Positions 1-64,000 of a stretch of 64,000 nt of DNA are shown piece after piece. The translations under genes were made by a program, and so were the position numbers. Source of the stretch: Podarcis vaucheri (taxonomy: Eukaryota); the NCBI GenBank assembly GCA_965113315.1, contig OZ220370.1. One strand, 5' to 3'. Numbering within the stretch: the stretch's first letter is position 1; the number at the start of each line of letters is the position of its first letter. Below the pieces are notes generated by a model. That model ran no database searches, had not been told where the DNA came from, and saw nothing but the letters and a program-made list of their open reading frames with translations.

Positions 1-358
1 CTATTTTTACGACAAGTATGCGAAGTTCGCCAAATGGCTACTATTTTGTCCTAAAAGACAGTACAGTATATAATTTTTGAAAGTATATTTTTTCTGAATC
101 TCTCTCTCTCAGGTGTCAAAGACCATGGGTAAAGAGGTGCATCTTCAGCATGTGATGGAAAGTGTCAGAAGCAGGGGGACAGGGGTGAATTATCCCCCGA
201 TTCAAAACCTGCTCCACCTCTTTTTATGGGGGGGGGGAGAGGTATCTGGAGATCCAGCCACAGATCTCCCATCACATGTAGTTTGGCCCTGGGTGAGGAT
301 TTGAATAGAGGAATCTGAACCTAGCAACCTGAGCCACTTCACCATGCTTGCTCTAAAA

Positions 359-747
359 CAGGGGTTGGCAAGGTTTACCGGCCATGGGCTGGATCACTCC
401 CACGGAGATTGTCCGTGGGCTGGACTGGCACAGCGCGATGCCAGAAATTGCATCTGTGCCTGTCCGCGTCACCGGAAATTGCTTCTGCGCATGCCCAGAT
501 GCCGAAAACTGTGCATGCGCAGAAGGGATTTCTGGCGTCTGGACATGCACAGACGTGATTTCCAGTATCTGCGCATGCACAGAAACAATTTCTGGCGTTA
601 CTCAGCAAATCCCTATGCTGCGCTGGTTTAGCGCAGCTCACGGGGGACTTGCCGAGCAGGCGGCTTGGTTCAGGGGTGGCTTATGGGCCGGTAAAACGGT
701 CTTTGTGGGCCGCATTTGGCCCATGGGCCGCACATTGCCAACACCTG
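359..747. mobile_element. Non-autonomous hAT element (MITE)
   Basis: TIRs CAGGGGTTGGCAA / TTGCCAACACCTG; perfect 8-bp TSD CTCTAAAA (351-358, 748-755); internal ~30-bp repeats in both orientations. Confidence 0.88.
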
Positions 748-894
748 CTCTAAAACACAAAAGTCCATTGTGTTTGAGACTGGAGTGGCCAACTCACAAC
801 TCAAGTAGAAAAGTTAGCAGCAAGGTTGTTAAATTCAAAACAGAGAAATCCCCACACCATGCATAAATATAGACAATTTTCCAAACTTTCTTAC

Positions 895-992
895 CCTTCC
901 CACTTCCACGAGATTTGTCACCATGACTATGCTTGCTGTATTTTCATGCCAGACCATTCTCCAGAAGTCATATATTGTCTCTTGCATTGGTC
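895..992 (-). CDS. PTPRM: PTPRM exon (98 nt), D1 domain (DFWRMVW, IVMVT motifs)
   Basis: Reads (G)[32 protein letters not shown]. Acceptor CCTTTCAG|, donor AGG|GTAAGA; phase 1 to 0. The gene continues beyond both window edges. Confidence 0.97.
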
Positions 993-1347
993 CTGAAAGG
1001 ACAAATCAATCCACAGGTTATTCTCAGCACATAACAGGATTGGAGGAATACACACTGATAATGTTATAGGCAATATTAAAAACTTGACAGCTCTCAAGTG
1101 CGTTAAGAGGTGAGGCAGAGATCTTCTGTAGGCTCATTAATTTAGCTTGTTAAAGGCTCAATGGAGGTTTCAGTTTCTTTCAAACTAATTTGCAATTAAG
1201 TGTCCCCCCCCCTCTTGAAAGAAAGTTGGTGCTGTTGTTTTTTAACAGGAGGTTGCAATCCTATACACAAACATACCTGAGGGAAAGTGTCACTGTAATC
1301 AATATGTTTATTTCTAATAGGAATGTTTAAGAATGCACTGTTAACTA

Positions 1348-1633
1348 CAGTGGTGCCCCGCAAGACGAATGCCTCGCAAGACGGAAAACCCGCTAGACAA
1401 AAGGGTTTTCTGTTTTTCAATGCGCTTCGCAGGACGAATTTCCCTATGGGCTTGCTTCGCAAGACGAAAAAGTCTTGCGAGTCTCGAGATTTTTTCCGCT
1501 CCCCCCCCTTTTCTAAGCCGCTAAGCCTTTAATAGCCTTTTAGCAGCTAAGCCGCTAAGCCTTTAATAGCCGCTAAACCGCTAATAGCGCTAATCCGCAA
1601 GACGAAAAAAACGCTAGATGAAGATACTCACTG
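1348..1633. mobile_element. Tc1/mariner (Tigger-like) MITE with mostly deleted right TIR
   Basis: TA|CAGTGGTGCCCCGCAAGACGAA at left; only CACTG|TA remains at right; repeated GCAAGACGAA and AAGCCGCTAAGCCTTTAATAGCC units. Confidence 0.75.
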
Positions 1634-3039
1634 TAACTACTAGGGCTGAGAGTTTGAAAAATAATAATAGAGCAGTCAGGGCAGCATCAGCGGTAGTGGG
1701 GCGCTTCTGCTGCTTGCCAGGAGGGGCTGCGGCCAACCCAGGCCTGCCCCACCCCACCCCTGTCCTGGCGAGCCCTCCTTAGAGACTTAGGAAGTACAGT
1801 ATGTATAAATTGTTGAAATAAATAAATAGTAGCACACCACCAGGAGAGCTCTGCTGCTGCTTTTTATGCTTTTGACATGAGTAATGTTTCAGTGGACGAT
1901 ATTGGCCTTTCTCAGTTTAAACATTTTTCTTAGTTTGCACTATTGCTCTAATTAGTCTAATTCTCAAATCGCTCCTTCTGAAATGAGGCAGGTTTTTTGA
2001 GACAGTTTTCCCCCCTTTGACAGCAGGAGAGAACATTGTTTAAATGCCAGGCCTGATAACTATCTTAATTTTAGAACATAACGAAAGAAATGAGCCGGAG
2101 GGAGGGGGAAGACCGGGGCCACCCCCACCCCTAAAGTATCTGCCTAGGCTCTAGAATAGCCTATGTCTGTTGTTTCTGGAGTGCTCTATGGGAATCCAGG
2201 CTAAAAGCTGGATCCACAATGAATCCCAAGCATTGACTGGGCCTTTGGGGAGGGTGTGGTCCTACCCAGGTATTCCTTCTTCTAACACTTTTGCTCCTGT
2301 CATTTTTTTTTTACCCTGCTATGTCACTTTGTCTGAGCGTCTATTGAAGACAGAGATAATAAGCAGATATAAAACACCATCAATTACTAAAATCTTGCAT
2401 CTACAAACAACCAATTACTAATCCTCTTCACAACACTTTTTAGTTACTTATTTAGAATTTTACTAGTCTATTCATTTGAGGACTTGCTTGAAACATTGCA
2501 ATACCTTTAAAATTTTAACATCAGAGTTGCAGACAGCTGATAAAAAAAGGGCAACAGTAATCACCCTTGAAATAAGAATGTTTTTTCTAAAACAATAGCT
2601 GCAAATGACATACCACATCACTAATTGCACCTGAAAGCTCGTGTGCCCACTTATCTCAGGAGAAACCCATTAAAGGATACTATTAAACTGAAGAAACCCA
2701 CACCCACATATCCAACAGTAATCTGTTAAAATGTATTTTTCATTGACATTTGAAAACATTTAGCTTTAATGTTTTCATCTTGCATCTCCAGCCTTGTTTT
2801 GTGTGAGTGTCCTACGCAAAAATGACAAAGGCAATTAAAATTAGGCAATCATTCTTGCAAGATCAATATCATTGGCCTGCAGGGCTCAGAGCAGGTGCGT
2901 TGTATGGAGTTATTATTTATAAGGGGAAGCTGTCCAATCTCAAATATCTGCTTTAACTGTGGCTGCAGAGTAGTTGCTTACAGCCCTCTGCAGTCAAAAC
3001 AGAATCTTATGTTTAGCACTTGAGCAGAACCATCTATCT

Positions 3040-4365
3040 GTATTTTTTACTACTACCACTATCAGTCGCTCACCAGAAGCGCCCAGGTTGTGTTGCAGAA
3101 ATATAAATACAGCACTAAAAATTTAAAAGAAATTACAATCACAACTAGATTGCGCCTAAAACATACACCTCAATTGTCAGGGTAAAGAGGTGTATGTTCA
3201 GCATACAATGTAAGCTGTTCCATGAAGCTGCCAAATGTACCTCTGTGGGGAGGGAATTCCTCAACTTTTGGGCTGCTACAAGGAATATCCTTTCCCAGCT
3301 CACCAACCCCTGAACCTAGGAGGAATGTGGAACTACCAAGAGAGCCCCCTCCACTGATTGTAACACCCAGGAGGGTCTGCAGGGAAGGAAGTGGTCTTTC
3401 AGATATTTGGGGCCCAAGTTGCTTAGGATTTTCAACACTAGTATGAGCAGCTTGAACTGGGCCTAGACATGATGTCGCAAGCAGACAAACTGTTTTGAAA
3501 CAGGGGTTATATGAGTTCTGAAGTGAACTCCAGCCAGTAATCTGGCTGCTGCATTTTGGACCAGCTGATGTTTACAAATCATATTCAAGGGCAGCCCCAC
3601 GTAGAGCACATTGCAATAATCCAACCTGGAGCATTGAGTACTGTGGCCAAGTTGTTTCTGTTCAAAAGAGGCTGTAGCTGGTGAACCAGCCAGAGCTGGA
3701 AAAATACACTACTAGCCTCCAGTGATAAGGCTGAACTCAGGAGGACCTGCTTCTTCCAGAGGGATGCAACACCATCTATGACAGGCTGTCTCCCCACCTC
3801 CCAGACTCAAGAACTTGGGACGCCAAACATGCCTGTGTTTTTAGGATTCAGCTTCAATTTATTGGTCCATTTCAGTCCATCATCACCTCTAGGTACTGGT
3901 CTAACACCTTAACCCAGTGGTTTTCAACCAGTGTTCCATGGCACCCTGGGGTGCCTTGAATGAGAGTCAAGGGTAGCGTGGGCAACACTGGCCTCTGCCT
4001 CTCTTTCCTTCCCTTCCTCTCCTTATGCCCTCTCATGCCTCTGCCTTCCAAAGACTTGCACAGTTGTTTATTGCAGCAGCAGCAGCAGCTGCCCGAAGGA
4101 CTCACAAGGAGAGGGGAGAGGAGTGGAGGCTGAGGGAACACTATGCAAGGGAATGTGTTCGAAAAAGGGCAAGAGGCTGCCAGCTCTGCAGGCAAGGGGT
4201 GGCATAACTGGGCTCCTGAGCCACATGGGGTGCCACAGAAATAATGTAATTGGTCAAGGGAGCTTGAAAACCTCTGGCTTAACCGATTGTCCTGATTCAG
4301 ATGGAACAGAGAGGTAGAGCTGGGCATCATTCACATATTTATGACACCTCAGATCCTGAAAACAG
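3040..4365 (-). mobile_element. Decayed L2-like LINE, 3' part of ORF2, interrupted by a hAT MITE
   Basis: Minus strand near 4313-4348 reads RCHKYVNDAQLY, a degenerate CHQYADDTQLY RT motif; L2-like 3' sequence toward 3040. Boundaries approximate. Confidence 0.65.
3915..4276. mobile_element. hAT MITE nested in the L2 fragment
   Basis: TIRs CAGTGGTTTTCAA / TTGAAAACCTCTG; TSD CCTTAACC (3907-3914) / GCTTAACC (4277-4284). Confidence 0.8.
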
Positions 4366-4955
4366 CTCCTGACAGCTTCTTTAAAATGTAAGAAGAACCT
4401 ACTGAATGAGGCCAATGGCTCATCTAGCCCAGCATCCTGTTCTCACAGTGGCCAATCAGATGTATATTCCAGGTATGATAGTGGCCTGGAGGCTTGAGGA
4501 GTTGTGGGTTATGGGGGCGACTCACAAGAGGCTTGGAAAGGGTCCAGAACGACTTGAAACCACTTTGAATATCTGATTACTGGGGTGGGGGAGTTCTTTG
4601 ACACATTCTGAGCCACCCCAAGGAGAACTGGGAGAAGAGGGATCCACCCACCATCACTACCCAGGCTGATGATGCTTCTTAAAAACAGGAGACTTTGTCC
4701 TGCAGTGTGTGAGCATGACTTCATGTGGACGCAGTCAGGGGCTCTAAGCCCAAAGAGCAGGAAGGGACTCAGGGAAAGTTAAAGGGGATGGCAGGTCTTT
4801 ATGAATCTCCAATCCTGCTTAATGGGCAATGTGTGCATGGCTGAGGGCTATCCAGAGAGGAGAAAGGCCTTCATGGAACCCAATGCCACTTCCCCATCCC
4901 AAACAGCTGAGCCCATATTACCACATTATATCTAATGAAGTAGTAAACACTAGAG

Positions 4956-5091
4956 CAGGCACCCCCAGTCTGCGGCCGTCCAGATGTTTTGGCCTACAAC
5001 TCCCATGATCCCTAGCTAACAGGACCAGTGGTCAGGGATGATGGGAATTGTAGTCCAAAACATCTGGAAGGCCGAAGGTTGGGGATGCCTG
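4956..5091. mobile_element. 136-bp palindromic hAT MITE
   Basis: CAGGCACCCCCA...TGGGGATGCCTG, largely self-complementary; perfect TSD CACTAGAG (4948-4955, 5092-5099). Confidence 0.9.
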
Positions 5092-6859
5092 CACTAGAGT
5101 AGTAGAAATGGGGTAAAATAATTCTGTAGTGATGTAGACAATGGCAAAAAGACATGCACCACCACCTAAACAGCTCATTTGCAGATATGTTTCCTGTGCA
5201 TTTTATAGTATTCTGTAATCTTGGGTTGTTATATATAAGTTATGCATGCTATGTCCCTTTTAAAATCAGTAGGAACTAAACCTGCATGACTGGGTACTGG
5301 ATAGTAGTATTAATCTTTAGTGAATAGTACCTTCTGTGTAGATGTATTTGTTTGGGGTATGCAAATCATAGATCATGCCAGGAAATAGATCCTACCATTA
5401 GCATGGTGGTAGAAGAATGTAAAAGATGAAAAATAATTTTATAAGACTAGGAATCCCAATTGTTCTGGAAGGAACTGGATCAAACCTTTCCTCCAAGATA
5501 ATCCATCATCTTCCCCACACCCCCAAAATCACTTTTTTAGCCTTGCAGATGTTAGGTTTGTACCACAATCCTCTAGGAATGAGTGATGAGAGAAATGCTC
5601 TCCTTTGGAATGTCAGCTGTGTCCCTGCTTCTGTTCTACCTGCTATAGCAAGACAATGGTAATTAAAATAACCCCAGGGAGTAGGAATTTAATAGAGAAT
5701 TTGTTATCTATCCATTTTACCTGCTTTCTTATATGCCAGAGAGCCACCAAAATTATTCTGGACTCAGGACATTCATGGGAGGGAAAGAGGCTAGCTGCAT
5801 GTCTTTGAAAGTAATTCTCTTCTATCCTATTTTTCTTTTCTACTTGACACTTTTCAAATTATTTTCTGACATCTGAATAAATTATTACTCTGTCATGTCT
5901 CCACACAGAATTGAAAAGCATTAAAGGGCAGGTAGGGGCACAGGATTTATTGTCATCTGGAGCTGAACAATTCGATTTCAGAGATTTGGGGTAGGAAGCG
6001 ACACTGTAATCACTATAGGAGCCAAGTTTACAGAGGTTGACACAGAGCACAGTCCACTAAGAACTGCTGCTGTGCAGCCCTGATTAATTTCAAGGCGCAT
6101 GTACCAGGAGTCTGTGCAAGTAACCACCTCAAAAATAAACAGAACCTGCTTTGCAGAAGGACTTGGTGTGGTTCAGCTTATTCTCATTCCCCTTACGGGA
6201 AAGTTCAGCATTTTCTTGCTATGAATCCAATGACATAATCTACTAGCAATATAATATAATGGCTGCTATAAATACTCTCTACCATGAGGAAATGATATAA
6301 AATAGTCTCTTTTGCTACTGCGACACTACTAAAAACAAGGAGAAGCTAGTAAGAAATGGGTAAGTATTTATTCAAACTGCACAATCCCCAGTAATTATTA
6401 AGTGAATTTAATGCCATACTTTGTAATAGTTAGAGCTGTCGACTTAATACATTTTCAGGAAATTTACCTTGTTACATTTAACTGATTAATTGCTGTAGTA
6501 GCTGATTAAAATAAACATTACAATATCTCAAAAGAAGTCAAGCTTTAGTATTTTACAAAGCTAATAATTTCCCTAAACCAATCAGCACAATTACCTCCCT
6601 AATTTTGATTTCCCTTGCAAATAGTCATTTTTTTTCTACCAGGTTTTACTAGAGTGTTAAGAGTATGCAGAGTTGGGCTTTGGCTTAAATTCCCCCATAA
6701 TGTAACCCTTGTTAGTTGCAATTCAAGAGCTAATTTTTCTGGAGAAAAGGTTTCCTGTGACTTTTCTCTTCTAAAGTTCATCTAGATAAGTATCTTTACA
6801 TGTTTCCAGTTGGTCTCTGGAATGCTCAAGGAGAACACTGGCAACATCTCGGGGAAATA

Positions 6860-6862
<3 letters not shown>

Positions 6863-6925
<63 letters not shown>
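6863..6925. repeat. Compound microsatellite (TC)n(AC)n
   Basis: About 16 TC units followed directly by about 15 AC units. Confidence 0.97.
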
Positions 6926-6930
<5 letters not shown>

Positions 6931-7289
6931 TTTTGTTTGTAGCTCTCAATCTTTCTGTCCATACAAAAGAGATGGGAGATAGAAATGTATTGGAGAAATG
7001 GACCAGGAGAAAAATGTATCCTGTAGGTATGAGAAAGAACAGAAAAATCTGAAGGAAAAAAGTGATAGTAGAGAGCTTGAGATATGGAAGAACAATCCAG
7101 AGTTAGATGGCAGGAAGTCCTTGAGAGGTTTCTGCGGATTGACATTTGTTCTGATTAAGCAGTAGACTGGGTTTTCCCAGGGAAAGTGGCAGGACAAAAA
7201 ACAAACAAAACCGCTCTCAGATTCATGACTTGAGATCACGGGACAAACAGATGTGTAGATGGCCCCTACAAGCGGAAACTGAAACAGTC

Positions 7290-7406
7290 ACATCCACACC
7301 ATCCATTCAAAGCACATAGCTTCCCTCAAAGAATCATGGAAACTGTAGTTTGTTAAGGGTGCTCGGAACTTTAGCTCCCTGGGAGGGGTAAACTCTAGTT
7401 CCCAGG
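7290..7406. mobile_element. Old MITE-like interspersed repeat (related copies at ~14920-15065 and ~22640-22965)
   Basis: Shared core AAAGCACAT...AAAGAATC.TGG.AACTGTAGTTTGTTAAGGGT found in three places in the window. Confidence 0.6.
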
Positions 7407-9454
7407 CACTGAAATTAATGAACATTACTAAATTGTTGGCACCCATCTTTTCTGGGAGACAATGGAGGAGTGTGCCTTTGGGAGTGAAGTCAAGCTGTTG
7501 CATGCTTGCAGAACCTGTTGCGGCTGTAGAGACCAAAGCGGGAGAGACAAGTTGTGTTGCTGATGGGCCAGATAAAGGCACCCAGTTGTACTGCTGCAGT
7601 TGCACCATGCCGTTTCTAAATTAGGTCTAATAATTTAAAGGATCCACTCTGAGAAAAACTTAGTTGAAAACCACCTAATATGATTTTAATATATGATGTG
7701 GATGTGACCACTGACTTTGGTAGGGAATAATAATCATTGGTACAATACTTTGTTCTGAGATGATAACAGCACTGTCAAAAGTTAAGAAAGCTTATGATAC
7801 CAACATAAAGCTTTGCATCAATCCAATGCAAAGAAAACAAAGGAGCAGCCAAATTTCAAATGTCATTTGACTTTGTTAGAACACAAACATAGTTGAGACA
7901 GTAACCAAAATAACAGAATCTGAGTAATTTAATTAAAAGTTTAGGAATGCTGTTCTCCTTAATGTAACCTTATGGAGCACCACAACTGTTAATAGACTAA
8001 TCTCTAAGGAGAGTTCCCACAGCATGTGGCTCAATTTAAATGCAAAATTACAGGATTACTAATTTTCTGCCAGCCCAGTGATCTGATTGGCTAATTACCC
8101 ATAAGAACTGTGTATACATTATTTTTCTTTCAGAGTATTTGGGATTTTAAATTCTCAATTTAGTAACTGAGATACATAAAATAAAAAAATAGCTGCTTCA
8201 TAAAATAAAGTTCTAAAGTGATTTCTTAATGAAACTAAATGGCAAAAAAATCTTTTATAAAAAAGCCCATATATTCTGTTGAATAACATCCACCAAATCT
8301 GTGGAACCATTTGAGTTTGTAACAACAGTTCCTTACTCTTAGTTCCACCTACTCTTGTCATGTTCCATCCACATCTGAACTGGTCACTTTGTACTTTTCT
8401 TACATATTTTTACATATTCTGTCCTGCAAAATGAAGTGACTCTGGAATGGTTGGTGTAAAGAGGCGTCTAAGTGCTCCTACTGCTTGATCTGTATTACAG
8501 CTTTGCCTTGTACTAATCTTGAATGAGTTTCAGCTGCCAAACAAGATAACCTATAAGATAATTTTGTGCACACTAGAGCAGTAATAAATGAAAAACAACA
8601 ACATACTATTAAGTTAACCAAAATAATCATAATTCTTCAGGTTTGAGATGTGCCACATATCATAAAAGAAAAATGAAATTGTACATGAACAACAACTTTT
8701 CCTTTAATTCTTAAGGGCTTTGATCCACTTGATACTTCACATCAGCCTGACTTCTACTGTTTACTGATGACGTCCCAAAGTCATGGAATAGCAAATATTC
8801 TGTCATATTTAAGGGTATAAACTAGGTAGTGCACAATAAAACCACACATCCTTATTGGCTTAGCAAGAATTATTTCCAACCAATATCAGGAAAATTCCAA
8901 CCAAACAATATTTAAATGACACTGCATTCTTCTCGTTTAGCAAGGAGCTCTGATTCCAGTCTTCACCTCATCCAAGCAGAAATCAAGTCACAAAAAGAAC
9001 TGTACACTTCTATAATTTTTTTAATCAATTGTGCTTTACAATACAGCTGCAGTGCCAAGTAAATGAAGTGAACCATTTTAATTGTGTTGCTTAGATAAAT
9101 GTATCTGCACCAAAAGCACTAAATGAAAACACTTGGGCTCAAATGAGATTTAGGAACTGCAGAGGTAATCTCTACAAAGCCTTGATCTAAATAGCAATTG
9201 AACATGGAAGGAAAGGCAGATACTTTTTTAAAAAGAGTCAATAAGCTTCTACCACTGTGACGAAGGAAAGATCTGGGCACCACTTACAACACTAGGTACT
9301 AGCAGTGATTTTCATAGCATAAGTAGAATCTAATTAACAAGGAAGAAAGGATTGTACAGAAAACAGGATTTTCTTTTCCATAGATATTTTGTTCCAGGAG
9401 AATAAGGAGAACATTTACTAAAAAGACTGGAGGTGAAATGAATGAATGTCTTCA

Positions 9455-9680
9455 CTTAACGCAGAAGGTGCCAGGCAAGCTTCCCTGGGGAATGTATCCC
9501 ACCGACAGGTGCCACCACCAAAAGGCCCCTTCTATTGCTTCCACCCTCCACACTTCCTATGGAAAGGGCACTCTGAGGAGGGCATTTGGAGATGATACTG
9601 AGGCCAGGATAGGCTTGTTTGGGAACAGTGAATGTATTCTGTATAAGGTTGTAAATGTTAGAGCTGGGAATCTGAACTGG
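9455..9680 (-). mobile_element. Decayed L2-like LINE fragment
   Basis: Resembles the minus-strand L2 3' region at 3220-3470; recognised by eye only. Confidence 0.45.
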
Positions 9681-10487
9681 GCCAGGAAATGCACTATGTG
9701 CCATTTGTATTCTGATTGCTTGGTATTTTGCGATTTTGCTATTTATGCTACCACAGTCAAAGCTGTGTAAACACTTGCGTTATAAATGCTTATCTTTAGG
9801 GCTTATAAGGCTGACACGAAAGCATTTTCCCATGGTTGAAGCATGATAAGTTTGTTGCATTGAGAAAGAAAATTATATTCACAATATAAGTGAGAAAGTA
9901 AATGGTTTGTTTTACAGCTAGAGGCAAACTGAAGGTATAAGAATGCCTGTTTGCAGGTGCTGATTTAGAATTAGTAATTAAAATATTTTATTAGGCCTAA
10001 TATATTTAAACCATACCTTAATAACTTGAGCCTTAAGCACATCAAATATAATTACTGCTCCTGTGTTTAATTGTATGTCTAATTGTAATATTACTTTTAC
10101 TGGTTACACTGTTTATGTCAGGTAAGTATGATATGCAGGCAAATTTGTTATATGATAAGCACCGCAGGAATCAACTTATGAGTATGCACAACCAAATTGA
10201 GTTTTTCTGTGGAATGTACACATTTCTGCTGGACATTTCAACGATTTCAATCTTCTGTGAACATACTGGGGTTTGCCATATGGCTCTTTGTTCTCCAGTT
10301 ACTTTTTACTCTGCAGATATTTTCTATCTAATTAGCACTTGCATTTTTAATTTTTGTTTAAAAAATGAAGCCACTTTAAAGGTTTTAGTTTTTCTTAGTA
10401 GTAAGCAAGTGACCAGTTCAGAGAACATGCATTTATGCATGTTGTTTAATTTTTCAACAATTATCTGATAAAAGCATGGAAACATTC

Positions 10488-10608
10488 ATAGAATCGTAGA
10501 ATTGTAGAGTTGGAAGATACCATGCGGATCATCTATGCAGGAATATTTCACCCAATGTGGGGCTTGAACCCACAACCCTGAGTCTTGTGGTTTACCGACT
10601 GAGCTGTC
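10488..10608 (-). mobile_element. tRNA-derived SINE with CR1-type tail
   Basis: Minus strand AGCTCAGTCGGT (A box)...GGGTTCAAGCCCC (B box), ending TTCCAACTCTACAATTCTACGATTCTAT, a CR1-like ATTCTRYG tail. Confidence 0.8.
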
Positions 10609-11648
10609 TACTTCCGCTGTCTACATCAATTCCCCCCAGCCTGCTACTCTACCGATGTTTTGGACTGTAACTCTCCTTCAGGCCCATTCAGCATGGCCAT
10701 ACTGGCTGGGGCTGATGGCAGTGTAGACCTAAATATTGGGTGGGGGGGATCAGTTTGAGGAAGATGACCTACACTGTGGAATCAAACACTGCTACCAGCC
10801 CACCTTTTAGCTGAAATGGGATTTTAAATAAATATTCTCAATTGGAAAATGTCAAATAGTCCTTTTAAAATTGTGCCTGCCTGTTCTTTATGCATGATCC
10901 ATTACATCAAGACAATAGTTTTCTTATTACAAGTATGACCCAGGTGCTTATTGTGACTGTCTCTGTCAATTACTGTAGATCACCTGAAGTCTTCATTAGT
11001 GGCAATTTCAGCCTATTATAGCTACTGTAAAGAAGAAAAGTACCGTAGATGCTCATTTTCTAACCCAAATTGCAGGTTTAGAATATGTTGCACTTAAAAC
11101 ATAGCTTAATGGTCCCTTGATACAACAATAGGTAAAACAGTTTTTGTCCTCCTTACACCAGTTTCCTAATCAACCTGATTTGAAAGACACAAAAGGTAAG
11201 CTCATTGCTAAGCAAAACCCTGTAAAGCTAAATCTTGTTCATTTGGAAGATTCCAAAACAGTAAAAAAACCTAAAACACAAGTGATTAGGCAACCCTCCA
11301 GCTTTGTTGAAAAGCCAGATTGGTAGCCGATTGCAAACCGATTATGTTTGCCACTATTTAGTGGCATCCAATTATATTTGCTCATTAACACTTGATATGT
11401 TGAATGGAGCTTAAGAAGAGCACTAGGACAATTAAATAGCAATCTCAGCTCTGTAGGGATTTGAACTAATTTCTCAAATGATTTCCTTTTCCTGAAGAGC
11501 ATAGTACAAAGGAATACCATGCATGAAAATGGGAATGGGTTGGATCAGAAAGGTTACTGAAAGAATGATGGTGAAATATTTTAATGGACATATCCAAAAT
11601 GTCTGTTCAGATGTTTTAGTCAAATGTTCTCGCTTTCAGTAAAGGTAT

Positions 11649-11768
11649 GGGTTGCAGCCACTGCTAGTCCAACTCAAAGTAGACTCCTTGAAATTGATGG
11701 GCATGACTAACTGGGGTGCATTCATTTCAGTGGGTCTACTCTGAGTAAAATTTAGTTGGCTGGAACCC
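11649..11768. mobile_element. Palindromic MITE, probably PIF/Harbinger-like
   Basis: Ends GGGTTGCAGCCA / TGGCTGGAACCC; internal ACTCAAAGTAGAC / GTCTACTCTGAGT inverted pair. Related short palindromes at ~44540-44633 and ~50626-50720. Confidence 0.6.
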
Positions 11769-12099
11769 TTTGGTTTCCTCCCCAAATAGGAGTAAGAGTC
11801 AGCTAATTTCCTCAGTCACCAGTTTATGTCTGGAGATAATGGAGGAAAAGGCAAGACGGTGACATTCATGTTCTTATCTTTCTCCAATTCAGGCATCTCT
11901 AACGGGCCTCTATCAGGCCAGTTATACCTCATCCCTAAGCCACACAGGTGGAGTGCATAATGCATTGCAAATATGGCTCAAAATGGGAGACTACAATTCA
12001 TTCATTCATCTGTTACCGGTTCTCTTCATTAAAGTGCAGAACCTTGTTTAAACATGAACCATCTCTCTCTCAATCACTCACTCACTCTCACACATACAA

Positions 12100-12143
12100 T
12101 TGGTATCTGAAGAAGTGTGCATGCACACGAAAGCTCATACCAA
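12100..12143 (+). ncRNA. Minimal type I hammerhead ribozyme
   Basis: Stem I TTGGTAT (12100-12106) / ATACCAA (12137-12143); core CTGAAGA (12107-12113); stem II GTGTG-CATG-CACAC; GAAA (12129-12132); palindromic AGCT stem III; CUC cleavage triplet ending at 12136. Confidence 0.82.
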
Positions 12144-12231
12144 GAACTAACTTAGTTGGTCTTTAAGGTGCTACTGGAAGGAATTTTTTTATTTTGACTA
12201 TGGCAGACCAACACGGCTACCTATCTGTAAC
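12100..12231 (+). mobile_element. Penelope-like (Neptune-type) retroelement terminal fragment
   Basis: Hammerhead motif followed by TTAGTTGGTCTTTAAGGTGCTAC...GCAGACCAACACGGCTAC, which I recognise as reptile PLE terminal-repeat sequence; abuts a (TC/AC)-rich tract at 12062-12096. Confidence 0.75.
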
Positions 12232-12257
12232 ACAGTTGGCTATCACTTTAAATACCC

Positions 12258-12290
12258 TGTAGTGGAATAAATTGTCACTAGGTGGCAGTA
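12258..12290 (+). promoter_or_regulatory. Candidate CTCF site with upstream module
   Basis: Core GTCACTAGGTGGCAG preceded by CTGTAGT at spacing compatible with the CTCF upstream motif; motif match only. Confidence 0.5.
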
Positions 12291-12680
12291 TAGAGCTGTT
12301 TTGTAAGGGGCAACATGAGCATCTAAATTTTAGAAACCAAAACAAAGCCATAGTCCTTCCTTCATTTTTCTGTGGTAGGTAGAAGAAAGTTGTTCTATAG
12401 AGCCAAGCTGTTGGTTTTGCACATTGAACGAAGTATAAGGAAACATTAAAATAGCAACCATATCCAAAATATCAGTAAAAAAAGGTGAGAATTTCCCAAC
12501 ATGTTAGGAATCAGTTTTCTCAAGGTAGAGGAAAAAATTACACCAAGGTGTCCCCCCCCCCCCGCTTCATGGCAAAATACATAGATGCGCAAGCTGGTGC
12601 TGGGATTTGGCAAAAGTGGGTGAGAACAGAAGCAAACGTCTGCGGAGTAATAGCTGCAACTCCTACTTTTGTACAGTGGG

Positions 12681-12961
12681 CAGGGCCAGCCCATCCCATT
12701 TCACCACCTGAGGCGGAACAGGAATTGCTGCCTCCTGCTGTGCCCCACTTCCAAAGCTGGCACACCCCGGCTGCCGTCAAACTCAGTGGGAGCCGAGGCA
12801 CTCCTCAAAGCAGTGACGCTTGCTCAGCTTCTCTGTCTGGGGGTGGAGAAGATGAGCGCCAACGCTGCACACTGGAACACCTCCCTTCCCAGGAGCACCG
12901 CCTCTTGCACTTCTGCTGCCTGAGGCAGATGCTTCCCTGTCTCATGGGCTGGCTGCCTCTG
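12681..12961. mobile_element. GC-rich hAT MITE
   Basis: TIRs CAGGGCCAGCC / GGCTGCCTCTG; TSD ACAGTGGG (12673-12680) / ACAGTGGA (12962-12969). Confidence 0.75.
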
Positions 12962-13839
12962 ACAGTGGACTACCTGCCAGCCAGAATTTCCTATAGTCCT
13001 CGCATCTCTTTATCCTCAATTCAGGCAAGAAAGAGCCATTACTACAAATCAAGGAGATATTCCAGCCAAGCAAAATCACTCGAGGAGAGTGCACAGCAGG
13101 GCTGGTGAGGGATATGGTCTAGGGAGAACCCCGAGAGGCCTGCAGAACTTCATTCATGCCCCAGACCTGAAGTTCCCCAATCTACACCAAATATTACTTC
13201 CATGAGGGGGGAAACATGCAAGTGATGTTTTCTAGGTTACTTTAATTAGTTAGTTTATTTTAGTGTTTAGATCCTGAAAATTCAACAATAGTCCTAGTGC
13301 ACCAGTACATCTAGTTCATGTTCCGAGTAGAATTATCATTTTGTTTAGTATAGTATAACAGTAGCCACAAATAATATATTGTATATGCTCATCAGAGTAC
13401 ACAACTTAAAAAAAAGGCTAATTCCCAATCATAGATACAAGGATAAAAGTTCTTCTCTTTGAAGAATAAAATTTAAAACACCTGTTGTCTTAGCATACGA
13501 AGCCGAGTGAAGCTGCTCTGTATACTGTGCCAGATTTGGGTACAGGAGTATTAGAACCAGGAAGTTGTACAGCCATTTTTAATGAGCCTAAAGCCTAATT
13601 AAATATATACAGTACTGTTCATCACGGATTCTTTCAAGATTCTTCACTTCTGTCATAAATTGGGGGGTGTTTTGGGATCAGAGAGCTAATCTGAAGAAAT
13701 CAGGTGCACTGACTATAGTATTAGTTGTTTATTACAACATAAGCGAAAGTGAAAACCTTCACAAGTGCATTTCCCACATAAAAGAGCAATACACATGTAT
13801 ACATATAAATGTAAACTTATAAATGTGAGATCAACTTAC

Positions 13840-13876
13840 CTTGCGTAGCAATATAGTGGTTTGGCCTGTGATAACC
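13840..13876 (-). CDS. PTPRM: PTPRM exon (37 nt), D1 domain (YIATQG motif)
   Basis: Reads GYHRPNHYIATQ(G). Acceptor TTATTTCAG|, donor AAG|GTAAGT; phase 0 to 1. Confidence 0.96.
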
Positions 13877-16300
13877 CTGAAATAAATTTTTAAAAAGCGT
13901 TTTGTGTGAATCTTGCGCAATCTGTCACAGGAACAAGGCAAAAAACATAAACATAAATACACAGAAAGAAACCTACTAAGGGCAAAGGTTTCACCTTATG
14001 AATATGAGAAAAGCTGACAGGTGTAGCAGCTATAGCTGACAGGAGGCTTTTAAAGCTGTGTGTGATTAGGTAAGGAGTTACAGCTGCTGTATTCTAGAGG
14101 CTCCTGTTCTTTTCCAAGGAATTGGTCTAACCTAGTGACACCTGCAGGTAGCAGCAGCATTTGTTTAAAACCCTTTCACTTCTCAAAATTCCTGCAGCAT
14201 TGCAAGGCACAGCAGCTAAGGTCAAATGTTTAAGTTATCAGGGCAGCATATTATCCACTGAAAAACTGCTTTCCTGTAATCTGATTCTACATCACCCAGA
14301 TACTGTTTGGCACATCCAATCATCACATGGTTACTTGCCAGCCCAGTTCTGCTAACTGAGCAGCAGTAAAGGGAGAAATAATGTTGAAATCAGTGCTTCT
14401 CATCTGGTTATTACTACGGAACCACAAAGAACTATGGAACTTCTTCTGTGGCTACTGTTGGGCCTGGGTAATGCAAGAATTAGGCCTAAGCTCTAAACGA
14501 TTGGCCATTCCTTAAAGTAGGAACATAGGAAGCTGTTTTTTATCAAGTCAGACCACTGGCCTAACTGCTCCTTATTATCGATAATATGCTTTACCACTGA
14601 GCTGCGGCTCATCCATGAAATTTAAATGGCAAGAGCAAGAAAAGTAACTGTTACGTACAATTCTATAAGGATTGTATTACACTTGCCCATCAAGGATTAT
14701 TACGTTTACATTGCCTTTACATACACACTTCTAATGAAGCACAAAATTTATGTACAATTGCCACTGAAACTAATAGGATTTGCAGTTTTGGTGTACTTAA
14801 AAATTAAAAATGAATCCAAAAGAGAAACATTACAGGCAAAACTGCATACCAAGCTGTTAACAGTAGAAACTTCTTATCAGTATTAATAAAGTTAATGCTA
14901 AATCTTTTCCATCTTTAGACATCTATACCTTTAAAGCACATTCCCACCTCCTCAAAGAATTATGGGCACTGTAGTTTGTTAAGGGTTGCTGGGAATTGAA
15001 CTCTATGAGGAGTTAGCTATAGTGTCCACAATTCTTTGAGGGGAAAAGTGTTTTGAATGTGCTTTAATAGTTGTTTGTGACTGGGGGAAAATTCCATTTT
15101 GTTGGACTAAGAATGGTTTGCTCAGCTCTAACTTGAAAACAACAAGAAGAATTCAGTCCTGTGCATTAGGATTCTTCCATCAGTTGAAGCATTTTTGCTT
15201 GCCAGGTGGAATGATCTCCCCTCTGCTCCCCGTGTGTGCTATTCTGGGGGATCTTAAGTTTCGATTTAAAGCTAAATTAACCACTATTTAGAAGCATTTA
15301 GTTTACAGCATGGCAAAACACACACTCCTTAACGCTGAGACTGCCAAATAAGATGTGCAATTTGCTTGTTGAAATTCTTGCAGGGTAAAAAAATGCAATA
15401 AACAAACAAACAAATAAACTAGTTTTAATTAACTGAGAAAGAAATGATCTAAATTCACTTTTGTCATAGTAATTGGGAAATTGTGCATATAAGGTATTGG
15501 CAGCTTTGTCACAAGGTGTCACTAATGAAGATAAAAGCAATGTTGATATCAATTAAGATGACTAGGTTGTTCTGAGTTACTAAACATTAATGTTATGTGT
15601 GAACATGAAAATTACTGATTTTCTTTGCAGACTTAGTACTTAAAATGGCATTGACTCTTCCTTGATTTCCAGCTCTACTTTTGATTTCATTCTTTCTATG
15701 CCCCCCAAATGCTGTCTCTTAAAGAATTTATTCTAATGTAAAACATTAAGTTAACATGATGCAGAATGAACAAAGAAGCAGTCTTCAATAATTAAACAGC
15801 ATACATATTTAATGAACTGTCTTGCTTGCATTAGAAGTCCTGGTTAACAGATGCAGTCTATACTTTGAAGGCTGCTTAAAAGTGCCGAGATGACAAGAGA
15901 TTGCAAGCCACTGCATTAGGAATTATAGAGTTTTGTCACATTAATATGCAAACAGCCCCCCTTTAAAAATTGAATCATGCCAAGTTGTTGACAGAAAATG
16001 AAAATAACATGTCTTTGGTCCCCCATAAATTTCAGGAGGAAAAGTAGCCAGATAAAATTACTGGCAAGTCTCCACTCCAATACATGGCAATTTTAGGAAA
16101 TGTCTGATTTTATTTTCTTATTAGCAATCTTTGGTCGTTTTAATCTCAACTCTAGCATACAAGAGGGGGTCTCCAGATTGGTTTCTCACAGAATTTAACA
16201 GCTGGCATCCTGATTGCATGCAACATCATTTGAAATATCAAATGAAAGTCTTTCCTTAAAATAATACTGTTAAATTTCTTGTCTAGATGAGTATACATAC

Positions 16301-16377
16301 ATCGATATAATTTCCATTGATGTAGTCAGAGTTTAAGTCCCCTTCAATGGGCTGCAGCCTAACTCGAGAATGATCAT
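16301..16377 (-). CDS. PTPRM: PTPRM exon (77 nt), D1 domain (DHSRV, DYING motifs)
   Basis: Reads (Y)DHSRVRLQPIEGDLNSDYINGNYID. Acceptor TATTTCAG|, donor GAT|GTATGT; phase 1 to 0. Confidence 0.97.
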
Positions 16378-17074
16378 CTGAAATAGAACACATAACACAT
16401 GCATTAAGGAATTTGTATTCTACTCAATACTCATCAAATAACAGTCAACATCAAATAGTCACATGGATAATAGAAGGAACACAAGATGACAAGATACATT
16501 GTCCCCTCACAATGCTATGATTACTTTAAAAAAACATAAAAAGAAAACAAGTCAGTTGGCCCCGTCCTCAGGGGTAGAATAAAACCTGAAATAAACTTCC
16601 ATCCAAAAATCTTTATGGTTTTCAGTGTTCCTCCCCTAACAGTGTTTTCGTAAACAAAGTTCAGACTGAAATGCAATATTAGTGATGATTTTGAGTTGGC
16701 ACGACTTTCATGCACTCCTTATTACAAACCATTTCTTCCCAATTCTTAGTCTTTGTGTGATGCAAATCAGTCATAGGCTTGCTGTTTGTGGACCACAACA
16801 TTTTCTTCCTGGATCGGTTGCCAAGTGCAAAGACATTTGAAAGCCTTCTGAATTAGAACTCAACTCCTTATGTTATCTCCGTGGAGGCTGTCCTCTGCGT
16901 TCCAAGCAGAAGAATGAATAGTTAGGATGCAAAAGGAAACAGGTAACACCATGGAATAATGTGTATTGCTCGGTTTGTGGTTGTTCGTGTTACTGAGATG
17001 TTTCAGTCAAGATGTTAATACACAGTCACAATGTTACATTCCAGTTTCCATGTGAAAGGCTGCTTGAAGGCTTC

Positions 17075-17397
17075 AGCATAAAATAGCACTCATGGGGGCT
17101 GAGCTCTTTGGGCCACACCTCCAATATTTTTGGGGAGGGGGTGGGCTCCCCAATGTCCTAAAAATTAGGGAGTCGAGGAGGCCATCAGCGGCCAGCTCCT
17201 TCTCCGCCTCCAACCTGCCATGGAGAGAAAAGAGGCTCAAAGCAGTCCGCCGCTGGTGGCAGTGGTAAGAGGAGGAGGGGGAAGCTGTGCTGCCGCCATG
17301 TTTAGGTCCTCCGTCAGCTCCTCCCAATGTCCTGACATCACATGTGTGATACACCACCACCCCGCACCAAACTGCTCTCAACAAACTGGCGCCTCTG
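17075..17397. mobile_element. GC-rich MITE-like insertion, probably hAT
   Basis: Sharp GC-rich island ending AACTGGCGCCTCTG; left terminus and TSD not resolved. Confidence 0.4.
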
Positions 17398-18905
17398 ATC
17401 ACCTGTACCATGTGGAGACTTTCCATGAAACTACCCATGATACAGAAACCTTTCAATTGACTTCCGGCATGATGGCAATCAGGTCAGAATCTACTCTGAA
17501 TGCTGGTGGAGAATGACAGAGCACGTGCACAGCGACACTTACATGCACCTAGCAACATTTCTACCTTCCATTAATTCAGTGCAACTCACTTTAATTTGAT
17601 ATCCACCACAGTAAATTTTCCACTATTATACGTGTCATGGTATTGGAGTTGACCTGAAAACGTACTTCAGATCACTGTAGGTTTATGGGCCATGGAATAA
17701 AATCGCTCTCTGTAGGAATATGAAAGGGGTTTCTGTATTATCACAGAAATAAATTACCTGGAAGTGTCAATGTGATTAGGTGTGCAGTTGTAATTTAGAT
17801 AGGGAAACTTACTGATCACCCACCAGCTGAATATTACTATACTTTCACATTACAATTATAATTTAGATTCAAAATACAATTCAAATTTAAATAATAAAAA
17901 ATAAAAATCAATTACTCACAGGTTTACCAGGCCAGAAAGATTATACAAAGAAGGTAAGTATTAAGAAACTCTGGGGGGAAAGTGAGCTACCTGTACTCTG
18001 AAAATCAGCGGTTTTACTCTGCAGTTAGGGAGGCTACTTAGAGTAACTAGATTCATTCTCTCTGGAGTTGGAGAATGAATAAACAAGCAACCTTTACTCT
18101 ACTTTTTCCTCTTCACTTGTCACCACTTTCTGAACAAATAGTAACTTGTTAAAGTAAGAAGAAATATAGTGTTGTTTTAAAACAGGAATACCCAACATGT
18201 TGCACTTCCAATTTTCTGGACAACAACTCCATCATGCCTGAAAATTGGACATACTGGCTGGAACTGATGGGAACTGTAGTGTGAAACATCAAGACAGCAC
18301 CACCCTGGCTACCCGTTCTGAATCATTGCATTGTTGTTGTTGTTTTGCTTCCCCACCCCTCTTAGCTTCAACCTCTGTTGAAAATGCAAGACATAAACTA
18401 CCTAAACAAACCAACAAATCAACATCAGGGCAGCATCTCTGGAATATATTCTGTATGTCTGTTTCCACGGGTGTCTCTCTGGATGCATTACAAATACTCA
18501 TGATACTACTTTTAAATGACTGATTAACTGTGGAAATTGGAAGAGTACGTCTTACAGGAAAGATTATTTCCCTTAATGCATTCTGCAAAACCCTCAAGCA
18601 CATCAGTAATATGATACCTTGGAAAGCAGAAAGATAAAATTATGGAATTCCACCTGGTTTTGGTTGTGTTTTAAAAAAAGTCCATGTCGCTCTCAGATTG
18701 TGATTAAATGCTATTCCTTAAAATGGTGTTTGTGCTCTCATGGCCAAATTCACAAGGCATGTTTAACTTATGTTCAATTGGAATGAAAGGAGGATTGTGT
18801 CATGGGAAGTTTATTTCAAGACTAAACAGTTTGCCCTCTTGTATGCCCCTCTGTAAGTAGGTTCTTCTGGAAAAACTCACGACATGTGCACAACTCTTTG
18901 GAATA

Positions 18906-19159
18906 CAGTCATAACTCGGGTTGAATGTGCTTCAGGTTGAGTGCTTTTGGGTTGCGCTCCGCAGCAACCCGCAAGTAACAGAGCGTGTTACTTCCAGGCT
19001 TTGCCGCTCGCGCGTGCGCTCAAAATGGCGTCACGTGCATGCGCGGAAGCGGCAAAATGCGACCCGCGCATGCGCAGACATGTCGTTGTATCTTACGTTC
19101 CATTCAGAATGCGAACGGGGCTCCGGAAAGCATCCTGTTCGCATCCCGAGGTACCACTG
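18906..19159. mobile_element. Tigger-like MITE, CpG-rich subfamily
   Basis: TA|CAGTCATAACTCGGG ... CCCGAGGTACCACTG|TA; same TIR class as the 242-bp family but a different interior. Confidence 0.85.
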
Positions 19160-21365
19160 TACTGCCTTAGTTGTCTACTAAACAATCCTGCAGAAATATG
19201 TTGACTCTTTGTTAGCTGTACTAGCTCTGTCAGACAAACAGGAATATGTAAATGCCTTTTTGCTAGAGCAAGCACATACGACTTTGAATGCATTACGGTA
19301 GTGGTTACTTTCTAGAGGAAACTAGATTGTAACAGGCATCTTGTGGAAATTCATATTTTCTTTACTATGCGAGTCTGTATTTTTGAATAACTATAGCAGA
19401 GGACTCAAAGAGCCCGAACCTGATGGTACAAAAGCTTCTTATTTTCCAATCCTTATGGGGAAATGGATGGTGCATATTTACTGCACCCTTTAGGAGGGCA
19501 GGAAGTAAAGAGCTGTTTTATGGTGCTTTACAGTGGATTTAGATTCCATTACTGAATATGCGTAGTGATAAAAGGATGTGATGCTGCTGATATTAAAATA
19601 TTTTACCTCTGTATCGCTATACCAAAGCCATTTTGACAGTAACAAGTTGCAGCGTATAGTTATTAGAATGCTGGATATTGTTACAAGTTTGTGAAAGCGC
19701 CTATCACTTTGGTTTTATGTAAGAGGATGGTCGATAAAACAAGCTTAATGTACCTAAATTGTTCCAAATCTTTCTCCAGCCGTTACACTGGTGGGAAGCT
19801 AGGAAATATTTTGCTAAGAGACAAACTTCTGCAGCTTCAGGGGAGGTACCTGAAGGGAGTCCATGCTGAAGGTCTCTGGGGATATGATGCAGTTAGCAAT
19901 TGTAGTGTCTGCTTTAGGCATTTGGCCACTTCCAATATTGCTTTTATTTTTTTAAAATAGATATTCGAATGATAATATGAGCCACTTTAATTAATAGGAA
20001 ACAAATCCAACTGCTCTGGAACGTTGGCTGAGCTGCTTCTTTGCATTCAATTTGTTCAGCTATTCTTTAAACTAAGGCACAGACATGGTAAGAGGGATGG
20101 ATGTCACATGCCTGCTCTTTGCACTACAATAATGGTGCCAAGAAAAAGGGCAGTTTTGAAAGCTTCCTTGGTAAGAATTCTTTCTTTACACCTTCTCAGA
20201 AGTGTCTCTTCCTTGCAAGCAAATGCCTCATTCAACATACCCTTCTTCTATTCACTACATAATATGCCCTCCTGTAAATGTACCCAGTGTCAGCTAATGC
20301 GTATTTGTCAAAATCCATTACCCTATTTTAGCAAACGTTCCACACTTGTATAACCCTTATTCTTTAATGGTTCTACTTTTAAGTCAAGAGACCTTCAGAT
20401 AAGAGGATGGCAAAGCCATTAAATGCTTTCCTCATAGTGAACATGAACCTTCGCTAGAGGCCGTCTTCAAAAGGGCGAATGCTTATTATTTAGTGTCATC
20501 ATTTACCTATCTGTGTGATTAATTAAAACTCTGATCCAGTAGGAAATGAAGACTGCAATCCTACACACACTTACCTAGAAGAAAGTTCTGTAATACTTGT
20601 GGGGAAAGTGTCATGAATGGCTGTAAGCCACATGAGGAAATGGGGTCACAGACTATTTTAATTACATAAAATGTGATGCTCAACTCTCTTTGGACGTCTT
20701 TAGTTTTACTGACTAAAGGAGCATATTTTAAGCAACATGTGTCTGAAGCTAGTGTAACTGGCATTGGGCTGTAGATGTAGCAGTTTGTAGACAATATATT
20801 TTAAACAAAAACAATACCATCATTGCTTACTTGATATTTACACAAACCTTCAGCCACAGTGGACACAATCCAGCAAATGTTAGGCATTTCTGAGAGCCAA
20901 ACTAAATGTGCAGGCAGTTTCACATACAAATAGGAATGAGATGGTCTGCTTATGAGTTCAAGGGTGGGAACTAAAACCCAACCTCCTCTCCTGCCTTGTG
21001 TTGCTGTACTCTATTTAAGTAGTTTCTCCTTAGCTGCCTCCAGTATGAGACATGAGCTGGGCACTGAGAAGTTTGCTTCAAACCTACAGAGCACAGTGTT
21101 ATAGATAAGGGAGGGGTTGATTTTCCCCTCCTCCCCATATGCTTTTTTTAAAGAAGACATGTGTAGACCCTCCCCTCCTTCATTTCATGTGCTTAATAGA
21201 CACACATCTGCCGCACATGTCTACTTTGGTTCTCAAAGTCCCACTGAAATAAATGGAAATCAAGTGTACCACTAACACTTAAATGGGAGCTAGGTGTGTT
21301 TCGCTTTCACAGCATTGCGCTCCCCACTTCTGTATGGAAACATTATGGTTGAAGCATTACGTATA

Positions 21366-21491
21366 AAAACATCACAGCTGAAATATGAGACAAGTTATTA
21401 TATGTGTACTTATCAACAGTACTGATTCCACATCAATAATCAGTAATGTAGTACTGTAACAACCTGTCTCATATTTCAACTGTAATGTTTT
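21366..21491. repeat. 126-bp imperfect inverted repeat
   Basis: 37-nt arms 21366-21402 and 21455-21491 are complementary at 32/37 positions; inner TACTGATT/AATCAGTA pair. Confidence 0.9.
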
Positions 21492-22051
21492 CAGGACAGG
21501 GGACCATATTTCAATTTCCTTTTTTCCCATTGTGCTACTGTAGGAGGATCCTAGACCCTAGAGAATAAAATATATCATTATTAAATATAGCTTGGTTCTA
21601 TCCTTCCTCTGAGGAGCTCAAGGTCACCAGCCTGGGTGCCATGGCTAAGATACAAGGTAAAATCCTTTCCTGCAGTCCAACACTAATCACTATTCCACAC
21701 TGGATCTCTCGCCAATTCTGTTCTGAAGTCTTTAAGCTATTAAAGTACTTACTTCTCCCATATTCTTTAATTATGGTGGCTGGAGCTCAGTTTTTTACTC
21801 CACACAAATAGATGGTAATTGTTTTATTGATTTGTTAATTACTTTGTATAGTTTATGCTGCATTTGTGATGTTCTATTATGTTCTGGTTATTTATTATTT
21901 GTAAGCCGCTTTGGGATTCATTTGAATGAAAAGCGGCAAAGAAATACAATAAACGAAGTCAACACAAATCAAACATATAGAGGTGGGCAGCGTTGTCAAG
22001 TTGCTAAAAGGAAATTTACACAGAGGTACAACTACACTTGTCAACACTTAC

Positions 22052-22139
22052 ATGCAATGATATTCCCATATCTATTCTTCATTCGGTTCTCATCTTTTTT
22101 AGCTGAGTCCCAAGGTGCAGACTGTCCTTCAAAGAAACT
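22052..22139 (-). CDS. PTPRM: PTPRM exon (88 nt), start of D1 phosphatase domain (KNRY motif)
   Basis: Reads [29 protein letters not shown](Y). Acceptor TTTTTAACAG|, donor AT|GTAAGT; phase 0 to 1. Confidence 0.97.
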
Positions 22140-22769
22140 CTGTTAAAAAGAAACAGGGGAAGCAAAAACAACACTAAGCGAAAGAATATGTAGTAGAACA
22201 AACACTGAAGATAACACAGAAAGACACAAGGAGAAAATACCACAGCAACGTGCAAAACACGTAAAGACTGAACTGTAGTTATTGTTTGTTCCTTTGCTTG
22301 TTACTTATAAGTAATTTCATGAGCAGTTATGAAAACATTGTTCTTTTTAAAATAAACGAAGGATCAATAGATTTAGAAGATAAGGCTGAAGCATAGTACA
22401 GTCGAGTATTAGCAGAGATAGGATGAGCCGGACATTCAGAATAATGACAGCAAAAAAGAAGTGAAAGGTTTTTAAGAATCATCCTGAAACTTTTAGAGGT
22501 CATTTCCATTACAGCAAGAGTCAAAAGTTTATCCTGCTCTGATTATCATGGATCAGTGAGGCTCAATATGGTGTTTAAACTTTCAGAATACACAGTCAAC
22601 TGAAGGTATGAAATACTCTTTCAATACCCCGGACACACGTGTGGCTTCTTCAGATTTAAAGGTCTGTATACACACATTTAAAGTGCATGGCTTCCCCCCA
22701 AGAATCCTTGAAATGTAGTTTGTTATGGGTGTTAGGAATTGTAGCTTTGTGGGGGGTAAGTTTTTAATA

Positions 22770-22890
22770 TTTGATGAATTACTGTATTTTAATCTTTTGT
22801 TGGAAGCCGCCCAGAGTGGCTGGGGAAACCCAGCCAGATGGGAAGGAAGGAAGGAATGAGGGAAAGAATAAACAAACAAACAAACAAACA
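22770..22890 (+). mobile_element. L2-like 3' tail with simple-repeat end, nested in an older MITE
   Basis: TTGTTGGAAGCCGCCCAGAGTGGCTGGGGAAACCCAGCCAGATGGG then (GGAA)n/(AAAC)n; the host repeat resumes at AAACTATAGTT (22891). Confidence 0.65.
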
Positions 22891-25800
22891 AACTATAGTT
22901 GCTAAGATGGGGTGGGGAGTCATGTGCTTTAGATATGTTTTTATGTATGGTGTGTATGCAGTCCATGAGAAAGGAGCATCATTCATTTATTCCATATTGT
23001 TCACTGGATCATTAAGGTTGGGACAACTTGTCATGACTGGATTTCTCTTTAAAAGGACAGAACTCCATTATGCAGCCTAAATAAGGGGGACCCAATAAGA
23101 CGCGATTTAGTTATAAAGGCTTTCCACTGAAGAAAAGACTTTTATAGCTAATGGCACTTGGCTAAATGGCTTTTCCTTAGGCAATACCTCTTTGCATGCA
23201 ATTCATGTCCACATTTGTTTTGTTAAAATCATTATTTACAATACCTCATAAGATTATTGAATTTCCAGGAAGGGGAAAATGTTTTCATCATGCAGATAAC
23301 CTGGTTCAATATTTGCTTAACCATAGCACTGTATTATTTAATCAGGTTTATTTAAGAATTAATTCATTTGGGTTAGGAGTGCACATTCACTGGTCAACTA
23401 GGGATGAAAGTAGGCAGATAGATTTCCATCCCAGGCTGTATTTGTCCCAAGCAGAGGCGTTTCTCTTCCGCTACAGCTTGGCTTTCACTACAACCCACAT
23501 TGCTTGTCTCCTATCTGCTATATGGCCAGATCTAATGTAAATAATGATGTAATTGATTTCAGTGCATCTCAATGGAAAAGGGACAACTAAAACAATCCAG
23601 AAAACACTGTAAATATTTACATGATGTTTGTGGGCTAAAAAAACAAACAACAAAGGCAGAAGATACTACTTGTCTTTGCTTGCATGATTTCCATTCCTGA
23701 CCTCCGACGAAAATGAGAATGGCAGCAATTCCCACTCTCGTTTCCCTTTCTGATGGAATTATCTGACATCCCTGGTTAGAGTTCCGTTGCCATAGGGATT
23801 TGTGTGTGGCAGAAATGGTTTGTGCCTGCTTGGCCCCATTACCTGCCCTACCTGTGCTCAGCATAACTTATGAAAGAGCCTGTATGTCTGGGCGTAGGCT
23901 CTGTACATAGAACTGGGGGCATACAGTGTTCCCATGTGTACAATTTGTTGGTATGAAGGCTGTTTCAGAATGGATGCCAAAAGCACCAAGGACAGCGGTC
24001 ATGAACCTGCACCTTCCTATGTATACTCACTCTCCTCAGAAATAATAATCCTTCATTGTGAATAATATTTTCTCTAGTAAATACAACAGCAATTGTCTGA
24101 TTCTGAATGCATAAGTGGTATCTTTAGGCCTGTGAGTGCTGTAGGAAACAGCTTCCATTTCTCTGCCTCTCTCTCTCTCTCCCTGACCTGCCATCCACCA
24201 ATATAAATGCTCAGTCTCCCCTAATAAAACTTATGAACAGGACTTAAAACCCTTATAAGATAAAGTTAAAAATTTGAATAGAAAGAACATCCTTCTCTAT
24301 TTAACTATAAGTACTTTAAGAATAATTTTCACAAAAACCAATTTAAATTTTAGAGACATCTAGCAGCCTCTTCTCCTTTTAAATTCTAATGCCGGGTCTT
24401 ACAAAAGGGAAGATTTCTATATGAGGCTTATTCTGTATTAATATGAAGAATGTACGAAGAACAACAACTCAAATTCAACTGTAGCAACACACTCCTTGGC
24501 ACTATAGTTAACTGTAACAAAGTAAATTGTCTTTCAGATTTATCTCTAAAACAATGAACCTCTAGAGTGAGCAGATAAGTTTTTATAATTCTCCTCTTAT
24601 TCAAAGAATTCCCTAGGTTCAATATACACATTTATGATATAATTAATGTACAAGGTGTGTGTGTGTGTATCTAAAATTTACATTTGTTCTCAAGCTGCAG
24701 TCCCCCTCCCCACTTCCTGCAATAAAAATGGTTTCAGGAGGGTTGAACAAATGCTTTCGCTGAAATGTATGTGGCATTTTCACAAATAAACCCCAATTTC
24801 ATTCTTTATAGTATGTAATTAAAGTGTTGTTTCTGACTATATCTCATATATTCTGCAGCAAGTCAGTGAACCATGGAAACACTCATAATAGTAGAACGTC
24901 TATAATACAATAAAATGAAACCACTCCATGAATATCAACTACTTTGCATTTTCAGAACTATTTCTGAATACTGTGTATAAGGAAATTGAACATTTCACAA
25001 ACAAGCATATATTTTTCCTAAGCAAAACACATGCCTTGTGATTCTAAAACCTTCTCTAGATCAACCTTCCTTCATCAATTTCTGAAAGATATAATTACAT
25101 GTCCCAATTGGACAACTCAGGAGACTGCAAGTACAAAATGGCAACAAGATATTTAAAATGAGAACTCCCTATTCCCATAAATAGATATATTATTACCCAG
25201 AAGGGTACCGATGCCAGAGTTATACATCATGTGCTGTAGGTTTGCCATGCAGTATGGATACAAGTTTTAGAGTTTTGCTTGTCTTTTACAATTCTACTCC
25301 ATAATACACAATGAAAGTGAGTCCACAATAATAAAATGGAATACCAGAACTTGTCGCATCATAATTCATGGCTAGCTTATACATTTGGCAGAATCAAGGG
25401 GTAAAGCTATTCTCAGACTGTACCATGTGAAACTGCAGGTGGGGGATTCCAGGATAAATACTACTCCATAAAATTATTCACTGAAAATAGAAAACTAGTA
25501 TACCTGAGAGCTGATTTCAGTTTTCTCCATGAGAAAGTATTATTCAAACATGTTTTCCTGCAGCTTAAAATGGTATAACCTGAGAACTGGACTCTGCTGA
25601 ATGTAAAAAAAATGGGCCCTTAGAAATGTTTCGGCTTTTGACTCTCTTTCTCTCTCTCTCTTTTTCAGACAGTTTCACTACTAACATCTTAAATTAAGAA
25701 ACTACAGATAAAGCCTTAAACTACCATTATAGAATCTGAAGCTGTACAGATCCTAAGTTCTCTATATTAAAACTGTCAGGCACCCTAAGCATAGTTTCCC

Positions 25801-25931
25801 ATGCAAACCATCATTTTAAGGATGCTTTGGCAAGTTCCAGCTGAAAAAAAGCCCTGAAGACATGCCCATTGTGCACAACAGTTGCACAAGTATCAAACAA
25901 AAATGGTATCTGTGCAGGCAAGGTTTTAGAC

Positions 25932-26067
25932 CAGGCATAGGCAAACTCGGCCCTCCAGATGTTTTGGGACTACAACTCCCATCATCCCTGACCACTGGCC
26001 CTGTTAGCTAGGGATGATGGGAGTTGTTGTCCCAAAACATCTGGAGGGCCGCGTTTGCCTATGCCTG
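25932..26067. mobile_element. 136-bp palindromic hAT MITE
   Basis: Perfect TIRs CAGGCATAGGCAAAC / GTTTGCCTATGCCTG; perfect TSD TTTTAGAC; same length and interior as 4956-5091, in the opposite orientation. Confidence 0.92.
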
Positions 26068-27646
26068 TTTTAGACAAAGCCACTGCCATCTTCATGAAAG
26101 CAAAGTTATACAAAATAATGAAGAAGCCAATTCTTTATGCCGCCCAGTTATGCACTGTCGTTTGAACACCGCTGAAAGCATTAAACTACAAGTTTTTTTT
26201 AATTCCAAGACATATAACAAACAGCATGTTGACAATTAAGAAGTATGATCGATATTGTTAATGTTTTTTAAAATATATATATATTAGAAAAAAACCTGGA
26301 TTGTTATGTTTTTTAGCCAAAAGTATTATTGTTCTTTTTGTGAGCATACCCTCCTTTTTGGCAATTTTTCAGAGACATGAATGTGTTTACTATTCAGGAA
26401 ACATTGTCCTCACTCTGAGCTGGCTTTGCTTGTTCTCAGTGGTACCATAGCCAAAACTTGTTGGCTTTGCGGCATTGTTACATGCCATTTATCACACAAT
26501 TCTCAAATGGATGGAATTTTCCAGGTTATTACTCCAGGAATTAGAGCAATTAGAAAGAAAAAAATGGCACCGAAACAGCAAAAGATAGGAAAAATTGTGG
26601 CCATAAAAAGAATGGAAGAATAGTGAACATTTTCACAACTAAGTCCCCATCCCCTGCCCCCGAAATAGTTCTCCTCCTGCTCTCCCAAAAGTGCTACTTT
26701 TCACCCGGCTATCAAAATGCAGTTCTAATCGTATGAAAAGGATGTAATCCTGAACAATAAAATGGCTTTTATTTTACCAAGCCAATTCAATTTTTCTCAA
26801 ATAAAACTGACTAGTTCAATCTTTCATAGCCACCGGGGGGGGGGGCTTGGTCTCAAGAGTATTCTCTATGACATGGTTCATGACAAGTTACCCCTTTCCT
26901 GATAATCAAGTGGTGAGTGCCTTTGCTTATGCAGCTGAAAAACTGCGAAAGAAAGAGGGATCAGCAGGCTTAGGAGAACTCAAAGGTGTTTAGAAGGAGA
27001 GAGACATAGTGTCTGATCTTTATTTGACCTCCTGATCTGATACTCAACTAAATTTCTTTCTGGTACAACTTTACTGTAGATCTAACCTATTATATCATAT
27101 TTGGCGGAAGCACTTCATTTCTACTAAGTCTGGCCCGAGCTGAAAGATTGTACATGATGAAGAATCCAACACCAGTTCCCTTGATAGTTTGTCGTAACAG
27201 TAAATCAACGCTATCACTACTTTATGCTTTATTTCTAATTTGAGATTTTCAAGGTTTAGCCATTTGTCCTCTTAATGTTTCACTCTGTTAAGATTTAGGA
27301 GTGCTCCTATACTTTCTCCCCAATAAGTTACTTACACTTCCTAAGATGTAACAACATTTTCTGTTTGATGTGCTAATTTGTGTAATCTACTTTTTCCAGG
27401 CCGTTTCCCATATCCCAGCAGTTTTTCAAAATCTTTTATAATGGGTCAAAACTGGAAAAAATATTTATATCTATGTCCATATGAATGAGACTGCCACCTT
27501 GTGGGGATTATTTAAAACTTGCTGTGCATGGTAACTGGTCCACAAGCCAATTTATGTCCAGTGCCTTGCTGAATAAATCTGTCCCTCCATATTACTGGGC
27601 AAACCAAGGGTGTTAGAAATACGTTCAAAAAGAAATTGTTATGATA

Positions 27647-27888
27647 CAGTGGTACCTCGGGTTACATATGCTTCAGGTTACATATGCTTCAGGTTACAGA
27701 CTCCGTTAACCCAGAAATATTACCTTGGGTTAAGAACTTTGCTTCAGGATGAGAACTGAAATCTTGCTCCCGCGATGCGGCAGCAGCAGGAGGCCCCATT
27801 AGCTAAAGTGGTGCTTCAGGTTAAGAACAGTTTCAGGTTAAGAACGGACCTCCGGAACAAATTAAGTACTTAACCCGAGGTACCACTG
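27647..27888. mobile_element. 242-bp Tigger-like MITE, copy 1
   Basis: TA|CAGTGGTACCTCGGGTTA...TAACCCGAGGTACCACTG|TA. Confidence 0.93.
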
Positions 27889-28121
27889 TATTCTGAATTT
27901 TCCATAGAATGGTTAACTATGTAATGGTTTCTGTTATCATAGCTGTTGCCATTGCTCATTGATATCATTTTGAAAACAAAATACATCCAGGTAGAACAGA
28001 ATCAGTTAATTAACCTAGTAAGTAAACATTAGAAACAGCTAGAAGCAGGGGGTGAAAAAAAAGGGGGAAAATAAGTCGTTTCCCACAGGCAAATATTCAG
28101 CAACCGTGGGAACAGGATGCT

Positions 28122-28293
28122 GGGTGGAATCTACACACATATAAACAACACTGTGTAAATGAGTTTTTAAAAAACGTTTTGAAAAATACATTTAATTTGG
28201 CATAGCTCACTGTCGCCATCTAGTGTCACATTTGTATACTGTACTTTACAACACATTTAGAATGTTTCGTTTGCAGCTGTGTAGCGGAGTCCC
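28122..28293. mobile_element. Old MITE-like element carrying a CTCF-like motif
   Basis: Degenerate inverted ends (GGAATCTACACA / TGTGTAGCGGAGTCCC); central CGCCATCTAGTGTCAC (28214-28229). Confidence 0.45.
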
Positions 28294-28526
28294 TGGTCTG
28301 GATTGGGCCATTGGCCTGATCCAGCAGACTCTTCTTATGTTCTTAGAAAAAAAGATTACTCTCATATTATTCCTAGTACATCATATGGTTGAATTGTTTC
28401 CTTGCATTTTGTTCCAATATTGGATGAACAACCTCCACTTCTATAAAGGCAGGCCATTTTGCTGTCTGTCCTACCTGGTTCGTATAATATTGGTAAGCTT
28501 AACAATATAAGTGTATGATCATGCCT

Positions 28527-28596
28527 TTGAGTATGTAAAATACGTTATTCTTATTTGTGTATGAATAAGAAAGAATAACGTATTTTACATACTCAA
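28527..28596. repeat. Perfect 26-bp inverted repeat with 18-nt spacer
   Basis: TTGAGTATGTAAAATACGTTATTCTT (28527-28552) is the exact reverse complement of 28571-28596. Confidence 0.97.
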
Positions 28597-29299
28597 GGAT
28601 AAAGTTTGGGAAAAAATTACTACTTCTTCTCTCTCCCCTGCAGGTTAAAACACATGCAATCAGATGTGCTGAGATTAATCTTGTATCCTGATATAGTACT
28701 TAAGTAATTTGGTTATTATGCCAAAAAATGTTTCCCAAGTTGTGTAAATTCTCTGCCTGGAGTGGAGGTAGGGAAACTGAGGGATAAGCACCCTCCCTGA
28801 GTGTTTTTATTGGCTGGAATGTGTACTTAAACTCTGATAATGCTGTATAGTGATCAGTGGGTGAGGGTGTGTAGAAACTAGCCTATTATGCAAACATCAA
28901 TTTATATCCATGCCTCTGCCCACTGTCAGACAGTGGGGAACAGTAGGGAGTGCTCAGGTGAGTCAAGGGCTTCAGATAGCGGCAGTAAGGCATCCCTGGA
29001 CAGGTAATGGTTGCCAGAGTGGCGCCAGAGTGCCCAAGCACATAAAGCAGAAAAGGGGTAGCAAGGACTCTTCGGAATCAAATTACAGTACTGTACATGG
29101 ATTCTGAGGATCCTTCTGGCATTCACCTATTGAAGTAAGTCAGGGAACATATTTTGAATGAAGACTATGTTCCCCATGTTGCCCCCCAGAGACAGAAAAG
29201 GGTAAATGGGATAACAGAAAATCAGATGGCTCAAGGAAAGGTAAAAAAGGTTCAGGTGCAATGCACCTTTGCAAATTGGTTGTCTGCCTTCTCCATTTA

Positions 29300-29620
29300 T
29301 GTGGGGGTGGGCTTATGCAGGCAATGAAAGAGGATCTGAGGGTCAGATTAAGCTTTTTGCAGGCATACAATGGGGTCTCTCTCTGGCAGGCCCTGCTGGT
29401 CACATGCCAGGACTACCAGATTCATTCAGATGCCTCAGGCAGCCTGGGCTTTGGGGTTTACTTCAGGGGTTATTGGTGCTCCAATCCATGGAGGGAGGGG
29501 ATCACTCTGATCTCACCTTTCTAGAATTATTCCCCATCCTGTAGACAATACTGAGCTAAGTGGACCAATCACCTGACAAGGTATTGTCCATATGGTGAAG
29601 GGGATTGGAAGGATTTCTGT
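29300..29620 (+). mobile_element. DIRS/Ngaro-like retrotransposon RNase H remnant
   Basis: MKEDLRVRLSFLQAYNGVSLW...IHSDASGSLGFGVYFRGYWC, frameshifting to SDLTFLELFPIL; this resembles the RNase H region of tyrosine-recombinase retrotransposons. Confidence 0.75.
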
Positions 29621-30036
29621 GAAGAACTGTCAAATGACAGTTCTGTAACTAGTATATTTATGAATCCAAGGTAAGAGTAAATAATTCGTTTTAATTCTTT
29701 GTCTGAATATACCTTTGGATATATTGAGGAATGAAGCATATTTAGCTGACACACAAACACAGCTGCTGACTCTAGAGAGCCAGAGCCAGTTTGAAGCATT
29801 AAGAAGGAAAACATATTGGCTTAATCCAACATTCTATCCATCCAAGTGTCACTTCCATAATACTGATTTGGCATTAGATTGTTGTTATCATTACTTTATA
29901 ATTAGGTCAACAGCAGAGTGGAGAACACAAATGACAGCTTTAACAACAACAACAACAAAAAGTCTAACTAGAAAACAAAATCAGTACTCATATAAACAAT
30001 ATGGTTAATTTCAAATGATTTTAAAGCACATTTATA

Positions 30037-30278
30037 CAGTGGTACCTCAGGTTACATACGCTTCAGGTTACATAAGCTTCAGGTTACAGACTCCGCTAAC
30101 CCAGAAATAGTGCTTCAGGTTAAGAACTTTGCTTCAGGATGAGAACAGAAATCGGGCTCCGGCGGAGCGGCAGCAGCAGGAGGCCCCATTAGCAAAAGTG
30201 GTGCTTCAGCTTAAGAACAGTTTCAGGTTAAGTACGGACCTCCGGAACGAATTAAGTACTTAACCCAAGGTACCACTG
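30037..30278. mobile_element. 242-bp Tigger-like MITE, copy 2
   Basis: TA|CAGTGGTACCTCAGGTTA...TAACCCAAGGTACCACTG|TA; near-identical to copy 1. Confidence 0.93.
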
Positions 30279-31076
30279 TATATGTTTTCTTTTCTATCAA
30301 AGGCCTATTCTGATATTTTCCTTATTTTGTTTTCCACCAATGAATGATCCAGAATTGTGAAATAATTTTGGCTAGTCCTATTGGTAGCTTCCCTGCCTAT
30401 TACAACCTTTGTATGAATGTGGCTACTCAGGGACTACTACTCTCCCCGCCCCCCACGCCCCCCCCCCAGTTCTGCTAATGACATCAGTGAAATCTGCAAA
30501 GGTGGAGGGGGTTTACGTGTGTGAAAGAACCTTGGAATATTTATACTTATTAATTTTTTGAATGTGTTAATAACAAATTTGTTAATTTGGATTTCAACAT
30601 GTTTAACTTTGTTCCTAATTAACAAAACAAAAAAAGAAAAAAAGAGAGGATTAAATGCTCCCATGAGGAATATTGCTTTCAGCTGCATGTGGAAGGAATC
30701 GCTCCCATCACTTGACCAAAATAATAAACAGGTTGCGGGGGTGGGGAGGGGAGACAGCATACTAGACTGCCAGAACTACTTCAGGAATATTCACTACTTC
30801 AGCATAATAAGGCATACCAAGCTAAAACAGACTCTCTTCAAGTACAGTATGAATTATAAATTGCTGCCTGTTTAATCAATTATACTTTAATGCTTTCAAA
30901 GTTGTTTGAATATCCAAGGCTAACAAATGCTAATCTTATACTGGTCTAATAAAATTGGGGTTTCATCTCTCTCTCTCACACCCACACACAATTTTACACA
31001 CTCTATACTGATAAAAATAACCACAAAGAGCAAATATCTAATGCAATAATAATAAAAAACTGTCTTAATTCAATTA

Positions 31077-31445
31077 AAAGGTAAAGGTAAAGGACCCCTG
31101 ACAGTTAGGTCCAGCTGCGGACAACTCTGGGGTTGCAGCGCTTATCTCACTTTACAGGCCGAGGGAGCTGGTGTTTGTCCACAGACAGTTTTTTCGGGTC
31201 ATGTGGCCAGCATGACTAAGCCGCTTCTGGTGAAACCAGAGCAGTGCACAGAAATGCAGTTTACCTTCCCGCCAGAGCGGTACCTATTTATCTACTTTCA
31301 ATTTGACGTGCTTTCGAACTACTAGGTTGGCAGGAGCAGGGACCGAGCAACGGGAGCTCACTCCATCACAGGGATTCGAACCACCGACCTTCTGATTGGC
31401 AAGCCCAAGGCTCAGTGGTTTAGACCACAGCGTCACCTGCGTCCC
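31077..31445 (-). mobile_element. Full-length Sauria SINE
   Basis: Minus strand begins GGGACGCAGGTGACGCTGTGGTCTAAACC, has B box GGTTCGAATCC, ends (ACCTTT)n; TSD TTAATTCAATTA (31065-31076) / TTAATTCAGTTA (31448-31459). Confidence 0.92.
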
Positions 31446-33855
31446 TTTTAATTCAGTTAGCATACATTTTTTCCCCAGCAGGAGGCAAAGGTCCAAGTAG
31501 CTAAGAGGTTTACATACATTTAGCATTTCGACCTGCTTTTTTTCAGAATACAATTCCCCAACAACTGAGCTGCCAACACATGAGAGCTCAGTGGTGCATC
31601 TGCAGAAAGCTCACTTACAGGATGCCTGCAGAGGGAATAGCAAGACATGTGCAAGCATCATAGCCAAGACACCAAGTAACTCCCTCATGAGATCTGCAGG
31701 AGTCATCCAAAAGTGTCTCCTGCCCCCATTCACTTAGAATGAGAATGCAATTCTTCAGTATTTCTAATACACTCCGTTTTAAATGTTGCGTATACTTAAA
31801 AAATATGAACATACTGCTTCTCTGGAGAATATTATGTTTTCTCCACATTGTAGATTTATGTAACATACCCTTTTAAAGAACCAGGGACTTAAATTCAAGT
31901 TACAGAATATTTTCTTTTTTTTAAAAAAAGAACAAAACTTTAGCTGAAGTCTTTATTTTCTGCAAGCGCCCATAAAACGAACATTTTAAAATTGAGTTCC
32001 TAGAAATATTTCCTTTGTAAGGCATTGAAATGAAATGCCTGACATCTGTTTCTCATTAAATCCATTAGAGATTGCTTGAAATAATGTACACAGCAATTAT
32101 CTGCTAACAATGCTGCATAGTTATTAGCATACTAAGATGCTGCCCTGTGACCCATGAAAGTGAGGGGTACTTGCATGTACTCATATTTAAGTTGCATTCA
32201 TAAGACCATGTGGGCATGTAATAAATGCTGTAGAATCCTGTGGCTGTTGCTTCCCAGCAAGCTACTAGCCAGACACATGTAGCTGCTGCCAGGTTCACGA
32301 TTCAACTTTTGTCAAGGCACTGCACAAAACTCCTTTTTTGCAGCCATGCACCAAAGGAAGAATTTTGTGTCTGGTGGTAGAAACATCTGCTCATTTGCCA
32401 TAGGCTAGGAACCAATACACAGAGTTGCCATTTTTCTTTTTGACAGGGCTACTGTGCATGTCAACATCCTACTTGTCTTGCCGCCTTAAGGGAATAGGTG
32501 CTCCTCCCACCCTAAAAGCTGGCAAACCTAACTACATATGTAAATGCTGATGTGAATAGGCCCTTTAAGTCCTTTTCTTCCAATAAGCCAATAAATGTAG
32601 CTTAGGTCAGTGATAGCAGCTGAGTAACATACTGCTGTGTTAGGCAGGAGAGAAAAACTGAGGAAGTCGGACCTACTTCCCAAATATCTTTGGTCCTGCC
32701 TGTGTCAGCTGACAAAATATGTCCCACTTCCATCGGCTATGGGGTTCCATAAAGTAAATTGATCAGGGCGCTTTCTCCAACCCCAATTTCCTGTGCTCCT
32801 CAATGTATTTTCACACATATCCAGTATGTTAATAGATTTGTGAATCATACCGTGCTATAATCTTGACTTTCTAAACAGCAACAGCTTTAATCAAACTAAG
32901 ATGTCTTTCTAGTTGGGATTTAAATTCATCCATAAATAAGCCAGTCTTTTTTAATGGGAAAACAGAGTCTACAAAAAAAGTGTGTGTGTGAAGTCAGATG
33001 AATACTAAATTTTAAAATTGCTTAAGAGGAAGACATGCTTACAAAACCTGTTCTTTGTCACTGATAAATGTTTCACCAAGACTTCTGATCTCCTAAGACA
33101 AATGCATCATAAATTTATATGGGCATGCTTTAAAAATACAACAGATAAACTAAAGTTAAATTAGACGGATTTCATGGCTAAAATAGCTTAATGTGATTCA
33201 AAATGTATTATTTAGCCAAGAATAATATTTTAGTTATAAAAAAGCAATAGACTGAAATATCTAATTATCTAAAGATAAACAAATACAATTCATGCAATAT
33301 GTAAAGGGTGCATTTATAATTAATAGTGAACATTGTAATTGCAAGTAAAATCATTTGCATAATTTACAAGTAAATAAATGGATGTTTAATGGTCTTATAA
33401 TAAAATATAAAAGAAGTTATATTGCTTTTGCATCCAATAAAATTAATGCACACTATCCATATGAATGAAAGATGTTGATTTCTGTGTGCATTAATAGAAT
33501 CCGCTTATTTTTAAAATAGAGCTAAAAAGACAGCCATTTAAAAGAAATGTAACATATGAAGAAACTATTATTATATATGATCAAAAATTCAGTGCCATAT
33601 TTCAATAACACATATATCAGGCCAGCAGCCATTGCTTTGCAGGTTGCCTGTTACTTCATCATATCAATTCTGTATTGAATTTATCTCTCATATATAATTG
33701 AAAGCACACTGTCTTCAAACAAAGCTCTTTGTTTCCATACAATAAGACAAATTGTCCAAAGACCCATGCAGCATACAGACGTACCTCAGAATCTTGATGA
33801 ACATAATAAAATAGCATCCATAATAAAATAGTATCCATAGTATTACTACGAATAA

Positions 33856-34156
33856 AAAAAGGTAAAAGACCCCTGGATGGTTAAGTCCAGTCAAAGGTGA
33901 CTATGGGGTTGTTTTCAGGCTGAGGGAGCCGGCGTTTGTCCACAGGCGGCTTTCTGGGTCATGTGGTCAGCATGACTAAACCACTTCTGGTGCAACAGGA
34001 CAGCGTGATGGAAACCAGAGCACTGTGGTCTAAACCACTGAGCCTCTTGGGCTTGCCAATCAGAAGGTCAGTGGTTTGAATCCCTGTGACGGAGTGATCT
34101 CTCAGTCACCTTTGACTGGACTTAACTGTCCAGGGTGTCCTTTACCTTTTTATTTT
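33856..34156. mobile_element. Rearranged Sauria SINE chimera with inverted tails
   Basis: Minus-strand 3' half (33856-34020), plus-strand head (34021-34100), plus-strand tail (34104-34151); 13-bp TSD with one CpG-type mismatch. Confidence 0.85.
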
Positions 34157-35131
34157 TTACTATGAATAACATGCTAGATAGAGATCTAACCTGATGACTA
34201 CATGACTGCTATCCTAGTAAAATTGCTCTTCCTGGTCTGTGTTGACAAGTTCAACCAAAATGCACCCAAATATAACTATGACTTGTAAACAATGCAGTGC
34301 TAAGTTATGTATCCCGTCAGCACAATGATGTACATTTCTGAAAAGGAACTTTCCTCCCCACCGCAAAAATGTGTTCCTGTACTTCCTGCTGAGCAGATTT
34401 GGGGAGGAAACAAGAGTACAGAGGATGGGAGTCCTGCTATGCAATCATAAATCCTTGTGCTGCTGGGAACTGCACTGGAAACAAGCCTTGCAGTCCAATG
34501 CTTTTATGTAGCTTTATGAGTCCTGCCAGACTTGGGCATGGAGTGACAGGTGAAGAGGAGGAGGGGGGAGAGGAAGAGGAAATGGCTCTGAGACTGAAGA
34601 ACAGAGGTCAGAAGAGGCAGGTACTTCTATCTTCCAGTAAATGGCTGTTCTGGATGGGGAAGCAGGGCTCCTCACTCCCTTCCCATCTCACGGGGACAGA
34701 AGAGCACCAATGGAATCTGGGGAGGGCCTTAATCAATTGTTCAGGGTGCAGGAACCAGTGTTTGAAGTTATTTTTTGGGCAGGGAAGGGGAGCCTGTTCA
34801 CCCAGGACCCAGCAACGTTTTCATCAATTGGAACAGACACATTATCCCCAACACAATGCAGGTCTGCATGATCACAATTCTCACAACACTCTCACAAGGC
34901 CCAGGGGGTTTGTGAGTAAGCCAGCCTTTACATTTAAAAGCTTGGGAGGTCGGTGTGCTGACCCACTGGAATGACCTCATTGCTTCTGTCATCCTTGTCC
35001 TGATCTTGGACTCCCTCAACTTGGGCTGCTGCTTCTATCTAGCCCAGCTAAGACTGCCTTTCCTTTACCTAGCCTGAAAGTTGTGGCTGCTGTGACATTA
35101 GTACTCTGCCTCAGTAAAGATATCTTCTGTA

Positions 35132-35227
35132 CAGTGGTACCTCAGGTTACATACGCTTCAGGTTACATATGCTTCAGGTTAAAGACTCCGCTAACCCAGA
35201 AATAGTGCTTAACCCGAGGTACCACTG
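35132..35227. mobile_element. Internally deleted 96-bp Tigger-like MITE, copy 3
   Basis: Both TIRs and TA TSDs intact; 146 bp missing relative to the 242-bp copies. Confidence 0.92.
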
Positions 35228-35380
35228 TACTCTTAAGTTGCTCTAAACAGGAGTCTAGGATAAGATTTTTTCCTTGAAAATTACTCGAGTCATGTCCCCT
35301 GCCTCAAGGTACCATTGTTGCCCTCAAGCAAACCTTCTCTGCAAATGAGTTCTTGCATTAGGATGACCTGGAGGCCTGGG

Positions 35381-35645
35381 CAGTGGTGGAACAAGCCAAT
35401 GGGGCGCCTGGGGGTGGCGTGTGTGCCGTGCACCCAGGGGGTGGGGCCGGCCGCCCATAGGGCAGGGCAGGGTGAGCAAGGGCAGGACGCTCTGTGGGGC
35501 TGCTGAGGAGTCTGTCTGCCTCCTCCCACTCAGTGGAGAGACACATGGCTTGGCCCTGTGGTGAGTGCCACCCGGCATTTTGTCACCCCCCTCAGTGGAG
35601 ACACCCAGGGTGGCCTGCCTCCACCGCACCTTTCCTCCGCTCCTG
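35381..35645. mobile_element. GC-rich hAT MITE
   Basis: TIRs CAGTGGTGGA / TCCGCTCCTG; TSD GGCCTGGG (35373-35380) / GGCCCGGG (35646-35653). Confidence 0.75.
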
Positions 35646-35679
35646 GGCCCGGGTATTACAAGAAAGTCCTAGATCAGGC

Positions 35680-36150
35680 TCGGTTTGCAAACACTTCATG
35701 GAGCTCAGATTCCAAGTGATGCCCATGGCGGCCTTGGGTGGCCATTACAATAGGGTTCCATATGATGACAGACTCTGCATATGTAGCCAACCACAGGTGG
35801 AAAATATCATACATTACTTGCTAATCCTCCCTTTGTATAGGGATACAAGAGATCGATTCCTGAAACCTTTGCTAATTCCTAGAAGCAGGCCATGGCTTTC
35901 TTTTGAGGGACGCTAACAGATTTTTTTATACATAAAGTGGCACTTTATGCTCTGGCTGCAAGAAAGATAAGAAAGAGAGATGGGCATTATTTTAACAAGT
36001 TGTGATGGTGATCTGGAGGCATAACGGAAGTTAAGCTGGGTATGAGATAACAGATGACACTTATGAACTCTGATGCCCTTTCTTTAAACACTTGATGCCT
36101 TGTATTATGTAATTATTGTTTTATGGCCTTTGGTTAATACAGTAAGCCTG
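35680..36150 (+). mobile_element. LINE ORF2 C-terminus and 3' UTR remnant (RTE-X-like)
   Basis: FMELRFQVMP...GHYNRVPYDDRLCICSQPQVENIIHYLLILPLYRDTR resembles the C-terminal CxC...H...C zinc knuckle of non-LTR elements. Confidence 0.7.
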
Positions 36151-38569
36151 TTGATTATCTCAGTAGTTGCAAACACAATGTAACTTTTTTGAGTTATCAT
36201 ACTGGGGTAATGGGGCATGCATGTGATTTGAGAACAGGAGCAGGCTACCTATTTGGTGAATAATAGACTCCCATAGCTGCATAACTAAGTGGTATCTACA
36301 GATTCCACTTGACTATGTTAAATACCAGTGCTAATATTTTGCTTTTCATTTTCTTTTATTGACAGGTGAAACCATTAAATAGAGAATTAATTTTTTTGGG
36401 ATGTCCGTGAAGGAACTAATTAGCAACATAACACACAAACATGGGAAAACAATATAATTCAAATTGCAAAAATCAGTGACTATTAAGGTTGATTCACTTT
36501 GCTAACTTTTAAACCAAAATATTAATGTTTGTTTGAATCATAATAACTAGTGTTTTTGTTTAAAATGGTGATAGAGACTTGCATGCAGCCAAACAAAATA
36601 TAACTGTATTCGTTAAATTTTTTGTTATTATTTATATATAGTGTGTGTTGCTTTTGTTTTTCCATAAATGTTATGTTGGACAATACAGTGATGTATAGTG
36701 TGATCCTTCCCATTTTCCCCTTCCCTAATGGTATTATGTGTACTGCGTTTCCCAAACATGGGTCTTCAGCTGTTGGGAGTAAATTACACTGAATTCATGG
36801 TGAGGATTGCACTGTTAGTTACTATTATGGAGAGGCAGAAGGGGAGGAGCTAAAGGAGGGTTCCTAAATTAGGCATAGTTCTAAAGACTTGTCTTGGCTA
36901 AGACTAAGACAACCAGGAAGGGGAAGAGTTCACACACTAAGCATTATTGTTCAAAATATTGTGAGCAAAAGTTGGGTGAGATTAGGGACACACAAAATGT
37001 ATAAGAGAGAGGGCTACTTGTCTGGAGAGCATGATGAAGCAAAATATAGAATATCTGTTCTAATCTGTATTAGCGCTGTTAGATATGAGGTTATGTTTCT
37101 GAGGGGGATTTGCCTATTAACAAATAGCAGAACAACAAGTACATGGTTCAGAGACTTAGTGGTAAGACAAGGGTATGAAAATAAGACTCAGACTCAAGGC
37201 AGGATATGTGGATGAGGGGCAAGGAAGGATTATCTCATCTCTTGCTAAAGGGAGCTGTGCTTAAAAATGCCTATTCATTTATTACGTGACTATTATTTTA
37301 GCCTTTAAACTCTGCAGTGGAATTTTAATACTTTTTTTTAAAAGTTCTGTTCCTGACTTGGTGAGCTCTACAGACCAGATGTTTGTGAGTTTGCTCCTGA
37401 ACTGAGAAGTAGTTTCCATTCTGGAAGAACCATCTTCAAGTTCAGTGGAACAAACATAAATACATGGGTCCCGCTGCAGCACCAGCCACAGTGAAGTATC
37501 TTTCTTTCCATTGTTTTTCTGATGAGGCAGGTCACTGTGTGGTCTTGGTAAGCCTTTTCAACAAAAGGGATAAAGTCCTTTGGGGAGATGTTCCATTAAT
37601 GTCCAGGTATTAGAAGCAACTCCTGAAGCAATTTACTGTTTTGTGATTGGTTCTTTTTGTGCATTAATCACTGCATCTTGTATTATAAGGTTGCATGATT
37701 GCCATGATTAGAGCCTGAGGGAAGCCTTCTAACTTTTGACAAAGTTACCTACTAAGGTGTGCTGCTGTCTGCATTCTTTCACTATCTACATTTATAATTT
37801 CAACTGCCATTTCTTTTTTTTAAAAAAGAGTAACATGACTTCCTTCCACTGCTAATGTTCTTTAAGAAGTTACCTCCCATTTCAGCTACAGTGGGGAAAG
37901 AAATTGTAGAGGACAAGGAAGACACTGGCAAGGAAAAAAGAGGGGGCAGAAGTACAAACGAAGATACAGCCACAGAGGCTGTTAAACAAAATATTAACGG
38001 CAACTCAAGTAATGCTCAACATGAGAGCCAACAACATCATTGACTGTGGTGGCATCCAAGGAAAGGGACACAGGTTCAGTCTTGTCTGTTCCCCACTGCC
38101 TACTTCATGCCACTGTGCAGCACATTGGGGAAGTGAACCAGGTTTCAGTGCTGTCAATTTTCTTCCATGCATAAAAGCGGATCTCCAACTGGTGTGGCCA
38201 TCAAACCCAGGTCAAATCCCTAATCCACAGTCTCAAAGTTTACCAGACCCTACCACAAATTGATTCAGAAACAAGGGGTGAAACTGAAAAATAAATCACA
38301 TGTAGTTCCATTCCCGATGTGGTTTCCCTTGTTATTACTAAAATAACATACACATGGTTTAGGCAACTGACAGACAAAGGTGCAAGGATGAGACGCAAGG
38401 AAGCTTTCTCTTTCAATAGTAAACAGAAAATTCAAAGTTCCAGTGAGAATCCCTAGGTTTGCAAATACACCTTACTCATTTCTTCTTTAATCTCACTACT
38501 AACACTCTCTTCACGGAACCCACTATTTTCTGTCCACATGTTTACCTGAATTATTTACCTTCTCACATA

Positions 38570-38811
38570 CAGTGGTACCTCGGGTTACATACGCTTTAGG
38601 TTACATACGCTTCAGGTTACACACTCCACTAAGCCAGAAATAATGCTTCAGGTTAAGAACTTTGCTTCAGGATAAGAACAGAAATCGGGCTCCGGCGGCA
38701 CGGCGGCAGCAGGAAGCCCCATTAGCTAAAGTGGTGTTTCAGGTTAAGAACAGTTTCAGGTTAAGTATGGACCTCCGGAACGATTTAAGTACTTAACCAG
38801 AGGTACCACTG
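38570..38811. mobile_element. 242-bp Tigger-like MITE, copy 4
   Basis: TA|CAGTGGTACCTCGGGTTA...AGAGGTACCACTG|TA. Confidence 0.93.
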
Positions 38812-41800
38812 TATTTATTTGTGCAGGAAGAACATGAAATAGGTACTGCTGCAATGTGATTTCTTACATACTTAACTGTAAGGGTAATGAACAAAATCTA
38901 ATTGTAAATGTAATGAACAATGCAAAAAAAAAAAAACAACAACAACCCCAGCATATAATTTACTGTGCAAGGAGAAAAAAGAGGCTGCTGAATTCCAACT
39001 TTTTCATGTGACATGAAACAAAGGACAAAATTATTTGGTCAACAAACAGGGTGGAATATTGGTGATTTGCACATTCTGATTGGGGAAGCATAATTGATGT
39101 CACCAAAATTACAAAGTGAAGCAGCAAACCATATTACGGTATAGACAAGACATGCTTCCTAACTTCACCCACTACATAAAATGATAATAGAAGTTCCCAA
39201 ACACTTCAGGGACATATTGACAAACTTCATCCTAATCAACCTAGCCTGAAGATGTAAAGATAATAACCAAAGTTAAAATGCATGTCTGGACTCAGCAGAA
39301 TACAGCCCCATGCCCACCCAAACTTCAGTCACAAAGTAGACCAACATGATGCCATTTGTTCAATACAAAAACGCTGGAGGCATTTTCTGATGTCTCCAAA
39401 TCATAATTTTATGGCAGTTAACATTCCCCTCCCACAACACTAGTGAATGGGGATAGTCATTAAGAATGCGAGAGTTTAAGGCAATGAAAGAGAATGGGAG
39501 ATATGGGAATATTGTTTATTTAGGAACAGCCGTCTTGTTCATTGTAGAAGAGAACCAGTGAACAGATGGCTGTAGATCTGAGTGCTATGATGGATCTCAA
39601 AAGATACTGAATTGAGTTTGTTGCAGAATTCTTTAATGTGCAAAACTGCACAAATGTACTCTTATTAATAGAGGATATAACTGCTCAGTAATTATCCGTT
39701 TACATGCAAATTGGAAAACACAAAAGTGGAATTTCTACAAGAAATTCATCCCACTGAAAGGATTGTTCCCTACTTTAGAGTAAATAGCTAATGAGTGTGT
39801 GAGTGTGTGTGCATGTTTTGACTCATTAACTGATTCTTGAAAACTATCCCTGTTTGTTTTCTTAAACATGCCTTTTATTAAACTTCAACCACAAATATTA
39901 ATACATTAAATATATGAAAGCATGATATGCAATAAATAACTATAATAATAGGAGAAAGGAAAAACTAACTACATTGTTTTATATAATAATGATTGGCTGC
40001 ACCGAAAAAATACCTTCCTTTTTTTTCAAAACCTATGAACCCAAAAAAGGACAAGAATGGTAAGGAGCGTTGAATTGGTGATCCAAATGAGAAATCATGT
40101 ACAGGACCAGAAAAGGGGGATGCCTTAACTCATGACTGCATCTGGCAGGAGTGCATTTATATTCTGGGAGAGACTCCACAAATGAGATACAGTATAGGGA
40201 AACTAGGATGCCATGGGTTTCTGTTTAGGTACTGGATTTCTTGCAAAGGACATATTTTGAGTGAGTTTGTACATGATCATGGTCACCCAAATTTTATTTA
40301 GCCATTATTAAGGTGTTATTAAGCCATGGGTAGGCTGATAGGAATTTCCAGTTCCTGTCTGCAAAAAGTTTGTTGCAAACCAAATTGTTGGAAGATATCT
40401 TTATGACTGTAGCAAGAGTCACCTTGCACACACTTGAGGGTTAACATATGCTTACAATAAATTTATTCTCATGCGTAATAAATATTTATTGTCCTTCATG
40501 GGATTTACCTATGAGCACAGGAGTTAATGTTATTATTACTTAATTTATTTACTTAATTTGTAAACTACTTTTCAACTAAAAAAAAAAAAGATTTCTCAAT
40601 AAAGTTTACAAGCCGCATGTCAAAACCACAGAGTAAATATTGCTATAAACAATTAGATGGGCATGTGGGTAAGAAACAAGGTTGTTATCATCGCCACATA
40701 AAAAAATATTATAAGTAAATAGGAACCTAACAAGACAAAATAGGATTTATCTCATTTTGTTAATTTTGTAACCTGCTTGGAATATTTCTTTTATATAAAA
40801 AACCAACCTTGAATTGCAGTGATTGGTGCAGATTCCCTTTAGATCCCAATTTGCATATGGGTAGTGCCACATCCATATGGATTTGTCTAATGCAATTTTA
40901 CAAAATCATCATCACATGAAATGAGAGAGAGTTCATTTTTAATGGGTGCTCAGGAGAGACAATGCACACTATAAAAAGTCTATTTATACTATTATCATTT
41001 ATTTAAGAACTTGAGGATTCTTTCTCTTGGCCAGGTTTTTTACTCGCTTACCTGCCTTATTTTCCCCATTTCCAACTCAGTATCTAATGAAGTTTGTGTC
41101 TATGAAAGTGTCTGGCTGTTTTTAAAAAGTCCCTGGATGCCATCAAATAGTTTTCTTTCTAAACCTTACCATAATCGTTATCTCAATCATTATTGTAAAC
41201 AGAGAAGCAAGAAAATAAGTAGTACATGCATTTCCAGATGTATCAATACGGCTTGCTAACATCCCCTATTTTCATTCAATATTCCATACTTATTTTGGTT
41301 TTGGTCATTATTTATACTCTATACAACAGAAATAACCTGTAGCGATGACTACAATTGAGTGACGCAGCTGGTGCTGCAGAATATGAAATAAGAACACTTG
41401 AAGAGAGTGCAGGTTGGTGGTGCAATTTGGATGTGTCATGTCACAGCAGATTTGTGTAGAACAACAATGCCAGCTAGGCCCTGTAAATGGCTGCATCAAC
41501 CACTACAAAACAAAAACAAAAACCAAAAACAAAAACAAACCAACCACCCCAGCTTTTCTGCATGGATCACACTGTTTTCAGAAAATAAAGTTGCTTTTAA
41601 GTATTTTCTTATGAAGAAAAAAATAATGTGCTGCCCAAATGAAGACAAACTATCAAAAAGTTTTGTGCAATGGGAGGGCAAATGTAGTGTAATATTTCTC
41701 CTAGAAACCTCCCTGCTTATAAGCTTCAACTGGATGAAAGGATGTTGATAAACTGGCATCTCCTCCTAGTCTGACCGAAAACATAAGCCCAGCAGCTAGG

Positions 41801-42379
41801 ATAGACAGAGGAGGGGTTGGCACATGGCATACGCACTAACTATAACACAGAGGCAAAATTTTCCAGATATTCTGAATTAGTGTGCCCTAGAACAGTAGAT
41901 CATGGAATCAGCCATGTATAATCCTAAGTGATTCCAAAGACCTGATGGAAGACGTTTTATGACAAGAAACATGCACTGCAGCACTATCAAATTCAAAAGG
42001 GGAGATAACATTAAACTGAATTCTAAATGGTAGTCAGAACCTAGAACAAGATGTAAATTTTGTTGAATTCATTGGAAACAGTGACCACAATGTTATCAAA
42101 TTTAATGCATATGAACAATTCCTAAGGAAGGACAACATTATTTGACTTCAAAGGATGAACTTATAAAAAAAAATTAGGGGCTTGGTAAAAAGGAAGTTGA
42201 AAGAACAGTCAACTTCCTAGAACATTTGGGAGTTATTGAAAATTGAAACAGATCTAACTCAGCTAGAATGTATAGTCCAGATCAGGACAGTTACCACCAA
42301 ATCCAAGAGGACTGCAACATGGCTAAAGTGATTAAAGAAGGTAATGGAGAGAAAAGGAATAAAGAGTTTTCAAAACTGA

Positions 42380-42910
42380 TGAATTAGCCTTAGGAATAAG
42401 CAGTGAGGTGATCGGCTTTGCTGATGACAACTAATTGTTTGAGGTGGTTAGAACAAAGGATTGCAATGAGCTTCAAAACGAATGTCAAAGACTGCCAGAC
42501 TAGGTGAATGGGCAATAAAAAGTTAAATGTGGTTAATGTAAGTAATTGTAACACATTGGGGCAAAAACATGTACCCTAACTTCACATATACACTGATGCA
42601 GAAGTTTACCAAGAAAGAAATATTTGGTTCGTGGTAGATAGATTCAGAACAGACAAAAGGAAGTATTTATTCAGACTGCACATAATAAAACTATGGATTT
42701 CACTACCATAAGATGTGATGGCAAGCCAGCAACTTACTCAAAGGCTTTAAAAGGGGATTATACAAATTCATGGAGGATAAGATTATCAGTGGCTACTATT
42801 TGCTGGGAAACAGAAGCAGGAGAGAATTATCACCCTACAATCAGGTTGGCCACTGTGGGAAACGAGATGCTAAACTACACTGGCCTTTGATTTCATCTAG
42901 CACAACTCTT
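42380..42910 (+). mobile_element. Decayed CR1 LINE RT and 3' fragment
   Basis: Reads GISSEVIGFADD (FADD at 42417-42428), followed by degenerate CR1 C-terminal and 3' UTR-like sequence. Confidence 0.75.
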
Positions 42911-43062
42911 ATATTTTTAAACAGCGTCTCTCCCCCCCCCCCCCGTTTCTGCATCATTGCTGCTTTGCAAGGAAACTGTTCTTCTCGCAGTACACACACA
43001 CACACATGGTTGTGATAGGGGAAACACCACAGAGCACCATGTGTAGCTTAAAGCTTACTCAC

Positions 43063-43250
43063 TTCATATTCCTCCTTGAATCCATAGCCTTCTGCACATT
43101 TCATCTGCGTAATGTGCTGCAGCAAATCGGCGACACGGATGGCTGGATGGAGTTGTCCTGTTTGGTACGGCACATCCACAGGGTCTCGCTTCTTGTAGGT
43201 GTGTGACTGGACCAAGCTGCTTGTGTCACTGCCCATTGTGTGAGTTTCAT
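43063..43250 (-). CDS. PTPRM: PTPRM exon (188 nt), juxtamembrane/wedge region
   Basis: Reads (D)[62 protein letters not shown]. Acceptor TTTTCCTAG|, donor GAA|GTGAGT; phase 1 to 0. Confidence 0.97.
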
Positions 43251-43999
43251 CTAGGAAAAGAACACTGAATAATATACCAGCTATTTCCAGTTTTCCACAG
43301 AAGTATATGATACATTGCCTTTATGAGATGGCGTCTGACACCAACAGAATTTTCTATCATCACTATTTGGTGGGCTAAACCATAATGAAAATAAACTCAA
43401 CTGAGTAATTTACTTGGGGAGTTATCAAGAGATATTGGAAAGAGGCGGCTCTATTGGTTTACAATGAAAAGCACTGTATAGTCCATACTGTATGTTTGTT
43501 TATTTCGCTGTACTAATAAATTCTTTAGGTGTTTAGTTGTAAATGGTGCAGAAGTTTCAGGCTGAAACTTCATCAAGTCCCAGTAATATAAAAAAGGACT
43601 TGAGTGTTTTCTGGATTAGTAAACTTTTTATTTTCTCTTTCACAGTGATTCAGGACATGTTAGTGAAAGCAAAATTTTTAATGCATAAAATGATATGGGT
43701 TATTAAGCCAGGAGAAAAATGGAAATGTAGATTGGATACAACACTAGGAAAGAAAATACACAAGGATAAATGCAAGGAGTAAGTTTGATTTGGGTTAATG
43801 CTTTGACTGAATTTAGCATGCTGCAGTTTCAAATAAGCAATATATCATGGGCCATCACATAAGGCATGAAATGTTATATGTCAACTGACATGCAAGCCAA
43901 CACACAACATAACCCCAACTAGGTTGGTCAATACTGGTATGAAGCAAACAATCACCCACCCCCTCCACACCTCTTCAATGGGGCAAATGGGCAACTTAC

Positions 44000-44011
44000 C
44001 ATTTATTGGCA
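44000..44011 (-). CDS. PTPRM: PTPRM alternative microexon (12 nt, VPIN)
   Basis: TGCCAATAAATG preceded by a ~35-nt pyrimidine tract and GATAAG|, followed by consensus |GTAAGT; phase 1-1. Joins to give ...PTAILVPINDETH... Confidence 0.88.
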
Positions 44012-45104
44012 CTTATCAGGAGAAAAAGAGGAGGAGGAGAAGAAAAAGGAAACAGGCCATAAGCAACAGTACTGCAGTAATAATTACAGGTATTTTAATG
44101 TTTGTAATTAAGTGTCTTCAGCTTGGTTTCCTAGCAAAGCAACTAAATATAAAGGGTAGTGTAGAATAGCCAATATAATTATCTCTCCCCCACCCCACTT
44201 TACTAGGTTGGGGTGCCACTTTTAAGTTCCTATGTAACAAAAAGAAGAGGGTGGGGGAAACCTAAAACTGAAAACCATGTCTCATCATAGCTCCCCCCCT
44301 CTAAGCAACAATTTTCAAAATATGTTTGTATCTGCCACAAAGCTGTTATTTAAACAAGCCTATCATCTTACTAAGCTAGAGAGTTTCTCACAAAAAAGCA
44401 GGCATATTTCAGCTGGCATGTCCCTATTCAAGTATTAAAATGACAGCCCATTACATCATGTGGCTCCAATGGGGCTAATTGACACCACAGTTTTTATAGG
44501 GCAAATCTCAATATATTGCCTATAAATGTTGTGTGTGCTTAGGCTGCAATCCTGTATCTACTTAACTGGGAGTAAGGCCCACTGAACTCTATGGGACTTA
44601 CTTCTAAGTAAGACATAAACAGATTAGCTCTGTAAGTGTCCTTATAAATACACCTTCATGTGACATCCTACTGCTGGAATTTAACAGCATCTTTCTGTGG
44701 TTCACTATAAAATGACAGGGATTTCCCTGCTTGTGGTTAAACATGTACTCATCCTAATCTTCATTTTAAAATATTTGTACAGATTATAAGGCTGCAGTGC
44801 CAGAATTACATCACTATAATCTTAACATTATATGCATGGTTTGAGATATGGCCTATGAAACAATGATATTGGATTCTACCCTAAGCATTAATTTACTCAT
44901 ATAGCAAGTTTCTGACCAGACTGCAAAAGCCTCTCTCCAGTTATATTGATGACAAGAACAGAACCAAGCTGGCCCACAGGCTCTGATCTCCAGTTAACTC
45001 ACTCAATTAATCTTGCCTAGCAGTTGAGGAGCAAGAGGGGATTAGCTTAGTGAGAATAGCTACTGATGTTAGCAGCATCTTTGGCTCTTCTAGTGTGAAT
45101 GGAC

Positions 45105-45497
45105 ATATGCTAGTGTTCAAGCTTCTTGTCTTCATACACAAAACCCTGAACAACATGGGTCCAGGATACCTTAAGGACTGCCTGTCCCTATAAGGGAGAT
45201 CTTCTGGAGGAGCCCTGCTAGTTGTTGCCTACGTTTAAAAAGTTGGGCATGTAGAGTTGCCGTCTCATGCTGCAGAACGCTCTTCCAGCAGAGATCCGAC
45301 AGGCACCCTCACTTTTTACTTTCAGGCATCTCTTCAAGGCTTTATGCCAAGAGGCCTATGTAGCCACTTACAATTTTTTTGGCTCAACAGTAATCTTAAT
45401 GATACATTTATTCTGTTTTTATATTTTACTGTATACATATTGTGGAAAACCGCTATCCTATGAGAGGGTGGTCTATAAATGCTTTTATAAATAGATA
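45105..45497 (+). mobile_element. L2-like LINE 3' end
   Basis: Reads FKLLVFIHKTLNNMGPGYLKDCL, typical of the L2 ORF2 C-terminus, followed by a T-rich 3' UTR and tail. Confidence 0.7.
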
Positions 45498-48400
45498 AGC
45501 ACCTTCAGCTTTTCCTTCTCGTTCAGAATTCGCAACTGTCACAGCTTGATGGCTTTTCATGGTGCGAATATAACAATGTAGCTAGTTCTTAGTGTCATTA
45601 TTTAGACAGAACACTCTACAATGATGGTAGACTATCAATCTTGATAAAAAGCTTTGTGGGGGATGTGATATGTACCTACAGCTCTGCGCATGGGTAGATA
45701 TTTCTTCCCCTTCCTTCTCTGAGGGCTTCCAGGTGCATGCTTGCTGCAGCATGTGTACAAAAGTGGATTGGGGTGGTGTTGCAGAGGGAAAGCAACGGGC
45801 AAAGGAAACTTTAAGCATCTTTCCAATCCAATGCTCAGCTGCTGAAAACCACTCTCCTTTCCTACTGTTTTATAGTGTTTGACACTGCCCTTGAATTTTC
45901 ACTGCAGGTCTTCTAGTTTTTGCCTATGATAGGAAATGCTCACACTTACTGCCTTGTCACACTCTTCCCTTGTGTAAAAGAGCCCCTCAGTGTGCAAACT
46001 TTTGTACACTCACCAGACCCCATGTAGGAGTTACATTAAAAATAATTAATGTTAATTTTACTAGGGGAAACAGCATATACAAGGATTAGTTGGGATGGTA
46101 TGATTATCATAGTTCTTATTTTATATGTGGCAACAGATAGCTTCACTAATCATATTCTGTAGATATTGACTTGGAGCCTAACTTTCCTTCCATGAACAGA
46201 AAAGAGTTCATGTTCATCGAAAATCTCATTCAGACATACTACAGCACCTCATGAGAGCTGTAGTTCCCAAACTTCTCAATCAGTTCCAGCCCTTTATAAC
46301 ACAGTGGGCTTTGTACCTGAAGCAGATAAGACTCTAACACCTCATAATCCATATAAAGGAAGCAACACAAAAATTACTGAATTGAAATTACTTTGGCCCA
46401 GTTATTTGAATCTTATAGTGAGGCACATAAAAGTAGTCTAATCTTACTCTGAAAACTTAGCAAAGGTCTCAAAGCCTAACAGAAAATAATATATGCAACA
46501 ATTTATTTACATGAACGTAACCATTTTCCCCTTACTCTGGGCCTGCCTTAATATTTTTATACCAATACAGAAAAGCATTGTTCCTCTTAGTTCCTCAAAA
46601 CTGTAATGCAAAGCACCTTGGAATGCATGGCATGAAAGGTGATATATACAAGTGTTGTTACAGTATGTTGTTGTTGAAATGGCACCTGATTACTACAAGG
46701 TGGCTAAGACACAAAACGACAAAGTAAGTAAATAAATAAAAAGAAAGAGTTGGAAGTTGATTTATGATATTTTAAAATAAATTTATGCAGAAAAGTCATG
46801 GGTTTTTTTTGTAACTTTAGCTTTTATTATTATTGTTAGATAAAGGTCAGGATCAAGTCCTTTGATGCAAAACCAGGTTAAGTGCAACTTTGCAGACATG
46901 CTACGTGTTCATATGTTTTTGTGTCAAATGGAACCAGAGTATAGTGAAGTTATTTCTGCTAGCTGCCTATCCATTTTTTTAGCATTAGTATTATTATTTT
47001 CATAAGTAAATAATTTTACAAGGGTCTTTGAAATGATGACTTTTTTTATCCAGTCTGCTTTTACTAAGTGTACTAGACTTTCAGGTTATTGTTTTTCGTT
47101 AGAAACAGGATTTGCTGTGGTACACCTTAAAACTGGGTTGCCAAAATATGTAACATAGCTGAAGGCTTTCTGGTCTAAAAATGTTTTGTAACATTTCAAC
47201 AAGTAATCGTGGTTTATGAATTGCTCCCCAAGCCCTTAAATACTGAGAGTTTCAGAATAAAGTAGTTATACATAGGAGATATTATAAGCCCTACTTATTG
47301 TTTTCCATTTCCAAGGCATAGTATTTTTTAATGGGTAGTTATTCTAATGTTATTTTACATTTCATTTCCATTTGAATTACATCTCGTGTTATATCTCGTG
47401 TTACATTAATTGTAAGGAAATGTGGCTTCTCTGATCTGGTCTGTGTCAAATATATTTGCCAAAACTCACTGCTGTATAAAAATACATGGAACATGATGCA
47501 ACCAAGTCCTTTAGAATTAACTGGACTTATCAGTGATTTACTTTGGTTAGACTATGCCCGTTGTAGGATCACAAAGAGCTTTTTAATATGAAAGTTACTC
47601 CGCATGTCATAATTTAATGAACATGAAAAATCCAGCTCCCTGGTAGGTCATGAATAAACATTTTGATTTGTTCAGATGGACCCAACTTGGCTGTCACTTT
47701 CTGTTTTAGACAAAAATGTATGTAGTGTGGAAGGACTGCTACTACAGGCAGAAGTCTAAATGTATCCAGGAAGTGGAGAAAAGATAAAACAGAATTTGTA
47801 ATGCTAGTTCAGATTTTCAGACAGTAAATCAGGGAGAAAGGGCACAATCCTAATCCTACATACACCACAATGAATAATTTGGGATGTGGCGAACCTTCAG
47901 CTCATCGAGCAGGTTCCTGGCTCTGTTGAGCTCAGCTGGCTTAAGCATCTAACCAGAGTTATGCTCTGCAGGAGATACGCTGGTGTAACTCCCTCAGACT
48001 GATAGAACTTTCACTGGCATAAGCCTTGAAAAATGGGTATTCTGAGGGAATGGGGCGAGTGGAAGGGATGGGATGAGACTCACGTTGGATCCTAACTCTG
48101 TTCAGCTCCATCACGTAACCTGACAACCTGGTGGGACATACACTGGCAAAGAGGGTGGTGTAAGTCAAACTATATTGGAGGCTTATTTCCCCTCTGCCAG
48201 GTTTAGGCCAGCTCAGCCAGCAATAACTCCTGAATGGAGTTAGGATCTGTGTATTTTACTTGGGTTTCACTTAAGTCAGCATAAATTATGCTGGCTTCCC
48301 ATTCTTAGGCTTGCTCCTTAAGTGATATTTACTCTTTGATCAGGAGTGGATAACAGTGTGGGGGTTGTGGTTCCTAAATGTTTGGCAAGCAGTGCTCTGC

Positions 48401-51400
48401 TGATATACAGAACTCTATTCACTTTGCAGTATAAAAGCTATAATTAAGCAAGCTATTTCTGCACATGCATGTGGGGCTTTTCTGTTTCTTGCTAATGTAA
48501 CTGGAAGGAATTCACAGGGCTCTGTCTGAGAGTTGCTTCACACAAATCTTTCAATGAAAGAGAGCTGCTGGACACATCCAACTTGTTCTTAAATCCATTT
48601 CCTTTCGTTTGTGACAAGCTGGTTGTACGCATACATCACCATGAACTCAATTTGGTTTTCAAGATAACACTGCTAAACTATATCTACAGTGGCTTCCAAA
48701 TTCACCACAATGTGGCAAATTCACAGAATGAACTGTAATGTCCTAATGTTGGAGGAATTTCAGTAGGCTTCACACACCTTGTGTCAAATTGGCTACGCGG
48801 ATGGGCAATGGGTTTGTTGTAATCCACAGTCCTGCATGCACATAAAGTTCACATTAGGGCTGGTCAGTCATGATGCTAAACCCTGTCAACTTTTCCCTTT
48901 TCTTGCGAGGAATCCTATTCAGAATAAGGGAATTTCCCTTTTAAAAAGGGAAACATTGACAGCTATGTGCTAAACCATGTTTCTCCCATGGTTCTGCTAA
49001 CAATTATTGTGTATTATATGCATTATTATGTGTGTAAGATTATACACATAAACACTATACACAAAAATAGATGCTCCACCAATGAGAGAACAAACTCATG
49101 GAGCAAGTTCTGAAAGCTGCTGCTACAGTAGCAGTCAGCAGAGGACTGAAGGGGAAGGTGTATGCTTCTCTTAACTGTAGCACCTCCTCTTTGGTTAAAG
49201 AGCACTAAAAGGTTCCATGCAAATCCATTCATCCAATTGTGGGACTTTCCAGAGATCACAAAGAAGATATGCAAACCATATGTGGCCTGTTTGGAGAAAA
49301 CAACAAACTGCTTTGTTGAGAAGATAAGCAAGGATTCAAAGTTGCTAATTGAGCAGAGGGGAGAAGGCTACATGAACCCCTAACTTGTGCCTCCGCATTC
49401 TCGTAACACCAAACCATGGTTAGGTCTGAAAATATCCAGTATGAGCCCCATGTGCATGAGAGCCATGGATTACAATCAATGCCCATATCAAAGAGCTGCT
49501 TCAGATGTTGTTTTTAAATCATAGTCATTATTTTAAGACATTAAAGTGTGTGTTAGACAGCAAATTGACACAAGTGTTAAAAAATGGCAAGGGTATGGGT
49601 CACTGGCAACAAAAAGAACTTTTTTGGTATACAATATACCAATTAAAAATGAAACAATTTTTCTACAGGGAAGTTCATAAATAGCGATTTTTAAGGTTAC
49701 TAGAAAATTTCACGGTTCCTGATTCAATGAGGAAAAATGCCTCTAAATTTGCATCTTTGTTAAAAAGAAAAGCAACCCTTAATTGCTAAGGTTATATTCT
49801 TAATTGTTTTTCTTATATTAAGCAAATAACATTTCAAAACTTTACTGTACAGGAATGTACTTAAATATATCAAACAGTAAAGCATATTAGAAATCTACAA
49901 AATTTAATAGCAATGATTTCCTTTTTGTCCACTGAGACTGTCATACGTCAGAGCTAAGAGATGTGCAATGCTCTCAGGCTGTTAAAAATCACTGCAAATT
50001 TCATTTGCATGGATGTTATTACATTATTATGGTGGCTGCAGTGTCATTTCCTCTGATTTATCAGATATTGTTTTCTTTGTATGTCAGATAAAATGAACTT
50101 TGCTAATTATATTTCTGTGGTAATTATTCTCTTGCATTATTTTTTTCCCTGAGGGATAGGGCACAAATTAACTCTTGAGAATTTAACACCACGGCCATAA
50201 AACAGGTAACTGGCCTAAAAGGGCTTTTTTAACTTTGTTTTTCTGAGAGCAACTCTCCTTTCTCCCATCACACAACAAATCACTTTTGAATCTTAGTATT
50301 TTCAAAAACAGCTTATGATGCAACATGGCATGTTCCCCTTGAAAACTATTTTTTAAAGTCCGCTAGAATTATTTTAGGTGCACACATGTTCTAGTGATGA
50401 TCTGAAGGTGCTTTCTGCATTGCAGCCCATGTGCAGTTCAGTTCAGAAAATTCAGATTGAGGAATTCACACCAGACTTCACATGGCAATGCTGCACACTA
50501 GTAAGAACTTACGAGAGAAAGAAGGTGCATGGGTGTGGATGTAGAAAGAGTTAAAAAATCATTGCAAAGTCAGTGTGAAAAGAAGAACTGAAATATTGGT
50601 ATGAAACTCTTGCCACAGCGCATTATAGCACAATCCTATTATACATGTCTACTCAAAAGCAAGCCCTACTGAGTTCAGCAGGACTTACTTGAAGGTAAGT
50701 GTGTACATGATTGCAGCCTTATTAAATTTGCATTTTTGTTTGATTGTTTTTAAGAAAGCTGTGTGTAAATTGGGTTAGGTTAAGGTTAGTACAGTGGTAG
50801 TAGTTAAAAGCATAGCTCAGCTTTGTTGTTATATATTCCAGATACGATGATTTTTCATCTATATTTGTTATCTCAGCATGGTAAATCCATTTCCCTTCAC
50901 TTTTTAATGGTTGTTTTTAGCTTCCTGACAGAAAGGTCTAAGTGCCTTTCCTTCTATAGTGCTGGTATCTTATTTTATGCCTTGTAGGATTTGGCACTTC
51001 ATAAACATTATTTTAATGTTCTGCCATTTTGATGGTCACAATAACATTTCAAGTCTTTCGGAGGCATGTTGAAAAGAAAATGAAAGTCCTGTCTGTGCTA
51101 TAGGCAGCAGAGAGATGACCATCTTTTTCTTAAACCATACTTTATTTTTCAGATGATACTAAAATAATGACAAACCTTTAATTGCCATGATATTTACACT
51201 CTTTGGTGATATGCTAATTCATTGCTTAAAAACGCACTCCCCCCCATCCCCTTTAATTCCCCCCTCCCTTTTACTGAATTTTCTGATGACAATAAGAATC
51301 CAGTATGTTAACTGGCACTTGAATTAAAAATGCAGAACAGCTTGCATATTCTTCAGCAGCATAAGACAATGTTTTGTAGCCTAGTTTGGAACTTTTTTTT

Positions 51401-51440
51401 TTAATCTTCAACAGATGTTGATAAAGGGAAATGTTCTCAC

Positions 51441-51467
51441 CTAAAATTGCAGTTGGCACAAATGGAT
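51441..51467 (-). CDS. PTPRM: PTPRM alternative microexon (27 nt, DPFVPTAIL)
   Basis: ATCCATTTGTGCCAACTGCAATTTTAG between GACAG| and |GTGAGA; phase 1-1. Peptide matches my recollection of the long PTPRM isoform insert. Confidence 0.92.
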   Translation of the reverse strand: MHLCQLQF

Positions 51468-51958
51468 CTGTCATACATCATAAGCAGGTCAATGCAGAAA
51501 AGGCAAAAAGAGAAAGAGAAGTAAATGACCTATAAATGTTCCCAAATTTTCTGCTAGAAAGCCACAAATAAGCAAGTTGTTATAACATGCAAAGCTATTT
51601 AGTGCTTTTTGCGTTTGTTTTGTTTTAATTAACAGCACAACCTCAAGAATAATTTCACTGTTAAGTCTGGGGCATGATCCATTCCTGAGTGGGTGGGTCT
51701 TTTGAGCAGGCTAAAATCAGTAACCAACCAGGTTCCTGAAGGAGAGTAATGGCTGGATGATGTAAGAGAGGCATGTCCCAGCTTTTTATTCTGTGTAGGG
51801 GTCAGAGGTGGCCTTGGGGTGCGGTGAGAAAAGAGGGATCTATTGAGCCCTCTATTGATCCCTTTCAAGATGTGTGCAAGTGTGCTTGCATGGGGAAAGA
51901 CCCTCTATTTCCTAGGAGATTATGATTATTGAAATAAAACAAGCACAGAAATGGTTAC

Positions 51959-52033
51959 CTGGGTAGTAAGAATTAGGAACTGTTGTACTCAGTGTGTTTG
52001 TTTTCATTGTAAATGAAGATGGTGAGGATACAG
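51959..52033 (-). CDS. PTPRM: PTPRM exon (75 nt), juxtamembrane
   Basis: Reads (S)VSSPSSFTMKTNTLSTTVPNSYYP. Acceptor TTTCCAG|CT, donor CCAG|GTAACC; symmetric phase 1-1. Not in the ORF track. Confidence 0.96.
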
Positions 52034-52574
52034 CTGGAAAGAGAAGCACAGTATTCAGGAAAACAAAAGCATTAGTAAGCCACACCGCATTTACAAAATC
52101 ACCCTTATATGATGAACATAGCAGTAACTGATTAGGTCATTCAAATCTGGTAAAACTGATTTGGTGGAGAAAAATATCCATGAAAAATGGCACTAGACTC
52201 CATTAATTTCTTTTATGTTTTATTGGGGCCCTTTGTGCTGTTACCTTTAACATCATCATCTTTTCTCAATAAGACTGAAAATCTTAAGTTACTGAGGGGG
52301 GCGGGGAGCCTAAACTACAGCCCCTTCTCACACCAGATTTGCTTGAATTTTCTGAAGAGCAAAGCTGTTGGGATATGAAGATGTACTATGTATTCCTTCC
52401 ATTGGATTCCTGAGATGATCAGGAAATGTAGGCAGGAGCCATACTATAGCAGCTTCAGAGCTTCTATAGGCAATTTTGGAAGATTCTTTAGCTTAAAAGC
52501 ATTTCTAATTTAGGACGGAATTCTACATCCATTTACTTGGAAGTAAGCCTCATTCAACTCAATGCGACTTCTGA

Positions 52575-53032
52575 GTGGAGATGGGAGAAAAATTTAATTC
52601 AGTTCATATTTAAAGGTGCATCTACCTAATTTGTACTTTCTGAAACAATATGTAAATTGAAACACAGCCATCCTTTGAAAGTGACACTTCTATGAATTTT
52701 GCAATGCAGTTTTCTAGTCAAGTAATGTGAATAAAAATGCTTATAATGGAACAAAGTGTGCACAAAAATGTATATATTAGCAAATATTGCATATAAAAAT
52801 GCATTTTATTTGGAAATATAACTATATAGGGAAAAGCTTTTCAAAACTGTGTATATTAGGCAAAATGGCATACAAGAAAATGTATATTAGGATAAATTCA
52901 CACCACAATACTGATGTACGTTCTGAATTTTTTTTTTTTAACCACAAACTAATGTGGAAATGGGGACCTGCATTTAAGATTGGAAAACTGAGAAACTAAG
53001 AGAAACTGAAATCAACAGACTTGCCCATCCTG
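52575..53032. mobile_element. AT-rich non-autonomous DNA transposon-like repeat
   Basis: Degenerate inverted ends GATGGGAGA / TTGCCCATCC; internal TATATTAG...AAAT repeats. Confidence 0.5.
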
Positions 53033-53784
53033 ATATAAATTAGGGCTGCCAGAATTTCCTGGACATATCCGGGATTCATTCTTCAGAAATAGCATTTGGA
53101 TGGAATTTCTGACCAACAGCATTTTAATGCTGGACACAAGCCTAATGCTTTCATGGAAACATGAAGCTAGACCACAATAATGTATTCTTTATTGATGCTC
53201 CATGTTAATTCATGGAGCATCTTTCTTTCTTGTGGTAGAAAATGAATATTTGTCCATTTCCTGGATAGCCATGTTGGGATTTTCCACCTTAAGTTGCAGA
53301 CATGTGAGATTGTTACATGTCACATGACTGTTTACATTCCAGCAGAGTTTGCTGGAACTTCCATTGTGTATAGCTTTTGCTTTTGACTCTCTCTCTCTCT
53401 GAGGAGACGGCAATGAGAGACATTTTTTTTGTCCTGATTTATGCTTAATAAATCCGTAGCTTGTTAGTATGTTTCCACAAGCCTCACGCCTCTTCTGTTT
53501 GTGCAGTTTGCTCTGCTGATATAGTGTGCTCAGGCTTTGAAGTCTGAGTCGCTGATTTATGTCAAGCTGGATGTCAAGGGGTTGTCACAGCTGGAAGGGC
53601 ATGATCCAGCTGGGGACTAGCCAGCTGGCTTCTTGACCCCCGAAGGATGCCGACACATAGTGCCCTCCAGATGTTGTAGACTGCAGCTCTCACCATCTCT
53701 GATCATTGTTGAGGCTGATGGGAAATGTAGCCAAAAACAGCTGGAAAGTGCCATACCAGCTACCCTTGGTTTACGGCCTGTGCA

Positions 53785-53987
53785 CTGTTCTGACAGTGGT
53801 CAGCATATACTTTGTATGCAGGAAATCCCATGTTCAATCTCTGGCATCTCCTGTTAAAAGGAAGTCAACTAGCAAGGTTGAGAAGAACCTCTGCTTGAGG
53901 CCTTGGAGGACTGCAATCTATCAGTGTAGACAATCCTAGGCTAGATGGACAAAAAGCCTGACCTGCTATAGGCAGTTTCCTATATTC
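53785..53987 (+). mobile_element. Old tRNA-derived SINE with CR1-like tail
   Basis: Degenerate A/B boxes (CAGTGGTCAGCA...GTTCAATCTCTGGCATCTCC); tail GGCAGTTTCCTATATTC. Related antisense pieces near 14520-14610 and 63265-63390. Confidence 0.6.
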
Positions 53988-54593
53988 ACTGTTCTATCTT
54001 GAGGAGAAAAGTGGAACTATTTTATTGGCCAATAATGGCAATATATGAGATTTGAGCTTCTTCTTCTTTTTACTGTCTTTAAGAATTACTCTAGGTATGA
54101 GTCCAAAACAATTATTAATTTCATTAATTCTCTTACCCCAGGAAGCCTGAAATATGTCAATTGTAACATTAATTGATGTTTATGACTGACTAAATGGCTG
54201 CCCTCCAAACGCATTATGACATTTTTAGAAAGTGGCTAAACTGACATGGGGACATGCAGCTGGTATGAAAGCAATAAAGCCTTCAGCATTGTAAAAATAA
54301 AAAAGGAAATAGAATCCAACACCTGCTACATTGATGTGTGCTTTTTTGTCAAAGACAAAAATGCAAACTTATCTTTATTTTATAACAACTATTCTTTCTC
54401 ACCAGAATGCTTGCTGTGATATAATGAACAGTGAGACATTCTGGGGCCTATGGATTTTCTATGAGTCAATAATCTGCCCATGGAACTGACTAACAAGTAT
54501 ATTAAGAACCATTTACACCTCCCTCCCTCCCTCCCTCCCCTGCCCGACAAAAATAAAAAGTGATTGCTGCATCCCAGTGCATTTTAAACTTAC

Positions 54594-54745
54594 ATCTCCC
54601 ATTTAGATTGTGTGTGTCCATGAAAGAGAAAGCCTCATCACAGTTGGTGCCTTGTTCAGTGTAGCTTTTATCCATTGAGTTCACCATCACTGTCATTTCC
54701 TGCCGTGTGCTGCTCAATGTCTCTTTCCGCTTTTTAGCCAATTTC
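54594..54745 (-). CDS. PTPRM: PTPRM exon (152 nt), first cytoplasmic juxtamembrane exon
   Basis: Reads KLAKKRKETLSSTRQEMTVMVNSMDKSYTEQGTNCDEAFSFMDTHNLNGR, recognised as PTPRM just after the TM helix. Acceptor TTCCTTAAG|G, donor AGAT|GTAAGT; phase 2 to 1. Confidence 0.97.
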
Positions 54746-57700
54746 CTTAAGGAATGAACATTAGGGAAGAAAGATGATGCCACAGTAAGCAAGCACAGAA
54801 TTTATCTTTTTATACCAGCTGTCCATTTGGAAATACAACTTTTACTGACAAAACCCCCCACACATTTAAGTCAACGGTAAAAAACACAATCTTCAATTAT
54901 GTTAAAATAAATACTCGCTAAAGAGAAAAGCAGTAAAGCGTAAATATAACCAGATTCATCAAAACACTATAAAATAGTTGCACTTGTTGTATGGATGGGG
55001 TGGGGTGGGGTAAGTGAAATAGAGGTTTTTAGGCTTAATCCAATCCATCATGGGCACAGAGCCTGAACAGAGAGCAGGGATTGGGAACCTGCACCCTTCA
55101 GACGCTGTTGGACTATGTCTCCCATCAACCCCAGCCAGCACAGCAAATGGTCAGGGAAGATTTCAGTTGTAGTCTAGCAACATATGGGTGCCCACAACTT
55201 TTTCACAGCTAACACAGTGGATTCCCCTGAAGGCTTCTGTCACCTCCACTCACAAATGCCTATACATGGGCACACATTGTTAGGCTTATTATCAATGACT
55301 TTTTATCACCGTCTTTTTAAGCCATTCAACATGGTAACTATCACTGGATCTTGTAAATATGCATGGACCTTCTCTTCCCTGCGGTGGTCTCTGATGCTAC
55401 CTGCATTTGCACCTGAGGAAGTGGGGCAGAGAGGGCTCTACTCAGCCTATGACAAGTGTGCATCTAGTTGCCTCCCCTGCTCTAAAAGTCTACTGTAACT
55501 TATCCATGTCCTTACTGTACAATGTTATACATTGCCCTAGCCCTGCTTTACTCCAGTGGCTGCTGTAGGCAGAGACAGGAAATACAATGTTTTGTTTTAT
55601 CATGAGACTGGCAAATTATAGAGGAGGGAGTGAGAGCTATATGTGTGTCTGCTATTACTGCCACCCTTCACACAAAATTTCCAGAGTTAGTGCAGGTTTA
55701 TATTTTCTGTGAAATAATGAACATTCCAATCAGTTTATAGATAGTGACAGACAGAACTATTAAGCCGGTTAAACTATAAGTATTATAGGGAAAATAGGAT
55801 ATTGGTGAGAGTGAGATCATGCAACAAGCTTATAATGTTCAATTTCATATGAAATTGAAAAAATATCACTGCACAGTGACATTAAACTATATATCAACAC
55901 TCTTATCAGGCAACATATTTAAACAAGAATTTGCAGCAGCATTTTGTTAAAACAAGATTTTTAAGCAATGGAATGGTCTGAACTTTTGTGATAAAATTGG
56001 TTAAAAGAAAAACACTACTTGCTTACTTCTACAAGGTAAGCAAAAAATATATATTCCCCCCCCCTGTTGTTCAGGATTCATATAAAGCGGCTGAATAAAG
56101 TCATCATAGAATAAGGAGTTGGGTGTCACCTAGATCTGTCTGCTTTTGAAATTAAGGTGATACATAACTCCTGATCTGGGGTATGGAAGCAATAACGGAC
56201 TGGAAGAGGGTCAAAATATTGAAACTCAGTCCCGAATAAACAGAGATAGAGTTCAGCAGCTCTGGAGGGGAATTGTATGTACCACAAGGAAATGGTACTC
56301 CCCCCTAAGTATGGCAGGCAGTGACTGGAGAGATAGCAGTTTCTTTGGTGACTCCTCATCTTTGGAATGCCTTACTATCATTTCGGGACCAGATAAAAAC
56401 ATTTTGTTTTCCCACATTTTTAAGTCCTAAGCAATCTTTAACTAAGAGCAGTATGAGCAGTATGATTTTTAGCACGCATTTAAATTGGCTGTTGTTATTT
56501 TATTGTTTTATCTATATTAGTATTACTACTTTCAGTTGCACTTCTTCATTTCTTACTACTCTTGTCAGTCACTCTGGCAACATAAATCTATGTTGAGGTG
56601 CAATATATTAATTATCTTGGGAATCTCAGGTGAGATATCCACGCAGTGGAAGTTGTTCCCAGTACCAGTCACCACATGGAAGCAGCTTAATAATTTACTG
56701 TTGCAAAAGATAAGGCTCAGTAAAACAGTTCTAGACATAGATATATACAGCTTATAGGCTTTGGCAGATATAGATATAGATATACAGATACATTCAAGTA
56801 CAAGGTATTTCCATTGCTCCAAATAAACTCCAGCAATTCAAAACATAACACTGGACAAGTAACACCAACAGACTGATTAACAGATTGACACTACTGTGCT
56901 GATATGCATTAATCACAGATACAATCAGGACTCTGGGCTGTTACCATAGCAAATGGCTTGGCTAACCTTGTACCTGCAATTAGCTCACCCATGGGGAGAT
57001 TCAAACTCCTGAGGGAAATTAACCCCTTCTCATTTCTAGTTACTCCAACAAATTATGGGTGGGATGCACCTAACCAGCCATATTAGTAAAAGTCCATGTC
57101 CAATGACTCCTGCTTGCACAACGGGGCATTCTTCCCTCTCTTCCCCGATGCCCCCTGGAATTGGGGGGGAGGAAAACCCCTAAAACAGCATGTGGAAGAA
57201 GGAGTATTGTTCTGTCAGGCAAGCTGGGGTGCTTGCACAGATGGAACAACTGGTACCTTTGCAGGGTTCCTGATTACATGGAGAGATCCCATGGGTGCAC
57301 AGTGGTACACATGTAGGCTCTATTCAGAACTTCCAATGAACATCTAGAGATCAAAAGCAGGGATAGGACGAATGATCCCAATTCCTGTCTCCACACATTC
57401 AATGAAGGTCTGAAAACCACTTTAGTCCTCCTACATATGATTAGCAAACTGAAAAACCAATCTAAAGAAACATGTTTCCAGTTCACCAATATCTCCAGGT
57501 TCTTTTCAAAGCTCCATATAGCGTGTTTTGAACTGCCAACTACAATTCTCAAAAGATGTCAGTCATTTCTAGATGGGTGATTGACAGAGATCAAGAAAAC
57601 TTTGTTATATTGCTAGAATCAAGAGTATCTAAAAATGAGAAAGATTTTAGGGTCACTATATGATTTGCAAGAAATATGGTATCCAATTATTATATGATTA

Positions 57701-58682
57701 AAAAGGAAAGTTTTTTAAAATGATGCTTAAATTTGTCATAAAATCACACAATCCAAAATAATGAGTACTTATTTTGTTTCTCTTTGTTCAGGTATTTGTC
57801 ATATTCTCTTTCAAAATGTTCCTGTATTGAATTCAATTTCTGTTCAAGTACAAAAAGTACAAAATGGCTGAAGTCACCTATCCACCACCTAGAAGCTATT
57901 TTAGCTATTCTACAAAATATTGAAATAGAAATTTTAAAAAGAATAAAATCAGAAAACCATATATAACAAGGATGTCAACTCTTGGCTCAGGTCACAGGTA
58001 AAAATGAATTTAACAGCTATATGCTAGTCGAGGCTGGCCATTTTAAAAGACCACCCCGAAGTTACAATGACTGACATTCTGTTCAAAAACAACCCTGAGC
58101 CAGGAAAAAGAATTTGAGGAAAAAAGCATTGAAAACTCTTAGCAGAACTATAGGACAAATATATGAACAGCTCCTATCGGCTATTATTTCTGACTATATT
58201 TGATTCTATCATTCCACCTCACCCCCACATTTCCACTCACTCTGTTGGAATATGAACACCACTGAAAACATGCAAGTTGAGCAACTAGTATTAATTTTGA
58301 CGGGTGTAATTTTTCACAATTGGTCAAAAGCCATTGTTTGCTTTTGACTCTTGGGGAAAATTAGGGTATTTATTTTTGCCTGACTTAACGTGCTATAAAA
58401 GTCTCTATAAGTTCGAGGGATGCCATGACTGTTTTTAAGTTTGCTGTCACCAGTTTTACCTGAAATTATTTAGGGTAGGCAATATAGCCTTGCAATACTT
58501 CATTGAATAACACTCAGATCTACTTTTATATGAATACATTATCTGTTATGTCATAATGAGCATGCCAACCTTAGTGGGCATAGCCAAATATTCAAAAGAA
58601 AAAGACACAGCAGGATAAAATTCAAGCAATTTATTAGTGTTGTATACTATGAACAGCAGAAAGTACAGAAAATACAGACATA

Positions 58683-58892
58683 CCGTATTTTTCGCTCTAT
58701 AAGATGCACCAGACCACAATCTCAGAAGCCAGAGCAGCAAGAGGGATTGCTGCGCAGTGAAAGCAGCAATCCCTCTTGCTGTTCTGGCTTCTGGGATAGC
58801 TACGCAGCCTGCATTCGCTCCATAAAACGCACACACATTTTCCCTTATTTTTTAGGAGGGAAAAAGTGAGTCTTATAGAGCAAAAAATACGG
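58683..58892. mobile_element. pogo/Tc2-like MITE with internal hairpin
   Basis: TA|CCGTATTTTTCGCTCTATAAGA...TCTTATAGAGCAAAAAATACGG|TA; internal inverted repeat ~58723-58794. Confidence 0.9.
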
Positions 58893-60794
58893 TAGTTCAA
58901 GTATGCCAGTCTGGGTTGCTTTAATTGTTAACATATACTTTTGTTTTTGATTAGTTGTATACTGCTTTGAAAAGATGGGCGCAGAAAATCAGTCTTTATA
59001 AATGACAAGAAATACAGAAGAAATAAATCCCTGCAAATACAAAGGCCCACACTTGATCTACCAGTTCAAGTGTTAGTATTGTTTATGTTGTTTATGTGAC
59101 TCAGTCACATTTATTTGTTCCATATATAACGTAACATTCCAATGTGAAATAAATGTCTGTGTCATGAGGTGTTCTGCTTGAGTTGTCTTTCATATATCAA
59201 GGCAGTAGAAAAATATAACATTTCAATTGCATATAAAGTAGAATTACATTTTCCCATTAGTAAAAAAAAAGTTCGTATTTGTCCTGTTGCTTTAAAAATG
59301 AAGTCTGATATTTGGAAAGTTTGCCTTCTTCACCCTCGTTTTTTCTTACAATATCAAAGAAGCACAGTAAAGAGGAAATAAACAGATACCACTGAGGCCT
59401 GTTCAGGGGGTAGCTGTGTGATATATAGCAGCAGACAACGTAGGCATGAAAGGTTTTCACTGGCTCTCCTTTATGACAGATTCTGAAATTCTCATCTTGA
59501 GACTAATTACCATTTTAGGGGGGAAAGAGACTAATGATTAAAGAGTCCACCTTCTTATTCAGTCATGCTGTCAATTGTATGCAGAGCTTGAAACATATTA
59601 AGAGAGGTATGCGCTGTAGGCATCCATCTTCTGTTGCTTTTATGAAGCTAAGTAGGAGGCCTTTTTAAAACTAATGCAAATATATTCAGAGATGTCCTGT
59701 GATACACCAAAGCTACATCTGTGAAAAGGCCACCTTTGATCCATATAGTAGGTAACTCAAGGACCCATATGATATGACTCTGTGATAGCACTTCGGAGCT
59801 AGAGGTTATATTGATACCTCTAGATGCCACCATGCTTTGTAACCACAATTCAACCCTTTGATTTTATGCTAATATACATATCCTGAATAATTTCAAACAC
59901 ATGTCGCCTTTCTTCTTGTCTCTATGAAAATTGGTTGGTTTCTATGAAAATTCTAACTACAAATGTTTCCCTTTTCCAGACAAAGGACAGTCAATGCTGT
60001 GTCATTCACACAATGCCTCAATAAGAGATAAAGTTTGTGCTTAGACTTATGCTGGGTATCTGAATGTACTTTCCACATAGTAAAACTCTGTTGTAGAAGC
60101 AGTAATTAAACCTTTCTATAACTGCAAAAGGAAAACTTCTAGCTTTCTGGTCTCTGAAATGACAAATGCCATCATGTTAAAAACTGCCGTGTTATTATAT
60201 GTAAAGAAAAGGATTTGGTGGCTGCTTCTCCTTTTAGAATTACTTTATAGTTTTCTCAACCGATTAAGAATGGGAAGTCACATCCTTGGGCTTACAAGCG
60301 TAATCATAGGTGGCTATATATTTTAAACCATCCAGCATAAATCACTATCCCAAAATCGTGCAGTAAATTGTCCGTAATGCAATAATTCTAAACAAGTGCA
60401 CCAAAACTCATAGGGAAGTCTTGAAGGGAAAATTCTATGCTGCCCAGACTTTGTGGTTGGGCTAGTACACAAAGCACTTAGACCAAGTCAAAATACTTTA
60501 TATGTTGCCAATTTAGGGTGCACACCATGTGCATACATGCATGCATACTGACACTTTTATTTCATTATGACCTATTAAATAACAAGTTCAACCTGATTCC
60601 ATATGGCAACATTTGGTATAATAAGAGCAAGTTTGTATTTTATTGGGGGGGGGGGGATCAGTTACATAAATTAGAGCCTTAGCAGTCAGGTAAGATAAAA
60701 CATGCAGAAAATAAACATGGAAATGTGTATCCCATTTATTTATCTAAATGAAATCTTTCCAGTCATATTATTTCTGTATTTGCAGAAAAAGATG

Positions 60795-61600
60795 GTCTCT
60801 GACACAGTCATCAACAGACCCTGCCTGTCTTGGAAGAGCTGGATGTCCCTCCCTCTCTCCCTTAATGAGCTGAAGAACACCATCAACACTCAGGCATGTG
60901 GCAAAGATGGAATCCCGACAGAAGTGTTGGAAGCCAGATCCATTTCCCCCTCACGACACACCTCCGTGGCCTCCTCTTGTGGTGTTTGGAACAGGGATTC
61001 GTGCCACAAGACATGCATGACTCCAGCATTGTGACCTTCTCCAAGAACAAAGGTGACCGCCATGACTGTAACAATGATTGTGGGATCTCCCTGCTGAGTA
61101 CATTGGGGAAAACCTTCTCCTGTGTAGTTCTCTACAGAGTAGTGTCACTTGCTGACTGGGTCTATCTAGAGTCATAATGTGGCTTTTGAGCTCAGAGATC
61201 AACAGTCAACATGATTTTCTCACTGCACCAGCTGCAGTAGAAATGCCGAGAGAAGAGATGTCCCTTGAACCTCACCTACAAAAACCTGACAAAGGCTTTT
61301 GATCTTGTCAGTTAAAAGGACTCTTCACACTGCTCAAGAAGATAGAATGCCCACCTAACCTTCACAAGATGATTGTGTCCTTCCATGAGAATATGTGCAG
61401 CACCGTCCAATATGACGGCTCATACTGAAATGCCTTCCCTATAAACAGCAGTGTAATATAGGGCTGTGTTGTTGACGTGATTCTCTTTGACATATTAATA
61501 GTTCTTGCTCTCTTATGGCTTCAACTTGGCTGAAGCAGGTGCGTACATCCATTCAAGGAGCGACAGGGGTCTATTCAACTTGGTATGTCTTCAAGCCAAA
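60795..61600 (+). mobile_element. RTE-clade LINE reverse-transcriptase remnant
   Basis: ACGKDGIPTEV...VPQDMHDSSIVTFSKNKGDRHDCNNDCGISLLSTLGKTF...ES*CGF*AQRSTVNMIFSLHQLQ*KCRE, with stops and frameshifts. Confidence 0.9.
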
Positions 61601-63799
61601 AGTGCAGGGAGCCCTTTTCTGAGAGATGTTGAGGGGGGCAGGTAAGCCCCACCCTGCATAATCGATCACAATGCACACACACCATTTGAATTACAGTGCC
61701 CATCAACTTGGGGGGGGGGGTTCATCCTCCTCAAATATTTTATGGGGGAGGTGAAAAGACCTTGGCTCCTAGGAGTTGACTCCTATGCCTGGGAGATACA
61801 GTTGGGACAACTTAATCTAACACAACACTATGTGCTGGTAATGATACTTATTTGTTTAGAGGAGGAGTTGAGCAGAAGCATCTATGAAGCCTCTGAGTCA
61901 GTGGAAATGTATTAATAATGATTGTGGATGACAGGAGAAAGACTGGGCTATTTTTTTTGGGGGGAGGGCCTTAGAAACTTCGGAGGGCTGTGTCGCACTT
62001 CGTCCAACAGAGAAGCCTTCAGTGCTACCAAGCACTGGCCTGGCATTAAGGAATAACACAAACCACAGTGACAGAGGGCCCACACTCACCAAGGACTAGC
62101 ATGCAGGACATTTGCCTAATTCCTCCTTCCGTTCACTGACTGACTCAGTCAGTCAGTCAGGTGTTCCTCCCCCTATATAACAGCCACACAATGCTCAAAA
62201 CATACGATGCCAGCAAGAAAACAGTGATAAAACTGAAAGTAGCCACAGGCTTAATATATGATCACGTAGAATAGCCAAGACAGAGATAATTTTAAACAGC
62301 ACCTATGCAGCAGCCGTATTTTGAAAAATCCTGAGGAATCCCTCATGTGCATATAGTTTCATGTACACCAACCTTGCCTTCCAATTGGCATTACAAACCC
62401 AAAATGTGTAACTGTTAATCTATTGTTTATTCAATGCCACCGACAGAAGTTAATAGATGGTTATAAACTAATTGAGTGTGTCTGTACTGTTATCTGCTCA
62501 TTCATCTCACTTTTTCAATTTAGCTTCGTTAGTGTTCCATATGGTACAGTGGCCCTGCTGCTTGGAGCAGCCATTCTCCACAAAAAAAGCCCTTCTAACA
62601 ACAGGAAGCTAATAGTTTAACTGTTCCTCTAAATTTGTTTGACAAAACTGACATTTAGCACATCATGTCACGTTGTCAGTAATCTGCAATTTACCCCTAG
62701 GCAGTCAGTGGATGCTCGTTTTATTTACTTCTCATAGTTAAGAGCGTAATTAATATTCCACTCTGAAACAAAGATTAGAGATTTGACAAACATTGTAATT
62801 TAAATTCTTCATTATAGCAAACATTAAAATCAAGCATCTTCTATATGCGCCATTACGTAAATGACACGTGTAGCTGTAATTTAACTTTTTAGATTTTAAT
62901 ACCACAAACTAATTTCTGCTGTCAGTTTAATGAGTTGGAAAACACAAATCTTAGCACTCTTGCACAGACTAATAGTTAAATTAGAGGGAGAGCATGGTTT
63001 GGTTATTTTAACTCTTTAACTATCCTATGCAAGACTATAAATTATGGAGGGATATTACATTAAAATGTTTTAGCTGCTAAATGGGTACAATTTACAAAGA
63101 GCTCAGGAGTAACTGCTAAGGCAACATTTCTATATTTTGTTCTATATTACTGTGACTTTGATAAGAAAATAAAGAATAGACTGAGGGTATTTTACAATAG
63201 AGTATGATGGCCGCTGTTCACTTAGAATTCCAGCAAGCACACACATACATTTAAGTCAAGGGCATTAGGAACATAGAAAGCTACTTTCTATAAAGCCAGT
63301 CCACTGGTCCACCTAGTCTTTCGAAACTGTATCTGGAGATGCTAGTGATTGTGCCTGGAGCATCTGCATGGAATGCATGTGCTAATACCACATTGTGTAG
63401 TAATGAGTGCTGTTCATTGAATAAATCTACTAAATACCACAACAATTATATAGTGTCAGTAATGACTTTGTCATAGTAACATATTACTAAAATTCACTAT
63501 GAATACTCGGGGGGGGGGGGGAGATTATTATACAAAGTCCAAATTAACACATAACATTTTAAAACAATTTAAAACACACACACCCCAAATAAAAATAAAA
63601 CAACGCCCAATAGAAATAATAAGCTTTCCCATACCCAACCTCAAGGGCCTGCTAGGCAAACTGCATATTCTCTCCATTATCCTATGGTTTGGTGTTAGCT
63701 TGATTCACATCCAGGACTGACTTTTCCATTCCAAGGCCACCCGGGCATTGGGCTAACATATGTTATGAGTTTGGAGGAGGTGGCGGAACTGGTTAAGTA

Positions 63800-63880
63800 C
63801 CATATATACTCGTGTATAAGCCGAGTTTTTCAGCACATTTTTAATGCTGAAAAAGCCCCCCTCGGCTTATACTCGAGTGA
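63800..63880. mobile_element. pogo/Tc2-like MITE left end
   Basis: TA|CCATATATACTCGTGTATAAGCCGAG with inverted CTCGGCTTATACTCGAGT nearby. Confidence 0.65.
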
Positions 63881-63891
63881 GGGTCCCACTC

Positions 63892-64000
63892 AGAGAGCCA
63901 GTGTGGTGTAGTGGTTAAGAGTGGTAGTCTCGTAATCTGGGGAACCGGGTTTGCGTCTCTGCTCCTCCACATGCAGCTGTTGGCTGACCTTGGGCCAGTC
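63892..64000 (+). mobile_element. tRNA-derived SINE head, runs off the window
   Basis: A box TGGTGTAGTGG, degenerate B box GGGTTTGCGTCTC, followed by core-like TGACCTTGGGCCAGTC. Confidence 0.7.

What the first reader, a model, noticed from the sequence alone, without database searches (positions are those of the whole stretch)
12100..12143. Intact minimal hammerhead ribozyme in a PTPRM intron
Seen: a perfect 7-bp stem I (TTGGTAT/ATACCAA) closes CTGAAGA-A-[GTGTG CATG CACAC]-GAAA-GCTC, so all catalytic core nucleotides are present and cleavage would fall after C12136. Stem III is only the loopless palindrome AGCT. Established: Penelope-like elements carry such minimal type I hammerheads, which cleave as dimers. 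Inference: this ORF-less, ~130-bp PLE end is a young insertion whose ribozyme could still act, but only on a plus-strand transcript (antisense to PTPRM) and only with a second copy in trans, since I saw no partner in the window.
Basis: partly seen in the sequence, partly recalled or inferred. Interest (0 to 1): 0.75.

Follow-up and report, generated by a model that had tools for sequence, protein, structure and literature searches.

The report
Penelope transposon remnant carrying hammerhead motif
A 128-base repeat sitting backwards in an intron of the PTPRM gene carries a complete minimal hammerhead (self-cutting RNA) motif; it is likely the leftover end of a Penelope-type jumping gene, likely one of thousands of copies, and probably silent here, so it is ordinary.

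Summary
The motif is real. It is the window's only match to the published minimal-hammerhead descriptor (0 hits in 500 shuffles). It lies antisense in a 12.8-kb PTPRM intron. It is not a special intronic ribozyme. Contigs of three related species pile about 10^5-fold deeper on 12103-12231 than on the flanks, so it is a very abundant interspersed repeat. It matches a published turtle minimal hammerhead at 29 of 34 non-loop positions, with two compensatory pairs. A 7/8 target-site duplication brackets it. Other copies have a 4-bp stem I; the outer three pairs come from this junction. No linked RT/GIY-YIG ORF could be tested, so Penelope membership is inferred. One RNA run of a relative showed no reads on the flanks and no pile-up at the cut site. 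Published PLE minimal hammerheads cleave weakly as dimers, and the anole one only with its protein. Age is unresolved. Verdict: an ordinary new member of a known kind, probably inert here. One family-level lead remains: 5' ends appear to cluster at the ribozyme's 5' edge.

The parts
12104..12231 (+). Body of the insertion (128 bp; G12103 is shared by element and left flank): hammerhead plus about 90 bp of 3' 'tail', likely the 3' end of a Penelope-like pLTR
   Evidence: summed contig depth 3.7-4.4 million over 12115-12196 against 33-35 on the flanks (X1). Loose ends cluster before 12103 (X1, X3, X12) and behind 12231 (X1, X21).
12100..12143 (+). Minimal type I hammerhead motif; predicted cleavage 3' of C12136
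   Evidence: descriptor; fold; turtle homologue
12103..12106 (+). Stem I 5' strand shared with the family (4 bp, pairing with 12137-12140)
   Evidence: table 7: other copies diverge upstream of 12103
12100..12102 (+). Three extra stem I pairs (with 12141-12143) particular to this junction; part of the left target-site copy, or a remnant of an inverted segment
   Evidence: origin inferred
12107..12114 (+). [quoted passage not shown]
   Evidence: Cervera and de la Pena descriptor
12115..12128 (+). Stem-loop II (5 bp, G10.1-C11.1); the 14 nt are a perfect palindrome
12129..12136 (+). Core box GAAA, loopless palindromic AGCU, C17
12144..12231 (+). Element tail; the family's 3' end lies 95 nt after the cut site
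   Evidence: table 7 (89 contigs with unlike flanks behind 12231 in X1, agreement 0.38)
12096..12103 (+). Left copy of candidate 8-bp target-site duplication (ACAATTGG)
   Evidence: 7/8 match; chance 0.0005 at exact junctions, 0.023 with +-3 slack
12232..12239 (+). Right copy of candidate target-site duplication (ACAGTTGG)
12060..12095 (.). Degenerate TC/AC microsatellite abutting the insertion
993..13839 (-). PTPRM intron (12,847 bp) within phosphatase domain 1 that holds the element in antisense
13840..13876 (-). Upstream PTPRM exon (37 nt)
   Evidence: fills the gap between 1rpm_A residues 82 and 94
895..992 (-). Downstream PTPRM exon (98 nt)

Best explanation
This is a 128-bp copy of a very abundant repeat, lying antisense in a PTPRM intron and carrying a complete minimal hammerhead motif; it is likely the 5'-truncated 3' end (pLTR plus tail) of a Penelope-like retrotransposon and is probably inert at this locus. 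Likely route (inferred from the anole PLE work): the element's GIY-YIG/RT protein nicked the site next to a microsatellite. It began reverse transcription internally, about 95 nt downstream of the ribozyme's cut site, on an uncleaved RNA, and copied only as far as the 5' strand of stem I. Repair left an 8-bp duplication whose TTG happens to lengthen stem I from 4 to 7 bp. PTPRM pre-mRNA reads the other strand, which has no ribozyme (shown). Cleavage would need an antisense transcript plus a partner copy or the PLE protein; none of these is in evidence.
For: Descriptor match beyond chance. 29/34 non-loop identity to the turtle min-HHR of Cervera and de la Pena Fig. S3, with one compensatory pair in each stem (compared by eye). 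Depth about 10^5 times the flanks in three species, with family ends at 12103 and 12231. 7/8 duplication at exactly those ends; PLE duplications of 8-10 bp are in print (PMC3846280). The 3' end is 95 nt after the cut site, against 85-92 nt for the anole element's RT start sites (111-118 minus 26). 5' truncation, inverted or tandem junctions and microsatellite bias are PLE traits (PMC8557442). 9 of 12 listed short-gap joints in other copies re-enter at 12099-12110 and none at 12137 (12 of 44 shown). No minus-strand motif. RNA run X21 has no place where many molecules begin, and no reads on the unique flanks. The double hammerhead is predicted +2.7 kcal/mol against two monomers. Low or protein-dependent cleavage in print.
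Against: No RT/GIY-YIG ORF was linked to this family. No genome was held, two collection scans found nothing, and the turtle motif is not marked as PLE-associated in Fig. S3. PLE membership therefore rests on architecture and homology. Rfam has no hit. Summed contig depth is not a copy number (tool's warning). The RNA run is a single-cell library of a relative, 12% read, with no PTPRM intronic reads either, so it has little power and may not capture 5'-OH ends. Only 24 of 1,045 loose-end rows were shown. Nearest-neighbour energies ignore tertiary core contacts and protein help.
Confidence: 0.76

Rival explanations
1. The ~130-bp unit is not a random truncation but a complete short non-autonomous unit (SINE- or retrozyme-monomer-like). 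Its RNA starts at the 5' edge of the hammerhead and is copied by PLE protein from the internal start site.
For:: 9 of 12 listed short-gap joints re-enter at 12099-12110 with only 1-8 letters between. 50 RNA reads have loose 5' letters of median length 30 before 12102, whose consensus looks like a template-switch adapter (my recall, not a tool result; agreement only 0.44). Li et al. 2026 describe solo monomers derived from pLTRs.
Against: Many copies continue upstream of 12103 with shared sequence (75, 71 and 60 contigs; 258 RNA reads). The listed rows are a small selected subset. Landing near 12103 is partly forced by where this copy ends.
Confidence: 0.13
2. The copy is catalytically live in vivo. 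An antisense transcript through the intron is cut at C12136 with help from a partner copy or the PLE protein, and the junction-extended 7-bp stem I makes it better than the parent.
For: Core intact and C17 present. Stem I is more stable than the 4-bp form (-11.8 against -6.0 kcal/mol). Family RNA is present on both strands in a relative (mean depth 572 and 400 in the motif's bin). The anole PLE hammerhead cleaves when its protein is added.
Against: No reads on the flanks and no pile-up at 12137 (low power). The active dimer is predicted unfavourable, while the palindromic stem II favours a different duplex (-15.2 kcal/mol against two monomers) that I infer cannot form stem III. No RNA-seq ends at the cut site were found for the anole element.
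Confidence: 0.05
3. The insertion matters to PTPRM not as a ribozyme but through an AATAAA hexamer that its T-rich tail presents on the gene's sense strand (intronic polyadenylation).
For: A hexamer lies at 12188-12193 on the minus strand.
Against: It is 1 of 9 such hexamers in this intron, 0.7 per kb. No expression evidence.
Confidence: 0.03
4. It is a domesticated intronic hammerhead like those of RECK, CTCL or DTNB in amniotes.
For: Intronic, intact core; such domestication is in print (PMC6155905).
Against: Antisense to the host gene, no helix III, member of a high-copy repeat with insertion scars.
Confidence: 0.02
5. Chance match or assembly artefact.
For: No Rfam hit.
Against: 0 hits in 500 shuffles. 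In run X1 the flank contigs run 26-27 bases into the element on both sides at full flank depth (records 2 and 8; X1 may be the window's own source).
Confidence: 0.01

Closest known systems
Minimal hammerheads (min-HHR) of metazoan Penelope-like elements, especially the Chrysemys picta bellii motif (Cervera and de la Pena 2014, PMC4209133, Fig. S3)
   Same: Fits the published descriptor. Extra nucleotide after position 9, G10.1-C11.1, palindromic 15.2/16.2, no helix III loop; mostly solitary truncated copies. 29 of 34 non-loop positions equal the turtle motif (stem I GCAU/AUGC against GUAU/AUAC; stem II GUGGG/CCCAC against GUGUG/CACAC).
   Different: 4-nt self-complementary loop II instead of 7 nt; C17 instead of U17; stem I lengthened to 7 bp at this junction. 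The turtle motif itself was not tied to a PLE ORF in that paper.
PAc, the Poseidon PLE of Anolis carolinensis (Frangieh et al. 2024, PMC11167929)
   Same: Reptile PLE with a hammerhead at the pLTR-ORF junction. Insertions end 85-92 nt after the cut site (95 here), and uncleaved RNA is the template.
   Different: A different family as far as I can tell (its sequence file could not be read). No ORF here. By recall only, this tail belongs to the Neptune-type repeats of turtles and geckos; untested.
Animal non-LTR retrozymes (Li, Clavereau and Pollet 2026, bioRxiv 10.64898/2026.07.22.740005)
   Same: Short non-coding pLTR-derived units with type I hammerheads, including solo monomers; found in 4 of 5 reptiles sampled.
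   Different: Defined by two or more tandem hammerhead units; this locus has one.
Conserved intronic hammerheads of amniotes (RECK, CTCL, DTNB; reviewed in PMC6155905)
   Same: Type I hammerhead in an amniote intron.
   Different: Those are conserved and thought to act on the host mRNA. This one is antisense, minimal and part of a high-copy repeat.

Membership tests
PLE minimal type I hammerhead (min-HHR) | CUGANGA(+1), stem II 3-7 bp, loop 3-10, GAAANNUH, stem I 3-7 bp (published descriptor) | tested here: met
   1 hit in the window, 0 in 500 shuffles
PLE minimal type I hammerhead (min-HHR) | Extra nucleotide between 9 and 10.1; G10.1-C11.1; palindromic 15.2-16.2 | tested here: met
PLE minimal type I hammerhead (min-HHR) | Occurs in consensus families with covariation | tested here: met
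   High-copy family; two compensatory pairs against one turtle motif (by eye, one comparison only)
PLE minimal type I hammerhead (min-HHR) | Self-cleavage as a dimer or with protein | not testable with these tools
   Needs a cleavage assay; energies are predictions
Rfam hammerhead families | Covariance-model score at the curated threshold | tested here: not met
   no hammerhead match even at E<=10
Penelope-like element (EN+) | ORF with RT and GIY-YIG endonuclease linked to this terminal sequence | tested here: inconclusive
   No Pfam family in 10 frames scanned of the 62 listed; no full-length copy could be fetched
Penelope-like element (EN+) | Interspersed copies with frequent 5' truncation and a fixed 3' end shortly after the hammerhead | tested here: met
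   tables 2 and 7; 95 nt against 85-92 nt in PAc
Penelope-like element (EN+) | Short target-site duplication (8-10 bp reported) | tested here: met
   7/8 match at the two junctions; PMC3846280. No empty site was seen to confirm it.
Penelope-like element (EN+) | Partial-tandem or inverted arrangements among copies | tested here: inconclusive
   one listed opposite-strand joint, and joints returning to 12099-12110 whose kind is not printed
Penelope-like element (EN+) | Match to a Repbase/Dfam PLE consensus | not testable with these tools
   No repeat library held; one supplement searched without a match
Non-LTR retrozyme | Two or more tandem units, each with a hammerhead | tested here: not met
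   Single copy in the window
Domesticated intronic hammerheads of amniotes | On the host pre-mRNA strand | tested here: not met
   Motif on +, PTPRM on -
Domesticated intronic hammerheads of amniotes | Conserved at the orthologous site across amniotes | tested here: inconclusive
   Two close relatives only; no listed contig bridges either junction or an empty site

The most novel reading that the evidence does not exclude
The family's ~130-bp hammerhead-plus-tail copies are complete cDNAs of a short RNA that starts at the first base of stem I and is reverse-transcribed from the PLE's internal start site. On this reading they are a SINE-like by-product that has seeded thousands of intact, uncleaved ribozymes through a lizard genome. 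Their sense-versus-antisense depletion in introns, intact against core-mutated copies, would then be a genome-wide natural test of whether PLE minimal hammerheads ever cleave in vivo.
Probability: 0.2. Interest if true: 0.5.

Novelty: new member of a known kind. Interest (0 to 1): 0.16.

Why it matters
At this locus, little: a solitary antisense copy of a known, very common motif. Minimal hammerheads in thousands of copies, mostly single and including reptiles, are in print (PMC4209133). The open question is at family level: whether PLE minimal hammerheads cleave in vivo and what sets the 5' end of these short copies. A family this abundant and shared by three sequenced relatives would make that testable by counting, but this one copy adds nothing by itself.

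Tried and rejected
Rfam scans: nothing at gathering score; only a chance SNORD37 match at E 8.2. No whole genome held. Pattern scans of metagenome and viral contigs for related loci: 0 hits each. Pfam on 10 of the window's frames: nothing. Only 4 of 24 runs could be laid. Presence or absence in relatives: in X3 the left contig leaves the window's sequence after 12071 and the right one starts at 12234; in X12 the left ends at 12089 and the next listed piece starts at 12266. None of the 15 listed joints (of 35) is an empty-site skip, so neither state is shown. Full-text search for a 13-letter piece of the motif: 0 papers. Searches for Penelope with Podarcis, Lacertidae, squamate, turtle or Neptune listed no paper whose title or abstract opening describes this family (listings only). 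Supplement search of PMC8557442: 0. Lunse et al. 2017 is not held. Passages of PMC5753468 and PMC9004415 did not help. The bacterial promoter scan is irrelevant to this organism. Earlier scan notes: nothing by sequence or place; 8 unrelated findings by words. A protein search with the element's frames was not run: the pieces are short and the ORF is unlikely to overlap them. The strand excess of family RNA (572 against 400) was set aside: library orientation is not on record and a neighbouring repeat shows a similar excess.

Full report
Observation. The sequence at 12100-12143 (+) is as described: a 7-bp stem I, CUGAAGA, an extra A, a 5-bp stem II with a CAUG loop, GAAA, the loopless AGCU and C17 at 12136. 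Using the descriptor printed in the supplement of Cervera and de la Pena 2014, it is the only hit on either strand of the window, with 0 hits in 500 dinucleotide shuffles of both strands. My first, looser descriptor gave 16 sites in 200 shuffles and a strict one 0. Stems I and II are predicted to form. Stem I weakens to pair probabilities of 0.25-0.41 in 500 nt of context. Rfam gives no hammerhead match. There is no second copy in the window.

Host gene. Minus-strand exons match human PTP-mu, chain 1rpm_A: 27/27 residues at 43.1 kb, residues 55-82 at 16.3 kb and 94-129 at 0.9 kb. A 37-nt exon at 13876-13840 fills the gap. The motif lies in the 12,847-bp intron 13839-993, 1.7 kb from the donor, on the strand opposite the pre-mRNA. 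No tool named the organism. A lizard is my inference, from recalled repeat content and from the closeness to a turtle motif.

It is a high-copy repeat. I laid 4 of the 24 runs found on 11500-12700 at 85% likeness: contigs of organism A (X1, possibly the window's own source), B (X3) and F (X12), and raw single-cell RNA reads of B (X21). Summed contig depth over 12115-12196 is 3.7-4.4 million in X1 against 33-35 on the flanks; 3.5-4.0 million against 19-24 in X3; 1.4-1.6 million against 11-14 in X12. The tool warns that this is no copy number. By my reasoning, overlapping short contigs could inflate it up to about 31-fold, so I conclude only 'likely thousands or more'. Loose ends cluster before 12103 (75, 71 and 60 contigs) and behind 12231 (89 contigs in X1, unlike flanks, agreement 0.38); 24 of 1,045 rows were shown. 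In X1 the flank contigs run 26-27 bases into the element on both sides at full depth, so the insertion is real there.

Anatomy of this copy. Other copies carry AGT before G12103, where this one has TTG (table 7, all four runs), so the family's stem I is 4 bp. ACAATTGG (12096-12103) and ACAGTTGG (12232-12239) bracket the element exactly at the two family ends. Random position pairs give such a 7/8 match 0.0005 of the time at exact junctions and 0.023 with 3 bases of slack. I read this as a target-site duplication with one later substitution, which makes the outer three pairs of stem I a product of the junction. A remnant of an inverted segment is an alternative, and no empty site was seen to decide. 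The insertion abuts a degenerate TC/AC microsatellite.

Relatives in print. The turtle (Chrysemys) motif in Fig. S3 of PMC4209133 equals this one at 29 of 34 non-loop positions, compared by eye. Four of the five differences form two compensatory pairs, one in each stem, and the fifth is U17 to C17. That paper reports thousands of minimal hammerheads per genome, mostly single, similar motifs in turtle and snakes, and none in mammals. For the one motif it assayed as monomer and multimers (from Schistosoma), it found no monomer cleavage and low dimer cleavage. It does not mark the turtle motif as PLE-linked. In the anole PLE, reverse transcription starts 111-118 nt into the ORF and the cut site is at 26, so insertions end 85-92 nt after the cut (95 here). 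There the ribozyme cleaves only with the PLE protein, cleavage is not needed for insertion, and no RNA-seq reads begin or end at the cut. 5' truncation, tandem or inverted junctions and a microsatellite bias are PLE traits; 8-10-bp duplications are reported. Only 1 of 9 Xenopus dimer elements cleaved in vitro.

Age. Of 100 variant rows 40 were shown; three fall in the element (12148, 12163, 12191), with the other letter at 48%, 47% and 3% of depth in X1, and none falls in 12100-12143. 498 of 1,895 RNA reads laid were at least 99% alike, though these include reads on a second repeat. So the copy looks close to a main subfamily. But the duplication has a mismatch, and the family is similarly deep in relatives whose flanks differ by about 2% (7 letters in 340) and 4% (15 letters and 4 gaps in 354). 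No listed contig of X3 or X12 bridges either junction or an empty site (15 of 35 joints and 24 of 38,934 pieces shown). 'Young' is plausible and unproven.

Activity. In X21 (12% of the run) reads covered 9 of 30 bins, all on the two repeats and the microsatellite. None lay on the unique flanks in either direction, so the test has little power: PTPRM's own intron is not seen either. Family reads lie on both strands. No place was found where many molecules begin or end, and none of the 6 listed loose-end rows for X21 is at 12137. The library may not capture 5'-OH ends. Predicted energies: the active double hammerhead is 2.7 kcal/mol less stable than two monomers. A duplex through the perfectly palindromic stem II is 15.2 kcal/mol more stable, and I infer that it holds the two AGCU segments too far apart to form stem III. 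These ignore tertiary contacts and protein.

Mechanism. Shown: the motif, its orientation, its repeat nature, its ends and the near-duplication. Inferred: origin as the 3' end of a PLE, made by internal priming at the tail on an uncleaved RNA and stopping at stem I; inertness at this locus. Not tested: a linked RT/GIY-YIG ORF, clade, cleavage.

A family-level lead. 9 of 12 listed short-gap joints in other copies (of 44) re-enter at 12099-12110 with 1-8 letters between, and none at 12137. In X21, 50 reads have loose 5' letters of median length 30 before 12102, whose consensus resembles a template-switch adapter by my recall (agreement 0.44, so perhaps a minority of them). Together these hint that some family RNAs and insertions begin at the 5' edge of the ribozyme. 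Against this, many copies continue upstream, and the rows are a selected subset.

What I saw of each paper. PMC4209133: parts 1-2 of 4 and the whole supplement PDF as text. PMC11167929: parts 1-2 of 4 and two near-empty supplement texts; its sequence file could not be read. bioRxiv 10.64898/2026.07.22.740005: parts 1-3 of 5; its supplements were not seen and may list reptile families like this one. Passages only: PMC6765202, PMC8557442 (one supplement file searched), PMC6155905, PMC2377424, PMC5753468, PMC9004415, PMC3846280. Lunse et al. 2017 was not held and is known to me from the review and recall; its lists may include this family. I did not find this lizard family described, but those searches cover open full text only and no repeat library.

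Verdict. Observation confirmed; interpretation partly supported. New member of a known kind, interest 0.16.

Noticed in passing
window 12102-12103; run X21: 50 RNA reads carry loose 5' letters (median 30) before 12102 whose consensus resembles a template-switch adapter by recall; this may mark RNA 5' ends at the first bases of stem I in some family copies.
   Followed up: partly
family sequence just upstream of 12103 (table 7): In other copies a pyrimidine tract and an AG end one base before stem I, like a 3' splice site; the D. virilis Penelope intron ends at the 5' end of helix I.
   Followed up: no
window 12115-12128: Stem-loop II is a perfect 14-nt palindrome that could drive an extended duplex between two copies, predicted far more stable than the active dimer. 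The turtle motif's loop is not palindromic.
   Followed up: partly
window 12121-12150: An ATG in loop II opens a frame that stops at 12148-12150; about half of family depth has another letter at 12148. In the anole PLE the ORF starts at stem II, so this frame might matter in full-length copies.
   Followed up: no
window 12188-12193 (minus strand): The T-rich tail presents AATAAA on the PTPRM sense strand, 1 of 9 in this intron.
   Followed up: partly
window 11665-11760: A second short high-copy repeat, an imperfect palindrome, with depth about 2,500 times the flanks in its deepest bin in X1.
   Followed up: partly
window 27644-27897, 30034-30287, 38567-38820 (shorter or older copies at 35130 and 18903): A 254-bp family with terminal inverted repeats, 90-92% alike; looks like a Tc1/mariner-type MITE (recall).
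   Followed up: no
window 12479-13108: A 209-codon open frame in a GC-richer stretch just downstream; no Pfam match. Organism F has several insertions near its start.
   Followed up: partly
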